64,000 bases of DNA, taken from the IMG/VR virus record IMGVR_UViG_3300046386_000047, one strand, 5' to 3'. Each line of letters opens with the position of its first letter. Position 1 is the first letter of the stretch. This DNA is from an uncultured virus (IMG/VR IMGVR_UViG_3300046386_000047) (lineage: Duplodnaviria; Heunggongvirae; Uroviricota; Caudoviricetes). The notes below the pieces were generated by a model. That model searched no databases and was not told where the DNA came from. It worked only from the letters and a program-made list of their open reading frames with translations. This document shows, piece by piece, positions 1 through 64,000 of this stretch. The position numbers were made by a program, and so were the translations under genes.

Positions 1-501
1 GGTGGGGGGTTGTGCCGGGCGGGGCATCAAAACAAAAACGAGTGTCGCCAAAGGTTCCTGTGTTATTTTTACTAACTAATCAACTAATATATATATAGGC
101 CACTTTTGCAGGTTCTAACCGCCGTAAGTCGTTGATTTTAAAGGACTTTTTTGTCTCCCAAACTTACTCGCAACTTATCTTCATAGCACGAAAATCGGGA
201 CCCAGTGTTTATGCGGGTTTCCTTCTCTAAAATGGCTGGAAGCGGCTTGCAGAGCCATTTCTCAACCCGAAACCGCGTAACCATGCGGGTTGCGCATTAT
301 GGACGTAAGTTTCGTGTAAGCCATTTAGATAGTGTGGTTATTTCGTCGTTTTACGGGGCTGATTTGTCGTGGCCAGTATGTCTGTATCTTAATTCCATGG
401 GATTAGGTGGGCTTGGCTAACTTACACGCAGCTCGTCGTGCACTGGAGCGTGATAGTAGAGCCTGCAGGGCATGGGTGATAGTAGTGATAGTTCCGGGCG
501 C

Positions 502-526
502 AAAAAAGCCCCCGCAAGGGGGCTTT
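502..526 (-). terminator. Intrinsic terminator, possibly bidirectional
   Basis: AAAAAA-GCCCCC-GCAA-GGGGGC-TTT hairpin just downstream of the - strand ORF ending at 549. Confidence 0.8.
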
Positions 527-548
527 GCAAGGCCTTGCGGCCTTGGGG

Positions 549-1172
549 TCAGGCTGACGCTTTGCCCTTCACCACGCGGCCCGGCGCGGCCTTGTTGACG
601 CTATAGCCAAGTTCGATCATGCGGGCCACAATCTTTTGGTGAAAGATGGCATCTGACAAGTATGCGTCGAGGTTATCAAGCCAAGCTGAAAACCCGTCGA
701 TTTCGCCCATGTCGGGGGCTGGGTCTGCCTTGGGCATCTTGGCCGCTGGCTTGGCCTTGGGTGAGGTTTTACGGGCCGTACCAATGGCCTCCCTGACTTG
801 CTTGGCTGCGTCACGCATCGCGTGTTTTGGCATGCTGGCGGCTTCCGCCGCGGTCACGTGCACGTCAGCCTTTTTGCCGTCAACCATGGCCGTGACAGTC
901 ACGGGGGTTTGAGCGGCGGCGTGAAGCGTCAGCGCGTCAACAAAAAGGGCCTTGACGTTATGCCCTGCGGTGGCGAAGTCCGTAGCATATAAGCTGACGA
1001 CATCAGCGATGCGTTGGCCAATAGGGGTGGCTGGGTTGAGTTGCGCGGCGGCGGCTTTGCCTGCCTCTTTGCACAATTGCAGCATACTCGCAGCGGCTTT
1101 GCCCGCTTTTAGAATCAGGGCGGCGGTGGCGGTGTCACGGTGAGCGATGATGGGGGAGGTTGTGGCTGTCAT
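549..1172 (-). CDS. Hypothetical early-type protein, Ala/Lys-rich
   Basis: 207-aa ORF with a promoter upstream and a terminator downstream. Confidence 0.8.
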   Translation of the reverse strand: MTATTSPIIAHRDTATAALILKAGKAAASMLQLCKEAGKAAAAQLNPATPIGQRIADVVSLYATDFATAGHNVKALFVDALTLHAAAQTPVTVTAMVDGKKADVHVTAAEAASMPKHAMRDAAKQVREAIGTARKTSPKAKPAAKMPKADPAPDMGEIDGFSAWLDNLDAYLSDAIFHQKIVARMIELGYSVNKAAPGRVVKGKASA

Positions 1173-1234
1173 GGTTTGCTTTCAGTGGTAATCCCGGAAC
1201 CGCCGGGCCGTTATGGCTTCGTTGCCATGGGTCT

Positions 1235-1264
1235 ATTATAAGGGATAACTGGCGGGTATGTCCA
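1235..1264 (-). promoter_or_regulatory. Sigma70-like promoter for 549..1172
   Basis: TGGACA-N18-TATAAT on the - strand. Confidence 0.55.
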
Positions 1265-1509
1265 CAAGTTAATCCCATGGGACTGGCCACGCATGATAGT
1301 AGGCGAGGGCATGGCTGGCCTTGTAACTTAATTACATGGGGCGCGGAGGGTGAGGCGGCGCGGCAAGTGATGATAGTAGAGGGTACCCACCCCCTCCACC
1401 CGTCCATAGGCCCCCACCCACCCCCCTCTACATACTGTACCTCTTACAACAAGGTCTATTTTTTCATGTTCAACCAAATTATGGATATACCCGCAATTTA
1501 TTTTTAGTT

Positions 1510-1537
1510 TTGACTTTTCCCAGAGGTCTGGTATATT
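1510..1537 (+). promoter_or_regulatory. Sigma70-like promoter for the packaging operon
   Basis: TTGACT-N16-TATATT with a TGn extended -10. Confidence 0.5.
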
Positions 1538-1542
1538 TAGCT

Positions 1543-2130
1543 ATGCACAATTCTTTAAACGCCGACCAGTTTATCCGTGGCCTAGCGCTTTCCATCGCTA
1601 GAAATATTGTCGGCGCTATGCGTCCGGAGTCCGAAGTGCTTGCCCATGAGGGGCTAACAGCGCAGGAGTACGCTGAGATAAAGAAAAACCCGATGTTCCA
1701 GCGGTATGTGGACTCATACGCAGCCGACTTGCGGGAGAACGGCTACTCGTTTGCAGCGAAAAGCAAGTTGCTGGCTGAGGATTTGCTGCCAACTGCATAT
1801 CACATGGCGAGAGACCCAGACACTCCAGCAGCTACACGAGCCAAGTTGATTGAAGACTTGGTGGAGTGGGCTGATTTGAAGCCTAAGAAGACAGCAGACA
1901 CTTCGCAAGGCAACGGTTTCAGCATCGTTTTCAACATCCCCGGCGCTGTCACACAGATTACGGGGGTTGCCGCTGCAAATTCTGGTGCTAATGTCGTAGA
2001 TGTCACGGACGTTATGCAGATTCCAGAGATAGCAGCGCTTCCAGCGTTTGGAAAAAAGCGAGCGCCAACTAACATTTTGCTCGACGAGCCTGACAGCTAT
2101 GAGTACGCCGGAGAGGACTACTTAGGATGA
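1543..2130 (+). CDS. Putative terminase small subunit
   Basis: Position upstream of terL, helical protein; ATG at 1543 preferred to TTG at 1510. Confidence 0.55.
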   Translation: MHNSLNADQFIRGLALSIARNIVGAMRPESEVLAHEGLTAQEYAEIKKNPMFQRYVDSYAADLRENGYSFAAKSKLLAEDLLPTAYHMARDPDTPAATRAKLIEDLVEWADLKPKKTADTSQGNGFSIVFNIPGAVTQITGVAAANSGANVVDVTDVMQIPEIAALPAFGKKRAPTNILLDEPDSYEYAGEDYLG

Positions 2131-2768
2131 CCTCGATGCGTATACCAGACCCACTGCATATTCTGGCGAAGCCGGGTGTGTATATGATCCAGTGCAAACT
2201 AGACAAGCGAATGTATATAGGTTCGTCTGTGAATGTCCGAAAGCGACTGCAAAATCATGTGTCTTCGCTGAACAAAGGTACTCACCACTCCCCACATTTG
2301 CAGAGAGCTTGGAGTAAGTACGGTAAAGACATGTTTGAGCTTGTCGCGCTTGGATACTACGCCAAAGACCGAATTCGCGAAGAGGAACAAGTATGGCTAG
2401 ACGAAGCAAAATGCGCGTTTAATGGCAGTAGGTTGGCTACACGCCCTGAGCACACCCCCGAGGCTTTAGAGAAAATTAGCGCGGCGTGTAAAGCTGCATG
2501 GCAGCGGCCAGAGCACAGGGCTAAGATGATGCTACGGACTTACACGCCAACGCGGGCAGGGACCAAAGCTGACGACGAGCTTAAGGCAAGGCTAAAAGAA
2601 ATCCACAGAGCCAAACACAGAAACATCCAAGCATTTGGGAAACTATGGTCTATCAAGGAACTTGCCGAGGAATATGACGTGAAGTACACAATGCTTAAAG
2701 ATAGACTCCGCGCAGGCTGGGAACCTGAGCTGGCCGTGCAGCAACCCAAGCGCGAAGGGGGTCTGTAA
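2127..2768 (+). CDS. GIY-YIG homing endonuclease
   Basis: GVY...YIGSS...R motif, HHSPHLQRAWSKYG, C-terminal small HTH-like DNA-binding segment. Confidence 0.9.
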   Translation: MTSMRIPDPLHILAKPGVYMIQCKLDKRMYIGSSVNVRKRLQNHVSSLNKGTHHSPHLQRAWSKYGKDMFELVALGYYAKDRIREEEQVWLDEAKCAFNGSRLATRPEHTPEALEKISAACKAAWQRPEHRAKMMLRTYTPTRAGTKADDELKARLKEIHRAKHRNIQAFGKLWSIKELAEEYDVKYTMLKDRLRAGWEPELAVQQPKREGGL

Positions 2769-4207
2769 TGCAGTACACTCCAGTACCCTCTGTTGTTCCG
2801 TACTTGCTGAGCGATAAGTTCCAGTCATTTATTGTCGGACCGATTGGGTCGACCAAGACAACAGCGAGCATCATGAAGATTGCATTGGAGGCCAAAAAGA
2901 TGGCAGCGTGCAAGGATGGTATCCGCCGATCCCGTGTAGCCGTAGTGCGAAACACGCGCCAGATGCTGCTTGACTCGACTGTGAAAGACTTCCTGAACAT
3001 ATTTCCAGAGGGACAGGCTGGCGCATACATGCGCACAGAACTAAAGTTCATCCTGAAATTTGACGACGTAGAGGCGGAGATTCTATTCAGGGGCCTTGAT
3101 GATGCCAATGACGTGCGTCGTCTCTTGTCGCTGCAGCTGTCGTTTGCCATGGTGGACGAGGTGCGCGAGATCAACTCAGACGTGTTCGACGCGCTGACAG
3201 GCCGACTGGGTCGTTATCCCAACGGGATGCTTGTCCCACATAGACCAGAGTGGGGGGTCGATGAGAAAGGCAACCCAATTCAGGGCTGTGTGGACGACAA
3301 GGGCAACCAGATGAAGAAGGTCTGGGGCGCGACCAACCCGGCGGACGCAGATACGTTTTGGGAAAAACACCTAACAGACTTCGACCCAGAAAAAGTTCAT
3401 GTCACCATTCAACCGTCAGGGCGGTCACAAGACGCAGATTGGCTTAAGCACTTGCCGTCAAACTACTACGAAGACTTGATGGTCGGGAAGACCGACAGCT
3501 GGATTTCTGTGTATGTAGACGGCAAGTGGGGTGCATCCCTTGCAGGGCAGCCGGTGTTCCGTAGCTTCGACAGTTCGTACCACGTGGCGAGTAATCCGCT
3601 CAACCCCATTTTGAACGGGATGAGGCCTGTGCTGATCGGCATGGACTTCGGGTTGAACCCCAGCGCTGTGATTGGCCAGATAGACGCGCTTGGACGCTTG
3701 CTGGTGTTTCGCTCCCTCACGGCAGACGGCATGGGCTTGCTCCGGTTCCTGCGCACCATACTCAAACCAGAGCTGGCGCAGAGTTTTCCCAGCGCTCCCA
3801 TACTGGTCATCGGAGACCCAGCGGGAACAGCGCGGGCGCAGACGGACGAGAAGACCGTGTACGACATCCTCGAGCAAGAAGGACTGCTGGCCAAGCCCGC
3901 ATACACCAACAGCATCATCGCCCGGATCACGGCAGTCGAGCAGTTCCTCAACAGACAGGTGGACACAGGCCCCGGTATTCTCATCGACCCCAGCTGCAGG
4001 CCACTCATAAACGCGCTGCGGGGCAAGTACCGCTACAAAGTCAAGAACAACGGTGAGACGGACGACACGCCGGACAAAAATGAGGCATCACACATCGCCG
4101 ATGCCATGCAGTACCTGTGCCTGCACGCGGATGCGCAGCAGGGGGGTAGGATGTCCAGAAACAAGGCTCGGGCAATTGAGAGCGTGTCCATGGAAGCGTG
4201 GACTTAG
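2768..4207 (+). CDS. terL: Terminase large subunit
   Basis: Walker A GPIGSTKT, Walker B AMVDE, ATNP coupling motif, nuclease motifs GMDFG, GDPAG and HIADAMQY. Confidence 0.93.
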   Translation: MQYTPVPSVVPYLLSDKFQSFIVGPIGSTKTTASIMKIALEAKKMAACKDGIRRSRVAVVRNTRQMLLDSTVKDFLNIFPEGQAGAYMRTELKFILKFDDVEAEILFRGLDDANDVRRLLSLQLSFAMVDEVREINSDVFDALTGRLGRYPNGMLVPHRPEWGVDEKGNPIQGCVDDKGNQMKKVWGATNPADADTFWEKHLTDFDPEKVHVTIQPSGRSQDADWLKHLPSNYYEDLMVGKTDSWISVYVDGKWGASLAGQPVFRSFDSSYHVASNPLNPILNGMRPVLIGMDFGLNPSAVIGQIDALGRLLVFRSLTADGMGLLRFLRTILKPELAQSFPSAPILVIGDPAGTARAQTDEKTVYDILEQEGLLAKPAYTNSIIARITAVEQFLNRQVDTGPGILIDPSCRPLINALRGKYRYKVKNNGETDDTPDKNEASHIADAMQYLCLHADAQQGGRMSRNKARAIESVSMEAWT

Positions 4208-4281
4208 GGCTGCTATAGACAGAAACCCGTGGGGGTGTAGAATCCCGGCAGGACTACTCTACCACCCACACCTCCACGCAT

Positions 4282-6345
4282 ATGGCCGGACTCGTCGTAA
4301 TCAAATCGAATTCGCAGTTGGATGCGGAGGCCGCAGCGAAAGATTCTGCGAACGCCGCCATATTGCGACAGCAAATCCCAGTCCTCACCGGGCTGGCCAA
4401 ACACGTGCGCAATTGCTGGGAAGCGGCTCGAGATGCCAAGCAGCCCATCGAGCGCAAAATGCTAAAAGCCCTGCGCCAGCGCACGGGCGAGTACGAGCCA
4501 GAGAAACTCGCTGAGATTCGCAAATCAGGCGGCTCTGAGATCTTCATGATGCTTACAGAGACCAAGTGCCGTGGCGCTGAGTCTTGGCTGCGGGATATTT
4601 TGCTCGATGAGGGCATGATCCCATTCGACTTGAAGCCCACCCCCATGCCCGACGTGCCGCCTGACTATGAGCAAAAGGTCACAGCACTGGTAGGTGAGCA
4701 GGTCATCAAGGCGATCCAGAACAGCCAGCAGCTCAGCCCGCTCATGATGGAGACATTCAAGGAGCAGGCCCGCGAAGACATCCGCGTTGCGTTGATGGAG
4801 GACTCCGTCGACCGCGCAGAGCGCATGAAGCGCCAGATTCAGGATCAGTTTGCCGAAGGCGGCATGGTGGATGGCTTCAACGCGTTCATCAGTGACTTGT
4901 CGACGTACCCAGCAGCAATTTTGAAGGGCCCTACGGTCCGTCGCAGCCGCCAGTTAGAGTGGACACAGGCACCGGATGGCTCGTACAGCCCAACGGTTCA
5001 AGAGAAGTTAGTGCCTACTTACAGTCGCGTTGACCCCTACAGGTTCTATCCAGAGCCGGGCTTGACACGACTGGACGAGGGCTACGCCATCGAGCACCAT
5101 CGCCTGACGAAATCTGACTTGTCTGAGCTGATTGGTGTCCCGGGTTACGACGACGGCGCGATCCGTGCAGTACTTGACGAGGGCAGCAACAATGAGTGGA
5201 TGTGGTCCGCCGAGTTGATGAAGGCTGAGCTGGAGAACAAGTTCAACGTCTGGCGCTCGGATAGCAACAAGTTTGATGCGTTGGAGTTCTGGGGCCCCGT
5301 GAGTGGACAAGACTTGATCGACTGGGGCTTGAGCGCGGAAGAAGTGCCTGACACAGCCCGCATGTACGACGCTTGCGTTTGGCTGATCGGTCACTGGGTC
5401 ATCAAGGCCACACTGAACTACGACCCGCTGGGTGACAAACCATACCGGATGACATCGGCGGTCAAGCGCCCCGGCGCGTTGTGGGGTGTAAGCTACCCCG
5501 AGCTGATCGAGGACGTGCAAGCCATGTGTAACGCCGCTGCTCGCGCACTGGCAAATAACATGGGCCTTGCGTCTGGCCCACAGGTAGAAATTAGCGTCGA
5601 TCGACTGGCCGAGGGCGAGAAAGTCACACGCGTGTTCCCGTGGAAGGTGTGGCAGACTGTGTCTGACCCGATGGGTTCTGGCCAGCCAGCTGTGCGATTT
5701 AACCAGCCCGATGACCGCAGCGGCCCTCTGTTGGCAGTGTATGGGCAGTTTGCTCGCATGGCAGACGAGCAGTCGGGCATCCCGGCTTATGTCTACGGCG
5801 ATGGTCAGGTGGGTGGCGCAGGCCGCACAGCGTCTGGCTTGTCGATGCTCATGGGCTCCGCAGGCAAGGGCATCCGCCAGACCATCATGCACATTGACTT
5901 CGACGTGATCGGCCCACTGGTCGTAGCGCAATACAACTGGAACATGCAGTACATCGACGATGCATCGCTCAAGGGCGACTGTGAGATCATCCCACGCGGC
6001 GCGGTTACACTGGCCAACCGGGAGCAGCTCAACGTGCGCCGTGTCGAGTTCTTGCAGGCGACAGCCAATCCCATCGACTCGCAGATTGTGGGTCCAACAG
6101 GTCGCGCAGCCATCCTGCGGGAAGTGGCAAAGGGTTTGGCCATGCCAGTGGACGACATCGTGCCGACCAACGAGCAGATCGAGGTCAATCAAGAGATGCA
6201 ACGCCAGCAGCAGATGATGCAGCAGGCTGCGCAGCAGGCCCCCCAAGAGGTGGTGGTTCGCGAAACTGGCCCGGGTGGTACACCCATGGGCGGCGAAGGA
6301 GCCAACACAGTGTCCAATCAAATCACAGGTAACGGAGGCGCTTGA
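4282..6345 (+). CDS. Portal protein
   Basis: 687 aa directly after terL; podovirus portal-like features (VDPYRFYP, RTASGLSML, Gln-rich C-terminus). Confidence 0.88.
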   Translation: MAGLVVIKSNSQLDAEAAAKDSANAAILRQQIPVLTGLAKHVRNCWEAARDAKQPIERKMLKALRQRTGEYEPEKLAEIRKSGGSEIFMMLTETKCRGAESWLRDILLDEGMIPFDLKPTPMPDVPPDYEQKVTALVGEQVIKAIQNSQQLSPLMMETFKEQAREDIRVALMEDSVDRAERMKRQIQDQFAEGGMVDGFNAFISDLSTYPAAILKGPTVRRSRQLEWTQAPDGSYSPTVQEKLVPTYSRVDPYRFYPEPGLTRLDEGYAIEHHRLTKSDLSELIGVPGYDDGAIRAVLDEGSNNEWMWSAELMKAELENKFNVWRSDSNKFDALEFWGPVSGQDLIDWGLSAEEVPDTARMYDACVWLIGHWVIKATLNYDPLGDKPYRMTSAVKRPGALWGVSYPELIEDVQAMCNAAARALANNMGLASGPQVEISVDRLAEGEKVTRVFPWKVWQTVSDPMGSGQPAVRFNQPDDRSGPLLAVYGQFARMADEQSGIPAYVYGDGQVGGAGRTASGLSMLMGSAGKGIRQTIMHIDFDVIGPLVVAQYNWNMQYIDDASLKGDCEIIPRGAVTLANREQLNVRRVEFLQATANPIDSQIVGPTGRAAILREVAKGLAMPVDDIVPTNEQIEVNQEMQRQQQMMQQAAQQAPQEVVVRETGPGGTPMGGEGANTVSNQITGNGGA

Positions 6346-6764
6346 TGGCGTGCAGACCCGGACTTTGCGTCAGCTACAAAGCTGAGGCCCTACGCGGCGT
6401 TCATGGCGAAAACGACCGCTATATGATCGCTTTGTTCACAGACAAGGCAAAACTCGACGAGTTCACCACAGAGTACACCGCGTACGGCGAAGCAGCTGGG
6501 CCCGGATACACCGCTGGTGGCAAACAGCTCGACGGCTTTAGCGTCACCGAGGACGGCACGGCTGTTGTGATTTCGTTCACTGACGCCCACTGGGACCGCG
6601 TGTCTATCAGTAATGTTGTTGGTGGGCTGATCTACAATGCCTCCAAGCAAGGCAAAGCTCTTGGTGTTGTGGCACTCGAGCAGGCTACTTCGGCAACGAA
6701 CGGCGCATTTGACCTGTACTTCCCTCCGGCTACGGCCTCTGAGGGTCTGTTCGTAATCGACTGA
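6345..6764 (+). CDS. Putative virion structural protein
   Basis: Coupled to the portal stop; GYTAGG..L motif seen in phage structural proteins. Confidence 0.6.
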   Translation: MACRPGLCVSYKAEALRGVHGENDRYMIALFTDKAKLDEFTTEYTAYGEAAGPGYTAGGKQLDGFSVTEDGTAVVISFTDAHWDRVSISNVVGGLIYNASKQGKALGVVALEQATSATNGAFDLYFPPATASEGLFVID

Positions 6765-6774
6765 AGGAAACATC

Positions 6775-7140
6775 ATGGCTGTCAACTACACCACTGCTGT
6801 AAAAAACGCACGACTTGAAGCCGTTGTCACCCAGATCGGCGCTGGCGGAAAACTGGAGATTGGCACTGCTGGCATGGCCACTGTGTTGGCTACGTTCACA
6901 CTGGAGTCTGTTGCGGGCACTGCTTCTGGCGGTGTCCTGACGTTCTCGGGTTTCCCGAAACAAGATGCTGCTGACGCTACTGGCATTGCCGCCGCGGCTC
7001 GCATCCGCAAGAGTGACAACACAGACATCGTGACTGGCCTGACTGTTGGTATGTCAGCGTCTGACGTCATCTTGGACAACACCAATATCACGACCAACCA
7101 GACTGTCGTCATTCAGAGCGCTGCTATCACCCACGCGTGA
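6775..7140 (+). CDS. Putative virion structural protein
   Basis: AAGGA RBS; beta-rich small protein. Confidence 0.65.
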   Translation: MAVNYTTAVKNARLEAVVTQIGAGGKLEIGTAGMATVLATFTLESVAGTASGGVLTFSGFPKQDAADATGIAAAARIRKSDNTDIVTGLTVGMSASDVILDNTNITTNQTVVIQSAAITHA

Positions 7141-7165
7141 TCTTCAGCCTAACCGCGAGTAGGCT

Positions 7166-8380
7166 ATGGCTGTAGACGGACTCAACACAGGCTCCTTATC
7201 GGAGCAGCTTGTCGGTGCGCAGATCGTAGCCACTGCGGGGAATGGGTACGTCGCAGCTCAGCTCATAGCCACAGAGGGTGCAGACACATTTGCTGCTGTC
7301 GGCGACACAGTTATTTTTGGGGCGCTGAGTGTCTCGGAAGTCGGTAGCGACACGTTCGCAGGCACTGGTGATGTAGTCGTCACAGGGGCGCTGAGCGTTT
7401 CTGAGGTCGGTATTGATACCTTCTCTGGAGCAGGCACAGCCGTTGTGACTGGCGCGTTGGTTGTGTCAGAAGTTGGGCAAGATACTTTCTCTGGCGCTGG
7501 CACTGTCGAGGTATACGCAGTCTTCTCAGCAACCGAAGGCGCGAGCGACACAGCAACGGTGTCCGGCGCAGTGCAGATTTCTGGCACATTGGCGGCATCT
7601 GAGGACACTGACACGATCTACGCCCTTGGCAATGTGCTGGTTCAAGGGTATGAAAACGCTTCTGAAGGCGCTGACACCGGCGCGGGCACTGGCGCTGTGC
7701 TGGTCGACGGCAGCATGGCTGCCACAGATGAGGCGGATTCGTTCGCAGGCGCTGGCGTGGCTCGTGTATCTGGAGAGTTGGCTGTTTCGGAGTCTGGCCT
7801 CGACACCTTTGCGGCAAGCGGCGTTGTTATAGACACGGAGCAGAAACAAGAACGCAGACCACGTCGTTTGGCTGTGCGCGGCATTGTGGATGCGAAGGTG
7901 TTCTGCCGTGGTGGTACAGCCAAGACCAGCACGAACTCTCCAGTGCTGGTAGTCATCAACCCTGCGAACACCATTGTCGAGTATGACGGCTGGGCCCGCG
8001 TGTCTGGTGGCAGAGCCAAGACAACCGCGCAGTATGCTAGCTACGGGTGTGGTGGGTCGAGTGTGGCCAAACGCACACAAGCTGTTACAACTGTACACGT
8101 GGCAACGGCTGTCGGTGTGGCGGTCACTGCTGTTCTAGGTCGGGTGTCATACAAGCAGGCTCTGTCAGAGAACAGCACTGCGAAAGTGTACGGCGGGCGC
8201 AGCGTTGTGATGCTTGGCACCGTCGACGCGGGGGCCCAAAGCACGGCACGCCCACGCGGTAGCTTCAGTATCACAGACGCGCATTTCTGCGCTGCACGCG
8301 GAGAGCGCAAGCTCCCGCCAAGCCATATTGTGGCTATTGCCGCACACGGAAGATTACACAGGCGTGTTGACACGCGCTAA
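7166..8380 (+). CDS. Repeat-containing putative fibre or decoration protein
   Basis: About ten imperfect 21-22-aa repeats of the form GALxVSEVGxDTFxGxGxVxV. Confidence 0.65.
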   Translation: MAVDGLNTGSLSEQLVGAQIVATAGNGYVAAQLIATEGADTFAAVGDTVIFGALSVSEVGSDTFAGTGDVVVTGALSVSEVGIDTFSGAGTAVVTGALVVSEVGQDTFSGAGTVEVYAVFSATEGASDTATVSGAVQISGTLAASEDTDTIYALGNVLVQGYENASEGADTGAGTGAVLVDGSMAATDEADSFAGAGVARVSGELAVSESGLDTFAASGVVIDTEQKQERRPRRLAVRGIVDAKVFCRGGTAKTSTNSPVLVVINPANTIVEYDGWARVSGGRAKTTAQYASYGCGGSSVAKRTQAVTTVHVATAVGVAVTAVLGRVSYKQALSENSTAKVYGGRSVVMLGTVDAGAQSTARPRGSFSITDAHFCAARGERKLPPSHIVAIAAHGRLHRRVDTR

Positions 8381-8394
8381 CGATGATGTATAGT
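8367..8394 (+). promoter_or_regulatory. Sigma70-like promoter upstream of the scaffold and capsid genes
   Basis: TTGACA-N16-TATAGT. Confidence 0.5.
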
Positions 8395-8423
8395 GTGCAC
8401 TCACATACGAATGTGTTTTAACC

Positions 8424-8621
8424 ATGCGCTTTACCTTTTCAGTCGACGAGCAAACTCTGTGCAAACAGGTTGGCAAGCACTTCCCGGGTTTTATCGACCT
8501 GTTGGAACGCCTGCGCTCCGCCGAACTTGAGCAGATGGCGCAAGGTACCCCCGAGCACTTCAGCACCTTTAAAGGCCGGGTGCAGGCACTGACCGAAATT
8601 CGGCAGGTCATACGGTCTTGA
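8424..8621 (+). CDS. Small hypothetical protein of the head module
   Basis: 65-aa ORF preceding the scaffold gene. Confidence 0.7.
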   Translation: MRFTFSVDEQTLCKQVGKHFPGFIDLLERLRSAELEQMAQGTPEHFSTFKGRVQALTEIRQVIRS

Positions 8622-8647
8622 TTCCTTAGCAGAAAGCAAGGTACAAA

Positions 8648-9694
8648 ATGGCATTACCATCCCAACTCCAGAAGCAGATCGACGACGCGAAAGTCATCGC
8701 TGACCAGCTGTACACTCCGAAGGCAGAAACGCCAACGGACACCGCTGAACCCAGCGAACTAGCAGCAGTTGAGGCTCCCACAGAGACTCCAGCTACTGAG
8801 ACCCCAGCACCGGCGGCTCCTACTGCAGTTGCAACTCCTGTTGAATCATCGGCCACCTCGGCTGAGGATGAGAACGGACCTACCTACGCCCAACGCTGGC
8901 GCTCGCTGCAAGGCACATTCAACGCGCAAAAACGCTCTCTGGATGAAACCGCGCAACGACTGGCCAACATGGAGCAACTGGTCGCTCAAATGCAGGCTGC
9001 ACCCCAGCCCGCAGCGCAAAGCAGCCGCCCAGCTCACGTCACAGACAAAGACGTCTCCGAGTACGGTTCTGACATGGTTGAGTTCGCTCGCCGTGTTTCC
9101 CGCGAAGAGATGGCTCCTCTGGCGCAAGCTATGCAGACGCTGATCAGCCGCATCGACCAGCTGCAAGGCGTAGTGCCTGTTGTTCGCCAAGTTGCAGACA
9201 ATCAGGCCAAGACAGCTCACGAGAAATTCTATGAGCAGCTTGGTAGCCGCGTACCTGATTGGCAGAAGATCAATGAGCAGCCTCGTTTCCACGACTGGCT
9301 GTTGTCTGAAGACCCTCTCTCGGGCCTGCAGCGTCAAACTCTTCTGACCGATGCACATACGAATCTCAACCTTGAGCGTGTTGTGAACTTTTTTGAACAG
9401 TGGAAGCGCGAGGCTGGCGTTGCAAACGTCCCAGCAGCGAGCACAACCCCCACACCCCAGCAAGCGAGCAACGTCTCGAAGTTGGAGCGCCAGATCGCAC
9501 CCGGTCGCGCAAGCGCCGGATCGACTCCTCCAGCTGCGACAGCAAAGAAACAGTGGACTCGTACAGAGATCGCTAAGTTCTACGCTGACAAGATGAATGG
9601 CCGTTATAAGGGTCGTGAGGCAGAAGCCCGTACGTTGGAGAACGACATCTTTTTGGCCCAGCGCGAAGGACGAGTTGTCCAGAGCGCAGCTTAA
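8648..9694 (+). CDS. Capsid scaffolding protein
   Basis: Acidic Pro/Ala-rich and coiled-coil protein directly before the major capsid gene. Confidence 0.75.
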   Translation: MALPSQLQKQIDDAKVIADQLYTPKAETPTDTAEPSELAAVEAPTETPATETPAPAAPTAVATPVESSATSAEDENGPTYAQRWRSLQGTFNAQKRSLDETAQRLANMEQLVAQMQAAPQPAAQSSRPAHVTDKDVSEYGSDMVEFARRVSREEMAPLAQAMQTLISRIDQLQGVVPVVRQVADNQAKTAHEKFYEQLGSRVPDWQKINEQPRFHDWLLSEDPLSGLQRQTLLTDAHTNLNLERVVNFFEQWKREAGVANVPAASTTPTPQQASNVSKLERQIAPGRASAGSTPPAATAKKQWTRTEIAKFYADKMNGRYKGREAEARTLENDIFLAQREGRVVQSAA

Positions 9695-9719
9695 TCAACT
9701 TTTTGTTTTGGAGTAAGAC

Positions 9720-10658
9720 ATGACCTATCCAGTCGCCCCCGGTTCCGCTAACTACAGCGGCAACTTTATCCCCGAAATCTGGTCAGCCAAGCTGATCGAG
9801 AACTTCTACGACGCCACCGTTTTGGCCGCGATCTCGAATACCGACTACGAAGGTGAGATCAAGTCCATGGGTGACACCGTGAACATCCGCACCAGCCCTG
9901 AGCTGACAATCCGCCCATACCAAAAAGGTATGACGCTGACTGTCGAGCGTCCTGACAAACCAAAAATCCAGCTGTTGATCGACCAAGGCGAATACTTCGC
10001 TGCCATCGAAGACGACGTGGACAAGGTTCAGGCCGACATCAACTTGATGGACACATGGTCGAAGGACGCATCTGAGAAGATGAAAATCTGCATCGACGCC
10101 AACGTCCTGACCGGCATGTTGCCTGACATCTCCGCGCTGAACCGTGGTGCTACCGCTGGTCGCATCTCTGGCAACATCAACTTGGGCGCTACTGGCTCTG
10201 CTTTGGCTCTGACCAAAGACGGCGCTTCTAGCACCAAGTCTGTTACCGAGTTCATCGTGGACTTGGGCACCGTGTTGGACGAGGCAAACTGCCCTGACAG
10301 CGATCGCTTCTTGGTAATCCCTGCTTGGGTGGCTGGTCTGATCAAGAAGTCTGACCTGAAGGACGCTTCGCTGACTGGCGACGCTACTTCCATCTTGCGC
10401 AATGGCCGTCTGGGCATGATCGACCGCTTCACCTTGTACGTGTCGCACAACCTGAACAGCGTCGTTGACGGTGGCAACAAGTGCTTCAACGTGGTTGCTG
10501 GCACCAAGATGGGCCTGACTTTCGCTTCGCAGATGACCGAGATGGAAAGCCTGCGTGCTGAGTCCACCTTCGGCAACATCATCCGTGGCCTGCAAGTCTA
10601 CGGCTACAAGACTGTCAAGCCTGAAGCTCTGGCTGTCGGCTACGTCCGTCAAGGCTGA
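9720..10658 (+). CDS. Major capsid protein
   Basis: FIPEIWS, YEGEI..GDTVNI and C-terminal VYGYK..KPEAL motifs typical of podovirus HK97-fold capsids; GGAG RBS. Confidence 0.92.
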   Translation: MTYPVAPGSANYSGNFIPEIWSAKLIENFYDATVLAAISNTDYEGEIKSMGDTVNIRTSPELTIRPYQKGMTLTVERPDKPKIQLLIDQGEYFAAIEDDVDKVQADINLMDTWSKDASEKMKICIDANVLTGMLPDISALNRGATAGRISGNINLGATGSALALTKDGASSTKSVTEFIVDLGTVLDEANCPDSDRFLVIPAWVAGLIKKSDLKDASLTGDATSILRNGRLGMIDRFTLYVSHNLNSVVDGGNKCFNVVAGTKMGLTFASQMTEMESLRAESTFGNIIRGLQVYGYKTVKPEALAVGYVRQG

Positions 10659-10715
10659 TGAACTCCCCCGGGGTAACACCCGGGGGGTCGCAAACTCATA
10701 TCTGGAGAAATTGAA

Positions 10716-11171
10716 ATGGCTGCTAAAACTATTGCTAACCTGCGCACTGCAGGTCTCGCCCCCGCTTCCACAGATCGCGCCAGCTTCCCCGGCGAAGTGA
10801 TCTTGGACTTCGAGTTGGATGGCTCCAAACTGGCCGTCGCTGCTGCTGACACTGTGGACATGTTCGAGATTCCAGCTTACGCTGGCTTCATCGTCACTGC
10901 TGCTGCCGTTACCGTGGTTCGCCCCGGCACCGCCACTGGCACCATGGACATCCAAGTCGGCGGCACTGACGTGACAGGCCTAACTGCTTGGGCTACTGAC
11001 GCTGCTGGCGGCACACAGCTCATCAAGCTGGCCACTGCTGCCAACACTGTGGTCAACACCACAACTGCCTCGTACGTTCGCGTGCAGCAGAACACCGCCG
11101 CTTTGGGCTCGGGCCTCGTGCGCGTGCGCGTGTTCGGCAAAGTGTTGTCCGCTGTGTCTGCCCAAGCCTAA
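10716..11171 (+). CDS. Putative capsid cement or decoration protein
   Basis: Beta-rich 151-aa protein after the capsid gene, GGAG RBS. Confidence 0.6.
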   Translation: MAAKTIANLRTAGLAPASTDRASFPGEVILDFELDGSKLAVAAADTVDMFEIPAYAGFIVTAAAVTVVRPGTATGTMDIQVGGTDVTGLTAWATDAAGGTQLIKLATAANTVVNTTTASYVRVQQNTAALGSGLVRVRVFGKVLSAVSAQA

Positions 11172-11233
11172 GCAGCTAGGTTGACGTAGAATCAGGGGGA
11201 GCTTATGCTCCCCCTACTCACATGGAGATCACA

Positions 11234-11485
11234 ATGTCTGACCGTCTGCTACGCCACATCCCATCTGGTACGCTGTATATTTGGCAACCGGCTTACGCTC
11301 AGCGTAAAGACTTTGAAGAGGTTGTCGAGGAAGTCGTTGAAGAGGTTCCAGCCGAAGTGGTCGAGCCTGTGAAGCCTCGTACGCGCCGCGTCAAGGCACT
11401 GGACCCACAACCCGTCGTCCAGTCAGAAGTCGTTGTTGTCGAGGAAGAGCGCATCCAAGAAGATGCCTCTCGTGACCTGCCATGA
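11234..11485 (+). CDS. Hypothetical acidic protein
   Basis: GGAG RBS, coupled to the next ORF. Confidence 0.65.
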   Translation: MSDRLLRHIPSGTLYIWQPAYAQRKDFEEVVEEVVEEVPAEVVEPVKPRTRRVKALDPQPVVQSEVVVVEEERIQEDASRDLP

Positions 11486-12126
11486 GCTTTACCGCCGCTG
11501 ACGTCGTATTGGAAGCGCGGGAGATGCTGTTGGACGAGACAGCCCCGTACCGATACAGTGACGATTTCATCGTTCGCAAGGTCAATCAGGTGCTACGCCG
11601 CATGGTGATAGTACGCCCTGACTTGTTCTCGACTGTATCGCCTATGACGTGCGTGGCGGGTACCCTGCAGGCTTGCCCTGCAGATTCTGTGCGGCTCATG
11701 GACGTTGCGCTCAACAGTATAAACAGGGCTGTCAAAGAGATCAACCAAGAGGTGCTAGACCTCATGTTCCCCGGCTGGGGTGCAGAAGCTGGCAGCCCTG
11801 CTACAAACTGGATGCGTTACCCACGCGACCCCAACAGGTTCTACATCTACCCGCCCGCGGCAGGTGGTGAGACACTCACGATTGTCTACGCAAAGAGCGC
11901 ACCGACATACGTGCTGGGCGACACCATTGCCTTGCAGGACGCCTATTTCCCTGTGCTCTTAGATGGTGTTTGCTGGCTCATGGAGTCCATGGACGCTGAG
12001 CACGTTGAGTCCAGTCGGGCCAAGATGTTCAAAGACGCCTATGAAGGTGCCCTTGGCGCAGGTCTTACTGCTCGCAAGATCACTGACACCGAAGAGGCTG
12101 GTATGGCCAAGAATGAGGTCAAGTAA
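11482..12126 (+). CDS. Head-tail adaptor (DUF6682-like)
   Basis: Position and RPDL...FYIYPP motifs. Confidence 0.6.
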   Translation: MSFTAADVVLEAREMLLDETAPYRYSDDFIVRKVNQVLRRMVIVRPDLFSTVSPMTCVAGTLQACPADSVRLMDVALNSINRAVKEINQEVLDLMFPGWGAEAGSPATNWMRYPRDPNRFYIYPPAAGGETLTIVYAKSAPTYVLGDTIALQDAYFPVLLDGVCWLMESMDAEHVESSRAKMFKDAYEGALGAGLTARKITDTEEAGMAKNEVK

Positions 12127-13472
12127 TGCAAAAATTTGTCGAGACCATCACCGCCATGTCCAACGGGGTGCTTGTCCCTCTGGACAGCGCCACAGCAGCT
12201 GTTTACGCAGCAGGCACTCAAACGCTTGCCACGCTGTATTCTACGAACAGCACGAGCACCCCACGGGCTAATCCCCTGACGTCGAGCGCCACAGGCCTTG
12301 TGTCGTTTTACGCCGCAGACGGACGCTATGACATCCGTGTGGAGAAAACTGGGTTTGGCACTGTGACGATTTCTGACGTTTTGCTCGAAGACCCAGCAGA
12401 CGGCATCATCAAGGTGATCAGCGACGCGACCATCACGGCGTCGACTGTGGACAGCACGCCCATCGGGACTACAGCAGCGTCTACAGGCCGATTTACGTCG
12501 GTCAAAGTGGCCTCTGGGGCCACTGGCACCATTACACTCGGTGAGATGCGTCTGAACGCTACTGACAACACAGTCGATGTCGGCCTTGGTAATGGTGTCA
12601 CAGGTCAGATGTTCAAAGAGCTGTTCATCGACGTGAAGAACAACTCGGCTGGCACCTATACCAACGGACAAGTTGTGGCGTTTGCGGGTGTCAACGGCAG
12701 CAATCCCATCGTGGAACTGGCTGTGGCAGACGAGACCTTCCAGCCTCTGTACACCGTTGGCGTGTTGACCAACGACATTCTCCCCGGCGCTACCGGACAA
12801 GCAACAACCTTTGGCAAGGTGCGTGACGTCAACACCACTGGCTCCTCTGTTGGTGAGACATGGGCTGGCGGCGATATTCTGTACATCCACCCCTCGATCC
12901 CCGGGGCGATGACCAATGTCGAGCCCACAGCGCCTAACGTCGCTATCCCCGTTGCTGCGGTGATCACTGCAAACGCGACCACAGGGCTGCTGCTGGTGCG
13001 GGCTTACCCCGGCAACCGGACGCACTACGGCGTGTTCTCCAGCACGGTCGATCAGACAGCAGCGGCCATAAATACTGCGTACGCTGTGCAGTTCGACACC
13101 ACGGACGTGTCTAGCGGCGTATCGGTCGACGACACCGACAACTCGCTGGTTGTGTGCAGCCGCGCTGGGCTCTACAACTTTCAATTCTCCGCACAGCTGG
13201 TAAAAAGTAGCAACAGTGTTGGCTACGTGTGGATTTGGCCTCGCTTGAATGGGGTCGATGTGCCTAACTCGGCCTCCAAGGTGTCTATCGCAGGCAATGG
13301 CTCGGAGGTCATCCCAGCGTGGAATTTTGTGCTGTCTATGGACGCAGCAGACGAGTTTCAGCTGATGTACGCAGTCAGTAGCACAGCGGTATCTTTTGAC
13401 GCAGCTGCGGCCACGGCCTTTTGTCCAGCGACGCCTTCTGTTATCCTCACGGTTACGCAGATCAACAAGTAA
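12126..13472 (+). CDS. Tail fibre or spike-like protein
   Basis: N-terminal NPLT...FYAADGRYDI anchor segment; C-terminal C1q/TNF-like jelly roll (GLYNFQFSAQ). Confidence 0.7.
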   Translation: MQKFVETITAMSNGVLVPLDSATAAVYAAGTQTLATLYSTNSTSTPRANPLTSSATGLVSFYAADGRYDIRVEKTGFGTVTISDVLLEDPADGIIKVISDATITASTVDSTPIGTTAASTGRFTSVKVASGATGTITLGEMRLNATDNTVDVGLGNGVTGQMFKELFIDVKNNSAGTYTNGQVVAFAGVNGSNPIVELAVADETFQPLYTVGVLTNDILPGATGQATTFGKVRDVNTTGSSVGETWAGGDILYIHPSIPGAMTNVEPTAPNVAIPVAAVITANATTGLLLVRAYPGNRTHYGVFSSTVDQTAAAINTAYAVQFDTTDVSSGVSVDDTDNSLVVCSRAGLYNFQFSAQLVKSSNSVGYVWIWPRLNGVDVPNSASKVSIAGNGSEVIPAWNFVLSMDAADEFQLMYAVSSTAVSFDAAAATAFCPATPSVILTVTQINK

Positions 13473-13484
13473 CGGGTACGTCAC

Positions 13485-14171
13485 ATGCCTATTGTCCTAA
13501 GCCCCGTTGTCGACACCAGCAGCACCATAGCGTTCGACGCCATGGGCGACTACTTGTCTGCGTTTTTGCCCGGCTGCCCTACGCCCACGATCTCGCGTAC
13601 GGCCAAGAAGATCGTCACTGACCTGTGCCAGCGAGGTAAAGTTTGGCAAGAGGACTTGCCGCCCCAGACGTTGGCTGTAAATCAGCTGAACTACGCGCCG
13701 CTGTCGCCGGTTCCGTATGCTGTCTGCACTGATGTGACGGACGTTTATACGGTTGTCGATGGCCAAAAGCGTGACTTGTCTCTGGAGCAGTACAGCGCTG
13801 TCAAGCGCTATTTTCCAAACTGGCCTGACAACGAGTCTGGTGGTGCGCAGTATTACACATCGCGGACTGTCGGGGAGATTCTTCTGGCACCTGTGCCAGA
13901 TGTTGCGGGTACGCTGTACATGCGTGGTTATCTGCGCCCTTCGGAAGACGCGACGGTGTGGGACGCGGATTTGTATGCTGAGTTCAGCCGTATTGTCTTC
14001 CACGGCGTGCTGCAAGAGCTCATGTTTATGCCTAACCGCAGCTGGACCAACGAGAAACAGGCCATGGTTCATGGAAAACAGTGGACCTTCCTGCTTTCGT
14101 CCGCACGCATCAGGGCTACAAAAGCCTACAATGTACAAGATACAGCCGTTGAGATGCGGCCCTTTGCTTAA
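13485..14171 (+). CDS. Second neck or adaptor-like protein
   Basis: LPGCP motif and LAPVP segment resembling the adaptor fold. Confidence 0.55.
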   Translation: MPIVLSPVVDTSSTIAFDAMGDYLSAFLPGCPTPTISRTAKKIVTDLCQRGKVWQEDLPPQTLAVNQLNYAPLSPVPYAVCTDVTDVYTVVDGQKRDLSLEQYSAVKRYFPNWPDNESGGAQYYTSRTVGEILLAPVPDVAGTLYMRGYLRPSEDATVWDADLYAEFSRIVFHGVLQELMFMPNRSWTNEKQAMVHGKQWTFLLSSARIRATKAYNVQDTAVEMRPFA

Positions 14172-14180
14172 AGGCAGAAC

Positions 14181-14813
14181 ATGAACGACATTCTCTTTAC
14201 CAACTTTGCGTCCTCACAGCTGTCTGTGGGCATCAACGCTTCGGCTACAACCATTGTGCTGGAGCTGGGCCACGGAGCGCGGTTCCCGGCTCCTACGAGC
14301 GGCGATTACTTTTATGTGACGCTGGAGAACGCATCGCTGGTTCGGGAGATCGTGAAAGTCACGGCTCGTACGTCTGACACGCTGACGGTTGTTCGCGCTC
14401 AGGATGGTACTACGGCTGTGTCATGGTTGGCTGGTGACACTGTGGCTTTGCGTCTGAACGCCGCTGCGATCAATACGCTGGTCAACAACTCTGTCCGCAA
14501 GACGAGCAGCACTGGGTCTGCGGTTCTTCCCGTGGGCACCACTGCGCAACGCGACGCCACGCCTGCAGCTGGTTATCTGCGCTTCAACGATGACCTTGAC
14601 AAGCCAGAGGTGTACAACGGTACAGCATGGGGTTCCGTGGGCGGCGGTGCCACTGGCGGTGGGTCAGACGAAGTGTTTGTACAGAACAGCCAGAACGTGA
14701 CTGTAAACTACACCATCCCAGCTACCAAGAACGCCATGAGTACCGGCCCTATCACCGTTGACAGCGGTGTAGTGGTTACGGTGAGTTCCGGCTCGCGCTG
14801 GGTTGTTCTTTGA
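14181..14813 (+). CDS. Tail fibre-associated protein
   Basis: EIVKVTAR...TVVRAQDGT, LPVGTTAQR and GGGATGGGSD modules common in phage fibres. Confidence 0.7.
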   Translation: MNDILFTNFASSQLSVGINASATTIVLELGHGARFPAPTSGDYFYVTLENASLVREIVKVTARTSDTLTVVRAQDGTTAVSWLAGDTVALRLNAAAINTLVNNSVRKTSSTGSAVLPVGTTAQRDATPAAGYLRFNDDLDKPEVYNGTAWGSVGGGATGGGSDEVFVQNSQNVTVNYTIPATKNAMSTGPITVDSGVVVTVSSGSRWVVL

Positions 14814-14828
14814 TTTTTGGAGATTTAT

Positions 14829-15806
14829 ATGGCGCTTGTCTTGAATGGAACAACTGGCATCACCAACGATGGGGGCTACACAGGTGACGGTGTAGTCTTT
14901 GCTGACACGACCCCTGCAAACACGCTGGTGACGACTACTGGCGGTAACGTGGGTGTTGGGACAAGTTCACCTGCCACATACGGCAAGTTGGCGGTGAGCA
15001 CGGGCACGGATAAAGACGGCGTGAGCATTGTTTACACAGCAGGGCCAACCGGTACAAACGGGCCAGCGCTGAACTTCTACAACACCAGCAACACCGCGAT
15101 TTACAAGGGCGCTTCAGTTCAAGGCATTTGCACCAACGGCGGCGGTGGCGGTTCTTCAGATTTGGTTTTCAGCACCACAACCAACGGCACGTTGATTGAT
15201 CGTGGGCGTTTCGACTCCGGCGGTAACTTGCTGGTGGGGCTTACGTCCGCTCAATCTGGCATTGCCGCTGACCCCATTGGTATTTCTCTGTACGGAAACG
15301 GGTCTGCGACATCCCAAGGTGTTGGCATTTTTACCAGAAACAGCGGTAACGGTGTTTTATATGTCAACGCTAAAGTGTCTGCTGCTAGTTTAATTAATTT
15401 CTATTGCAACAACACGACTGTTGGAGTTATTTCGTCCAACGGCAGTACAACAACGTATGGCACAAGCTCAGATTACCGCCTAAAGGAAAACGTGCAACCA
15501 ATGGCTGGCGCTTTAGCCCGTGTTGCTGCGCTCAAGCCTGTGACTTACACGTGGAAAAACACTGGAGCGTATGACGAGGGCTTTATCGCGCACGAGCTTC
15601 AAGAGGTTTGCCCATCAGCAGTAAGTGGCAAAAAGGATGCAGTCAACGAAGACGGCTCAATCAAGCCTCAAAGCATCGACACCAGTTTCTTGGTCGCCAC
15701 ACTGACCGCCGCCATCCAAGAACAACAAGCCATTATTACCGCTTTGACAGCCCGAGTTGAAGCACTGGACGCTCGATTAATCTCGCTGGAAGGAACACAA
15801 CCATGA
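14829..15806 (+). CDS. Tail fibre with C-terminal intramolecular chaperone (peptidase S74)
   Basis: GNVGVGTSSP repeat, TSSDYRLKEN autocleavage motif, GFIAHELQEV, terminal coiled coil. Confidence 0.88.
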   Translation: MALVLNGTTGITNDGGYTGDGVVFADTTPANTLVTTTGGNVGVGTSSPATYGKLAVSTGTDKDGVSIVYTAGPTGTNGPALNFYNTSNTAIYKGASVQGICTNGGGGGSSDLVFSTTTNGTLIDRGRFDSGGNLLVGLTSAQSGIAADPIGISLYGNGSATSQGVGIFTRNSGNGVLYVNAKVSAASLINFYCNNTTVGVISSNGSTTTYGTSSDYRLKENVQPMAGALARVAALKPVTYTWKNTGAYDEGFIAHELQEVCPSAVSGKKDAVNEDGSIKPQSIDTSFLVATLTAAIQEQQAIITALTARVEALDARLISLEGTQP

Positions 15807-16375
15807 GCAAAGTAGCCCTCTCTGGCAGCGCCCTCGGAACAGGCACGTTCACGATTGCCAGCCCGAACGGTAACACCGACCGCACCATCAACCTGCCAGA
15901 CTCCAACGGTACGATCCTGACCACTGCAACACCGGGTGTGCCTGTGAATGGCCCTGCGTTTAGTGCTTATCTCGGGACTACGCAGAACCTTTCCACGAGC
16001 GTAACGACAAAGCTTCAGATCAACACAGAGTTGTTTGACACAGCAAACTGCTTTGATACGTCTACCTACCGCTTTACACCGAGCGTTGCAGGTTACTACC
16101 AGTTTTCTGCAAGCATGCTATGCACGGCGGGTGCCGTATCTGGGGGGTACACAATCATCCTTTACAAAAACGGGTCTCAAATAGCCATTGGCATAAATAC
16201 ACCTTTCACCTCAAGCAACAACCCGTCCTCAAACGTGAGCGTGCTCCTTTACATGAACGGCTCCACTGACTACGTAGAAGCCTATGGAACTCAAAATTCA
16301 GGGTCCACCAAAGATGTTTACCAAGGAGCGCCGTACACTTTCCTGACAGGCTTCCTAGCACGGAGCGCAACATGA
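15803..16375 (+). CDS. C1q-like domain tail protein
   Basis: PAFSAY...FTPSVAGYYQF...MNGSTDYVE. Confidence 0.75.
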   Translation: MSKVALSGSALGTGTFTIASPNGNTDRTINLPDSNGTILTTATPGVPVNGPAFSAYLGTTQNLSTSVTTKLQINTELFDTANCFDTSTYRFTPSVAGYYQFSASMLCTAGAVSGGYTIILYKNGSQIAIGINTPFTSSNNPSSNVSVLLYMNGSTDYVEAYGTQNSGSTKDVYQGAPYTFLTGFLARSAT

Positions 16376-16533
16376 CCTTGTACGACAAAATTAAAGCCCT
16401 GTACCCTGAACTCACAGACCGTGACTTCATGACCGTCATCCGCTTGCAGAACGATGCTGACGGTAAAGGCGACTACATTGCTGCGTGGGACCACCCCACA
16501 CTGCCACGACCAACTCAGGAGCAACTCGCATGA
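16372..16533 (+). CDS. XkdW-like small tail-associated protein (53 aa, below the ORF-track cutoff)
   Basis: MTLYDKIKALYPEL...LQNDADGKGDYIAAWDHPTLPRPT; ATGA overlaps at both ends. Confidence 0.75.
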   Translation: MTLYDKIKALYPELTDRDFMTVIRLQNDADGKGDYIAAWDHPTLPRPTQEQLA

Positions 16534-17645
16534 GCCAAGTAAACGCAACATCTTTCAAAGACGCCAGCGGCGGCAACAATGCTGTCCTGTACGGCGTGGC
16601 CGCACCCGTGAACTCGATGGGGTTCCGCAACCGCATCATCAACGGTGACATGCGGATTGACCAGCGTAATGCTGGGGCCGCTGTGACTGTCACCACTGGA
16701 GGCGGTTACATCTTCCCAGTAGATCGCTTCGGTAACTTCAATAACTCAGGGGTGAACTACACGGCCCAACGAGTGACGGACGCTCCCGCTGGATTTACGA
16801 ACTCGATCAGGCTTACCTTTGGTTCTGCAATTTCTTTGACGACCCAGAACGAGGCGACCTTCTTTCAAATCATTGAGGGCTTTAACGTCGCTGATTTTGG
16901 CTGGGGCACAGCAGGCGCTTCCGCTGTAACTATTGGTCTGTGGGTAAAGGCGTCTTTCACAGGCGCAAACAGCATCGGCTTTTGCAACCACAACGGCACT
17001 CGCGCTTACGCAACTACCTACACCATCAACGCGGCTAACACTTGGGAATTCAAGACCTTTGTGATCCCCGGCGACACCGCTGGCGCGTGGCTTACGGATA
17101 ATTCGGCGGGCTTGTTTGTTCGCTTCAACTTGGCGGCAGGCAGTAACTTCCAAGTGTCTAGCAATAACGCTTGGGCAACCCGCTCTGGCGCGTACAACGC
17201 TGCGGATGGTGCTTACGGGACAAAGGCAGTAGGTACGCCATCAGTAGTAAGCGCGGGAGCAACATGGGCCGTAACAGGCGTACAGCTTGAAGCTGGCAGC
17301 GTTGCTTCCCCGTTTGAGCGCAGGGACTACGGGCGTGAATTGATGATGTGTCAGCGGTATTACCAGAGGACACCCGCATTTTTTGGGATTACAGTACCAA
17401 GCAATCAAACAGAGGTTACGGGTGCGTACTCAATGTGGGTGCCTCTACGCGCAAGCCCCACCGCAACAGTGCCTAGCTCGTGTAGTTTTCACCGTCCCGG
17501 TATCGCGTTTTATGCGGTTACGGGGGTGCTTGGTTCACAAGCTAATGACGGTACTGGATACACAACCGTGACTATTGCAGCAGGCGCTGGGACCACAACA
17601 TCTGGGCAAATCAATGGCGGATTGTTTCTTTCAGCGGAGCTTTAA
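16530..17645 (+). CDS. Tail fibre or receptor-binding protein
   Basis: FRNRIINGDMRIDQR...GVQLEAGSVASPFERR...CQRYY module. Confidence 0.8.
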   Translation: MSQVNATSFKDASGGNNAVLYGVAAPVNSMGFRNRIINGDMRIDQRNAGAAVTVTTGGGYIFPVDRFGNFNNSGVNYTAQRVTDAPAGFTNSIRLTFGSAISLTTQNEATFFQIIEGFNVADFGWGTAGASAVTIGLWVKASFTGANSIGFCNHNGTRAYATTYTINAANTWEFKTFVIPGDTAGAWLTDNSAGLFVRFNLAAGSNFQVSSNNAWATRSGAYNAADGAYGTKAVGTPSVVSAGATWAVTGVQLEAGSVASPFERRDYGRELMMCQRYYQRTPAFFGITVPSNQTEVTGAYSMWVPLRASPTATVPSSCSFHRPGIAFYAVTGVLGSQANDGTGYTTVTIAAGAGTTTSGQINGGLFLSAEL

Positions 17646-17647
17646 TT

Positions 17648-17836
17648 ATGACACCCGATAACTCTCGTATGTACCAACTTCTTCCTGACACCTCAATGGG
17701 CGCAGCCACCTGCATCAAACGCATCGCTGACAACGCCTTCATCCCCTTCGATCCCGCCAACACAGACTACGCTGAGTACCTGAAGTGGCTGGCCGGGGGC
17801 AACACGCCACTGCCAGCTGACGCACAACATGAGTAA
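17648..17836 (+). CDS. Small tail fibre assembly-like protein
   Basis: FIPFDPANTDYAEYLKW..GNTP motif. Confidence 0.7.
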   Translation: MTPDNSRMYQLLPDTSMGAATCIKRIADNAFIPFDPANTDYAEYLKWLAGGNTPLPADAQHE

Positions 17837-17867
17837 ACACGCCTATGCTGGCCAAAAGGGGAAATTG

Positions 17868-18374
17868 ATGAATGACGTTCTTGCAGGACTGCTTAAAAAC
17901 GTGGCCCCCTTGCTGGCTACCGCTGTTACCGGCCCTCTGGGTGGTATGGCGGTCAAGGCGATCGCTGAGCGACTGGGCGTGGAGGACACGGTTGAGGCGG
18001 TCACGCAGGCCATCCAAGCAGACCCTGAAGCGGTTGCGAAACTTGCGGAAATCGACGTGAAGAAGTTTGAGCTCCACAACGCCAACACCGACAGCGCCCG
18101 GAAGATGAACGCCGAGATTCAGAACTCGGCCGTGGCATCCTTTTTGGCCAAGAACGTGGCGTACTCCATTGACCTGATGATTGTCGGCGGCGCACTGTTC
18201 ATGACGGCCATCATCTTCTTCAAGGGCGTGCCCGACGCCAACAAGGCGCTGGCTTACACCGCGCTGGGCTCCCTATGGACGCTGGCCGGTACGGTGCTCA
18301 ACTTCCACCGTGGAAGTTCTCAAGGCTCCAAAGACAAAGCTGACGAAATCCAGAAACTGAAGGTTTTGAAATGA
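17868..18374 (+). CDS. Putative holin
   Basis: Two C-terminal hydrophobic segments then GSSQGS; directly before the endolysin. Confidence 0.65.
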   Translation: MNDVLAGLLKNVAPLLATAVTGPLGGMAVKAIAERLGVEDTVEAVTQAIQADPEAVAKLAEIDVKKFELHNANTDSARKMNAEIQNSAVASFLAKNVAYSIDLMIVGGALFMTAIIFFKGVPDANKALAYTALGSLWTLAGTVLNFHRGSSQGSKDKADEIQKLKVLK

Positions 18375-18883
18375 GAGAAAACTTTGCCGAAGCCCTGCAA
18401 GCCGTTCTGCACCACGAAGGGGGCTTTTCTAACCATGTTGCTGACCCGGGCGGCATGACCAACCTTGGTGTGACAAAGCGTGTCTGGGAAGAGTGGGTTG
18501 GCCACCCTGTTGACGAAAAGCAGATGCGTGCGCTGAAGCCCGCAGACGTGGCCCCCATGTACAAAGCCAAGTACTGGGACAAGATCAAAGGCGACGACCT
18601 GCCAACTGGTGTTGACTATGCCGTGTTTGATGCTGCCGTAAACAGCGGCCCCGGCCGCGCGGCCAAGTGGCTGCAGTCCTGCGTGGGTGTTGAGCCTGAT
18701 GGCGGTATTGGCCCCAAGACGCTGGCTGCCGTGGCGGCATTTGCCCCTGCCGAGCTGGTCGAGGACTATGCCAAGCGCCGCCTGTCGTTCTTGATGGATT
18801 TGCAGCGCTGGGGTACATTTGGCAAAGGCTGGAGCCGCCGCGTGGCGGAAGTTCAGACCGTCGCCAATTCCATGACCGCGTGA
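18371..18883 (+). CDS. Endolysin, glycoside hydrolase family 108
   Basis: HEGG...DPGGMTNLGVT, FDAAVNSG, DGGIGPKT, FGKGW.RR. Confidence 0.92.
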   Translation: MRENFAEALQAVLHHEGGFSNHVADPGGMTNLGVTKRVWEEWVGHPVDEKQMRALKPADVAPMYKAKYWDKIKGDDLPTGVDYAVFDAAVNSGPGRAAKWLQSCVGVEPDGGIGPKTLAAVAAFAPAELVEDYAKRRLSFLMDLQRWGTFGKGWSRRVAEVQTVANSMTA

Positions 18884-18890
18884 GGATCGT

Positions 18891-20831
18891 ATGCCCCTGC
18901 AAAAACTGCTCCTGCGCCCGGGGGTAAACCGAGAATCGACATCGCTGGCCAATGAAGGCACTTGGTTCGAAATGGACAAGGTGCGCTTTCGCTCGGGCTT
19001 TCCTGAAAAGATTGGCGGCTGGACCAAGGACACCGGCACACCACTGACCGGACTCATGCCACCGACAGGCTCCTACTGGGGGGTTGCGCGTTCCTTGTGG
19101 AACTGGGTGACTCTGGCCGGGTACAACTTGATGGGCGTGGGCACCAACCTGAAATACTACATCCAGCCATCCACTGGCGGTACGTTCTGGGACATCACGC
19201 CCCTGCGGGACACGGTAACAGTTGCCTCGGGTGCATTTACCACGGTAAACGGTTCAACCACGGTCACGATCAACGACACAAGTCACGGTGCCGAAACGGG
19301 CGACTTTGTCACCATCTCTGGCGTATCTGGCGCGGTCAATGGCATCCCCGCCTCCGCGCTCAACAAAGAGTTTCGCCTGACCGTGGTTGATGTGAACACG
19401 TACACAATCGTTGTTACATCTCCCGCAACGTCTTCTGGCACGGCGGGTGCGGCCACGTTTGCGTACCAAATTTCGACCGGCCCTGAGATTTACTCGGTGG
19501 CAAACGGGTGGGGTGCGGGCGGCTGGGGCGGTATTACGGGTTCTGCCACGCCTACCGGCTGGGGTCAATCTGGCGCTACGGGGTTTGCTACGCAGATTCG
19601 TTTGTGGACTCAAGACAACTACGGCCAAGACTTGGTGCTGAATCCTCGGGGCGGCGGTCTGTACCTGTGGAAAGTCAACGCCAACCCGTTGGTGTATGAC
19701 CGCGCAGTTCTGCTGTCATCTACGAGCCCATCGCCCTACACAACCGACACAGACTGCCCAACGGTAGCCAGCGCCGTGGCGGTGTCCGATTCCTCGCGCT
19801 TTGTGATTGCGTTTGGCTGCAATGACTACGGCTCCTCCACGCTTGACCCGCTGCTGGTTCGGTGGTCTGACCAAGAAAACTATGCCGTGTGGACCCCGCA
19901 GGCCACAAACCAAGCGGGCAGCTACCGGCTGAGCACAGGCTCGTCCATCGTTGCGCACCAGCAGACACGTCAGGAAATTCTGGTGTGGACGGATTCTGCC
20001 GTGTACTCCATGCAGTACCTTGGCCCGCCGTACGTCTGGGGATTCCAGATCATGGGTGACAACATCTCTATTGCAGGGCCAAACGCCACCGCAGCTGCAG
20101 CGAACGTCACGTACTGGATGGGGCTGGACAAGTTCTACATGTACTCCGGCCGAGTTGAAACGCTGTACTGCCCACTGCGCCAGTACATCTTTGGCGACAT
20201 CAACCTGCAGCAGCAGTACCAGTTTTTTGCTGGGACCAATGAAGGTTTCAACGAGGTCTGGTGGTTCTACTGCTCTGCCGACTCGACCGCGATTGACCGC
20301 TATGTGGTTTACAACTACTTGGAAAAAGTTTGGTCGTACGGAAACATGGCCCGCACTGCTTGGCTGGACACAGCTTTGCGCGAGCACCCTACAGCTGCCG
20401 GTTACGGCGGGCAGTTGATTTACCACGAAGACGGCGTAGACGACGGCACCACCAACCCACCAAGCGCGATCAGCTCGTACATCCAGTCGGCCGATGCCAA
20501 TATTGGTGATGGGCACAACTACGGCTTTGTCTGGCGCATGATCCCAGACATCACGTTCGACGGCTCTACGGTGGACAAACCGTCCGTGACCATGACGCTC
20601 AAGCCCCGGCAAAACCCCGGCTCAAACTACAGCGCGTCCGCATCGCCTACGGTGGCCAGCACGCAGAACTACACCGGGCAGCGCAACTACAACGTGCAGC
20701 AGTTCACGGAGATTGTGTACGTCCGGGTTCGCGGTCGCCAGATGGCGTTCCGAATCAGCTCCGAGGACTTGGGTGTGCAGTGGCAGCTCGGTGTTCCTTC
20801 ACTCGACATCCGTCCTGACGGCAGACGTTGA
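18891..20831 (+). CDS. Tail nozzle or DNA-stabilisation protein
   Basis: 646 aa, Trp-rich beta-propeller-like sequence (VRWSDQE), ends DIRPDGRR, precedes the ejection genes. Confidence 0.7.
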   Translation: MPLQKLLLRPGVNRESTSLANEGTWFEMDKVRFRSGFPEKIGGWTKDTGTPLTGLMPPTGSYWGVARSLWNWVTLAGYNLMGVGTNLKYYIQPSTGGTFWDITPLRDTVTVASGAFTTVNGSTTVTINDTSHGAETGDFVTISGVSGAVNGIPASALNKEFRLTVVDVNTYTIVVTSPATSSGTAGAATFAYQISTGPEIYSVANGWGAGGWGGITGSATPTGWGQSGATGFATQIRLWTQDNYGQDLVLNPRGGGLYLWKVNANPLVYDRAVLLSSTSPSPYTTDTDCPTVASAVAVSDSSRFVIAFGCNDYGSSTLDPLLVRWSDQENYAVWTPQATNQAGSYRLSTGSSIVAHQQTRQEILVWTDSAVYSMQYLGPPYVWGFQIMGDNISIAGPNATAAAANVTYWMGLDKFYMYSGRVETLYCPLRQYIFGDINLQQQYQFFAGTNEGFNEVWWFYCSADSTAIDRYVVYNYLEKVWSYGNMARTAWLDTALREHPTAAGYGGQLIYHEDGVDDGTTNPPSAISSYIQSADANIGDGHNYGFVWRMIPDITFDGSTVDKPSVTMTLKPRQNPGSNYSASASPTVASTQNYTGQRNYNVQQFTEIVYVRVRGRQMAFRISSEDLGVQWQLGVPSLDIRPDGRR

Positions 20832-20834
20832 CTT

Positions 20835-21146
20835 ATGAGCCAGAAAAACACACGAGCCCCCATGCTGCCGGTCGCTCCGGTAGAATACAGCGCACAGTTC
20901 ATCAACCAGTTGACGAGCATTTTGCGGCTGTATTTCAACCAACTGGACAACGCGGGGCCTATGGCGGCCGCGACCCAGCGAGTGAACGGCAACATTGTTG
21001 CTGCATTGAGCTTCATCCAGCCCGATCCAGCGAACCCGAATACGTTCACGCTCAGCTTGCCAAGCGAGGCGGATTTGAGTAACCTCCGAGTGGGCGACGT
21101 TTACTACGACAGCACCGCCGGAAACGTCTTGAAAGTCAAAACATGA
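20835..21146 (+). CDS. Hypothetical virion protein
   Basis: LPVAPVEY...LRLYFNQLD, coupled to its neighbours. Confidence 0.7.
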   Translation: MSQKNTRAPMLPVAPVEYSAQFINQLTSILRLYFNQLDNAGPMAAATQRVNGNIVAALSFIQPDPANPNTFTLSLPSEADLSNLRVGDVYYDSTAGNVLKVKT

Positions 21147-23035
21147 GCCTACAACTTGCCGCACAACACTTGGCCTCCCGTGGCAGGGGTCCAGACACAA
21201 CGCTCGTCCACATGGCCCCACAAGAAGTGGAAGGCTTGCAGGCGCTTGCCAAAGCCCACGGCGGCTCTTTGACGGTCAACCCGGACACAGGTCTGGCTGA
21301 AGCTGGTTTCCTGTCGAGCATCCTGCCCATGGTGGCGGGTGCGGCTTTGACGGCGACTGGTGTTGGTGCTCCAATGGCTGCGCTAATGGTTGGCGGCGGC
21401 ATGACCGTGGCCACAGGCAGTCTGCAAAAAGGTTTGATGGCCGGTATGGGCGCATACGGCGGAGCTGGTTTGGCCAGCGGTTTGATGGGTGCTGGTGCCG
21501 CTGGCGCAGCCGAAGCGGGGTTGGCCGGGTTGGGTTCTATGGGCCCCCAAACGGCGGCTCAGCTTGGCACAGGTCTTGAGGCGTCGCTGGCTGCTCAAGG
21601 CGTAGCTCCGACTTTGGGGGCAACTAGCGCTTCTATGGGCGCACAAACCGCCGGACAGTTGGGCGCAGGATTTCAGGCCGACATGGCCGCTCAAGGCATT
21701 AAAGCATCGCCAATTCACGCCGATCTGGCTGTTGCAAACGCAGTCCCCACCGTTACAAAAGCACCAACTCCGGGATTCACCGACAACGTATCCCAGATGT
21801 TCCAAGGCGCTAAAAACTTGGGCGAAGAGAGTGGTCGCACAGCGTTCATGGACAAGGTTGGCGGCACAAAAGGCTTGATGCAGTACGGCTTGGCTGGTCT
21901 TGCCCCTGTCGGCATGGAAATGATGCAACCAAAGCCCATGGCACAGCGCCCGACAGAGGCAACACCACGCTACTCCTACGCACCCGGCCGAGTCGAAGAC
22001 CCGCAAGCTGGCTACACCGGAGCCTACACAGGCGAGCGCACGTACTTCAACCCTGTGTACACCCGCACAGCTGCCGGTGGTGGCCTTATGGACATTGGCC
22101 CAATCGAGTCCATGTCGCGCAACAATGAAGCCGAAGTGATGATGGCCAATGGCGGCGTGCGCTTTGCCGAAGGCGGCGACACCAGTGCGGTCAAGCCTGT
22201 CGAGCAAGACCCGTACTACACCATGTCTGGCCAGTCCGGCGAAGCATTCAAGTACTTGATGGGCCAAGGCACAAAACCTGCGGCAGCAGCGCGGGCTCCT
22301 GTTGCGGTAAGCACAGGTCTTTTAGGTCTTGCGCAACCAACCGACGGTCGTATAGACGGCCAAGGCGGCAACTGGGTTGACGACACCTCTGGCAACATCA
22401 AGCCGTACAGCTTCGATCCGAACACTGGTACGTTTACGGCTGCCCCGCTGCCGAAAGTGTGGGTGCCGTACGCTGCACCAGCCATCACTGCGTTTTCTGG
22501 TGGTGACGGGGGTTGGGGTAGTTTTGGGGATACTGGAGGTGGCGGCAACAGTGGAGGTGTTTACGGCGGGGGTTTCGTTGCAGCCAACCCGGCAGATTTT
22601 GGGGCTGTCGCGTCTAGTGACCCGTCTCAGGCGTACGGCGGGGGCGATTCGACATCCGCGTCTTCCGCAGACTCGACGGCCTCCGACAACTCCGGCGTTG
22701 GTGGATGGGCGCACGGCGGCATCGCGTCTTTGGCTCAAGGTGGCCAGAGCCATCTGGGCGACTACTCGGACGGCGGGCGCTTGCTGCGCGGCCCCGGTGA
22801 CGGCGTCTCTGACGACATCCCTGCCACAATTGGCGAGAAGCGACCAGCACGTTTGGCTGACGGTGAGTTTGTGGTTCCGGCCCGCATCGTCTCGGAGCTG
22901 GGTAACGGCTCGACTGAGGCTGGTGCCCGCAAGCTGTACGCCATGATGGACCGCGTGCAATCCGCCCGCAAGAAGTCAATCGGCAAAGACCGTGTGGCCG
23001 TCAACAGCCGCGCTGAGAAACTTCTTCCCGTATAA
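21143..23035 (+). CDS. Internal virion or ejection protein
   Basis: Gly/Ala-rich; GRGPDT.LVHM, TVNPDTGL and C-terminal GPGDGVSDDIPA...ADGEFVVPA. Confidence 0.7.
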   Translation: MSLQLAAQHLASRGRGPDTTLVHMAPQEVEGLQALAKAHGGSLTVNPDTGLAEAGFLSSILPMVAGAALTATGVGAPMAALMVGGGMTVATGSLQKGLMAGMGAYGGAGLASGLMGAGAAGAAEAGLAGLGSMGPQTAAQLGTGLEASLAAQGVAPTLGATSASMGAQTAGQLGAGFQADMAAQGIKASPIHADLAVANAVPTVTKAPTPGFTDNVSQMFQGAKNLGEESGRTAFMDKVGGTKGLMQYGLAGLAPVGMEMMQPKPMAQRPTEATPRYSYAPGRVEDPQAGYTGAYTGERTYFNPVYTRTAAGGGLMDIGPIESMSRNNEAEVMMANGGVRFAEGGDTSAVKPVEQDPYYTMSGQSGEAFKYLMGQGTKPAAAARAPVAVSTGLLGLAQPTDGRIDGQGGNWVDDTSGNIKPYSFDPNTGTFTAAPLPKVWVPYAAPAITAFSGGDGGWGSFGDTGGGGNSGGVYGGGFVAANPADFGAVASSDPSQAYGGGDSTSASSADSTASDNSGVGGWAHGGIASLAQGGQSHLGDYSDGGRLLRGPGDGVSDDIPATIGEKRPARLADGEFVVPARIVSELGNGSTEAGARKLYAMMDRVQSARKKSIGKDRVAVNSRAEKLLPV

Positions 23036-23037
23036 CC

Positions 23038-23445
23038 ATGGCCCTGCACCAAGTAGAACCCCGCCTGCTGCCGTCCATCTGGCCGATCGCAGCGCCTTTA
23101 CTGCAAAAAGCCATCGACATTGACCCCGGCTCGATCACAATCGAACAAGTTGAGTACGGCGTTCGGACTGGTGCCTATAGCCTGTTGGTGTGGGATGAGC
23201 CGGGTGAAGGCATCACGGGCGCGGTGACAATCAGTTTCCAAGACCTGCCGATGCACCGCGTGGCGCACGCGCACCTGATGGGCGGCAAAAGCATCGTCCG
23301 CAAGCACGTCTTTGAAGAGGCCATGCACTGGATGCGCCTGAACGGGGCCACAAAAGCGCAGTGCTGGTGCAAAGACAACTTGGTGCCAATGTACGAAAAA
23401 ATGGGTCTTGAGAAGACACACAATGTGATGAGGATTGAGCTATGA
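23038..23445 (+). CDS. Putative GNAT-fold acetyltransferase-like protein
   Basis: 135 aa among the ejection genes, MYEKMG motif. Confidence 0.5.
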   Translation: MALHQVEPRLLPSIWPIAAPLLQKAIDIDPGSITIEQVEYGVRTGAYSLLVWDEPGEGITGAVTISFQDLPMHRVAHAHLMGGKSIVRKHVFEEAMHWMRLNGATKAQCWCKDNLVPMYEKMGLEKTHNVMRIEL

Positions 23446-24512
23446 ACATTCTGGACATGAAACGCAAGATGCTGCCTTTGGGCAATCCTCAAGTCGATGA
23501 CGGCGGTGGCGGCGGTGCTGCTCCAGCTCAAACTACACAAACCCAAGACCTGCCGGATTGGGCTAAGCCTTACGCACAAGAAGTTCTGGGCAAAGGCTCG
23601 GCGCTGTCGTCTGCGCCTTATCAGGCATACCAAGGTGAGCGAATCGCGCAATTCACACCTCTGCAGCAACGCGCATTCCAAGGTGCAACCACCATGACGC
23701 CTTCGGCCGCCACAGGTCAGGGCATCAACATCGCCGGACAGGCCGCAGGGCAGGCGCTGAACACGCAGTACGACCCCTATGCCACTGGGCAGTTCGGCGC
23801 TCAAGCGGGCCAGTACATGGACCCGTACATGCAGAACGTGGTGGGGATGCAGCAACGTGAAGCGGCACGCGCCTCTGAGATGCAACGCAATCAGAACCAA
23901 GCGCAGGCCGTTGGGCAAGGCGCGTTTGGTGGCAGCCGTCAGGCCATTGTTGAGGCGGAGCGTCAGCGCAACCTCGGCACGCAAATGGGCGACATTCAAG
24001 CCAAGGGCCTGCAGGACGCTTACAGCCGTGGCCAGACGCAATTCAACACTGAGCAGCAGTTGCGCGAGCAGTCCAAGCAGTACGGCGCAGGGCTCGGGCT
24101 TCAGGGCCTGCAGACCGCCCTCACCGGCGCACAGAATCTTGGTGCACTGGGCCAGCAACAGTTCACGCAGGGCATGGATGTCAACAAGCTGCAGGCGGGC
24201 TACGGCGCACAGCAGCAGCAGCAGACGCAGAACATTCTCAGCCAGCAGTACCAAGACTTCTTGGACCAGAAGAAGTTCCCATACCAACAGCTGGAGTTCC
24301 AATCCAACTTGCTGCGCGGCACGCCGTCCGGTTCGACTCAGACCTTGTACACAGCACAGCCGAGTGGGCTGTCGCAAGTTGCAGGTTTGGGCACCGCAGC
24401 GCTCGGTGCCAGCCAGTTGATGAAAGCCAAAGGCGGCACGGTCAGCTCCGAGCCCAAAGGCAAGAAGAAAAAATCGGCAGGTCTGGCTGAGCTGGCCCTG
24501 TCCAAAATCTGA
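23442..24512 (+). CDS. Internal virion or ejection protein
   Basis: Gln/Gly-rich; YMDPYMQNV, GAFGGSRQ. Confidence 0.72.
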   Translation: MNILDMKRKMLPLGNPQVDDGGGGGAAPAQTTQTQDLPDWAKPYAQEVLGKGSALSSAPYQAYQGERIAQFTPLQQRAFQGATTMTPSAATGQGINIAGQAAGQALNTQYDPYATGQFGAQAGQYMDPYMQNVVGMQQREAARASEMQRNQNQAQAVGQGAFGGSRQAIVEAERQRNLGTQMGDIQAKGLQDAYSRGQTQFNTEQQLREQSKQYGAGLGLQGLQTALTGAQNLGALGQQQFTQGMDVNKLQAGYGAQQQQQTQNILSQQYQDFLDQKKFPYQQLEFQSNLLRGTPSGSTQTLYTAQPSGLSQVAGLGTAALGASQLMKAKGGTVSSEPKGKKKKSAGLAELALSKI

Positions 24513-24520
24513 GGAACGCC

Positions 24521-25951
24521 ATGATTGACGTCAACAAGATCACCTCCACGCTGGCCAAGTTGCCAGACCAGCAGCTGCAGCAGTACGCGCAGATGCACAA
24601 GAGCGATCCGTACATCATGGCCTTGGCCATGTCGGAGTCCAACCGCCGCAAAGATTTGCGCTCTGCCGGGCAGGGTGCGCAAGGCGGGCAAGAGCAACCC
24701 AAGGTCGTCGACCAGATGGTTGCCGGGATGGCTCCCCAACAGTTGCCCGAGGAAATGGGTATTGGCCAGCTCCCAACAGGTGACATGAACTTCGCCGATG
24801 GCGGCATCGTGGCGTTTGCGGATGGTGGTGACGTGATGTACGACCCCGCAACAGGCCTGCCTGTGTACGATCCGGCCAATCAAGGCGGTCAAGACGACCG
24901 CACGATCCTTGAGCGCCTCGGCATTTTCAACCCAGAAAATCGCCGTGCTTTGGAGCGAGGGGAGCGCATGGCTGCAACCCCTTCCAGCCGCACCACAGTA
25001 CCAGCGCCGGGCTACACACGCACCGACCCTCGGGCTACGGGTGCAAACACGTTTGCGGATTCCATCAAGGCACTCACTCCTGCGCCTGCTGCGGACACTG
25101 GCCGTAAAACTCCCGGTGCGCCCGGGGCTGCGCCTGCCGCTGCCAAACCTGCTGCTGTCGGATTCCGTGAGCAGTACCTGAAAGACCTCGAAGGTATGGC
25201 CCCTGAGAAGGCCAAGTCCCTTGAGGAAATCCGCGCTGAGCGTGCCGCGCTCATGCCCAAAGACAAGGCGTACGCCGGTTTGGAAGCTGCGCTGAACAAG
25301 GACGCAGAAGGTGCCGCAGGCGAGAAGCAAGACGCTATCTGGATGGCCGTGACCCAAGCAGGTCTGGCCGCTGCCGCTGGCACGTCTACAAGTGCTCTCA
25401 AGAACATTGCCGACGGCTTTGGTACTGGCTTGGCCGGGTACAAAGAGTCGCTCAAGGAGTTCAAGAAGGCCGACAAAGAGCGTCAGAAAGCCATGGCCGA
25501 CATCGAGCAAGCCCGTCGGGCCGAAGAGCGCGGCGATGTGGATGCGGCAATTGGTCTGCGCGAGAAGGGCCAAGAACGCATGGACAAGTACAACGACCGC
25601 AAGGCCGCTGGCTTGGCCGCCATCACCGGCAGCGAGATCAGCGCGGCAGCTTCCAAGTACGCAACAGATTCCAGCGCGGCGACAGCCCGAGACAACGCCA
25701 AACGCACGCCTGCCGAGGTGCGACTGATCGAGCTTTACGGCAGTGACCCCAAGTTTGCCGCTGCGTACGACAAGTTTGCCCAAGCCAAGCGCGAGCCGCA
25801 GACCCAAGAGACTTTGATGAAGGCGTGGTCCAGCAACATGTTGCTGCAACAGCAGTACCCAAACCCGCAGGACTACATTAAAATGATGGCTGGTTCCAGC
25901 GCAGACGCTGGAACAGGCGGATTCAAAGTGGTAGGGGTCCGCAACCCTTAA
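24521..25951 (+). CDS. Internal virion or ejection protein
   Basis: Ala-rich helical protein with FADGG twice. Confidence 0.68.
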   Translation: MIDVNKITSTLAKLPDQQLQQYAQMHKSDPYIMALAMSESNRRKDLRSAGQGAQGGQEQPKVVDQMVAGMAPQQLPEEMGIGQLPTGDMNFADGGIVAFADGGDVMYDPATGLPVYDPANQGGQDDRTILERLGIFNPENRRALERGERMAATPSSRTTVPAPGYTRTDPRATGANTFADSIKALTPAPAADTGRKTPGAPGAAPAAAKPAAVGFREQYLKDLEGMAPEKAKSLEEIRAERAALMPKDKAYAGLEAALNKDAEGAAGEKQDAIWMAVTQAGLAAAAGTSTSALKNIADGFGTGLAGYKESLKEFKKADKERQKAMADIEQARRAEERGDVDAAIGLREKGQERMDKYNDRKAAGLAAITGSEISAAASKYATDSSAATARDNAKRTPAEVRLIELYGSDPKFAAAYDKFAQAKREPQTQETLMKAWSSNMLLQQQYPNPQDYIKMMAGSSADAGTGGFKVVGVRNP

Positions 25952-25969
25952 ACAATCAGGAAACAGGCT

Positions 25970-28900
25970 ATGCCCATTTACAGCGTACAAGGCCCCGATG
26001 GGCGTATTTATGATGTGGAGGGGCCAGCCGGAGCTTCCGAAGAGCAGATCATTGCGGTCATCCGGGGGCAGTTGCCGAAAGCCCCAGCGCAGCCAGCGCA
26101 GGACACCACCGGATTCAAAGCTGCCGCAGCTGCAGGCTTTGAGCGCCTCAAGGGCGAGACCGCGCTGACTGCCGGTAAGCTGGGCCTGATGGACACTGCC
26201 GCCGCTGAGCAGTACCAGAAACAAAAAGAAGCCGCTGCCCAGCAGCGCTTCACTCCCACGCAAGACGGCTGGACCGAGTCTCCTTGGCAGAAGTTCAAAG
26301 AGACCGCTGGCGGTTCTGTTCCGTATGTGGCTGCCCCCGTTGCGGCCGCAGGTCTTGGCGCTTTGGCTGCCACAGGTGTTGGTGCTCCCGCCGCTGCCGC
26401 GTTGGCTGCCGGAGCTGGCGCGTTCGGTGCATCTGCCGGTCAATTCACGGGCTCCAACCTGTCCGCTCAGATGGACACAGGCAAGACGCTGGAGCAGACA
26501 AGCCTCGGCGCTGCCGTAGGCGCTGCGATTCCCCAAGCTGCGCTGGACACTGCCGCCATGGCCCTGATGCCCGGCGTGGGCAAACTGTTTGGCTCCGTGG
26601 GCTCCAAGCTCACCACCGCACAGGCCGAGGCCATCGCCAAGCAGACGTTGAGCAAAGCAGCCGCCGACTATGCCGCCAAGACTGGTACGGCCATGACCCG
26701 GGAAGGTTTCACAGAGACTGTGCAACAGGTTATGGAGCGACTGCAGGCTGGCACCAGCTTGACCGACGAAGACGCCCGCAAAGAGTACATCGACAGTTTC
26801 ATTGGTGGTGCGGTGCTGGGCGGTGTGGCCGCCCCCGTTGGCCGTTATGTGGAGCGCGGCGCAGCCAAAACCCAAGCGCAAGAAGCCCAGCAAGCGCGTA
26901 TGCGCGAGCAGCGCAAGGTAGCCGACGAAGAAGCCAAGGTGCTGGCAGCGGAGGAAGAAGCGTACAAACAGACAGACAAGTACGCGCTGGACGTGGAGCA
27001 GAAGTACCAAGCCGCCGAGCAGCAGAAGGCTGTCCTCAAGGCGCAGATCAAAAAGCCCGCGCAGGGCGAGAAGCTCAACGAAGCCGACAAGGCGTTCAAC
27101 GCCGACATCAACACCCAGCTCAAGGAGCTGCAGCCCACCGTCAAAGAACTGGGCCAAGAGTTCAACCGCACGGCCAAGGTGCGCGAGCAGGCCAAAGAGC
27201 AGCAGCGCGTTGCGGGTATGGACCCGTTCGACTACATGATGGAGCAGACTGGCGCGGTCCCCACATACAAGCCCAGCAAACCCGGCACGCTGCCGGAAGT
27301 TGACATGGAAGGTATTCCCGGCGCTGCGTCGGAGCAGCCCACAGCTACCCAAGAGAGTGTGCAAGCACTTAACACGTACGCAGCGGACCGCGTGCAGCTG
27401 GCACAAGAACAGCTCATCAACCCAACGCCGAAAGAGCTTGTTGACTACTTAATGCAAGACCCCACCATGGCCGACCAGATGGTCAAGACCCGCACAAAAA
27501 CGCCAAACTTGCCCCGTAAAGAAAACGAGCTGGTGCTGGAAGGGCTCAAACTACGTCTCAAAGACGTTGCCAAAGGTGCAAAGCAAGAAGCAGAGACACG
27601 CGCCGAAAACATTCAAGCCGGTATGGCCGGGGCGGCTCCCGGTTCCGAACTTATGGGTGCTGCGCGAGAGATGCCCGGCGTGCAAAGCGCGGCGCAAGAG
27701 CGCGCTGTTGAAGATGTGCGGATCGGTAAAGTGTTCCCCGAAACGGAAGCCTTGCGCCGCATTTCCGAGAAACCCCCCGCGTTTGTTCGCCAAGATGACA
27801 CACTGCCGTTGCGCGTTGATGCGCTGGTAGATTCGACGTTGCCGAGCAGTAACATTTCCGGCAGGGTTGTTTCAGGCACCACGGTCGATACCGCCACAGA
27901 AGCCGACACGCTGCGAGCCCAACTGGCATACGCCAACGTGACAGACAACCGCGAGCGGGCTAACGAGCTAAAGAAGCGGCTGGCTGATATGAACGAGCCG
28001 GACACCGAAGCGGCTGCAGGCGATCTTGATTTTGGCGCGCGCGCCAAACGCGCGGGCATTGAAGGCACACTGTCAAAAGCTGCTATGCAGGCCAACCGCA
28101 CAACGCGTTTGTCGAACAGCCAGCTTTCCGCATACGATAAGTTGGCTGACTTTGTACAACGTGTTCGTGAGAGCGATCAGGACATTTCTGATGCGCGTAA
28201 GCAAACTTTGACGGACGTTGCCGAACGCTTGAAAGAAACTGTGGTGGGAGGAGCGCTCAACGAAATTGACGCACGCCGTGCACAAGCGCAACTACCAGAG
28301 CTGCCCACGGCCGAGAAGGTGAAGATTGTTGGCCAGCTGAATGCAACGCTTGGCGAGTTGGTCGAGCGCGGTGCTGGTATTTTTCAGAAACCTGTTGAGC
28401 AAAAAGCACAGGTGCGCGGCACCAAGACCGTTGTCAGCGCGGGCGAAGATCAAGGCCAGCCTGTTGGACGTCGCGTATTCAACAACTTTGAGGCGGCAGC
28501 AAAAGCACTGCGTGGGCAGATGCGCGATACGCTTGACACGCTTGGTGGGTTTGAACCAAAAGAAGCTGCGCCGCGCATCGAGCGCAAAGTACAAAGAGCA
28601 ACGCCGGAATTGCGCCGCCAGTGGCAAGTCGCATCTGAGCGCGAGTTGGGTCAGCAGTTTGTTGCTGCGTATGACCGCGCCAAGTCCGACGAGGACTACC
28701 GCACGCTCAAAGACATCGAAGCCAAGTTCAGCAAACTTTCTGAGGCTGCGCAGGATGAGGCTATTGTCCAAGTGCGTCGCGTTGAAAACGGGCTGTCGCT
28801 GGAAGTGCGTGGCGCACTGAAAGAAGAGTTGATCGACCTGCGCGCTGCAGGCTTGAGCGAGACCGGACAGGCAGAGCTATTTGCAGGGGACTCTGAGAAG

Positions 28901-31900
28901 GCCAGCACCCGTACGACACCGAAACGTTTCTTGGCTTTTTTGGACAGCGGCAAAGTCCAAGGTTTGCGCTTCAAACTGGCGGAAGAGAACCGCGTGTTGG
29001 CGTTCCAAGAGAAGCGTGCGGCTACGATCGCACAAAAAGTTGCCGAAGAAAATGCTCGCACTGAAGCTACGGTACAGAAAATCTTGGCCAGCAATGCACG
29101 CTCTCCTGTTGAGAAAGCTAAGGACGCGCTGTCGCGGCTTGTTGGCCCAGAGAGTAAAGTAACGCAGGCTTTGCAGATGTCCAGCGAAATCAAGACGCAG
29201 CGTGAAGCAGCGCGCACTCGATTGCGCACCATGCTCAACCAGATTGAAGACGCCGAAAGCCGCGCACAGAAGCAGGTCGACGACATCCAAGAGCTGCTTA
29301 ATTACACCAACAATAAACTGACCGAGGTCAACGCGGAGAGCGGCTCCGGGGTTGCACCGAGCATGAACGATTTGGCGGTGTGGACGCAAGCGCGTGATAA
29401 CCAGTTGGGCGAACTCAAAAAAGCGCAGAAGGTTTTGGGCGCTGTTCAGAAGAGCTTGAAGGCCGCCCTTAACACGCAAGCGCGTGTTATTGAGGATCAT
29501 GCGAGCGACACCCTCGGTAACTCCATCATTCGAGAAGGTGCCAAGGCGCAGCGCAAGTATGACGCAGCCAAAGCCGCTCTTGAAAAAGCAGAGGCCGAAG
29601 AAAGAGAAGCACTGCGCGTGCTTCGCGCAGAACCAAAAAAACCTGCGGAAGCTAAGAAGACGACAGAAGAACAGGTCTTGGGGCGTCTGGGACCAGCTGC
29701 GAAAGTTGTAGGCGTTGAGCGGGTTTACCGTGACACGTCGGATGCTAACGTGCAGGCCTTAGTCGCCGATGAGCGCAAAAACATTGCGGCGGCCGAAGCT
29801 GCGCACGATGCTGCCAAAGAAGCTGGCAACAAGCTGGCCATGGAAAACGCGTTGCGCCGGATCGAGACTGCATACAACAAGGTGTACAACATCTTGAACA
29901 ACGCTCCCCTGCGCCGTGAAACACAGCTGTCCGACGCAGAAGTGAAAAACCAAGAAGCGTTTGACCGAGCACAGGCAAGTGCGGTTGAGGCCAATCTCAG
30001 GTTGTTTGAAGAGCAGGCAGGCGTTCGCCCATTGAAGATGACTGGCCGCAGGACGATCGCATCTGTGCGCAACGTCAAGTCCAACCGTATTGAGACGCAG
30101 ATCAAGCAAGAATCGGTGGCTGCGCAAGAAGCACGGGTCAAGCAAGAAGAAGCAACAGGGGTGTACCCCGCAAAGGCGCTTGAAGAGCTGGCCAAAGCTC
30201 GGGCCGCTCGTGCCGAAGCACAGCGCCAGATTGACTACATCGACGCAAACCCTGCCGCACCGCGCTCAGAAGCTAAACAGCGGCAGACAGCCGCGCGCGC
30301 TGCTGCGGTGGCCAAGCGTAAAGCGTTGGGCGCGCAGCTGAAATCTTTGGTTGCAGCACAACGTGAAGTTGTGGCAGAGGCGCGGCTTGACAATAAAGCC
30401 GTGAAAAAGTTGCGTAGCGAACGCCAAAAGATGGTTCGCAGCGCAGGCCGTCTGCAAGAAGCGATTGGGGAAGACAGCGCGCTGTACCGCGTGTCCACCA
30501 CCGCAGGCAAGGGCACTACGCCCCAGCGCCTTGCTGCCATCATCAAGCGCATGACTGGCGACTGGAAGAACGTGCCCAACATCGTGATGGCCGAGACGTT
30601 CGATGCGCTGCCTGCTGATCTGCAAGCCCAAGCAATTGCCGATGACGTGGCTGACTTTGTGCCCGGCATGTACAACCCCAACGACAACACCGTCTACTTG
30701 GTGGCTGAGAACCTGCACAGTGACGAGGACATCTACGCCACTGTGTCGCACGAGATTGCCGGTCACTACGGCCTGCGTGCAATGCTGGGCGGCGAGTACA
30801 CAGCCACCATGGACAGCATCTACGACGGCAACGCCGACGTGCGCGAGAAGGCCAAGGCCAAGATGGGGCGCATTCCGTCCCTGTCCCAGCAGACCGCCAC
30901 CGAAGAAGTCTTGGCTGATATGGCTGAGAACGCTCCGGCCGAACCCAAGGGCGCACTGCGCCAGTTGTACGACGCCATCAAGAAATGGTTCCGCGAAACC
31001 CTTGGCTTCGACGCTATGCCTGACAAGGCTCTGAAACAGATTGTGGAGAACGCCCGCAAGTACGTGATTGAGGGCACAGGCGGCAAGGCGGGCTCAGCAC
31101 CGAAGACCAAGTCTTTGTACAACGCCAAAGAACCCAAGTTTGCCAGCGATGCGCTGGCCGACGCCGGTAGTGTGTCACGCAAGGTGATCGCCGGACAGCG
31201 CGGTTGGTCTGACGCCATCAAGGAAGAAGGTCTGGGCATGGGTCTGGCCACGCGCTTGGTTGACCGCTTCGCGCCTCTGGAGAAAGCATCCAAGTTGATG
31301 GACTCGCTCAACGGCACCCAGATGATGTACTACGCCCGGATGTTCGACCAGAAGATGCACTTCTTGTCGCAAGCTGTCAGCAACGGCGCGATCGGTCTGG
31401 AGAAGAAGACACGCGCCGATGGCCGTGCCGAGTGGTTGGTTGAGAGCAAAGAAGGCGCAAGCATCAAGGGCGTCGTGGACATTCTCAAAGGTGCCAAGGA
31501 TTTGGTGGGCAGCGCCGATGGTGCCAGCCAACTGTTCTCCCTGTACACCGTGGCCAAGCGTGCCGAGCGCGTGGGCCTGAAGAAGATGAACTTCGGCGAC
31601 GCTGTGACACAGGCTGACCTGAACCGCGCCATGAAGGCCATCGACGAGACGCCCGGCTTGGCCAAAATCTTTGCCGATGCCCGCGACGAGTACAACGCCT
31701 TCAACAAGGGCATGGTGCAGTTTGCCGTGGACACGGGGGCTTTGCGCAAAGAAGTTGCTGCCAAGATGTTGCAGAGCGACGATTACGTGCCGTTCTACCG
31801 TGAGCGCGATGGCGGCGTTGAGATGGTGCTGGGCAACGAGACCATTGCCAAGATTGGCAACCTGAAGAACCAGCCGTACCTCAAGGAGCTGGTCGGCGGT

Positions 31901-33688
31901 GACGAGCGCATCATCGACTTCATGACCAGCTCGGTGCAGAACGCCAACATGCTGACCGACATGGCGCTGCGCAACCTGTCTACCAAGAGCGCCGCGTTTG
32001 AGCTGCGTGACATTGGCATGGCCAAGATCGGCAAGGGCACCGCCTCGGGCACCGACGTGGTCAACTTCAAAGACGGTGGCGAGGACTACCACGCTGTCAT
32101 CGACACCACAGGCGCAGGCTTCCCGGCTGAGCTGTTGGTCAAGGGCATGGAGGGTATTCCTTACCAGACCACATGGCTGACCAAGGGTATGGGGGCGTTC
32201 TCCAACGTGTTGCGTAAAGCCGTCACGCTGAACCCGGCCTACGCTGCACGCCAGCTGTTCCGCGACTCGTTGGCTGCTCCGCTTTTGTCCGGTGCAAACT
32301 TCACGCCGATCATGGGCGCACTCAAGGAGATCAACGGCATAGCCAACAAGACGCTGGAGCGCCGTGGCATCACGGGCGGCCAAGTGTTTACCGGCACTCA
32401 GGAAGATTTGACCGACACGCTGCGCCGCTTGAACGCCGGTGAGTCCGGTTGGCTCAAAGGCTTGGCCAAACTCGAAGCGCTGTCCATGGAAGCTGACGCG
32501 CTCAGCCGCCGCGCCCAGTACAACAGCTACATCCAGCAAGGCTTGTCCGAGATGGAGGCCACGTACATGGCGCTGGAGTCCATGAACTTCAGCAAGCGCG
32601 GCTCGTCACCTGCCATGCACTTCTTGTCCACAGTGATCCCGTTCTTCAACGCGCAGATTCAGGGCCTGAACGTGTTGTTCAAAGCCTTCACGGGCGACAT
32701 GCCGTTCAACGAAAAACTCAAGATTCGTGAAAAACTGTTGCGACGTGGCGCGGTCTTGGCCGGGGCCACCATGGTCTACGCCGCCTTGATGCAGGACGAC
32801 GAGACGTACAAGAACGCCACACCCGAGCAGAAGTACGGCAACTGGTTCATCCATGTGCCCGGCTTGGACGAAGCGGTCAAGCTGCCTATCCCGTTTGAAA
32901 TCGGCTACATCTTCAAGGCGCTGCCCGAAGCGCTCGTCAACATGATGGCCAAGGAAGACGGCGGCGAGGAAGCGCTCAAGGCGCTCAAGCAGATCGCACT
33001 GCAGACCATCCCCGGCGGTTCGTCGTACGGCATCCCGCAAGCACTCAAGCCGATGATCGAGGTGGTTCTGGGTAAGTCGTTCTACACAGGCCGCGATCTG
33101 GAGTCTGCCTACGAGCAGTCGATGGTGCCCGGCAAGCGCACGCGCGAGAACACCACGGACTTCGCCCGCACGGTGGGCGACATGTTCAACGTCTCGCCAA
33201 TCAAGATCGACGCGCTGATTCAAGGCTACACCAGCAGCACAGGTCTGGCGTTGGTACAAGCGCTCAGCTTCGCCATCCCAACACCGCCAAGCCCTGACAA
33301 GGCCGCGCTGCGTGCCTCCGAGATGCCGCTGGTGGGTAGCCTGTTCCAGCCGAAAGATGCTGGCGGCGTCATCAACGCTGCATACGAGCGCATGAACGAA
33401 GCCAAGCAGGTCAAGACCACGTTTGACGGGTTGATGGAGAAAGGTCGCACCGAGGAAGCGCGGCAGTTCTTGCAAGAAAATCTTGAACAGTTTGCCAACT
33501 CAGGTCTGGCCACCAACTTCACCAGCACGATGCAGAAGCTGTCTCAAGCTGAGCGCGCAGTCCGGGCATCCAATGCGAGCCCAGAAGCAAAGCGTGCCCA
33601 GCTCGACCAGATCAAGCAGACGAAGATCAAGATTGCCGAGGCTGTACGGGCGGCAAGTAAAACCACACCCCAAGCATCCCGTCCTTGA
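25970..33688 (+). CDS. Giant polyvalent or ejection protein with a zincin-like motif and an LPD38-like C-terminus
   Basis: 2572 aa; HEIAGHYGL...EEVLA metallopeptidase-like motif; C-terminal PFFNAQIQG...KLPIPFEIG segment. Confidence 0.75.
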   Translation: MPIYSVQGPDGRIYDVEGPAGASEEQIIAVIRGQLPKAPAQPAQDTTGFKAAAAAGFERLKGETALTAGKLGLMDTAAAEQYQKQKEAAAQQRFTPTQDGWTESPWQKFKETAGGSVPYVAAPVAAAGLGALAATGVGAPAAAALAAGAGAFGASAGQFTGSNLSAQMDTGKTLEQTSLGAAVGAAIPQAALDTAAMALMPGVGKLFGSVGSKLTTAQAEAIAKQTLSKAAADYAAKTGTAMTREGFTETVQQVMERLQAGTSLTDEDARKEYIDSFIGGAVLGGVAAPVGRYVERGAAKTQAQEAQQARMREQRKVADEEAKVLAAEEEAYKQTDKYALDVEQKYQAAEQQKAVLKAQIKKPAQGEKLNEADKAFNADINTQLKELQPTVKELGQEFNRTAKVREQAKEQQRVAGMDPFDYMMEQTGAVPTYKPSKPGTLPEVDMEGIPGAASEQPTATQESVQALNTYAADRVQLAQEQLINPTPKELVDYLMQDPTMADQMVKTRTKTPNLPRKENELVLEGLKLRLKDVAKGAKQEAETRAENIQAGMAGAAPGSELMGAAREMPGVQSAAQERAVEDVRIGKVFPETEALRRISEKPPAFVRQDDTLPLRVDALVDSTLPSSNISGRVVSGTTVDTATEADTLRAQLAYANVTDNRERANELKKRLADMNEPDTEAAAGDLDFGARAKRAGIEGTLSKAAMQANRTTRLSNSQLSAYDKLADFVQRVRESDQDISDARKQTLTDVAERLKETVVGGALNEIDARRAQAQLPELPTAEKVKIVGQLNATLGELVERGAGIFQKPVEQKAQVRGTKTVVSAGEDQGQPVGRRVFNNFEAAAKALRGQMRDTLDTLGGFEPKEAAPRIERKVQRATPELRRQWQVASERELGQQFVAAYDRAKSDEDYRTLKDIEAKFSKLSEAAQDEAIVQVRRVENGLSLEVRGALKEELIDLRAAGLSETGQAELFAGDSEKASTRTTPKRFLAFLDSGKVQGLRFKLAEENRVLAFQEKRAATIAQKVAEENARTEATVQKILASNARSPVEKAKDALSRLVGPESKVTQALQMSSEIKTQREAARTRLRTMLNQIEDAESRAQKQVDDIQELLNYTNNKLTEVNAESGSGVAPSMNDLAVWTQARDNQLGELKKAQKVLGAVQKSLKAALNTQARVIEDHASDTLGNSIIREGAKAQRKYDAAKAALEKAEAEEREALRVLRAEPKKPAEAKKTTEEQVLGRLGPAAKVVGVERVYRDTSDANVQALVADERKNIAAAEAAHDAAKEAGNKLAMENALRRIETAYNKVYNILNNAPLRRETQLSDAEVKNQEAFDRAQASAVEANLRLFEEQAGVRPLKMTGRRTIASVRNVKSNRIETQIKQESVAAQEARVKQEEATGVYPAKALEELAKARAARAEAQRQIDYIDANPAAPRSEAKQRQTAARAAAVAKRKALGAQLKSLVAAQREVVAEARLDNKAVKKLRSERQKMVRSAGRLQEAIGEDSALYRVSTTAGKGTTPQRLAAIIKRMTGDWKNVPNIVMAETFDALPADLQAQAIADDVADFVPGMYNPNDNTVYLVAENLHSDEDIYATVSHEIAGHYGLRAMLGGEYTATMDSIYDGNADVREKAKAKMGRIPSLSQQTATEEVLADMAENAPAEPKGALRQLYDAIKKWFRETLGFDAMPDKALKQIVENARKYVIEGTGGKAGSAPKTKSLYNAKEPKFASDALADAGSVSRKVIAGQRGWSDAIKEEGLGMGLATRLVDRFAPLEKASKLMDSLNGTQMMYYARMFDQKMHFLSQAVSNGAIGLEKKTRADGRAEWLVESKEGASIKGVVDILKGAKDLVGSADGASQLFSLYTVAKRAERVGLKKMNFGDAVTQADLNRAMKAIDETPGLAKIFADARDEYNAFNKGMVQFAVDTGALRKEVAAKMLQSDDYVPFYRERDGGVEMVLGNETIAKIGNLKNQPYLKELVGGDERIIDFMTSSVQNANMLTDMALRNLSTKSAAFELRDIGMAKIGKGTASGTDVVNFKDGGEDYHAVIDTTGAGFPAELLVKGMEGIPYQTTWLTKGMGAFSNVLRKAVTLNPAYAARQLFRDSLAAPLLSGANFTPIMGALKEINGIANKTLERRGITGGQVFTGTQEDLTDTLRRLNAGESGWLKGLAKLEALSMEADALSRRAQYNSYIQQGLSEMEATYMALESMNFSKRGSSPAMHFLSTVIPFFNAQIQGLNVLFKAFTGDMPFNEKLKIREKLLRRGAVLAGATMVYAALMQDDETYKNATPEQKYGNWFIHVPGLDEAVKLPIPFEIGYIFKALPEALVNMMAKEDGGEEALKALKQIALQTIPGGSSYGIPQALKPMIEVVLGKSFYTGRDLESAYEQSMVPGKRTRENTTDFARTVGDMFNVSPIKIDALIQGYTSSTGLALVQALSFAIPTPPSPDKAALRASEMPLVGSLFQPKDAGGVINAAYERMNEAKQVKTTFDGLMEKGRTEEARQFLQENLEQFANSGLATNFTSTMQKLSQAERAVRASNASPEAKRAQLDQIKQTKIKIAEAVRAASKTTPQASRP

Positions 33689-33827
33689 TGGCGGGGGTGG
33701 CCTTGATACGGAGACGCTGAGCTACCGCTGAGCGCAGCCCGAGTTCCCGGGCTTTCTCCGTATCAATGGCCGGGACGAAGAAGCCCTCACCCGGCTTCAG
33801 GTTGGACCAAGGGTAGTTCAGCTTCAT
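33627..33827 (-). CDS. Small hypothetical protein
   Basis: YPWSNLKPGEGFFVP motif; overlaps the primase 3' end. Confidence 0.65.
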   Translation of the reverse strand: MKLNYPWSNLKPGEGFFVPAIDTEKARELGLRSAVAQRLRIKATPAIKDGMLGVWFYLPPVQPRQS

Positions 33828-36747
33828 CTATGTCGTCAGCCCTGCGGCTGATGTGCATCACGTTGACACGCATGTTGGGGCCGTTGGTCTTGGACAGCAT
33901 GTCTTTCTTGGTGTAGCTGACGTGCCAGCCGACCTTGGCTTCCAACTGCTTCTTGAAGTCCGCATAGCCGAAGCTCATCGAAACGCAATGCTGCTTGAGC
34001 AGCTGCTCCTCAATGAAGTATTCGACGAACCCGTTCTGTAGCGTGTTGTGCTCAATGCGGCCCAGCACCTTGTTGCGCGTGATCGACTTCTCGACGGTGT
34101 CGCCCGTGCCCCATGCGGTCAGGATGCGCTTGTCGTCGGTCTTCCACAACACCACGAAGCTGCCGTAGTTGTCCCGGGTGTAGGCGTTGAGTACGTCTTC
34201 CGCCGTGCGCACGCTGCGCCGCAATGTGCCGCGAGCACTGTTGACCAAGTCCTTGAGCGCTGCGAGCACGCCGTTGACCGGCACGTTCAGCAAGTTGGCA
34301 TACTTCGGACCTGTCAGCATCGCCGCGACCATGATGGCTGTGCAGCCTGCATGCCAGTACCGCTCATCGTCCACGAACTCGAACTCGTTCTTGACGCGCT
34401 CATGGATACGTTTCCACATCTCGGCGCACACGTCTTGGTTCTTGACCATCCAGCGGACCCACGCTTCACCAGCCACACCGTAGTTGGTCTTGATGTTCTT
34501 GAGCGCTTGGCGGTCTTCGTCGGCCCACTTGAGCGCTTGGTTCGGTGTCCACTCCAGCATACGCAGCATCTCGCCGTTCGAGCTGTGCTTGCGAGCCCCT
34601 GACATGTAGTCGGTCAGGTGGGTGTTGGAGGTCATCGTGCACGTCAGCTTCCATGTACTGTTGTTGACGCGTTCCTTGTTGGAGCCGGACTCCATACGCT
34701 CCTTGCCTTGGCCTTCTGTCAGGTCGAAGATAAAGGTGGGGGCCCACTCCAAGTCGCCACGCGCCTTGCTGGTGATCTCGTCGATCAGAAGCGGCATGCT
34801 GTTGAGCAAGCCTGCGCGTTGTTGCATGGCCACGGGGGATGTGCCCTTGCCGGTACGGTAGTGGATCGGGTGGCCCCAGACGCCAGCCTTGGCGCTCAGC
34901 GTGAGTGACTTACCTGTGCCTGACTCCGTGGAGCCGATGTGCCACACGAAACCCTCGTACTCCGAGAAGCGCATCAACGAGCAGCCGAAGCTGTCGAGGC
35001 ACATGGCCAGCATGGTGTTCATCTTGCGCTTGGCCATCAAGTCCCAGAACTGCCGCCAGTCGTCGAGCGTGCCGTTGCTGCTGGTGTTCTTGTTGATGTT
35101 CTCCAAGCCGGGCATGGGCACCGTCAGCTCGCGGCCATCCGGTGTGAACACGCGGTAGTTGTAGACGAACGAGCCGTCCTTTTGCCAGCCACATTGCAGC
35201 GGTATGTCCACAGCCTTCTTGGCCAGCGAAGCGTCTTCCACACAGGCGCGTACGTAGTCGAACAGGTTCTGGTCGTTGCCCTTGCCGTAGCTGGCAATGA
35301 TGTTCTGACTGGCCAAGAACTTGACCGTCTCGTCCTTGGACACGACGTGCTTGCTGGGCATCGTCACGTTCTTGGCCCCCATGGGGTGCAGCGCCACAAG
35401 GTGCACAACGTAGTCGGTTTCCTGCTTGAGCATGTCAACCACAAACATGTCGTAGGCAAGCACCTGAATCTGCTTGGTGAACTTCTTGCCTTCGCCGTCC
35501 TTGTCCTCGCGCTCACAGTAGACGCCGCCGTGGGTGCCATAGCTGAAACCGCGCGGTGCCTTGGGACGCCTGACCTTCTGGTGCGGCGACTCTTCGCCCA
35601 TGTCGATGTCGGTGGCTTCGTCGGGCATGTCGAACATCAAGTCCACAGCATCCGGGGCGCTCGGCGCTTCGTAGTCCACCACAACGTCTTTCTCAGCGTT
35701 GTCAGTCTTGATCTCACGGCCAAGCGCCAGTGGGTTGGTGATCTTGCCGAAGTGTGGGCAGGTGCCGCACAGCCCGGGGTTCTCACTGTCCATCTTGACG
35801 CAAGCGTACGGTCCCTTGATCTCGGCCAGCTTCTGGCGCATGCGGTCTGCCGGGTAGGGGTGCAGATCACTCAACCACTTGGACCAGTCTTCGCCGTCCT
35901 CACAGACCTTGGTCCATGAAAGCATCCCACGCCAGATCGGTTCGAGGCCGTCTTCCTTGGGGTTGGCGATGTAGTTGGCCAGCTGTGCGCAGCCAGTGCC
36001 TGCCTCGGTGCGTGCGTGGATGTTCTCGAACAGCGTGATGCTGTTCTGCATGAGCTTGACCTGCGTGGCGTTGGGATCGCGCTTGAGCCGTCGGCCGGGG
36101 ATGGCCTCGAACTTTGGCGCTTGCATCTCGACCGTCAACAAAGAGTTGATGACTGTTCCCACCTGCTCCAGAGAGAAGATGTCACCTGTGCTCATGAGCT
36201 TCACGGGACGTGGCGTGGCGTATTTCTTTTTGAAGTTGGTCGTGCCCGGTACGCGCAGCACCCGCGCCGCGTCAGCCGTCACCGTCATGTCAATGCGCAG
36301 GTCTTCCTGCTTGCACAGTCGTTTGAAGTTCTCAGCAACAGGTTTCCAAGAAGTCACATCGACTTCTTTGTCGAGCGGCCAGTAGCAGTGAATGCCACCG
36401 CCAGAACCCACTACCCACGGGGTGCCCAGCGCAGCCAGCCCGGTTTTTTCCAGAAATGCGTTGAGCGCCAGTGCGGCGGCCTTCTTGGACTCGTAGCCGT
36501 CCATGTCGATGAACAGCGCTTTGACGAACTTGGCGTTGTCCGCCATGCGGGAGCCCGACTTCTCGTACGTAGCCAGCGCGAAGTAGACGTCCTTGCCTGC
36601 GCCGTGCCACTTGTTTATGGTGGGCTCAAGCGCCTCGATGTCTTCGGCATACTTGTGCTCCTTTTTTGTTGTGCTCAATTCTGCCGCGCAATAGAACCCG
36701 TGACCCGGGGACGGCAAAACAGCCGCTAAAAACTCCAGCGGTGTCAT
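33787..36747 (-). CDS. Primase-helicase (RepB/AEP-like N-terminus plus DUF927-type P-loop domain)
   Basis: FIDMD, SGGGIHCYW, RVLRVPGTTN; Cys cluster; Walker A ESGTGKS, Walker B LLIDE. Confidence 0.85.
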   Translation of the reverse strand: MTPLEFLAAVLPSPGHGFYCAAELSTTKKEHKYAEDIEALEPTINKWHGAGKDVYFALATYEKSGSRMADNAKFVKALFIDMDGYESKKAAALALNAFLEKTGLAALGTPWVVGSGGGIHCYWPLDKEVDVTSWKPVAENFKRLCKQEDLRIDMTVTADAARVLRVPGTTNFKKKYATPRPVKLMSTGDIFSLEQVGTVINSLLTVEMQAPKFEAIPGRRLKRDPNATQVKLMQNSITLFENIHARTEAGTGCAQLANYIANPKEDGLEPIWRGMLSWTKVCEDGEDWSKWLSDLHPYPADRMRQKLAEIKGPYACVKMDSENPGLCGTCPHFGKITNPLALGREIKTDNAEKDVVVDYEAPSAPDAVDLMFDMPDEATDIDMGEESPHQKVRRPKAPRGFSYGTHGGVYCEREDKDGEGKKFTKQIQVLAYDMFVVDMLKQETDYVVHLVALHPMGAKNVTMPSKHVVSKDETVKFLASQNIIASYGKGNDQNLFDYVRACVEDASLAKKAVDIPLQCGWQKDGSFVYNYRVFTPDGRELTVPMPGLENINKNTSSNGTLDDWRQFWDLMAKRKMNTMLAMCLDSFGCSLMRFSEYEGFVWHIGSTESGTGKSLTLSAKAGVWGHPIHYRTGKGTSPVAMQQRAGLLNSMPLLIDEITSKARGDLEWAPTFIFDLTEGQGKERMESGSNKERVNNSTWKLTCTMTSNTHLTDYMSGARKHSSNGEMLRMLEWTPNQALKWADEDRQALKNIKTNYGVAGEAWVRWMVKNQDVCAEMWKRIHERVKNEFEFVDDERYWHAGCTAIMVAAMLTGPKYANLLNVPVNGVLAALKDLVNSARGTLRRSVRTAEDVLNAYTRDNYGSFVVLWKTDDKRILTAWGTGDTVEKSITRNKVLGRIEHNTLQNGFVEYFIEEQLLKQHCVSMSFGYADFKKQLEAKVGWHVSYTKKDMLSKTNGPNMRVNVMHISRRADDIDEAELPLVQPEAG

Positions 36748-36765
36748 AAAAATCCTTGGGTTGGG

Positions 36766-37011
36766 TTACTTGCCGTCGTCTTCAGCGTCGTTGGCACCGT
36801 CGGTGTAGCCGGTGTCGTAGCCTTCCGCGTGACCTGCTTCATAGCCTTCGTCATAGCGATCGTCCACGGACGTCTCATCACCGCGCACCCATGCCTCAAG
36901 TCTGGTGGCCAGCTCAACAACCCACTCTGCGGACAACTTGTCGTAGCCGGTCAGGTGTGCGTAATCCAACAACTCCCGGTGGGTCAGTTTTTGTGGTCGA
37001 ATGCCTTGCAT
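36766..37011 (-). CDS. Hypothetical protein
   Basis: 81 aa with an acidic GYxxG repeat tail. Confidence 0.7.
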   Translation of the reverse strand: MQGIRPQKLTHRELLDYAHLTGYDKLSAEWVVELATRLEAWVRGDETSVDDRYDEGYEAGHAEGYDTGYTDGANDAEDDGK

Positions 37012-37262
37012 GCTTTACTCCATGCCTCCTCGGCTGTGCCGGAAGACTGCAAAATTTGAACGAGAGACGTGACCGTCGGACGGTACGCCACGAAGACCTC
37101 ACCGCCTGCGAACCAGTTGTAGATCGTCTGACGGGACACCCCGGTCAGCTCAGAAATCTTGGTCACAGGAAAGTCGAGGTGCACAGCCCAGCGCCCGAGT
37201 TGGTTGCCCAACGTCTTCGGCGCTCGTTTGACCGTGTCGATGATTTGTGGTGAATATGCCAT
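36984..37262 (-). CDS. Cro/XRE-like HTH DNA-binding protein
   Basis: ISELTGVSRQTIYNWF helix-turn-helix. Confidence 0.8.
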   Translation of the reverse strand: MAYSPQIIDTVKRAPKTLGNQLGRWAVHLDFPVTKISELTGVSRQTIYNWFAGGEVFVAYRPTVTSLVQILQSSGTAEEAWSKACKAFDHKN

Positions 37263-37273
37263 GGTGCTTAGGT

Positions 37274-37347
37274 GGGGGTACTCGCTGCGTCTGTGGTAGG
37301 GACTGGACTTTGTAAATTGCCACCCGCACAGCGCCTGCTTTCCCCCC
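37274..37347 (-). ncRNA. Candidate structured RNA hairpin with a loop-E-like internal loop
   Basis: GGGGG/CCCCC, GAAA/GAGUA loop, GC/GC, GCG/CGC and CUGUG/CACAG pairings. Confidence 0.45.
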
Positions 37348-37354
37348 GATTCAA

Positions 37355-38338
37355 TTACTCGTCGTCCCAGTCGTCAACCATGGAAGCCAAGTTGGCTTTG
37401 GCTGCGGGAACAGCGGTGGCCTTCTTCTCTTCCTTGCGCACGACTGGCTCTTCTGCTTCTTCAGCAACGGGCTCAGCCTTGGGCTTGGCTTTCGCTTTGG
37501 CCTTGGGTGGTGGAGGTGGGGCTTCGTCTTCTTCCTCCACTGCTGGCGCTGCTTCGGCCTTGGCCTTGCTTGCGGCAGGGCGCTCACCACCGATGCTCGG
37601 GTCGGCAGGCTTGGACACGTTGTCCATCTTGGCCACGCTCATGGTGATCGCCTTGATGGCGTCGTCGGAGGCACCCTGCGCCTTGATGTTCGGGTACTCG
37701 TCGTCGGTCAACCAGCGCATGGCTTTGAAGAACAACTTGGGCGACTCGGACGCTGTGTCGAACTTCATGCGCGTCACGACTTCAGATGGGTCGATGTTCT
37801 GCGCGGCCAAGTAGCGAGCGTACGCTTGCAGTGGGCGGTTCTCACCTTCTTCTTTGCCGAAGATCGAAGTCGCAGGCAGCGCCAGTTGCAACACGTCGCC
37901 TTCTTGGTCATTGGCCAACACCAGCGCGAGACGTTGTTGGTAGCGGCATGCGCGGCTGTTGCCTTGACCGGAACCGGCAATGTTCTGCACACACTCACCG
38001 CAGGTGGAGGCTTGCTTGTTCTCGCTGTCAGGGCTTGGCTTCTCGCCGTCAGCCGACCAGCAATCAGGTGCGGACACTTCGTTGGCGTCGTACTTCTTCA
38101 TGTAGAAGACGCGGGACACTTTGGGCGCTGCGTTGACCAACACAACGTCGAGGTAACGCTCGTCGATGGCTGCAACTTCTTTGCCGTTGTTGACCAGACG
38201 GAACACGCCGCCTTTGATGGATACACGCTTGCCACCACCGCCACCACCCGCGAGGGCTTTGGCCATGGCAGACAACTCGCCACGCGCTTTGGCGAAGGCA
38301 GGGGCTTGGGAAGGGTTGAAGAGAGCTACATTGCTCAT
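37355..38338 (-). CDS. Putative ssDNA-binding protein
   Basis: Cys motifs (PDCWS, CGEC, C), Ala/Lys/Pro linker and acidic DDWDDE tail; in the replication module. Confidence 0.6.
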   Translation of the reverse strand: MSNVALFNPSQAPAFAKARGELSAMAKALAGGGGGGKRVSIKGGVFRLVNNGKEVAAIDERYLDVVLVNAAPKVSRVFYMKKYDANEVSAPDCWSADGEKPSPDSENKQASTCGECVQNIAGSGQGNSRACRYQQRLALVLANDQEGDVLQLALPATSIFGKEEGENRPLQAYARYLAAQNIDPSEVVTRMKFDTASESPKLFFKAMRWLTDDEYPNIKAQGASDDAIKAITMSVAKMDNVSKPADPSIGGERPAASKAKAEAAPAVEEEDEAPPPPPKAKAKAKPKAEPVAEEAEEPVVRKEEKKATAVPAAKANLASMVDDWDDE

Positions 38339-38359
38339 TTTGATTCTCCTGTTGAAAAT

Positions 38360-38824
38360 TTATTTTGTGGGCTTGCGCACACTGATTGCGTACTCGGTCA
38401 TCGTGTTGAGACCGGGAGGGACAACACCGGGGTTCTCGTCCAAGAACGTGCCCATGTTGGTCTGCGCAATGCGCTTCTCCAACAAGTCGATGGCGTCGTG
38501 CTCTTTGATGAACTCTTTGAACGAGTCCCAGTCTTGTGTGTTGTAGCGTGTCTTGGTGGACAACACCACGGTGCCGTTGTCGGTGCGCACGGAACTGACA
38601 CCCATCACGAGCATCTGATCCTTGAGCGCCGTCTTGACGGCATCTTGTTGGCGCTTGATGTCCTCGATTGCAGAGTCGTACTCGGTGGTCAACTCTTGAA
38701 TCTTGGCAGCCATCTTGCGGTACACCTTGGCCAGCTTATCCATGGGGATGGCGGCCAGTGCTTCGGCTTCAGCTTTGCGCTCAGCCGTGGTGTCTGCGGT
38801 GGTTTCGTCGTCTATTTCAGTCAT
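38360..38824 (-). CDS. Conserved phage replication-module protein
   Basis: Coiled coil then SVRT..GTV...DW..F...LLEKRI...PPG. Confidence 0.7.
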   Translation of the reverse strand: MTEIDDETTADTTAERKAEAEALAAIPMDKLAKVYRKMAAKIQELTTEYDSAIEDIKRQQDAVKTALKDQMLVMGVSSVRTDNGTVVLSTKTRYNTQDWDSFKEFIKEHDAIDLLEKRIAQTNMGTFLDENPGVVPPGLNTMTEYAISVRKPTK

Positions 38825-38904
38825 GTGCTTCTCCTAAAAGCGGTTGGGGGTTTGTCTAAGATTTGACATCATACATGGGTTTTTTCGGCATGCAACTCCT
38901 TTCT

Positions 38905-39375
38905 TTAAAAATTTAACTTGTACAGCAGGTACACAAGGTGTGCTTCTTCGGCTGAGTCATAAAGACCTAAAGATACAGAGACGTGGTCGCGCTGAATTCT
39001 TGCTTGCCATTTGTTCACGTCTTTTCTGTAGCAAGCGCCTAGTAAGCCGGATCGGCTGTCTGCTCGCGCCTTACGCGCTGCTTGCAGGTTCTTTGTTCTG
39101 TCTAGCAAGCGCAAGTTACTGAGCCGGTTGTCGCTACCGTCCCCGTTGATATGGTCTACAAAAGACGCAGGCCAGCGTCCGTACTGGTAGAGCCATGCCA
39201 ATCGGTGCGCCGCATAGAGGCGGCGCTTTATGCTGATGTACACATGCCCTGACGGGTGTAGCGACCCTGCAACGGTTCCCGCAGGCACGCCTTTTGCTGG
39301 CGACACGCGCCAGACAAAAGTTCCCGAGTACGGGCGGTACAGCAGCAACGCACGCAGTTCCGGTTGTGTAATCAT
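38905..39375 (-). CDS. HNH homing endonuclease with an AP2-like C-terminus
   Basis: AHRLAW...VDHINGDGSDNRLSNLR; KWQARI...LGLYDSAEEA. Confidence 0.9.
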   Translation of the reverse strand: MITQPELRALLLYRPYSGTFVWRVSPAKGVPAGTVAGSLHPSGHVYISIKRRLYAAHRLAWLYQYGRWPASFVDHINGDGSDNRLSNLRLLDRTKNLQAARKARADSRSGLLGACYRKDVNKWQARIQRDHVSVSLGLYDSAEEAHLVYLLYKLNF

Positions 39376-40933
39376 TCGGTTTTTACCTCGCTTTTGAACA
39401 GGTCCGTAAGAAGCACGCTGTCGTTGACTTTCGTGTTCATTGCCTTGAACAGCTTCTTCTCGATAGGGCTTGATTCTATATGAACAACCGTGACTTTATC
39501 AGAGTCTTGCCCCTTACGGTCAGCACGCGCGATTGCTTGCATATACTGCTCGACGCTCATGAGCGGTCCGTAGAACACAACCGTGTCAGCTGCCGTTAAG
39601 GTGATCCCGTGTGCAGTGGCCGCAGGCTGCATGACCAGCACCTGAATGGCGTCGGTAGTTTGGAAGTCGTTGATGATGCGACCGCGCTTTGTGGCGTTCA
39701 CGTCGCCGTGAATCTGCTCAACGCCGTAACCCTTCTTGGTCAGGTACGTGACGATGGTGTCGATGCTGCTGCGAAACAGCGCGAAGATGATGACCTTGCG
39801 GTCGGTCTCTTCCAGCACTTCCTCCAGCACGCTCAAGCGAGGCGCTGCATCGAACTCCACAACTTCTTTGTCGTCGGTGTATGCCGCGCCGCAGGAAATC
39901 TGCAACAGCTTGTTGACTGCAACACCCGCGTTGACTGCGCTGATCGTCTCACCCGCCGCACGCACCATGAGCTGCTCTTTGAGCATCTTGTAGTATTTGT
40001 TCTGCTGCGAGGTCATCGGCACTTCACGCGTCACTGTGAGCACAGGCGGCAAGTCGAGGCACTGCGCTTTGGTGAAACGTATTGCAGGCTGCAAGGCGCT
40101 GAACACTGTGTCGCGTGCATCGGGCTTGGCTGCCCACTTGAACATGGTCAGCTTGTTCATCACCTTGTCGCGCCACGCCGTGAAGAACTTGGGCACGCCA
40201 CCGGGGTTCACCAGCTTGGCCAAGCCGTACGCATCCACAGGAGATTGCGAAGCCGGTGTGCCCGTCATCATCCACAGGTACGTCTCAGGCTTGATGATTG
40301 AGGCCAGCGCCTTCCAGCGCCGCGTGCTTGGGTTCTTGTACGCGTTGGCTTCGTCCACAATGACCAGATCGAATCGGCCGTCTGCATTGATCTCGTTGGC
40401 GATCAGATTCAGGCCGTCGTAGTTGGCGATGACGATCTCGTAGTTCTTCTGGATCATCTCGATGCGCCGCGCAGCTTGCGCATGGTGGGCCACCACAGCG
40501 GAGCGGTGGATGATGCTGCTGTTGATGTCACCCATCCACGCGCTGTGCATGATCGACAAGGGGCACAGGATCAACACACGCCGCACGTCACCGCGCTTGA
40601 TGAGATAGTCTGCTGCCCACAAGGCGCTCAGCGTCTTGCCCGTGCCGGGGTCGTTGAAACAGAATGCGCGGCGGTACAGCGTGAGGAAGCTGGCCGTCTC
40701 GATCTGGTGGTCCATGGGTTTGTATCGTCCGGGCCATTCGTAGCGACGTGTGATGGGGGAGGGCGCGTTCTTCACGCCGAGGTTGCGCAGCACACGCATC
40801 TCGTCCAGTCCCCAGTACACGGCCACTTCGTATGTGCCGTCTTGCTCAGAGAGCACTTTGTGTTTCGGGATGACGCTGTACTTGTGTGGGTTGCGTGTGC
40901 GCACCACCAGCGCCTTGTTGTCAATGATCTGCA

Positions 40934-40934
<1 letters not shown>
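39372..40934 (-). CDS. SNF2-like SF2 helicase
   Basis: PGTGKT, IVDEAN, MTGTP, HGITLTAAD, QAIARADRKGQ. Confidence 0.92.
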
Positions 40935-41317
<383 letters not shown>

Positions 41318-41326
41318 GTTGCTCTC

Positions 41327-41635
41327 CTATGTTGGTTTCCTGCACACGAACCGCGCACGGTCAGTGAGGTAGTGTGTTTCGAGTTGGCCCAATGACTTGA
41401 GCCGCTTGTAAGCGAGGACATAGAACTCGTCGCCTTCGATCTTCTCCATGTCCACCCATTCGTTTCCATAACGTGTTAGCCAGAGATCAATCAAGGTCTC
41501 TACTGACGTGTTGAACGCTTCACTTTGGAGGTCCTTCATGCTCACCGCATGCGTGTTTGTGTGACGCCGTTCGATTGTCGTGTTGCTTATCTCGTGCGCC
41601 TGTTGTGGGCCCGGCGGTGGCCAAGAGAGTGCCAT
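41327..41635 (-). CDS. Hypothetical protein, paralogue of 40934..41317
   Basis: Shared SEAF...LI..W...YG..W.D...FY..A..RL pattern. Confidence 0.75.
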   Translation of the reverse strand: MALSWPPPGPQQAHEISNTTIERRHTNTHAVSMKDLQSEAFNTSVETLIDLWLTRYGNEWVDMEKIEGDEFYVLAYKRLKSLGQLETHYLTDRARFVCRKPT

Positions 41636-41895
41636 TACTTGATCGAGTGGTCGCTCTTGCGAGCGTACGAACGATTGGCGCTGGCCGTTTTCACCGTGAG
41701 GTTCTTGCGCGTCGTGGTGCCGCCCTTGGACAGCGGCTTCTTGTGGTCCACGTCTTTGCCGTCGCCTTTGTGCACAACGCCTTCGGCTTCCAGCATGCGC
41801 CGCGCTTTGTTGCGTGCTGCACGCTTCTTCTTGGTTGACTCTTTGCTGTCGTACGCAGGGTATGCCGCGCGGTCTTCGGGGTTCTTGTAGGGCAT
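41635..41895 (-). CDS. Small HNH nuclease
   Basis: GDGKDVDHKKPLSKGG...NL...SANRS; start MPYKN with GGAG RBS. Confidence 0.85.
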   Translation of the reverse strand: MPYKNPEDRAAYPAYDSKESTKKKRAARNKARRMLEAEGVVHKGDGKDVDHKKPLSKGGTTTRKNLTVKTASANRSYARKSDHSIK

Positions 41896-41905
41896 TTCAG
41901 GCTCC

Positions 41906-42571
41906 TTAATGCTTGGGGTTGAACTCGCAGCCGGTGACTTGGCACCAGCCACACAGTGGCGTTTGGTTTGGATTCCACACGTCGTTTGCAAAGGCCGCTT
42001 CGAGTCGTGCTGTGCGCTCACGGTAGCGCCACCACGCTGCATCCTTCTGGTCACGCGTCATCTGCATCTTGACCATACTGTTTTTCACGATGAAGAGCAA
42101 GGCCGAGTTGACTTTGCGGATGTGCGGGAAGTACTCGAACACCATGCAGGACATGAGCACGAGCTGGTCACGGTCAGGGTACTTGTTGTTGCCCGTCTTG
42201 TAGTCACCAACCCACGCTGTCAGGTTGTCGTCGTCCACGATCAGGATGTCGGCAATGCCGCGCACCCACACGTCTTTGGCCTTCCAGTCGGTGGGCTTCA
42301 GGTCCACGGTCAGCGCCATCTCGAACTCAGCGAGCTTGCGCCCGGGTTTCTTGATGAGCGAGTCGGCCACGTCCTTGAACTGTGCGTGCTCGGGTGGGAT
42401 CGGTTTGCCGTCGCGGACATACAACTCAAGCGACTCGTGCACTTGGTTGCCGTAGCGGGTGGCCTCAGTCTCTTGGAAGGGGTACTTCTTCAAGACCTTG
42501 ACCTCGTGGTAGCGCCGTGCGCAGCCCTCAAAGTCTTTGAGGGAAGAGTGGGACCATGCTGGTTTTTTCAT
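41906..42571 (-). CDS. PD-(D/E)XK exonuclease (Cas4/RecB-like)
   Basis: WSHSSL..F..C, GIAD, DYKTG, QL, C-terminal CGWC...C. Confidence 0.88.
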   Translation of the reverse strand: MKKPAWSHSSLKDFEGCARRYHEVKVLKKYPFQETEATRYGNQVHESLELYVRDGKPIPPEHAQFKDVADSLIKKPGRKLAEFEMALTVDLKPTDWKAKDVWVRGIADILIVDDDNLTAWVGDYKTGNNKYPDRDQLVLMSCMVFEYFPHIRKVNSALLFIVKNSMVKMQMTRDQKDAAWWRYRERTARLEAAFANDVWNPNQTPLCGWCQVTGCEFNPKH

Positions 42572-42572
42572 G

Positions 42573-42875
42573 TCAGAACTTTGCAGAGTGAATGGCGTTG
42601 TTGAGGCGCTTGGAGAACTCGGTGACGAACGTCTCGTTGGCTTCGAGCTTACTGCCCATGTCGTGCAAGATGGCGTGCGTCAACTCGTGCCAGAAAGTCT
42701 CGCTGCGCTGGCGCTCGGAACGAGGAACGAGGCGGCCCCCCTTGCGCATGTAGTGCGCAACGCGGATGGCGTGTCCGTACGTCACGCTGCCTGCGCAGTC
42801 TGGGGGCAGCAAGCAAAATGGCTGCACCACGGGGTATCGCGTTTTGCCGACTTTGATTGTCGTTGGTAGTTGCAT
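42573..42875 (-). CDS. Small zincin-like protein
   Basis: ETFWHELTHAIL...NE.FV. Confidence 0.7.
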   Translation of the reverse strand: MQLPTTIKVGKTRYPVVQPFCLLPPDCAGSVTYGHAIRVAHYMRKGGRLVPRSERQRSETFWHELTHAILHDMGSKLEANETFVTEFSKRLNNAIHSAKF

Positions 42876-42890
42876 GGTTGCTCTCCTTGG

Positions 42891-45791
42891 TCAGTTTTTG
42901 GCCAACCCGTATCGACGGTGTGCGCCACCGTCAGCGGCCAGAGGAATCCCCGGCAAATACTTCGGCTCCATAGTCATTTGCGCCAAGACCCAAGTCTTAG
43001 CGAATTCAACCTCTTCGTCCGGCACAACAGAAATCAATTCGTCGTGCACTGTGCCCTTCACAGGGTAGCGCTTGTCCACGCGCAGCATGCCGTCAGTCAT
43101 CACAATGCGGGCTACGCCCTGCACGATGTTGTTCGTTATCTTACCAGCATACAGCTTCGTTGCGTCTTCGCCGTACACCCACTGCAAGCCACCATCTTTT
43201 TCGTTGCCGTCTTCGTCCTTGACCTTCTCCCTGACTTGTCGCAGGTTGGGGTACAGCAGACTCATGCCGTTGGGCAGCACGATTTCTTCCTTGCGGAAGG
43301 TGACGCACTTGTATGTGACTTCCTCGCCGCCGTGCAGTGAGCGCGAGATCAACGAGCCGCACATGTCCCAGAACGCAACGACAGGCCACGCAGTGGAGCG
43401 GTACTTGTCGATAATCATCTTGGCTGCCACGCAGTGCACCAACAACTCAGCGTCTGTGCAGGTGTGCGGAATCTCCGTCATCTTCTTGACGTTGTCGTCC
43501 CACTCAAGAAACTTCTGTATGTACGTCGCGGTAACGCCGAGCTTCTTTGCGAAGTCTTTGTCGTAGCGTTGAGGCGGCGCACCGAGGAAACCCACGAGTA
43601 GCTGGGCGGCGAATGAAGCCCAGCCCAGTCCGTACCCGCAGTTGTGCACAATGATCGGCCCGTACCATGTGAGCACAGTGTACCTATTTCTTGGCCCTGC
43701 GTAGGCGATGTCGTAGGTCTGCATTCTCTGCTTCAAGGGCGGCGATCCGCTGTCTGAGCGCTTCGACTTCTCGCGCAGTAATGCGTCGTTTGTTGGACAT
43801 GTTGACGCTACGGCTGACGAATCGCAGGTTGCCGGGCTCATACCCCCCGTTGTTATCGATTCGATCGAGCTGGAGTTCAGGTCGATCCCAGCCGCTAAGC
43901 CCGACGAGGTAACGAAGGAACTCAACGCGGTTCTCAACCCATCCTTGGTGAACGGTAATCCCGCGCCCACCGTAGTCTGGGTACACGGCACTATTCGGGT
44001 TTGTGCATCTGACGATGATGGCGCTAATGCGGTCCAGCAATCGGTCACGATGGCATCGATCAGGGCAGACCACGTAGTACCCTTTTTGTTCCCATCGAGT
44101 CTCGACAGCCTTTCTTTTAGCGCAGGCATTGCAGCGCTTAGTGCGCCCTGCAACAAGGTTGTAGCGGTCGACAAACCCTGACCACCCACAGGAACACTGC
44201 ATAACAGGATGGAATCCACCAGTTGCCTTGCGGCTCCAACGGAGACAGGTGAGCTCCCCAACGACAGCGCCGACTTCAAAAGGGAACGGTTTGCTAGGGC
44301 CGCGCTCCACTCCACCCACCCATGTTCCGTCAAGATTTCGTGGTCCGAGGTTGCGCTGATCCCCGCTGCTGTCAGCACTTCCTTTTCGCCTTGCGGCACT
44401 AGTCCTTGGTGACATACCCACTCCTCTCCATCCCAGACCGTATCCGTAGCCTGCACTCGTACTATAGGCACCCAGCCACGGTTTGTCAACACCGGCGTGT
44501 TCGGACCAAAGCAACCCAGTAGTGCCGACTTCGCCGACTGCCGGAGATCAGGGTGTGACTCTTTTGTAAGGCCCGGTATGTTGAACATCTGAGCGCCGAA
44601 CGCTGCGTAAGGATCACCGCCTTGCCGGAAGATGAGTAACATGTCCTCGTAATCAGCCAGCCACGCAAGAACTCGCGGTTCAATTTGTGACAGATCGCCG
44701 ACGACCAGTTGGTGCCCTTCGGGAGCCATAATAGCTTTGCGCAAGAACGACCCTCGCTTGAGGTTCTGCATGTTGATGGCACTGCCCTTTGATGCCGTCC
44801 ACCGGCCTGACTTAGCCCCATAGTAAGAGAGCGGGACAGGCAATCTTCCGCGCTTCGAGATGTCCAGAAACCGCTGCGCCCGCGTACGCTCAGTGGTCGA
44901 TTTAACTTTGAGGCGAGCCTCACACAAAGCGGCAACGTCTTCATTGTCCCCGTTGAGCATCGCTTGAAAAAGCGCGTCATTCTTTGCAAGTGCAAGCGTC
45001 TGCTTACCAGTCGTCTTGCTTTTCTTGTAGGGTGGGGGCATGCCGAGTCCGCGCAGGACTTCAGCGAACTGTTTGTTGGAGGCGAGTGACGATTCATCAA
45101 CGCCGATCTTTTGTAGGAGAGCTTCACGTTTTTCCTTTTCATCGTACAACGCGTCAGTGAGCATGCTCTGATCCAACTCCAGCACAGGGCGGGTGTACAT
45201 CTTGAGCGTCATGTCGATCAGGCGCAGTTCCTTGGTGGGGTACGGGCCGCCGCAGTTGCCCGTCACAGGGTCGAGCTGCATCATGAGCTTGCTGAAAATC
45301 TGCTCGCACAAATACACGTCATGCGTACAGTACGCGGCGAGCTCACGCTCAGTCTGCGGGTCCAGCTCAAGCATGCCGTTGGTGTCGTGCACCGCGCGGC
45401 CTTTGTCAGGCAGGCCGAAGGCTTGCGCCAGCTTCATCAACGAGTTGCCGACTTCAACTCCGCGCAAGGCCCGAGCCATAGAGAGGCTGTCAAAGATAAA
45501 ACACGGGTGCGCGTCATAGACCCACTCCATGATCGAGACGTCGAACTGCGCGTTGTGAGCGAGCACAGCGGTGCGGCTCCAGTCGATGCTGTCGAAGTAT
45601 GCTGGCAAGTCGTCGTGTCTGATCCAAGGTGCTTTGCCTTCTGATCCGAGTTCGTGGGCGCATGCGCCGAATGCTTTGAAACGTGGGTCACGAATATATT
45701 CTTCCGTAGTTAATTTCGAGAGTGTGTAATCGTTGCTGTTCCAGCGCGTCTCGAAGTCGAGCGCGATGATCTTGTCGTATGGGCGTGCCAT
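42891..45791 (-). CDS. polA: Family A DNA polymerase, intein-containing precursor
   Basis: Exonuclease motifs LDFET and AHNAQFD; motif A DLSQIEPR; motif B RQSAKSALLG/CGYG split by the intein; motif C TVHDE; start MARPYDK coupled to the upstream stop. Confidence 0.93.
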   Translation of the reverse strand: MARPYDKIIALDFETRWNSNDYTLSKLTTEEYIRDPRFKAFGACAHELGSEGKAPWIRHDDLPAYFDSIDWSRTAVLAHNAQFDVSIMEWVYDAHPCFIFDSLSMARALRGVEVGNSLMKLAQAFGLPDKGRAVHDTNGMLELDPQTERELAAYCTHDVYLCEQIFSKLMMQLDPVTGNCGGPYPTKELRLIDMTLKMYTRPVLELDQSMLTDALYDEKEKREALLQKIGVDESSLASNKQFAEVLRGLGMPPPYKKSKTTGKQTLALAKNDALFQAMLNGDNEDVAALCEARLKVKSTTERTRAQRFLDISKRGRLPVPLSYYGAKSGRWTASKGSAINMQNLKRGSFLRKAIMAPEGHQLVVGDLSQIEPRVLAWLADYEDMLLIFRQGGDPYAAFGAQMFNIPGLTKESHPDLRQSAKSALLGCFGPNTPVLTNRGWVPIVRVQATDTVWDGEEWVCHQGLVPQGEKEVLTAAGISATSDHEILTEHGWVEWSAALANRSLLKSALSLGSSPVSVGAARQLVDSILLCSVPVGGQGLSTATTLLQGALSAAMPALKERLSRLDGNKKGTTWSALIDAIVTDCWTALAPSSSDAQTRIVPCTQTTVGAGLPFTKDGLRTALSSFVTSSGLAAGIDLNSSSIESITTGGMSPATCDSSAVASTCPTNDALLREKSKRSDSGSPPLKQRMQTYDIAYAGPRNRYTVLTWYGPIIVHNCGYGLGWASFAAQLLVGFLGAPPQRYDKDFAKKLGVTATYIQKFLEWDDNVKKMTEIPHTCTDAELLVHCVAAKMIIDKYRSTAWPVVAFWDMCGSLISRSLHGGEEVTYKCVTFRKEEIVLPNGMSLLYPNLRQVREKVKDEDGNEKDGGLQWVYGEDATKLYAGKITNNIVQGVARIVMTDGMLRVDKRYPVKGTVHDELISVVPDEEVEFAKTWVLAQMTMEPKYLPGIPLAADGGAHRRYGLAKN
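43641..44513 (-). mobile_element. Intein (291 aa) in polymerase motif B
   Basis: Block A CFGPNTPVLTNRG, block B ATSDHEILT, block F TYDIAYAG, block G IIVHN followed by Cys+1; removal restores KSALLG-CGYGLG. Confidence 0.93.
43684..44415 (-). CDS. HNH-type homing endonuclease in an alternative frame inside the intein
   Basis: GELT...CSCG...NL..GRTKRC; RCTNPN..YPDYGGRGITV...W; LDRIDNNGGYEPGNLRF...N; GGAGAGGAG 5 nt before the ATG at 44415. Confidence 0.87.
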   Translation of the reverse strand: MSPRTSAARRKGSADSSGDQRNLGPRNLDGTWVGGVERGPSKPFPFEVGAVVGELTCLRWSRKATGGFHPVMQCSCGWSGFVDRYNLVAGRTKRCNACAKRKAVETRWEQKGYYVVCPDRCHRDRLLDRISAIIVRCTNPNSAVYPDYGGRGITVHQGWVENRVEFLRYLVGLSGWDRPELQLDRIDNNGGYEPGNLRFVSRSVNMSNKRRITAREVEALRQRIAALEAENADLRHRLRRAKK

Positions 45792-46078
45792 CAGTTGTAC
45801 ATCCCGTGTTCGGGAGCCTCTGCTTTGATCTCTGTGTTCAGGATGACGGCCGCTTCGCTGACCAGCCCGGCGACCTCGAACTCGTTGGCGTTGATGCCCA
45901 CCGAGATAAATTGCGCACCATCGGCAAGGAGCAGGGCACCGCGCCACTGTGCGTCTTCGCCGTAGCACTTGGTCAAGATCGTCAAAATGCTGGCGAAGTG
46001 TTCTTTCTGTTGAGTGCTCATGACGTCCGCCACCTTCTCGATGGCTGTCATGGCGTTGCGTGTGATTTCTTCGTTCAT
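45791..46078 (-). CDS. Hypothetical protein
   Basis: AAGGA RBS, coupled to neighbours. Confidence 0.75.
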   Translation of the reverse strand: MNEEITRNAMTAIEKVADVMSTQQKEHFASILTILTKCYGEDAQWRGALLLADGAQFISVGINANEFEVAGLVSEAAVILNTEIKAEAPEHGMYN

Positions 46079-46377
46079 GATTTTCCTTGCATGTACCGTA
46101 TCAACGGCATGAATGCGTCGAGGTTCTTTTCGTTGATGACCATGGCGATACCCCCGGCACTACCAATCTTGGCAATGTGCGCGTCTTGCAGCGCCGTCGT
46201 TGTGCCCCTGCCTGCCTTGGCTTCGATGGCCAAGAACTTGCCTGCAACACAGCACAGGAAGTCAGGCACACCGCTGTTGCCGTAGCCGGTGCCCATGGGC
46301 ATGGCGTAGTAGACGCCCTCGGCGTCCAGTATCTTTCTGATCTGCTTCTTAACAAGTGATTCAGGAGTTGCTGCCAT
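46075..46377 (-). CDS. VRR-NUC domain nuclease (resolvase-like)
   Basis: TPE..VK, GVPDFL, IEAKA, LQ motifs. Confidence 0.85.
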   Translation of the reverse strand: MAATPESLVKKQIRKILDAEGVYYAMPMGTGYGNSGVPDFLCCVAGKFLAIEAKAGRGTTTALQDAHIAKIGSAGGIAMVINEKNLDAFMPLIRYMQGKS

Positions 46378-46762
46378 TTTTTGCCTCCAACAGTGCGTCT
46401 GCCACCATTTTGCGGATGCTCGCGCCGCGCAGTGTAGTTGGTTTCGGCGGGGGTTCCTTGAGGCCGAAGAACTCGTCCATGTCAGCGCCCTTGAGGTGTT
46501 TGAACTCCTCCTCGTGCTCCAGCACCACGCCTGTCAAAGCCAAGAACCTGTACGCTGCGCGGTACTGGTACAGCTGGCCCATCTTATTCTTATCTTCGCG
46601 TGTGTTCACTTCGTTCTGGTGGTGCTGCGCCTTGTAGCGCCACATCTCGTTGGCTTCTTTCAGCGCGTGCAGTTCGCCTTCGAGCTCTTGTATCCGCAGC
46701 TCTCGGGGGTCCACACCAAACGCGCGTGTGCGCGGGTCTGCCTTCCACTGTGCTTTCTTCAT
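46361..46762 (-). CDS. Hypothetical coiled-coil protein
   Basis: GGAGAAGCAATC RBS. Confidence 0.7.
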   Translation of the reverse strand: MKKAQWKADPRTRAFGVDPRELRIQELEGELHALKEANEMWRYKAQHHQNEVNTREDKNKMGQLYQYRAAYRFLALTGVVLEHEEEFKHLKGADMDEFFGLKEPPPKPTTLRGASIRKMVADALLEAKNGSNS

Positions 46763-46794
46763 GATTGCTTCTCCGTAGTGTGTTGGTAAAAGGT

Positions 46795-46899
46795 CGGGGG
46801 TATGGGTAGATTCAGCGCCCCCGCCGCTGTGAGGAGTTGGTGAGATAGGTAACGCGAGCTGAGCGCCCTCTCACCAGACAAAACGTATTCGCATCTACC
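46795..46899. ncRNA. Candidate multi-stem structured RNA with a possible pseudoknot
   Basis: Intergenic; GGTAGAT/ATCTACC, TGGTGAGA/TCTCACCA, CAGCG/CGCTG, and a loop CCCCCG complementary to flanking CGGGGG. Confidence 0.45.
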
Positions 46900-46957
46900 G
46901 GGCTTGTACGCGTTGTGCAACCATGAACTCAGCTCTCGTGTGCGTGTGCTTGCTTGC

Positions 46958-47419
46958 TCATTTCAGACTCCTGCAAAATTTTTGTATGTGCCGCTTTGTG
47001 AGACGCAGCACCCCGGCATGCACCTTGCGGTGGCAGTTAGAACACAGCAGCACACATTTACCCGCTTCTCGCAAAAACGTGGAAAGCGTCGCACTTGCCG
47101 CAGGATTCCGCTCTTTCGTGTCGGCGTCAAGCTGGTGCATGTCCAACACCCAAGGCTCGCTCTCGCCACACACCGTACACCCCCGCGCCCGTTTCCACTC
47201 CGCAATTTCACGGCGTTTCTCGTCCATGCGCTCCTGCATCTGTGCATAGTTCGCTTTGGTGTATTCCCGCATGTACTGTGTGGCGTAGCCGGGGTGTTCA
47301 AGCCGCCATTGACGGCTCCTCTCAGCCACACACATCTTGCACTGCGACCGCAGACGTCCTCCGTTTACAGGAAACGCCTCAAGCAGTTTTTCCTTGCCGC
47401 ATTTGGTGCATTTTTTCAT
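46958..47419 (-). CDS. Zn-binding HNH endonuclease
   Basis: CTKC, CKMC, CTVC...LDMHQLD...KCVLLCSNCHRKVH. Confidence 0.8.
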   Translation of the reverse strand: MKKCTKCGKEKLLEAFPVNGGRLRSQCKMCVAERSRQWRLEHPGYATQYMREYTKANYAQMQERMDEKRREIAEWKRARGCTVCGESEPWVLDMHQLDADTKERNPAASATLSTFLREAGKCVLLCSNCHRKVHAGVLRLTKRHIQKFCRSLK

Positions 47420-47657
47420 CGAACTCTCTCAGTTTCATTGCGTAATGCTGCGCTTTGTTGGCGTCATCACTGCCCTGCTTTTTGCCTTGGCGCATGGCGT
47501 ACTTTATCACGTTTCCGCGTAAGAAACCACGAAACTCTTCAGGCGTGAGAACCGCCTCCATGACATGCCAAGGCTGCATGCCAAAGTCTTTGTAGTGTGT
47601 GCCGCCGACTTGAATGTCGTCTGCGCGTGTGTACGTGTCGTCGTCTCGAATAGTCAT
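47379..47657 (-). CDS. DUF3310-like protein
   Basis: QVGGTHY...GFLRGNVIKY..R.GKK...D..KA.HY. Confidence 0.8.
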   Translation of the reverse strand: MTIRDDDTYTRADDIQVGGTHYKDFGMQPWHVMEAVLTPEEFRGFLRGNVIKYAMRQGKKQGSDDANKAQHYAMKLREFDEKMHQMRQGKTA

Positions 47658-47677
47658 GTTGCTTCTCCTAAAGTTGT

Positions 47678-47959
47678 TTACCGTTGATCTAATGAACCTT
47701 GCCGTCCATCCCTCACGCGCTTGCGCAACGCTTCGGGGCGGGGGCAGTCTGCTGGCGGTACTACTACACACCAAATCGCCATCGGTGCATTACCGTTTTG
47801 GCGCAGCCACCTGTCGATGTACACGTCCGGCATTTCTTTCAAGCGCTTGCGAATGTTCTCCGGTTCGCGCTCAAGCCTGTTGGCCATGGTGCCTAAGTCA
47901 AGACCATCGGGGTGGGCTCTGAGAAGCTGTCGTATCGACTGTGTCGCGTTGGTCCTCAT
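47678..47959 (-). CDS. Hypothetical HTH-like protein
   Basis: IRQLLRAHPDGL...MPDVYIDRW...PPADCPRP. Confidence 0.7.
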   Translation of the reverse strand: MRTNATQSIRQLLRAHPDGLDLGTMANRLEREPENIRKRLKEMPDVYIDRWLRQNGNAPMAIWCVVVPPADCPRPEALRKRVRDGRQGSLDQR

Positions 47960-48336
47960 GCCGCCTCGTGCTTGTTTGGTTTCTTGAGCGACGGTCCGGC
48001 CTTTGAGTATATGCCGAACTGCTTGTAAGCAAGCAACCTTTTTTCTTTCTCGACCGTGTGTTCGCCGATGCCGTGCATGTAGTTCACCATCTCTCCATTG
48101 GCACGGCGACGATCAACGCTCTCCGTAGCAAGTTGTGCAGTGCTTTTCTCAAAAAGCCCCTTGGCGCGGAATTGCAGGTCGTTGAAAAAGATGCTAGGGC
48201 GTGGGTTGTGCGCCCAGTGAAATGGTGAGTCGGGGTGGCAGTTGCAAGTTTGTTTCACGTTGGTTCCTCTTAGTACAAAACAGTTGCGTGCGGGATCGTA
48301 CCGCACGAGTTCAGTGACGTTGATGGCGTCGGTCAT
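47956..48336 (-). CDS. Hypothetical protein
   Basis: Coupled ORF in the - strand operon. Confidence 0.6.
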   Translation of the reverse strand: MTDAINVTELVRYDPARNCFVLRGTNVKQTCNCHPDSPFHWAHNPRPSIFFNDLQFRAKGLFEKSTAQLATESVDRRRANGEMVNYMHGIGEHTVEKEKRLLAYKQFGIYSKAGPSLKKPNKHEAA

Positions 48337-48647
48337 TTCACACCGTTCCACTTGTTGACAATTTCCTGCGCAATCTCTTTGGGGGCAAACTTTGCGCCGG
48401 GGCAATCGGTGAAAGACAGGCAGTTAAACCCGTTGGCGTTCATCACGCACTGTAGGCCGTCCGGGACCTTGTCGTTCATCGGCTCCAAACGGTATGGCGG
48501 CACCGCGAAGTGTTTGCACGGAACCGCTGATGCGACCGAGTTGCTGACAAATGTGGCATACGCCAGAGCTACAAGTGTGGGTACTTCTTTTGGCGTGTCA
48601 AAAGGATTTAACGACATCGCGTTCTCAACTTCGGCTTCTTCAGTCAT
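48333..48647 (-). CDS. Hypothetical protein
   Basis: GGAG RBS, coupled ORF. Confidence 0.6.
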   Translation of the reverse strand: MTEEAEVENAMSLNPFDTPKEVPTLVALAYATFVSNSVASAVPCKHFAVPPYRLEPMNDKVPDGLQCVMNANGFNCLSFTDCPGAKFAPKEIAQEIVNKWNGVK

Positions 48648-48897
48648 GCTTTCTCTCCAGTTCTTTTTGTTTGATGCGCTCGATGCGCTCCAGCCTTTTG
48701 TGGTGAGTCGTGACGTACACCACGAACTCCATGTCGTTCTGAACGCGGTCCCAGTAGGATGCGCTGTCGTCTCGCTTTGGCGAGTCGCTGATTCCCGCAT
48801 CTGCGTCAGCACGGGCCTTGGCTTCGATCACGCGCATGCGCGAGTCACCAAGCATTTCCTTGGCAGTGTCGATGTCGAAAGACTTCGGTGTAATCAT
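48640..48897 (-). CDS. Hypothetical protein
   Basis: Coupled ORF. Confidence 0.65.
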   Translation of the reverse strand: MITPKSFDIDTAKEMLGDSRMRVIEAKARADADAGISDSPKRDDSASYWDRVQNDMEFVVYVTTHHKRLERIERIKQKELERKHD

Positions 48898-49226
48898 TTG
48901 TCCCCCCTTGGAACAACCGCCTGTGGCGGTTCGTTGATGAGCCAGATCGTGTACGACTTGGTCTTGTGATCCTTCTTCTGGCGCATAGACACAGTCTTGC
49001 GCAGCCCCTTGTTGTCGAGGTAGCGTTGCAGCGCCTTGCGCATGCCGCCGAACTCGTACTCGGGCACCTTGAGCGCTTGGTCGAAGTTGACCAGCTTGTC
49101 GAACTTCTCGTCGTACAGTGTCGTGCCTTTGGCTCCCCGAGCAGGCGTCTCAGGGATGGGCACAATCTCAATGACATCTTGTCCCGTGAAGATGTTCTTC
49201 ACTGGTGCGAATCGTGTGGCTGTCAT
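48894..49226 (-). CDS. Hypothetical protein
   Basis: AGGAG RBS, coupled ORF. Confidence 0.65.
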   Translation of the reverse strand: MTATRFAPVKNIFTGQDVIEIVPIPETPARGAKGTTLYDEKFDKLVNFDQALKVPEYEFGGMRKALQRYLDNKGLRKTVSMRQKKDHKTKSYTIWLINEPPQAVVPRGDK

Positions 49227-49456
49227 AGTCCCAACTCCTTGAGTGCTGCTTGCAGTCCAGCGAGCCCGCCGACACGCTGTCCGTTGATGAAGATTTGCGG
49301 CATCTGTCGGAAGTCCGAGTAAGCCGCCATGAACCGCTGCCAAGTCTCCGGGTCATCCATGCTGTGCTCGTCATACTCCAACCCCTTGGACTTCAGCAGT
49401 TGCTTGGCTGTCACGCAGTTGGGGCAGTTGGCCTTGGTGTAGATGGTGATGTTCAT
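49223..49456 (-). CDS. Glutaredoxin
   Basis: IYTKANCPNC, MPQIFING, VGG. Confidence 0.92.
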   Translation of the reverse strand: MNITIYTKANCPNCVTAKQLLKSKGLEYDEHSMDDPETWQRFMAAYSDFRQMPQIFINGQRVGGLAGLQAALKELGL

Positions 49457-49890
49457 GGTTGGCCTTTCGTGATTCCGTGGGCGGCTTCGATGGCTCGGAC
49501 AAATCGGTCTATGCTGTCTTTCGGGCCACCTTCGCCCACTTGCTTGCTTATAGCTGTGATCTGCTCATACGTCAGCGGTACGGCTGCGGGTGGGTTGTTC
49601 AGAGCAGCAATACGGAGATTGATTGCTTCTCTGTCATCACCATAAACACGGGCTGCAACTTCTTCGCCATCCCACAGTTGGACAAACCATTGACCGAGGC
49701 CTGGATAATCACATTCAGTCAAGGTCACAAGGGTGCCAACCTTAAACACAGGCTTCTGCACAGGTGCCGAAAGGGCTAGCTTGACGGCGGCGATGGCTGT
49801 GTCTACTTCTTCAAACCGGTCGTGACTGTTAGCCATTTTTTCCAACGCCTCCAACGCCATCTTCAATGCTTCGTCTTTTGTGTGTGTCAT
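49453..49890 (-). CDS. Hypothetical protein (modular accessory family)
   Basis: EALKMALEALE...RAIEAAHGIT. Confidence 0.7.
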   Translation of the reverse strand: MTHTKDEALKMALEALEKMANSHDRFEEVDTAIAAVKLALSAPVQKPVFKVGTLVTLTECDYPGLGQWFVQLWDGEEVAARVYGDDREAINLRIAALNNPPAAVPLTYEQITAISKQVGEGGPKDSIDRFVRAIEAAHGITKGQP

Positions 49891-50072
49891 TTGTTCTCCA
49901 TTTCTTTGCAAATGTGCAGTAGTTCTTCTGTTTGAGCTTCTTTTGCAGCAGCATAAGCAGCACCTTCTAACTCCGCTTTCGTAGCCAGCCCCTTTGAAAA
50001 CTTCTCCGACACATCAATTGTTGCAAGCGATCGCGGGTCAGTCCAAGTGCCTGTTTGTATTAGGTACATCAT
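49887..50072 (-). CDS. Small hypothetical protein
   Basis: Coupled ORF with AGGAG RBS. Confidence 0.5.
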   Translation of the reverse strand: MMYLIQTGTWTDPRSLATIDVSEKFSKGLATKAELEGAAYAAAKEAQTEELLHICKEMENK

Positions 50073-50590
50073 GTGTTCTTCTCCTTAAGTTTGGCTTCGA
50101 TGCAGTCAGAAGGCTGGACACGCGCAGGCCATCCGCAATTCAAATTCCCTGATGCGACGTGAAGCGATCCAATGGGAGCCCCGCACTTTGCGCACGAAGG
50201 CACGGCCGGCTGTGCTGCGGGTGGGGTTGTGTTTGCGCACTTTGTCCCATATGCCCGCATAAACCCCTTGAAACGCAAGCGTTCTTCTCCCGACTTGTTT
50301 CGTGTGGCATCAAACTCCCAGTACATTTTCTCCAACCAGTCTTCGTCATGAGCCACCGGCTCCTGCACAGGTGCTGCTTCCAACCTCTTGATCGTTGCTT
50401 CGTGGTACTGAATGATGAGCTTGTCGGCTTCGCTCTCTGCTTGCAGGGTCTTGCGCTCGTCAGCACGAACAAGGGCTGCAAGTTTTTCAATTGCTTCGTC
50501 AAAGCATTCCCACCAATCGCTTTGTCCTTGTACAGGCTCGGCTCTCAGCATGAAGCCAGCCTCACGGGCCATGTCTATCGTGTCACTCAT
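50069..50590 (-). CDS. Hypothetical protein (modular accessory family)
   Basis: MAREAG...LVRADER...QEPVA...IEAKLKEKNT. Confidence 0.65.
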   Translation of the reverse strand: MSDTIDMAREAGFMLRAEPVQGQSDWWECFDEAIEKLAALVRADERKTLQAESEADKLIIQYHEATIKRLEAAPVQEPVAHDEDWLEKMYWEFDATRNKSGEERLRFKGFMRAYGTKCANTTPPAAQPAVPSCAKCGAPIGSLHVASGNLNCGWPARVQPSDCIEAKLKEKNT

Positions 50591-50752
50591 AACTTCCTCC
50601 GCAATTTGCATTTGTCTTGTTCCGGCTGTGCCAACTCGCGGCAGTCGGTAGGGTCATCGGTCCTTGGTGCTTGGGACAGGATCATGTAGGCCAGTCCAGC
50701 CCACAGTAGCATGCCCACGGCCAAGAGCGTGATGTAGCGTCGCTCGGTCACA

Positions 50753-51355
50753 TCAACCCCCAAAGATTTTACGCAGCTCGTCGTACAGAGCGCGTGCTTG
50801 CTTGATGCTCAGATGGTTGAGCAGTGTCTCAGCGTCCCATGCAGCGTTGATCTGCGGTACTGGGGCTGCTTCGCGTGCTGTGGGCAGCGCTGCGATACCT
50901 GCTGGCGCAGGAGGGATGACCTCGCCTGTGCGCTTGCTGACGATGACAACCTTCTTGCGCTCGGGCACAGGCTCCGCCTTCTTGCGGACTGTCTTGAGCG
51001 GCACGAACTCGTCGCGTCGTGCAAAGTAGAAGCCGCTGTTGTTGACGATGTGTCCCTGCTTGGAGAACTGTCCGATCAGCGACGATATGGAGCCTGCGTT
51101 GAACCCCTGCGCAGTCATTGCACCCATGACTTCCTTGCGGCTCTTGCCGGGGTTTTTGAGGATGTAGTCGAACGTGGCGCGTGTGACGTTGTTTGTCGTC
51201 TCGAAAAGTCTCTTTGGCATGGTTGCCTCCTTGGCTTGGGTTGTGATGTCTTCAATGACGACCGCGCCGCCTTCGTCGTCCCACTCGGCAGGGAGCTGGG
51301 CACGGGTCTGAGCTTTTGAGAGCGCTTGCTCAAGCGCAGTTTTGATGTCGGGCAT
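50753..51355 (-). CDS. Hypothetical protein, possible winged-HTH
   Basis: AAGGA RBS; FDYILKNPG...SISSLIGQF. Confidence 0.7.
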   Translation of the reverse strand: MPDIKTALEQALSKAQTRAQLPAEWDDEGGAVVIEDITTQAKEATMPKRLFETTNNVTRATFDYILKNPGKSRKEVMGAMTAQGFNAGSISSLIGQFSKQGHIVNNSGFYFARRDEFVPLKTVRKKAEPVPERKKVVIVSKRTGEVIPPAPAGIAALPTAREAAPVPQINAAWDAETLLNHLSIKQARALYDELRKIFGG

Positions 51356-51371
51356 GATGACCGTTCCTTTC

Positions 51372-51533
51372 TTACTTGGTTGCGGGCTGGTTGATGGGGT
51401 GGGCCAGCAGCCACTTGTCTCCGAGCATGCGCAGTGCGCGCACCCATTGACGGATGTTGTGACGCTGTGTTGAGATGGGCGCAGCCGCGTGGCAGAAGTT
51501 GCGACGTGCGAGGGAAAGCATACGTGTGTTCAT
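51372..51533 (-). CDS. Small hypothetical protein (53 aa, below the ORF-track cutoff)
   Basis: MNTRMLSLARRNF...RHNIRQWVRALRMLGDKWLLA; coupled to the upstream stop. Confidence 0.6.
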   Translation of the reverse strand: MNTRMLSLARRNFCHAAAPISTQRHNIRQWVRALRMLGDKWLLAHPINQPATK

Positions 51534-52009
51534 GTGAAGTTCCTAAAAGGTTTTCCGGTACGGGGGCGAGGCTGCACGATGTTCTGTAGCAGCTTGGTAA
51601 CAGGCCGAAGCCCGTGTTCGACAGTGATGTCGATGTTGTGGTTGATGCCGAACAGCGTGGTGTAGCTCTCCAGCATTGGGTTGAGTTCCTTGCATGCGAA
51701 CCACAACGCGGCTTCATAGCTCAGCACTTCTTCAGCCAACACTATGCCGATGTCGAACTCGACACGCGCACCGAACGCGCCGATGCGCACACTGCTGCCG
51801 ATCTTGTCAGGGTTCATCCAAGAGGTGTTGGCCAACTCAATCGTGCCAGCAACCATCAACGTATCGTGCCAAGACAGAACGGACGCGTTGCGCTGCACGT
51901 CACTGAAGACAAAGCGTGCGAAGTGCGGCCTACTGGGGAGAACGAACCTATCGTTCTCCCGCACCTGCAACCCTTCCAGCTTAAAAGGCGAATTTGTTGA
52001 GGATGTCAT
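51530..52009 (-). CDS. Hypothetical protein
   Basis: ORF filling the operon gap. Confidence 0.55.
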   Translation of the reverse strand: MTSSTNSPFKLEGLQVRENDRFVLPSRPHFARFVFSDVQRNASVLSWHDTLMVAGTIELANTSWMNPDKIGSSVRIGAFGARVEFDIGIVLAEEVLSYEAALWFACKELNPMLESYTTLFGINHNIDITVEHGLRPVTKLLQNIVQPRPRTGKPFRNFT

Positions 52010-52871
52010 CGACTGCTTTCTTTGTGTCCTGACGCAGCGCCTCGTCCTTGCGCAAGTCCTTGGGGTCAACACCGCACAGCGTCTGCTCCAGTGCTTTGCG
52101 TGCGGCTTCGAGGTCACGATCATTGACCACGTTCAGCGTCTTGGTCAAGTCGCACAACTCCAAGGCACCATCGACAAGGCTGTCGTGGAACCTGCGCTGC
52201 TTGGCTTCGCCGTTGACGTAGTCAGTGGTCAGTCGGTCGGACATGCGCTTGAGGTGATCCCCCAGACGTTGGCGCACATCCTTCATGGCCTCGTCCACAC
52301 GCTCTTGTGCAAGGCGCTCCAGCTTGGCCTTGATGTCATCCATCGCAGCGTTGCCCACGTCCACACGGAAGTCACCCGCCGTAGGCACGGGCATGTAGTT
52401 CACACGGAAAGCGAACTTGGTCATGATCTCGTTCTGCGATGGGTAGTCGTTGCGCTGAAACATATCCCCCAACGCCATGGCCTGCGCTGTGATGAGCGTG
52501 GGGTAGATGTCAACGAAGGACTCGACCATCAATGCGAACTCTTCCTCGAAGGCATTCATCTTGGCAGCGAAGCGCTCGAAGTTGGCGGTAGGCAGCAGAC
52601 GCAGACCGGAGTCAGACCACGGCAACGTGTTGTCGTAAACGTAGGCACGCGCACGGCCGATCATTTGCTGAATGACCTCAAGTTCTGTGCGGCCTGCAAG
52701 CAGGTGCTTGTTGACGCGTGCTGCGTCCTTGGCTGCGGCGTTCTTGGATGTGACGATCTCGTCAGTCGCGCCCCTGTCCAGCTTGCGTGCAGTCCACACA
52801 GATGCGTTGAATTCGGCCAGCATGGCGCAGGTATCAATTGCATACCTCGGGGTGTTAAATGTGTTGCTCAT
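51981..52871 (-). CDS. DUF3150-like protein
   Basis: WTARKLD...NKHLL...TLPWSDSG.RLLP...DYP...DFRV; AGGAGAGCAACC RBS. Confidence 0.7.
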   Translation of the reverse strand: MSNTFNTPRYAIDTCAMLAEFNASVWTARKLDRGATDEIVTSKNAAAKDAARVNKHLLAGRTELEVIQQMIGRARAYVYDNTLPWSDSGLRLLPTANFERFAAKMNAFEEEFALMVESFVDIYPTLITAQAMALGDMFQRNDYPSQNEIMTKFAFRVNYMPVPTAGDFRVDVGNAAMDDIKAKLERLAQERVDEAMKDVRQRLGDHLKRMSDRLTTDYVNGEAKQRRFHDSLVDGALELCDLTKTLNVVNDRDLEAARKALEQTLCGVDPKDLRKDEALRQDTKKAVDDILNKFAF

Positions 52872-52881
52872 GGTTGCTCTC

Positions 52882-53067
52882 CTAAGTTGTGGATGAAAGT
52901 GCCCGTTCGATTGGCCAACCTCTACGCACACGGGCATCGAATGTGCGTCGGTTAATTCCGTTTTCCTCAAGCCACGCAATGTCGTAAATGCGTACCTCAA
53001 TATCCCCGCGCAATGTCGGGCTGTACTTGCTGCCTACGAGATCGCAGGCCCAGTAGAAGCGGCTCAC
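52882..53067 (-). CDS. Small protein with an endonuclease-type C-terminal DNA-binding segment
   Basis: GINRRTFDARVRRGWPIERAL. Confidence 0.5.
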   Translation of the reverse strand: MSRFYWACDLVGSKYSPTLRGDIEVRIYDIAWLEENGINRRTFDARVRRGWPIERALSSTT

Positions 53068-53438
53068 GTTTCTTTCTCCGTAGGGTGTTGGCGCTTGAGG
53101 CGCAAGAGGTTGAGTGTTTGCTCGGCAGGTTGTGCAAGGGTGTTTGCCTTGTGCTTACGAAACCACACCCAGAGGACTTTCCTGTCGTGGTAGTTGAGCG
53201 CGTGCTGAAGAGTTGATTCGCCAAAACTCCCCGCTTCGTGCAGCCTGAAGTAGTTGAAGTTGTTCGAGACCCAGAAACATATCTTGCTTTCCGCGTGCGT
53301 CCATCGATGCTCTGACACTTTCCATTCGTCATGTTGCGCAGCTTCAAGCAACTCCTTGCCCAGCTCCGACATGCGTGCCCGGTGGTACGGGTACAGTAAC
53401 TTTTCAATCATGATGAACACCTCGCTAAGTTGATGCAC
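53064..53438 (-). CDS. Hypothetical protein
   Basis: Coupled ORF; start uncertain. Confidence 0.6.
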   Translation of the reverse strand: MHQLSEVFIMIEKLLYPYHRARMSELGKELLEAAQHDEWKVSEHRWTHAESKICFWVSNNFNYFRLHEAGSFGESTLQHALNYHDRKVLWVWFRKHKANTLAQPAEQTLNLLRLKRQHPTEKET

Positions 53439-53632
53439 GCATCCCGCAACTCGTCGGTGAGCGGTCCGCTGGTTGTGAATTCCGCAAGGCAGTACGCAGT
53501 GCCCGACCCCCGCTTGGCCTCCACGATGTATGTGCGCGGCTTACCAAAGTGTGCGCGTTTGACCCGGAAGTCGTGCATGTCCTCCGTGGTGGGCTTGCAC
53601 AACGCCCACTGCGTAACCTCAACCGCGCTCAT
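53408..53632 (-). CDS. Hypothetical protein
   Basis: Coupled ORF. Confidence 0.55.
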   Translation of the reverse strand: MSAVEVTQWALCKPTTEDMHDFRVKRAHFGKPRTYIVEAKRGSGTAYCLAEFTTSGPLTDELRDACINLARCSS

Positions 53633-54822
53633 GGGCGAATCCTCAACACCTTGCCTGCGCGTGGCATGAAGTCATCGTTCTCGACAACACCCCACAACGT
53701 GGGCATGTCGGTCATGCGGTAGTCGGACTCGATGTAGCCATCGGTCAGCATGATGACAGCCTTGGCCTTGATCTTGTGCTCGGCCACATAGTCAGCAACA
53801 CACGACACAACAGTGCCGCCACCGCCCTTGGGTGCAAGCTGCGTGGCAATGTCTTGGTACTGCTCGGGCTTGAACACCTGATCGCCGCACACTGACGTGT
53901 CCCACCACAACATGCGCACGCTGTCAGGCCGTGTGTTCTGCACGATACGCGCCACCTCACCGAACACGATGGGGTATGCCCAGTGCATGGAGCCTGACGT
54001 GTCGCACGCAATGATGATCTCGCCCACGTTCTCGTCGAAGTGCGAAGGCATGATGAAGCCCGAGGCAAGCAGGCGCTTGTTGGGTGGACAGAAGCGTGAG
54101 TTCTCGTCGCCTACGCACACAGAGTTGATGAAGTCCTGCAACGCATCACGCCAGTTGGTCACGCGCTCCTGCGCTGTGCCGAGGATGTCACGGCCACCTG
54201 ATTCGTCGCCACGCATTTTGCGCACAAGCAACTCACCTTGGCGGTTGGCATCGTCGATCATCTTGCCCAGCTTCTCCTTCTCCTCGGCAGACATGGGCTC
54301 GCCTGTGCCGTCGTCACCCTCGCCGTCCATTTGGTGATCGTCCATGGATTGAGGTTGCTCCTCGGCATCCTTGAGCAGCTCCTGCAACACCTGCGGGTAC
54401 GACATACCCTTGAACTTGGGGTCGAACAAAATGTTGATCTTGTTGGGGAAGTCCATGAACTTGCGGTCAGGGTCAAGCTCGTCGATCAAGCCGTTGACCA
54501 CGAAGTCCATCGCCGCGTTGTTAATCTGCGGACCGAAGCGCTTGCTGTACCCGATGTACGTGGGCAAGACGCAGTGCTTGAGCGCAACGTGGAAGTTCTC
54601 GTGCAGCACAACGAAGCGCAGCTCCTTGCGTGTCAGGTCACTGATGAACTCGGAGCCGTACCACTTGTTCTTGCCGTCAGTGGCAGCAGTAGGCATGCCA
54701 TCCTTGATCTCGGACTTGCCCATGCACACGATGCCGGACAGCAGCGCGAACTTGTGGTGGCGCATCACGTCGATGTTGCACGCTTGGATTTTTTGGTTGG
54801 GTGTAAGTTTGTCAAAGCTCAT
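53629..54822 (-). CDS. Metallopeptidase-like plus VWA domain protein (DUF2201-like)
   Basis: TAATDG, HENFH (HExxH), MIDAS DTSGS, GGGGT, LTDG. Confidence 0.88.
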   Translation of the reverse strand: MSFDKLTPNQKIQACNIDVMRHHKFALLSGIVCMGKSEIKDGMPTAATDGKNKWYGSEFISDLTRKELRFVVLHENFHVALKHCVLPTYIGYSKRFGPQINNAAMDFVVNGLIDELDPDRKFMDFPNKINILFDPKFKGMSYPQVLQELLKDAEEQPQSMDDHQMDGEGDDGTGEPMSAEEKEKLGKMIDDANRQGELLVRKMRGDESGGRDILGTAQERVTNWRDALQDFINSVCVGDENSRFCPPNKRLLASGFIMPSHFDENVGEIIIACDTSGSMHWAYPIVFGEVARIVQNTRPDSVRMLWWDTSVCGDQVFKPEQYQDIATQLAPKGGGGTVVSCVADYVAEHKIKAKAVIMLTDGYIESDYRMTDMPTLWGVVENDDFMPRAGKVLRIRP

Positions 54823-55174
54823 GGTTGCTCTCCTGTTGAGGTTGTTGAAGTTCAGTTGGATGAAATAGCTCAGCCATCTTTGGTTCTGAGTACGAGACGA
54901 CGAAGTCCGACACACCGAAGTGCATGGCCCACAGCAGCGGCACAGTGTCCCGCGCTGCGTACAGCATGTCCTTGGTGTATGCGGCCTTGTCGAAGAACTC
55001 ACGGTGAACAAGGCGCAGAGCCTTGTCCTTGATGCCGCGCCCCACGTACAGCGAGATCGCTGCCTTGTACTTCGATGCAGTCACCCACACCTTGGACACG
55101 ATAACGATCTCACCGTCAGCGTTGCGGCAGAACAAACTGATGTTCTGACTCTTAGCGTATCGACTCGCGCTCAT
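54812..55174 (-). CDS. Hypothetical protein
   Basis: Coupled ORF. Confidence 0.6.
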   Translation of the reverse strand: MSASRYAKSQNISLFCRNADGEIVIVSKVWVTASKYKAAISLYVGRGIKDKALRLVHREFFDKAAYTKDMLYAARDTVPLLWAMHFGVSDFVVSYSEPKMAELFHPTELQQPQQESNHEL

Positions 55175-55470
55175 TGCAGCTTGCTCCGCAGGTAGTACGC
55201 CTCGCCGTACTGCACAGCAAGCAGGTCACACATCGCACGCAGCATGTTGTGCTTCTCCGCCTTGGTGCGGGTGGTCGGCACGAACACGCGTTGCAGCACG
55301 ACGCGGTGCGACAGCTCTCTGCGAGTCGTTACCGTGTCTACCCAGAAGCCGTACACGGTGAGCATTGCCTGCCCCTCGCGGTACGCTGCTTTGGCTTCAA
55401 GGCGCAGCCCTTTCGGGCCACGCACAATTTTGCTGCTATCTACTTTGAGGATTTGCATGGTGTCGCTCAT
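55171..55470 (-). CDS. Hypothetical protein
   Basis: Coupled ORF, GGAG RBS. Confidence 0.6.
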   Translation of the reverse strand: MSDTMQILKVDSSKIVRGPKGLRLEAKAAYREGQAMLTVYGFWVDTVTTRRELSHRVVLQRVFVPTTRTKAEKHNMLRAMCDLLAVQYGEAYYLRSKLQ

Positions 55471-55946
55471 GCCGTTCTCCCGAACACACCGTGGTGGGTT
55501 TTTCGCGCAGCAGCTACAGCTTTAGCCGCAGCTTCTAGGGTGTCGTGGTACTTGAGCGATATGCTTTTCCCGTTCACCATGATTCGCGCTTGCCACTGCT
55601 GCTTACGTTCGCACCAACTCACACCCTTAACCCCTGACGTGTTGTTCTTGTACCGCTTGGTGTTGCGGTTGTTCTCGCTACGAGAGGCCGGGCGTAAGTT
55701 GTCGATGAGGTTGTTTAGCGTGTTGCCATCTCGGTGGTCCAGCATCGCCGGACACCGCCCCTTGTGTCGCATGTAGATCAGTCGGTGGTTCAGGTAAATC
55801 TTTCCGGCTACCTGCGTCACCAGATAGCCCTTGTTATTTACCGTACCGGCAGGGGTGCCGATGCGCCCCCGACCAATCTGCACACGCCAATACAACACAC
55901 CGTCAACTTCGTCAAACAAAGCGTTGATCTGTTTTTTGGTCAGCAT
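55467..55946 (-). CDS. HNH homing endonuclease with an AP2-like C-terminus
   Basis: NHRLIY...LDHRDGNTLNNLIDNLR...N; NTSGVKGVSW...WQARI. Confidence 0.92.
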   Translation of the reverse strand: MLTKKQINALFDEVDGVLYWRVQIGRGRIGTPAGTVNNKGYLVTQVAGKIYLNHRLIYMRHKGRCPAMLDHRDGNTLNNLIDNLRPASRSENNRNTKRYKNNTSGVKGVSWCERKQQWQARIMVNGKSISLKYHDTLEAAAKAVAAARKTHHGVFGRTA

Positions 55947-55952
55947 AAAACC

Positions 55953-57077
55953 TCACTTAGTAGAGAAGAACACCTTGTGTCTCGCCAAAAGGGCCCCGAA
56001 GCGCTGCAAGGTGACGTAAATCGAAACGCGCTGCGATTGTGCCACAGAATTTGCAAAGATACTTTGCATCTCCGTGCGCATCCTATCGATGTACTCGACA
56101 ACCTTCTCGGCATCCTCACGCGTATCAACACGCGAGACGAACTGGAACACCTGCACAAGCTGTGCGGTGGGGTTGTCGGACAGAGGCGCAGTCGCTGGGT
56201 CTTTCAGCACGCGCTCAAGCGAACAGATGTCACGACCGAAGCGCACGAACGAAGACAGTGCCTCGGCAGTCGTAGCACCAATGGTGCCGACCAATGCAGC
56301 CTCAAGCGTATCGTCATCAAGCACACCGTCACCAGCATCAAGCACGTCACCCGCTGCAACCAAGCTGCGCGGCGTAGCGTATGCCAGTGCCATCGAGCGA
56401 GGGTTGAAGATGTATCCGTTGTCCTTGGACTGGTCCTTGCCCTCGTGCTTGCCACCCTTCTCGTAATCGAGGAACGAATCCATGACCTGTGCGTAGCTGT
56501 TGACGAATGCAATCACCGACGCGTTGGTGCCCTTGTCGATCGCCCACTGCACCCACTCGCCAGCCGTAGGCTTGCGCATCTTGACGAACACGAGGCGGTT
56601 GCGCAAGTGCGCTTGGATGCTATCGCCCAGACCCTCGACTGCGAGGTTGGTTGCACAGAACACAACGGAGCCCTCGGGCATGTGATAGTTGCCAACGCGG
56701 CGCTCATAGATGATCGGAGCCAACACGTTCTTGATGAACTGAGGCGCTTTGGCGATCTCGTCGAGGAACACCATGATCGGCTTGGCACCGTTGACACCCA
56801 TCTGATTGACCTTGCTGACACCGAAGCGCTCGTTAGGCAGCTCACGAGATACGCCATTCTCACGGTCGAGGTCAGGCATCCACACAGAGCCGTCAGACAG
56901 CTGCGTGCAATCGACTGGATCAACTGCGATATGGTTGGTGAACTTGGGGTGCTTCTTGAGTGCATGGAACAGCGCGGTCTTGCCGATACCGTTCTCGCCC
57001 TCCACGATGACGGTGCGCTTGTCACCTACTGCTGCGATGAGGTTGAGGACTTGAGTGAAAGAAAGCATTTTGTTCAT
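55953..57077 (-). CDS. MoxR-like AAA+ ATPase
   Basis: GENGIGKT, FLDEI, ATN, LRNR, TPRS. Confidence 0.88.
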   Translation of the reverse strand: MNKMLSFTQVLNLIAAVGDKRTVIVEGENGIGKTALFHALKKHPKFTNHIAVDPVDCTQLSDGSVWMPDLDRENGVSRELPNERFGVSKVNQMGVNGAKPIMVFLDEIAKAPQFIKNVLAPIIYERRVGNYHMPEGSVVFCATNLAVEGLGDSIQAHLRNRLVFVKMRKPTAGEWVQWAIDKGTNASVIAFVNSYAQVMDSFLDYEKGGKHEGKDQSKDNGYIFNPRSMALAYATPRSLVAAGDVLDAGDGVLDDDTLEAALVGTIGATTAEALSSFVRFGRDICSLERVLKDPATAPLSDNPTAQLVQVFQFVSRVDTREDAEKVVEYIDRMRTEMQSIFANSVAQSQRVSIYVTLQRFGALLARHKVFFSTK

Positions 57078-57107
57078 GATTGAAAACTCCTAGTGATGAA
57101 AAATTGT

Positions 57108-57127
57108 GTGAGACACAGAGGTCTCAC
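57108..57127. repeat. Palindrome GTGAGAC-N6-GTCTCAC
   Basis: Upstream of the AAA+ gene; one of six copies. Confidence 0.85.
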
Positions 57128-57227
57128 GGGGGTAAAAACTGTCGGTTTGAGTAGTGTAACTTGTTTGTCCAGTGTTTGACAACTCCTTTCTGAAAGAATG
57201 ATGACCGTTCCCTTTCTCCCTGACGTG

Positions 57228-58160
57228 TCAGGCGTAGGTTTTGGCGGTCGTGCGTGGGTATTCCCCCGCATCCATGAACTGGGGTAGCGGGGTGGCGGCA
57301 GACTTGCGCTTGAGGAAAGAACATTCCCGCTTGGCTATTCTCCACAACGCGTCAGCCAGAACCTTCTCTGTAACGTGGTCTGATACGTGGTCGTTGGGGT
57401 ACTTGTCCGCTGCCTTGGTCGCCTCGTAGTCGTACAGCTTCTCGGCCACCAGCATGAGTGTGTTGATCTCGTCCTGCGGTATGTCCGGCTTGCCCTGTGC
57501 TATGCGCTCCAGAACCCGCCTGCCGGACCAATCAATCTCAACACCCTTGAACGGTTCGAGCAGGTCGTAGTCGATGTTCACACGCTCAAGGAATTCGGGT
57601 ATGCGCATGCAGGCCAGCGTGATGTACGGCTCCATGTTGGCACGCATTCGCTTGTGCGTGGCCTTGTCGTCAGCGCTCATGCGGTGGGTGTAGTGCGGGG
57701 TGTGCGCTGACTTGGCTACGTCCAAGCGTCCGCAGTTTGCGAACCACAAGTTGGCGCTGAATGTTGTGCCCTTATCCGTGAAGCTGTCCCTGTCTGAGAT
57801 AGGCACGGCAACCAAGCGACTGTCCGTTGTGGTCCACGCGTTGTAGTGGGCGACGCCGAGTACGTGCCGCATGAACTGTTTGCTCATGTTGGATGGGTGG
57901 CCTGTGTACAACACGTTGTGGCCAGCGGGTGTCGGTTTGTAGTAGCGTGCCAGCACAGTCTGGTGCAGGATCACGTCGTAGTACTCGCCGTCGTTGTGGC
58001 GCTCGATGCGGTAGTGGTATGAGCGCGAGTTTTTGAGCGGGCGTTGGTTGTCGCGCCATGCACCGTTGCGGGTGAAAGGTTTCTTGGTGTTGTTGAACGT
58101 GCAGTGCGCTGCCCCCCACGACGCGATGCTGGGCAGGTTGTGGATTGATGTTGAAAACAT
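57228..58160 (-). CDS. Hypothetical early protein
   Basis: 310 aa, AGGAGAAGCAACC RBS. Confidence 0.8.
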   Translation of the reverse strand: MFSTSIHNLPSIASWGAAHCTFNNTKKPFTRNGAWRDNQRPLKNSRSYHYRIERHNDGEYYDVILHQTVLARYYKPTPAGHNVLYTGHPSNMSKQFMRHVLGVAHYNAWTTTDSRLVAVPISDRDSFTDKGTTFSANLWFANCGRLDVAKSAHTPHYTHRMSADDKATHKRMRANMEPYITLACMRIPEFLERVNIDYDLLEPFKGVEIDWSGRRVLERIAQGKPDIPQDEINTLMLVAEKLYDYEATKAADKYPNDHVSDHVTEKVLADALWRIAKRECSFLKRKSAATPLPQFMDAGEYPRTTAKTYA

Positions 58161-58184
58161 GGTTGCTTCTCCTTGGGTTGAAAA

Positions 58185-58559
58185 TTAAAAGTTGAACTCG
58201 ATGCGATGCACTGAGTAGATGTCGTCGTACACAGACAGTGTGCCGTCGTCCCCTTCTTCGTGATCGCATTCTTCTGCGCCGTCCTCACCGATAGCGATGA
58301 ACTTGTATGCTGCGTCATACAGTTCGTGTGCGCCCCGGTAGAAGCCGGTGTGCGCCTGCACCCACCTGTATTCTGAGTACCACTTGGCGTCCTCGCAGTT
58401 GAACGAAATGATTGGCCGCAACGTGCTGGTGTGTGCTGTCTCGCCGATAGCCTGCGTGATCTCCTCGTCGTTCTTTGCCAGCATGAGCGTGACGAAGTTG
58501 TCTCTGTCGTCGAGCGTCTTGAACTCAATGATGTACGCTACGTCTGATCTGTATCCCAT
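58185..58559 (-). CDS. Hypothetical protein
   Basis: MGYRSDV...KWY...FIAIGED. Confidence 0.75.
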   Translation of the reverse strand: MGYRSDVAYIIEFKTLDDRDNFVTLMLAKNDEEITQAIGETAHTSTLRPIISFNCEDAKWYSEYRWVQAHTGFYRGAHELYDAAYKFIAIGEDGAEECDHEEGDDGTLSVYDDIYSVHRIEFNF

Positions 58560-58604
58560 GGCTGCTTCTCCTAGTGTGAGTGGGAACACAGTGTTCCCGG
58601 TTGG

Positions 58605-59312
58605 TTAGATTAAAACGCCGTCCTCGTCGAACATCCAGCCGTTGGCCTCGGCGGATTCGATCAGTGATTCCTCACTGGTGAGGTGGTCGTGTTCAGACTC
58701 AAGGTCGTCGTATATCTGACGGGCATAGGCTTGCGCCTCTTCGAGTACCCATGTCTCAAACGTGTCCATGAGTTCGCCGATGTTGATGCCCTCGCGCAGT
58801 TGGTAGATGTCAGCGCGTTGCAGCGGGCCGTCCGCTTGCAGTCGCTCTTCGTCGCCAACTTCAAGGTTGTCGAGCCCGCCCCAGTCGATGCTCTCAAGGC
58901 GCATCATGTTGTCGTGCACATAGTGATACCCGTGCCTGTTGATGTTGGTGTAGTGCTCGACCCAGTTGCGGCCTTCGTCGATGATCGCTTGCAGTACGAA
59001 GTACCGTGCGTACTCGGGGTTGTCTTCCTTGAGGTGGTACTCAAGGAACTGCTTGAGGTCAACGCGCCCTGTCCACGATGCGCCATCACCTTGTGAACAG
59101 AACCCTGAGAAGCGTATGTCCTCGATGTCGAAGCCGCGCTCTTTGCCCTGCTCGGTTGCATAGCTGTACATGTGCTCCCACCATTCGTAGTCGAGCGTGC
59201 TGCTGCAGAACCAGTCACGCGCTTTCTCTTGCGCCCTTGCGCTGAGTTCTTTGTAGCTGAACTCGGTCTGCTCTGTTTCAGTTTCGTCTGTCATGTCTTC
59301 ACTCCTTGTCAA
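58605..59312 (-). CDS. Hypothetical acidic protein
   Basis: ELSARAQEKA...FSGFCSQGDGASW...ANGWMFDEDG. Confidence 0.78.
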   Translation of the reverse strand: MTRSEDMTDETETEQTEFSYKELSARAQEKARDWFCSSTLDYEWWEHMYSYATEQGKERGFDIEDIRFSGFCSQGDGASWTGRVDLKQFLEYHLKEDNPEYARYFVLQAIIDEGRNWVEHYTNINRHGYHYVHDNMMRLESIDWGGLDNLEVGDEERLQADGPLQRADIYQLREGINIGELMDTFETWVLEEAQAYARQIYDDLESEHDHLTSEESLIESAEANGWMFDEDGVLI

Positions 59313-59664
59313 AGTATTGCGCCACCAGTAGTGGCATGGGGTCGGCTTCTTCGGTCAGCATGCGCCGCCCTGTTTCTGTGTCCACGATGTCTTCACCTTC
59401 GCAGTCGATGTGGTAGTAGGCGTCCTCCGAATTGCGTTGGTACAACTCACATCGGCCGTCTTTTGTGGCGTGCCACTTGTCGTTCTCCGGTTGCATCCAT
59501 ACGTACCCGTCTCGTGTGTACTTGCGCACCTCGTCGGGTATCTCCGTTGGCAGCTTGGGGTTCCTGCGCATGACGCAGTGCATCTCGGTGTCCTCGACGG
59601 TGTAGTTGGAGTACCCTGTGTCACGCGTGAATAACCACTGACACCGAAGGCATGAGGTGCTCAT
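59299..59664 (-). CDS. Hypothetical Cys-containing protein
   Basis: CLRC...DTGYSNYTVE. Confidence 0.65.
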   Translation of the reverse strand: MSTSCLRCQWLFTRDTGYSNYTVEDTEMHCVMRRNPKLPTEIPDEVRKYTRDGYVWMQPENDKWHATKDGRCELYQRNSEDAYYHIDCEGEDIVDTETGRRMLTEEADPMPLLVAQYFDKE

Positions 59665-60008
59665 GTCAACTCATCAGGAAGGCTTACATCTTCGCCCATC
59701 TTGGATGCAACGTAGCACCGCATGGAGGCGATCAGGAGGGTCTTGCCCGAAACGCTGATAATTTGATTTGTTCCAATATCAGCGTCATATGTTGGCGAAT
59801 AGTAAGGCACACGAATTTTTATTTGCGCAGTGTAAGTACCGCCAACATTCTTGAAAAGTTTGGAAATCTCGCGCTCAATGATCGGCCCGCCTTGTGCCCA
59901 GTCGGTTGATGGGGTGTAGCTTCCTTCGGGCACAAGGCCTAACTGATAACCCTCACACTTCGCCACTGCCCAATCAAGGGCGGCTCCGGTCAGTTCACTG
60001 GTCTTCAT
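59661..60008 (-). CDS. NinX-like (DUF2591) protein
   Basis: MKTSELTGAALDWAVAKCEG...PSTDWAQGGPIIERE...LIASMRCYVASKMG. Confidence 0.75.
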   Translation of the reverse strand: MKTSELTGAALDWAVAKCEGYQLGLVPEGSYTPSTDWAQGGPIIEREISKLFKNVGGTYTAQIKIRVPYYSPTYDADIGTNQIISVSGKTLLIASMRCYVASKMGEDVSLPDELT

Positions 60009-60255
60009 CTTTGTTCTCCTTCTGTTGTTTGGCCAGCACGCTGGCAGCTGCGACAAATGCGCGGTTCACTTCGAGTAGCTGGGTCAGTTCGTCCTTCGCC
60101 TTCAGTAGCACGCGTGATGCCATTTCATACGGCATGTCGCGCATGATTCGCTCGATGATCTCAGGCTTCGTGAGCATGCTCGCTCGTATCTGCTTGATTG
60201 CCATGATTTCGTCGTGGGTGTAGTGCACCACGCGGGGTTTGGTTTCTTCATTCAT
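59995..60255 (-). CDS. Hypothetical protein
   Basis: GGAGGAG RBS. Confidence 0.6.
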   Translation of the reverse strand: MNEETKPRVVHYTHDEIMAIKQIRASMLTKPEIIERIMRDMPYEMASRVLLKAKDELTQLLEVNRAFVAAASVLAKQQKENKDEDQ

Positions 60256-60330
60256 GTCAGCTCCTCCAGTAAAAGATGTCCAGCAATAGGACGACGATGC
60301 ACGCCATGTAGATGGCGCACGGCAAGATGC

Positions 60331-60349
60331 GTGAGACACGTAGTCTCAC
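60331..60349. repeat. Palindrome GTGAGAC-N5-GTCTCAC
   Basis: One of six copies. Confidence 0.85.
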
Positions 60350-60387
60350 ACGCACAGGGATCGGCCTTGCTGGCCCGGTGTACAGCT

Positions 60388-60630
60388 TCATGGTTTCTCC
60401 TTTTTTTCGTTGTGTAGCCACTCGATCAGCGTCATGCCTGCTTGCAAGTCATTCACGAACATATCGTAAACGCCACTGCCTTCGTTGTATGTGGCATAGA
60501 ACTCCCATGCACCAGACAGCACGCTTGCGTGCTGCTCAACGAACCCTACTGACGCGCCGTCGGGGCGCAGGTAGTGCAGTCGATTAGTTGCGACAAATAT
60601 CCTCCAGCGTGGGCACGTGCTCTCAGTCAT
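60388..60630 (-). CDS. Hypothetical protein
   Basis: GGAG RBS. Confidence 0.6.
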   Translation of the reverse strand: MTESTCPRWRIFVATNRLHYLRPDGASVGFVEQHASVLSGAWEFYATYNEGSGVYDMFVNDLQAGMTLIEWLHNEKKEKP

Positions 60631-60791
60631 GATCTCTCCATTCCTTTGTTGGCTATGCGGCGCAGCAGTGCGAAGGCGTACGCTGTCGTGATTGTGGTCT
60701 GGTCTTCCTCATTGAACGAGTCCCACGCAGAGCGCATGATCTCTTCGATGATGTCGATTGCCTTGTCGAGGCTGTCTGTGTTGGTGTTCAT
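60627..60791 (-). CDS. Small hypothetical protein (54 aa, below the ORF-track cutoff)
   Basis: AGGAGAAGCAATC RBS, ATGA-coupled at both ends. Confidence 0.55.
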   Translation of the reverse strand: MNTNTDSLDKAIDIIEEIMRSAWDSFNEEDQTTITTAYAFALLRRIANKGMERS

Positions 60792-61159
60792 GATTGCTTC
60801 TCCTCGGCGCTGAACTCAGCGATCAAAGACTTGAGCCAGCGCAGGCGGTACTTGTACATCTGCACGGACTCGAAACTTTTCGGGTGTCCAAAATGCGCAG
60901 CGTGCTCAAAGTCCGCACTGATGTGCCCTTCATCGCGCAACCAGCGATCGACACTGAACTTGTGCCCGATGCGTTCGTTGATGACTTGGTCTGCAAGGTG
61001 TTTGTCTAGGTTGTCGCAGTCCACCTCCGCAATGTTGTCGCAGATGTAGCGTGAGTGTTGGTACTTGAAGCCAACCCAAGGCGGGGTGTGCTCCATCCTC
61101 CGGTGCACTTTCTTGAATACGTCGGCGATGGCTTGGCGTTGTTCGTTGGTGTATGTCAT
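60788..61159 (-). CDS. Hypothetical protein
   Basis: AGGAGAACCAACC RBS. Confidence 0.7.
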   Translation of the reverse strand: MTYTNEQRQAIADVFKKVHRRMEHTPPWVGFKYQHSRYICDNIAEVDCDNLDKHLADQVINERIGHKFSVDRWLRDEGHISADFEHAAHFGHPKSFESVQMYKYRLRWLKSLIAEFSAEEKQS

Positions 61160-61184
61160 GGTTGGTTCTCCTTCGGTTGGTTGT

Positions 61185-61685
61185 TTAAAGCATCTCACGC
61201 AGCACATCTTTGACGCGCTCTTCCCAGTCAATCCGGTCAAGCTCCTCGTCAACGTGCTCAGTGATGATGTCGTTCACTTGGTCTTTCGTAACCCAGCCCT
61301 CTTGACGCTCGGCGTACTCGCGCAACGTTTCCCGTGCTTGGTCAGCGGCGCTCTGCTCGATGGTGTCTTTGTCGAAGTGCGCGTCTCGGCCTTCGTGGCT
61401 TTCAATGGCCGTCTCGATCATGTCTGCGATCTCTTTCTTCATCTCAACATCCAGCAGCGCCAGCGTGTTGCGGTTCTGCACCAGCTCGTCGAACTTGTTC
61501 TGCACCATGCGGTCCACCTCTTTGACAAGGTTCAATGCGATCTCACTGCGCACGTACGCCGCCATGGTCTGTGTGAGTGCGTGAAACAGCCGGGATGCTG
61601 ATTCCTCTTGTGGGTCTGGTGCCTGTGTTGCGGGCTCGTCCATGGTGGTGGGCATTGGGCTTGGGATTGGATAGCTGGGTTTCAT
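61185..61685 (-). CDS. Hypothetical acidic helical protein
   Basis: AGGAGAACGCAATC RBS. Confidence 0.72.
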   Translation of the reverse strand: MKPSYPIPSPMPTTMDEPATQAPDPQEESASRLFHALTQTMAAYVRSEIALNLVKEVDRMVQNKFDELVQNRNTLALLDVEMKKEIADMIETAIESHEGRDAHFDKDTIEQSAADQARETLREYAERQEGWVTKDQVNDIITEHVDEELDRIDWEERVKDVLREML

Positions 61686-61732
61686 GATTGCGTTCTCCTA
61701 GTGAAATGCCAGTGACCGACTGGCAGCGGTGC

Positions 61733-61751
61733 GTGAGACGACATGTCTCAC
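61733..61751. repeat. Palindrome GTGAGAC-N5-GTCTCAC
   Basis: Intergenic; one of six copies. Confidence 0.85.
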
Positions 61752-61789
61752 GCGGTTAAAAAGAAGGATGACCGTTCCCAAAGGGAAGG

Positions 61790-62698
61790 TCACAACCCGT
61801 TGGCCAGCTCACTGATCCAGTCTGGCTCGGGTGCGTCGTCGTGTGTCTGCGTTGGTGCAGGTACATTTACAGTGCTTCGTGCCGTGTTCGTTCCCGCCGT
61901 GCGTTTGGTGGTCGGCATGCCGGGTGCAGGAGGCGGGGTGTTCTCGTTCTTGGCCTCGGGTTTCTCGGGCGGCAACTCAAACGCTTTGGGTGTCCGCATC
62001 ATGGCGCGGGCATAGTTGGGTATGTCTTCCCACACACCTCGGATGACGTTCTTCTCGTAGTGTGTCAGGTACTCTTGCCACCGTTCGTGCTCGGGCGCGT
62101 AGCTGGCCTTCCGTTTGGAAAGCGTGAAGTCGCCGCGCATCTTCTTGAGGATTTCAAGGTATGCGTCACAGTACGCCTGAGTTCGTCCGTGATGCCGCCA
62201 GTTTTCAAGGCGCTCTTTGTTTGTGCCCTTGGCCGCAAGACAGGTGCGTGCGTACTTCTGCTGCTGCCACACAGCCTCCATCTCCAGCCGGATAGCGTCG
62301 AGCAAGGTCTGCCACTTGTTGACGCGCTTGATCTCGCCTGAATGCTTCCCGCTCGCCGTCAACGCTTCAGCTGCCGCTCGCTCACGCTGCTTGAGTACAC
62401 TGGTGCCGAGGAACTCGCGCACATCACCCTTGGCCAGCTTTCGTTTTATCTCGGCGTTGGTCAGCTGGCTAAGCGGCTTCGTTCGTTTGGGGGTGCATAC
62501 GTTGCAGCTCGCAGTCTCCACCTCAACACGGGCTTCGCCTGAGTAGCCATGTGACCGGGCTTCTGCGGGGGTCAGGTAGCGCTTGAACTTGGCCAAGAAC
62601 TTGACTTGCCCACACTTGGCGCAGAATTTGGCCGATTTGAGAGGCCGCCCGTTGTGCCAGTACGCAGCACGCTCACAGAAGTCGTCAGGATTTTCCAT
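61790..62698 (-). CDS. Hypothetical protein with Cys pairs
   Basis: CAKC and CNVC; GGAG RBS before the ATG at 62698. Confidence 0.72.
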   Translation of the reverse strand: MENPDDFCERAAYWHNGRPLKSAKFCAKCGQVKFLAKFKRYLTPAEARSHGYSGEARVEVETASCNVCTPKRTKPLSQLTNAEIKRKLAKGDVREFLGTSVLKQRERAAAEALTASGKHSGEIKRVNKWQTLLDAIRLEMEAVWQQQKYARTCLAAKGTNKERLENWRHHGRTQAYCDAYLEILKKMRGDFTLSKRKASYAPEHERWQEYLTHYEKNVIRGVWEDIPNYARAMMRTPKAFELPPEKPEAKNENTPPPAPGMPTTKRTAGTNTARSTVNVPAPTQTHDDAPEPDWISELANGL

Positions 62699-63101
62699 GT
62701 AAATCTCCATAAAAAGAACTGTAAATGTAGCACAGTTCTTGGTGCTGGCAAGCTGTTACAGGACACTTGCACCATGGTGGGGGACAGTCGCAAACCCTTG
62801 CCAGATAAGGCTTCTCCGCGTACGCACCCACCACACCTACCGCGCAACCTATGTTCAAAAGTACGCGAAGGAAACAGGGCCTGCTTGGACGGAAAAAAGT
62901 GTCCACCAAAACACGCATATATATTTACCAAGAGAAATCTATATATATATATGTAGGTGTGGTGGGTGCGTGCCGGACAAACCACGTAACCACGCGGGTT
63001 AGAGAACGCCCACATGGGGTGCAACGGGCCTGTAACGTAGTGGGACAGCTGGACATGCAAATTTTGCATAGTTTCTCCACAACGTGTTGCCAAATAGTCC
63101 C

Positions 63102-63120
63102 GTGAGACGTGGTGTCTCAC
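63102..63120. repeat. Palindrome GTGAGAC-N5-GTCTCAC
   Basis: One of six copies. Confidence 0.85.
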
Positions 63121-63134
63121 GGGTTCGAGCCGCT

Positions 63135-63326
63135 TCATTTGTAGTGCAGGGGGTGGGTGTCGGCTTTGTGTGTGTCCCACGCAGCGTCACGGGCTCGCGC
63201 CTCTTGGATGACCTTGCGCTTGTATGCTTTGTCAGTGGCGAGGTGTACGAAGTCCTCACGCAGGGCGCGCAGCTTGGCGCGTTCGGTTTCACGGATGCTG
63301 ATGGTGTAGCGGTTGCGGTGTGTCAT
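63135..63326 (-). CDS. Small hypothetical early protein
   Basis: GGAGAATCAACC RBS. Confidence 0.6.
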   Translation of the reverse strand: MTHRNRYTISIRETERAKLRALREDFVHLATDKAYKRKVIQEARARDAAWDTHKADTHPLHYK

Positions 63327-63344
63327 GGTTGATTCTCCAAAGGT

Positions 63345-63363
63345 GTGAGACACGCTGTCTCAC
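63345..63363. repeat. Palindrome GTGAGAC-N5-GTCTCAC
   Basis: Just upstream of an RBS; one of six copies. Confidence 0.85.
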
Positions 63364-63501
63364 GGATAAAAGAAAGCCCGGACATGCCGGGCGGTTGGTG
63401 CGAGTGATTGCCAGCAAGAAGCTGGGTTGACAGTGTTTGGAACAGCAGGGCAACCCCGCGTTCACAGCTCATTGCAAAAACCTATCGGTTTCGCAACTCA
63501 A

Positions 63502-63894
63502 TTACAGCATCGCCAGAAAACGCTTCTTTTGCGCCGTGGTCAAACCCGCGTATGCCTTGGCGAGTTTGGCTACCGCATCGACCGGCTTGTGCTGACGTGT
63601 TGTGGGGCCAGTGCTGAAGTGAACGCCGACGTTACGACTCCACGACTTCTGTGCAGCAACGTGACGCGTGTCACGGGTTGACTCTGTGCCAGTGTGAAAG
63701 ACTGCCGTGCCCTTGGCACTCCACGTCGTGTTGCAGCCATAGTGCTTTGCGTGCACCTTGGCCAGTGCTGACAACAACTCAGGGTGAGACAGCGATGTCT
63801 CACGGACAGCGGCCTGAAGGGCGGCCCCATAAGACGTGCCTGCCTTGAGGAATGCTGAGTACTGTGCAGCGATTGTGTTGATAGTGTGTGTCAT
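63502..63894 (-). CDS. Hypothetical early protein
   Basis: GGAG RBS, promoter upstream. Confidence 0.75.
   Translation of the reverse strand: MTHTINTIAAQYSAFLKAGTSYGAALQAAVRETSLSHPELLSALAKVHAKHYGCNTTWSAKGTAVFHTGTESTRDTRHVAAQKSWSRNVGVHFSTGPTTRQHKPVDAVAKLAKAYAGLTTAQKKRFLAML
63784..63803. repeat. Palindrome GTGAGAC-N6-GTCTCAC
   Basis: Lies inside CDS 63502..63894; one of six copies. Confidence 0.85.
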
Positions 63895-63952
63895 GTTGCG
63901 ATCTCCAGAGGATGTGTTGTCGTAAGTCTATGTGCCCCGAACCAACACCTAT

Positions 63953-63961
63953 ATTATACCA
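63953..63961 (-). promoter_or_regulatory. Extended -10 early promoter
   Basis: TGG-TATAAT on the - strand. Confidence 0.55.
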
Positions 63962-64000
63962 CAGCACGTTTCCAAATACCCTTTACAGCCCTGTAGACCC

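Follow-up and report, generated by a model that had tools for sequence, protein, structure and literature searches.

Introduction

In the textbook account, an intein is a single protein whose splicing and homing parts share one reading frame. In the fractured genes described by Dassa et al. 2009 (PMC2677866), the coding region of the endonuclease can overlap that of the intein by 6-69 bp. Two preprints describe endonucleases that lie out of frame within an intein: Gosselin, Arsenault and Gogarten (bioRxiv 10.1101/2025.01.02.630785) report that actinobacteriophage inteins contain an endonuclease VII-like endonuclease that lies "in reading frame 3 relative to the intein", and Phillips, DeSimone and Gogarten (bioRxiv 10.64898/2026.09.14.751524) report a cyanobacterial dnaX intein with an out-of-frame LAGLIDADG endonuclease, crediting the first proposal of an out-of-frame intein endonuclease to Gorbalenya 1998. 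The layout is rare and is already known from these 2025 and 2026 preprints, which answers an earlier note on the DNA studied here, whose author knew of no description of the architecture. A further point of reference is PacI, a homodimer in which, as set out in PMC5714182 and PMC4081073, an omega-loop tyrosine replaces the His, and one Asp and one Asn bind the metal.

The locus analyzed here lies in a 64,000-nucleotide stretch of DNA from an uncultured virus of the Caudoviricetes (IMG/VR record IMGVR_UViG_3300046386_000047), which we refer to as the window. All features whose coordinates are given below lie on the (-) strand.

Results

An intein interrupts the polymerase A gene

The interrupted gene encodes a family A DNA polymerase precursor, intein included (42891..45791, with the ATG at 45791..45789 and the stop at 42891..42893), within an ORF listed as 42891..45968. 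The precursor matches Pfam DNA_pol_A (7.4e-22) and phrog_17, DNA polymerase (5.5e-65). The intein sits in LRQSAKSALLG|CGYGLGW, an insertion site that we take to be polymerase motif B. The last 11 N-extein codons (LRQSAKSALLG, 44514..44546) constitute the upstream half of this site and of the presumed homing site and are conserved in all 80 related polymerase loci, while the first seven C-extein codons (CGYGLGW, 43620..43640; +1 Cys at 43638..43640) constitute the downstream half. The +1 frame of the N-extein has a stop-free stretch of 240 aa (about 44489..45208) that lacked a wobble signal of its own and was taken as chance. A nucleotide search of the phage collection with 43300..44900 returned no match.

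The intein (43641..44513; 873 nt) translates without a stop in the polymerase frame to 291 aa, beginning LG|CFGPNTPV and ending IIVHN|C. It carries the splicing residues Cys1, block B TSDH (residues 55-58), HN (290-291) and Cys+1, as had been read from the sequence at the outset, and C1, T55 and H58 are invariant in all seven aligned sequences. An N-terminal splicing region (residues 1-95, 44229..44513, with Cys1 at 44511..44513 and TSDH at 44340..44351) and a C-terminal splicing region (residues 247-291, 43641..43775, with His-Asn at 43641..43646) flank a linker (residues 96-246, 43776..44228) that is read through but unconserved in the polymerase frame. The linker has a high content of S, L, T, A and G. 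At E<=0.1 it had no match in Pfam and none above chance in NCBIfam, and no endonuclease family emerged from Pfam, PHROG or NCBIfam searches, in keeping with the initial description of a Ser/Thr/Ala-rich stretch lacking an endonuclease motif.

Residues 17-87 of the intein match phrog_93 and phrog_26005 at 3e-6, and the protein-atlas clusters nearest to it carry Hint_2 or Intein_splicing (top score 0.94). The intein of the window has no Pfam match even at E<=10; its homologue in an EBPR phage reaches Vint (0.0081) and Hint_2 (0.07), both sub-threshold. An alignment profile of the intein found nothing significant among solved structures, the best relevant row being the Nanoarchaeum split-intein piece NEQ068 (E 0.59), and the AlphaFold2 model of the intein frame (pLDDT 35.4) was built from only seven sequences and cannot show linker disorder. 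We read the insert as a class 1 intein, mobile and lodged in the polymerase A gene of a phage from the environment (freshwater). It presumably undergoes protein splicing, since purifying selection acts on both of its ends in the polymerase frame (see below) and it is inserted in a conserved polymerase motif.

Removal of the insert as RNA, making it an intron, would also explain why a related contig from an RNA library (run X20) skips exactly the 873 nt. However, the flanks of that contig differ from the window at 23 positions, which places it in another strain, and alleles without the intein are common as DNA, with exactly 873 nt missing from 76 of the 80 closest polymerase loci. Moreover, there is no Rfam match at E<=1 over 43300..44900, the polymerase frame is stop-free against expectation, and the selected intein ends retain Cys1, TSDH and HN/Cys+1. 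We regard an intron as extremely improbable and treat the insert as an intein.

A nuclease gene is nested in the intein DNA

A 276-aa ORF (43684..44514) runs one base out of phase with the polymerase ORF. The earlier note had presented this whole ORF as a complete endonuclease; it is indeed open and shifted by one base, but initiation is likely to occur inside it, at ATG 44415 or GTG 44421. Counted from the ATG, the nested endonuclease gene (43684..44415, -1 frame) comprises 243 codons and a TAG (43684..43686) that falls 43 nt short of the intein end. The presumed translation start (44413..44429) consists of the Shine-Dalgarno-like GGAGAGGAG (44421..44429), a spacer of 5 nt and the ATG (44413..44415), and the alternative GTG (44419..44421) overlaps conserved intein Glu-Trp codons. 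The aligned start position is ATG or GTG in 10/10 sequences, and in three of these ten the last nuclease-frame stop inside the intein lies just 5' of the start codon. In L007 and L093, which are more distant relatives, the Shine-Dalgarno-like motif is weak or missing. The intein DNA thus holds a complete endonuclease ORF out of frame and none in the intein frame, and the same is true of 11/11 relatives.

Since the nuclease frame is the -1 frame, and is open for 37-133 nt upstream of the intein in several loci, we considered whether ribosomes might enter it through programmed -1 frameshifting, so that the nuclease would be fused to the N-extein and the N-terminal portion of the intein and have no start of its own. 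An X_XXY_YYZ heptamer is nevertheless absent between -90 and +330 from seven of ten sequences, and in the other three it occurs at non-equivalent places. In addition, nuclease-frame stops at +86 (L001), +44 (L008) and +53 (L093) precede the conserved ATG/GTG at +93. These findings make frameshifting very unlikely and favor a nuclease with its own start codon.

Both frames are maintained, and selection switches between them

Both frames are open in 11/11 related sequences (L001-L008, L092, L093 and L047), so the HNH frame is free of stops in the homologues. Two compensating indels introduced in sequencing or assembly could in principle disguise an ordinary intein with its HNH domain in frame, a concern raised when the locus was first described. 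The contigs of three independent DNA runs that span the intein nevertheless differ from the window by 0-1 letters and contain zero gaps, and the nuclease occupies the polymerase frame -1 in 10 independent sequences, including those of cultured Salmonella phages and EBPR siphovirus 2. We therefore assign practically no weight to an artefact. The double open frame also exceeds chance: when codons of the nuclease gene were shuffled synonymously (5000 trials per sequence, 6 sequences), 2.5-5.6 stops were expected in the polymerase frame, which remained stop-free in only 0.04-3.6% of the shuffles.

The position of the most variable codon letter was compared in seven sequences. The third polymerase position varies most in the exteins and the intein ends; across intein residues ~61-265 the second does, corresponding to nuclease position 3; and for the last 25 intein residues the wobble returns to the polymerase frame, with a polymerase-frame dN/dS of 0-0.23. 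Over the linker, the nuclease frame has a dN/dS of 0.11-0.16 compared to 1.2-2.1 for the polymerase frame, as would be expected from the purifying selection on the HNH frame that the earlier note had proposed to look for, while the exteins and intein ends display the opposite pattern (polymerase-frame dN/dS of 0.02-0.22 for intein residues 1-55). Likewise, amino-acid identity of the linker to the window is 75, 65 and 42% in the nuclease frame vs 38, 31 and 21% in the polymerase frame. Taken together, these results demonstrate that purifying selection acts on the nuclease frame over the linker and on the polymerase frame to either side of it.

The nuclease lacks the catalytic His of HNH enzymes

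The shifted ORF matches phrog_374, "HNH endonuclease" (3.6e-33), together with nine more PHROG families, and has 996 relatives at E<=1e-5. The HNH-type identity first proposed for it holds at the level of PHROGs but does not extend to Pfam, where no HNH model matches at E<=0.1; NCBIfam likewise gave no useful match. The label "HNH" therefore rests on the PHROGs, the predicted fold and a weak match to PacI.

The AlphaFold2 model of the nuclease (mean pLDDT 87.2) contains a small beta-barrel (residues 41-98, 44122..44295) with weak fold matches to Tudor/SH3-like barrels (Z about 5), whose invariant Cys74, Cys76, Cys95 and Cys98 probably bind zinc. A beta-beta-alpha core (residues 182-208, 43792..43872; strands 182-185 and 197-200, helix 202-208) bears the invariant residues D184, R185, Y192, N196, N205 and N208. 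Beyond it, a long C-terminal helix of coiled-coil type (residues 214-242, 43690..43776) overlaps the C-terminal splicing region and is matched by coiled coils in sequence and profile searches of solved structures. The nuclease may dimerize through this coiled coil; homodimer prediction gave 0.33 for residues 41-243, where the mark is 0.42.

At the end of the first strand, where HNH enzymes carry the catalytic His, Arg185 is found in 63/63 aligned relatives, which bears out the earlier remark that the protein reads DRID where many HNH enzymes read DHI. The remaining invariant residues (D184, Y192, N196, N205 and N208) are located in fitting secondary-structure elements of the model. Because of Arg185, we class the nuclease as one that would work like a His-less HNH enzyme of the PacI type and not as a canonical HNH enzyme. 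PacI is the top match of the model among 48,161 solved chains (Z 5.7) and the only profile match that is not a coiled coil (E 0.96), each value being below the safe level of its tool. Foldseek against the PDB returned nothing at E<=0.001, and the single protein searched against the sequences of solved structures gave chance-level matches only. At E<=0.001, 96 viral models match the nuclease, and the names of several include HNH or homing endonuclease. Longer, fused relatives were also sought, which yielded just four proteins and no intein precursor among them: all four stand alone and repeat barrel or nuclease modules, in one case together with a ThyX domain. This hints that no in-frame version of the nuclease-intein exists.

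The intein has spread horizontally

Among the 80 closest polymerase loci, four contain the intein, 73 have an empty LLG|CGYGLGW site and three have Ala at +1. On an extein tree of 83 rows, based on only the 540 nt adjoining the site and with L008 on a very long branch, the intein was gained or lost at least 7 times, six of these events being forced by well-supported branches. The intein of the window is 94.8, 94.2 and 93.6% identical in nucleotides to those of L002, L004 and L005, compared to 68.5-76.9% for the exteins, and identity falls sharply at the intein boundaries. The intein has thus spread horizontally and bears signs of recent transfer. Its near-identity in diverged exteins, combined with its scattered distribution on the tree, calls for an active means of transfer. 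Within 36 nt on either side of the insertion site, no diagnostic difference separates intein-bearing from empty alleles.

These data bear on whether the nested ORF is an inactive relic, or a mere DNA-binding protein, that cuts nothing and persists with the intein by descent. The substitution of Arg185 in every aligned relative, the lack of a Pfam HNH match, and the statement in the review PMC5714182 that some His-less groups of the superfamily lost activity are all consistent with such a relic. So is a 30-nt deletion in the near-identical contig L003 that takes out conserved nuclease residues, from which it follows that the nuclease gene can be damaged with the intein remaining in place. Against this, the nuclease frame is under purifying selection across the linker, D184, Y192, N196, N205 and N208 are invariant, inteins of ~94% identity lie scattered on the extein tree within exteins that are 68-77% identical, and PacI is active with a tyrosine in place of the His (PMC5714182, PMC4081073). 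We accordingly view a relic as unlikely and an active homing endonuclease as the better account.

Discussion

We propose, with a probability of roughly 0.8, that the homing endonuclease of this intein is a separate gene of 243 aa nested wholly within the intein DNA, on the same strand and in the -1 frame; internal initiation, splicing of the precursor, cleavage and the target site are predicted parts of this proposal. The central suggestion of the earlier note, a separate out-of-frame endonuclease gene forming a dual-coded selfish element whose intein frame stays open just for the polymerase to be made and spliced, is supported by the open frames in 11/11 relatives, the switch in selection, the lack of a conserved slippery site and the signs of recent transfer, with separate translation being the presumptive part. 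None of the three observations that the note had named as refuting it was made.

Under this proposal, ribosomes in the polymerase frame would make the precursor, reading the nuclease DNA as an unconstrained S/T/A/L/G-rich linker that occupies the place where ordinary inteins hold their endonuclease domain. The splicing blocks (Cys1, TSDH, HN/Cys+1) would then remove the insert in full, so that the polymerase motif is re-formed. Other ribosomes may initiate within the message at the Shine-Dalgarno-like GGAGAGGAG and the ATG at 44415, a start embedded in the conserved intein block W-D-G-E-E-W-V, to yield the free nuclease. This protein is predicted to consist of a disordered N-terminus, the Cys4 beta-barrel, a helical region, the beta-beta-alpha metal core with Arg for His, and the C-terminal coiled coil. 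Its targets would be the polymerase alleles without an intein in co-infecting relatives, cut at the insertion site or close to it, and repair of the cut allele would copy in the intein together with the nested gene.

More tentatively, and with somewhat less than even confidence, we suggest that nested, out-of-frame, His-less HNH inteins may be no rare accident but a class of their own, stable and widespread among phage polymerase A genes, one that occurs in freshwater phages, some 150 Salmonella Jerseyvirus records, EBPR siphovirus 2 and APSE, uses at least 2 insertion sites and both alternative frames, has its start hard-wired into the intein Glu/Lys-Trp-Val codons, and has a nuclease that cuts by tyrosine like PacI. 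If so, every splicing-competent copy would carry the nuclease start, since that start is written in intein codons, and the nuclease would be the first homing endonuclease with tyrosine chemistry of the PacI type. The present case itself adds a widespread, well-supported instance of splicing and homing parts as separate genes on shared DNA, and bears on the old question of whether inteins arose from free-standing endonuclease genes invading splicing elements. It also matters for annotation: most polymerase records seen here mark the polymerase or the intein only and miss the nested gene. Because cultured Jerseyviruses carry the element, and both kinds of allele exist in nature, initiation, splicing, homing and the His-less HNH chemistry are all directly testable.

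Comparison with known systems

A related element in cultured phages is the polymerase intein of Salmonella Jerseyviruses, as in vB_SenS-Ent1 (HE775250, "intein, encoding splicing domains"). It is a homologous intein at the equivalent site, and its nested gene is homologous, lies in the same frame and is 44% identical in the nuclease frame; the polymerase, in contrast, belongs to a different lineage, with an N-extein 42% identical to that of the window. Matches were found in 150 Salmonella phage records. HE775250 annotates the intein only, and some other records place an "endonuclease" or an uncharacterized protein at the same place. Our literature search found no paper describing the nested gene of the Jerseyvirus intein and no description of a family of nested polymerase-A inteins with a His-less HNH nuclease. 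The main text of the actinobacteriophage preprint does not mention Salmonella (10.1101/2025.01.02.630785).

Other systems share some features with this locus. In a known case of a hidden HNH-type gene in another frame of its host gene, the host frame is likewise open and internal initiation has been proposed, but there is no splicing domain and the insert stays in the protein, whereas here a complete intein surrounds the gene. In the fractured genes, as described in PMC2677866, a free-standing endonuclease gene similarly stands in place of the intein endonuclease domain, but intein and host gene are split in two; here the intein frame continues unbroken through the nuclease gene. PacI (PDB 3m7k / 3ldy) is also a beta-beta-alpha metal nuclease without a general-base His and with Cys4 zinc motifs, according to the accounts in PMC5714182 and PMC4081073. 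Unlike the nuclease of the window, it has 142 aa and lacks the N-terminal barrel and the coiled coil, and the putative resemblance comes from weak matches (Z 5.7 and E 0.96).

Two systems share the layout with an out-of-frame intein endonuclease. As reported in 10.64898/2026.09.14.751524, the cyanobacterial dnaX intein also has its endonuclease in another frame and is sporadic, with dN/dS low in the endonuclease frame and raised in the extein frame; it differs in its LAGLIDADG family, its cellular host and its dnaX gene. The actinobacteriophage inteins, in the description given by the text of 10.1101/2025.01.02.630785, match the present locus in having the endonuclease on the same strand in frame 3, the -1 frame, nested between the splicing blocks, in having a linker without a recognizable fold, and in their sporadic distribution. 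The origin proposed for them is alike as well, namely a free-standing endonuclease gene invading a mini-intein. Their hosts are actinophages, compared to phages of Gram-negative and environmental bacteria here, and their DNA polymerase host gene is polymerase III alpha, compared to polymerase A (10.1101/2025.01.02.630785). The nucleases differ in turn. That of the actinophages matched T4 endonuclease VII at residues 1-67 of the latter (10.1101/2025.01.02.630785), while the window nuclease, whose core spans residues 182-208, is without the His, has PacI as its best match and appears to belong to another family.

Organization of the polymerase, the intein and the nested reading frame

The genome of the window phage (56.9% G+C) encodes a terminase, a portal protein, tail fibre proteins, a primase/helicase, a helicase, an exonuclease and, on the minus strand at 42891..45791, a family A DNA polymerase. 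The polymerase gene contains an intein (43641..44513, minus strand) whose 291 residues are stop-free in the polymerase frame. The intein opens with LG|CFGPNTPV and closes with IIVHN|C, with TSDH in between at residues 55-58; its insertion point is LRQSAKSALLG|CGYGLGW, which we take to be polymerase A motif B (R-x-x-A-K ... G-x-x-Y-G). The ORF listing also places a nested 276-aa ORF at 43684..44514, shifted by one base into the -1 frame relative to the polymerase. Comparison of this ORF with PHROGs returned phrog_374 ('HNH endonuclease') at 3.6e-33 together with 9 more families, mostly HNH endonuclease, restriction endonuclease or endonuclease VII, while a Pfam search at E<=0.1 returned zero matches. 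PHROG matches of the intein-frame translation were confined to intein residues 17-87, and Pfam and NCBIfam searches of that translation returned zero matches. Thus, both the open frames and the phrog_374 match of the shifted ORF agree with an earlier note that had described an intein with an out-of-frame nuclease ORF.

The window phage is rich in endonuclease-like genes. Four further endonuclease-like ORFs lie at 2127..2768 (+), 46075..46377 (-), 46958..47419 (-) and 53629..55011 (-). Directly upstream of the polymerase is a piece that matches phrog_93 ('endonuclease'), a phrog_314 'homing endonuclease' ORF has the corresponding position next to the terminase large subunit, and two 'HNH endonuclease' families, phrog_2255 and phrog_1314, are also represented among these extra ORFs. 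Elsewhere in the window, a 127-aa ORF (40934..41317, -) carries a run of 13 glutamines encoded by a CAG/CAA repeat that reads as poly-Ala and poly-Cys in the alternative frames, and a very long ORF of 2572 aa (25970..33688, +) has a PHROG match limited to its C-terminal third (phrog_18222, unknown function, 4.6e-35).

Curated family models barely recognize the intein, and the predicted model of the intein frame was poor. The assignment of the insert as a predicted protein-splicing intein rests on five features of sequence: related alleles have precise empty sites at the intein position; the terminal residues and block B are invariant among relatives; both ends are under purifying selection in the polymerase frame; the first 60 residues are 42% identical to the annotated intein of Salmonella Jerseyvirus vB_SenS-Ent1; and Hint_2 or Intein_splicing domains occur in the protein-atlas neighbours of the intein, whose top score is 0.94.

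Relatives retain both reading frames

A tblastn search of 50,697 phage records with the shifted ORF gave Salmonella Jerseyviruses as top matches (~44% identity), and these matches fall within annotated polymerase inteins. In vB_SenS-Ent1, the annotated intein spans locus positions 2331..3227 and the matching ORF 2420..3166, with a relative frame identical to that of the window. IMG/VR contained 7 complete relatives (L002-L008), with nuclease identities of 96 to 67%, and an eighth, L047. EBPR siphovirus 2 (L093) has the same arrangement and insertion site as the window. The P45 polymerase of APSE-2 (L092, EU794049) contains a homologous intein (2041..2958) at a second site, YGGKS|CENICQ, and its nested ORF (2225..2890), beginning past block B, encodes a related nuclease in the +1 frame; therefore, 2 insertion sites and both alternative frames are in use.

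A sequencing or assembly error, such as a pair of compensating indels, could in principle create a double frame. This explanation was rejected on two grounds. Both frames, including that of the HNH nuclease, were open in 11 of 11 related sequences (L001-L008, L047, L092 and L093, of which L001 is a distant homologue). Moreover, contigs of 3 DNA runs from different studies span the window intein gap-free, each differing from it at 0-1 letters, and no insertion or deletion is listed for any of them.

One IMG/VR contig (L003/L012) carries a 30-nt in-frame deletion, aligned to window ~44217..44246, and is elsewhere across the polymerase identical to the window. The deletion costs 10 residues of the nuclease barrel, GAVVGELTCL, a conserved Gly and Leu among them, as well as 10 residues of the intein linker, and it may mark the onset of endonuclease decay in an intein that is itself retained.

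Selection switches frame within the intein

We examined codon-position variation in an alignment of 7 sequences, from which L003 was excluded as near-identical to the window and bearing the deletion, and L001 for its distance. Variation peaked at polymerase codon position 3 throughout the exteins and at both ends of the intein (residues 1-60 and the final ~40); across intein residues ~61-265 the peak was at polymerase position 2, which is nuclease position 3. Over the linker (intein residues 96-246, 43776..44228), identity to the window in the nuclease frame was 75%, 65% and 42% for L007, L008 and L001, respectively, and 38%, 31% and 21% in the polymerase frame. Linker dN/dS by the Nei-Gojobori method, which takes no account of frame overlap and is of comparative use only, was 0.11-0.16 in the nuclease frame for 3 unsaturated pairs versus 1.2-2.1 in the polymerase frame, consistent with the purifying selection on the HNH frame that the earlier note had proposed to look for. 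For the exteins and the ends of the intein, dN/dS was 0-0.27 in the polymerase frame and ~1 or higher (0.94-11.9) in the shifted frame.

Openness of the polymerase frame was assessed by shuffling synonymous codons of the nuclease gene 5000 times for each of 6 sequences. These shuffles predicted 2.5-5.6 polymerase-frame stops, and the fraction with none was 0.04-3.6% in each of the 6; the third frame would hold 9-22 stops. The polymerase frame is kept open.

A 240-codon stop-free stretch in the +1 frame of the polymerase N-extein (window ~44489..45208, -) is open in L002-L005 and closed in L006-L008, its codon-position variation tracks the polymerase frame, and it is probably a chance occurrence in G+C-rich DNA.

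Probable expression of the nested nuclease from an internal start

In each of the 10 sequences inspected, a nuclease-frame ATG (4) or GTG (6) stands at +93, counted from the start of the intein. This codon straddles two codons of the intein block W-x-G-E-x-W-V, taking 1 base from the end of a Glu/Lys codon and 2 from the beginning of the conserved Trp codon. The window group has an extra ATG 2 codons downstream (44415), behind GGAGAGGAG and a 5-nt spacer, which would give a predicted 243-aa nuclease (43684..44415, -). In L001, L008 and L093, a nuclease-frame stop lies just 7-49 nt upstream of the +93 start, and a search of the 10 sequences for a conserved slippery heptamer found none. Taken together, these sequence features favour internal initiation over -1 frameshifting as the probable route by which the nuclease is made. 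Nuclease residues 1 to ~40 overlap the N-terminal splicing blocks of the intein and were modelled with low confidence by AlphaFold2, and the last ~15 codons overlap its C-terminal splicing region.

The intein is mobile

Among the 80 closest polymerase loci of IMG/VR, 4 carry the intein (L012, L024, L025 and L047), 3 of them being contigs of L003, L002 and L006. Of the others, 73 have an empty insertion site with Cys at +1 and 3 an empty site with Ala at +1. These Ala alleles (LLG|AGYGLGW; L033, L054 and L075) are all intein-free; an intein landing in them would have no +1 nucleophile, and they may be closed to productive invasion. An extein tree (540 extein nt, 83 rows, 2 truncated rows left out) required at least 7 gains or losses for 9 intein-bearing rows, 6 of which were forced by well-supported branches, and equally few changes were obtained in 17 of 500 label shuffles. 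For several of the intein-bearing rows the sister row is intein-free, and L008 sits on a very long branch.

Intein nucleotide identity between the window and L002, L004 and L005 was 94.8, 94.2 and 93.6%, respectively, whereas the flanks (300 codons upstream, 200 downstream) were just 68.5-76.9% identical, with identity falling within ~30 nt of each intein boundary. Recent homing with short co-conversion tracts would be expected to leave this contrast, which we rate as the most telling sign of movement.

A contig from X20, a wastewater metatranscriptome run, represents a related polymerase allele without exactly the 873-nt intein (region compared, window 43641..44515). Although removal of the insert by splicing at the RNA level could yield such a transcript, the flanks of the contig are ~95% identical to the window, with 23 differing positions, and we read the contig as an intein-free relative rather than as a product of RNA-level splicing. 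An Rfam search of 43300..44900 gave zero family matches at E<=1. The DNA runs that contain close relatives of the window phage number at least 19; of these, 18 are labelled as freshwater and 1 as soil.

The nuclease belongs to a family without the HNH histidine

A large protein collection contained 996 relatives of the nuclease at E<=1e-5. Positions C74, C76, C95, C98, R123, R129, R136, C137, Y148, R151, G152, W159, D184, R185, Y192, P194, N196, N205 and N208 were invariant in an alignment of 63 relatives. Arg185 occupies the position of the HNH general-base His, and since it is invariant, the 'DRID' on which the earlier note had remarked is a family trait. The AlphaFold2 model (mean pLDDT 87.2) has three parts: residues 50-81 form a small beta-barrel, the second part is helical, and the third comprises strands 182-185 and 197-200, helix 202-208 and, at the C terminus, a long helix (214-242).

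Foldseek comparison of the model with the PDB gave nothing at E<=0.001. Against 48,161 representative chains, the His-less HNH enzyme PacI ranked first, with Z 5.7 and an rmsd of 3.7 over 89 aligned residues (105-212 of the model), bearing in mind that a Z below 8 can reflect a common arrangement; PacI was also the sole non-coiled-coil match of the family profile to PDB sequences (E 0.96). PacI is reported to be a homodimer with Cys4 zinc motifs that has an omega-loop tyrosine in place of the His and holds its metal through one Asp and one Asn (PMC5714182, PMC4081073). The invariant D184, Y192 (in the inter-strand loop) and N205/N208 of the nuclease, together with the four cysteines C74, C76, C95 and C98, would fit this picture.

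Viral predicted structures yielded 96 matches at E<=0.001, the top one being a 247-aa protein, uncharacterized, from Salmonella phage LPSE1; HNH endonuclease, homing endonuclease and AP2 domain protein are among the names of the others. Longer relatives of the nuclease stand alone as proteins in which barrel or nuclease modules are repeated, and no intein precursor was found among them. One such relative, P0124 (445 aa), is joined to a ThyX (PF02511) domain in one predicted protein, which may be either a genuine fusion or two neighbouring genes merged by the gene call.

Relation to known systems

The observation of an out-of-frame nuclease within the intein is confirmed, and its interpretation as a separate nested gene is supported at the sequence level by frame-switched selection, by the open frames of 11/11 relatives and by mobility. 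The suggestion that the architecture was undescribed did not hold, as out-of-frame intein endonucleases appear in preprints of 2025 and 2026. Within the literature searched, which took in few subscription journals and the main texts of the preprints, we found no paper that describes the polymerase A case, the nested genes in Jerseyviruses or APSE, or a nuclease lacking the His in such a role. The architecture is therefore not new, and we rate the window element as a further case of a known, rare arrangement. A 2025 paper reported a hidden out-of-frame HNH within a phage methylase gene; no intein is involved there, whereas a complete intein surrounds the window nuclease. In the 2025 preprint on actinophage inteins, an endonuclease VII-like gene occupies frame 3 of an intein, which its authors called previously unreported (bioRxiv 10.1101/2025.01.02.630785). 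The 2026 preprint credits the first proposal to Gorbalenya 1998 and describes an out-of-frame LAGLIDADG gene in a cyanobacterial dnaX intein, with frame-dependent selection of the same kind as in the window element (bioRxiv 10.64898/2026.09.14.751524).
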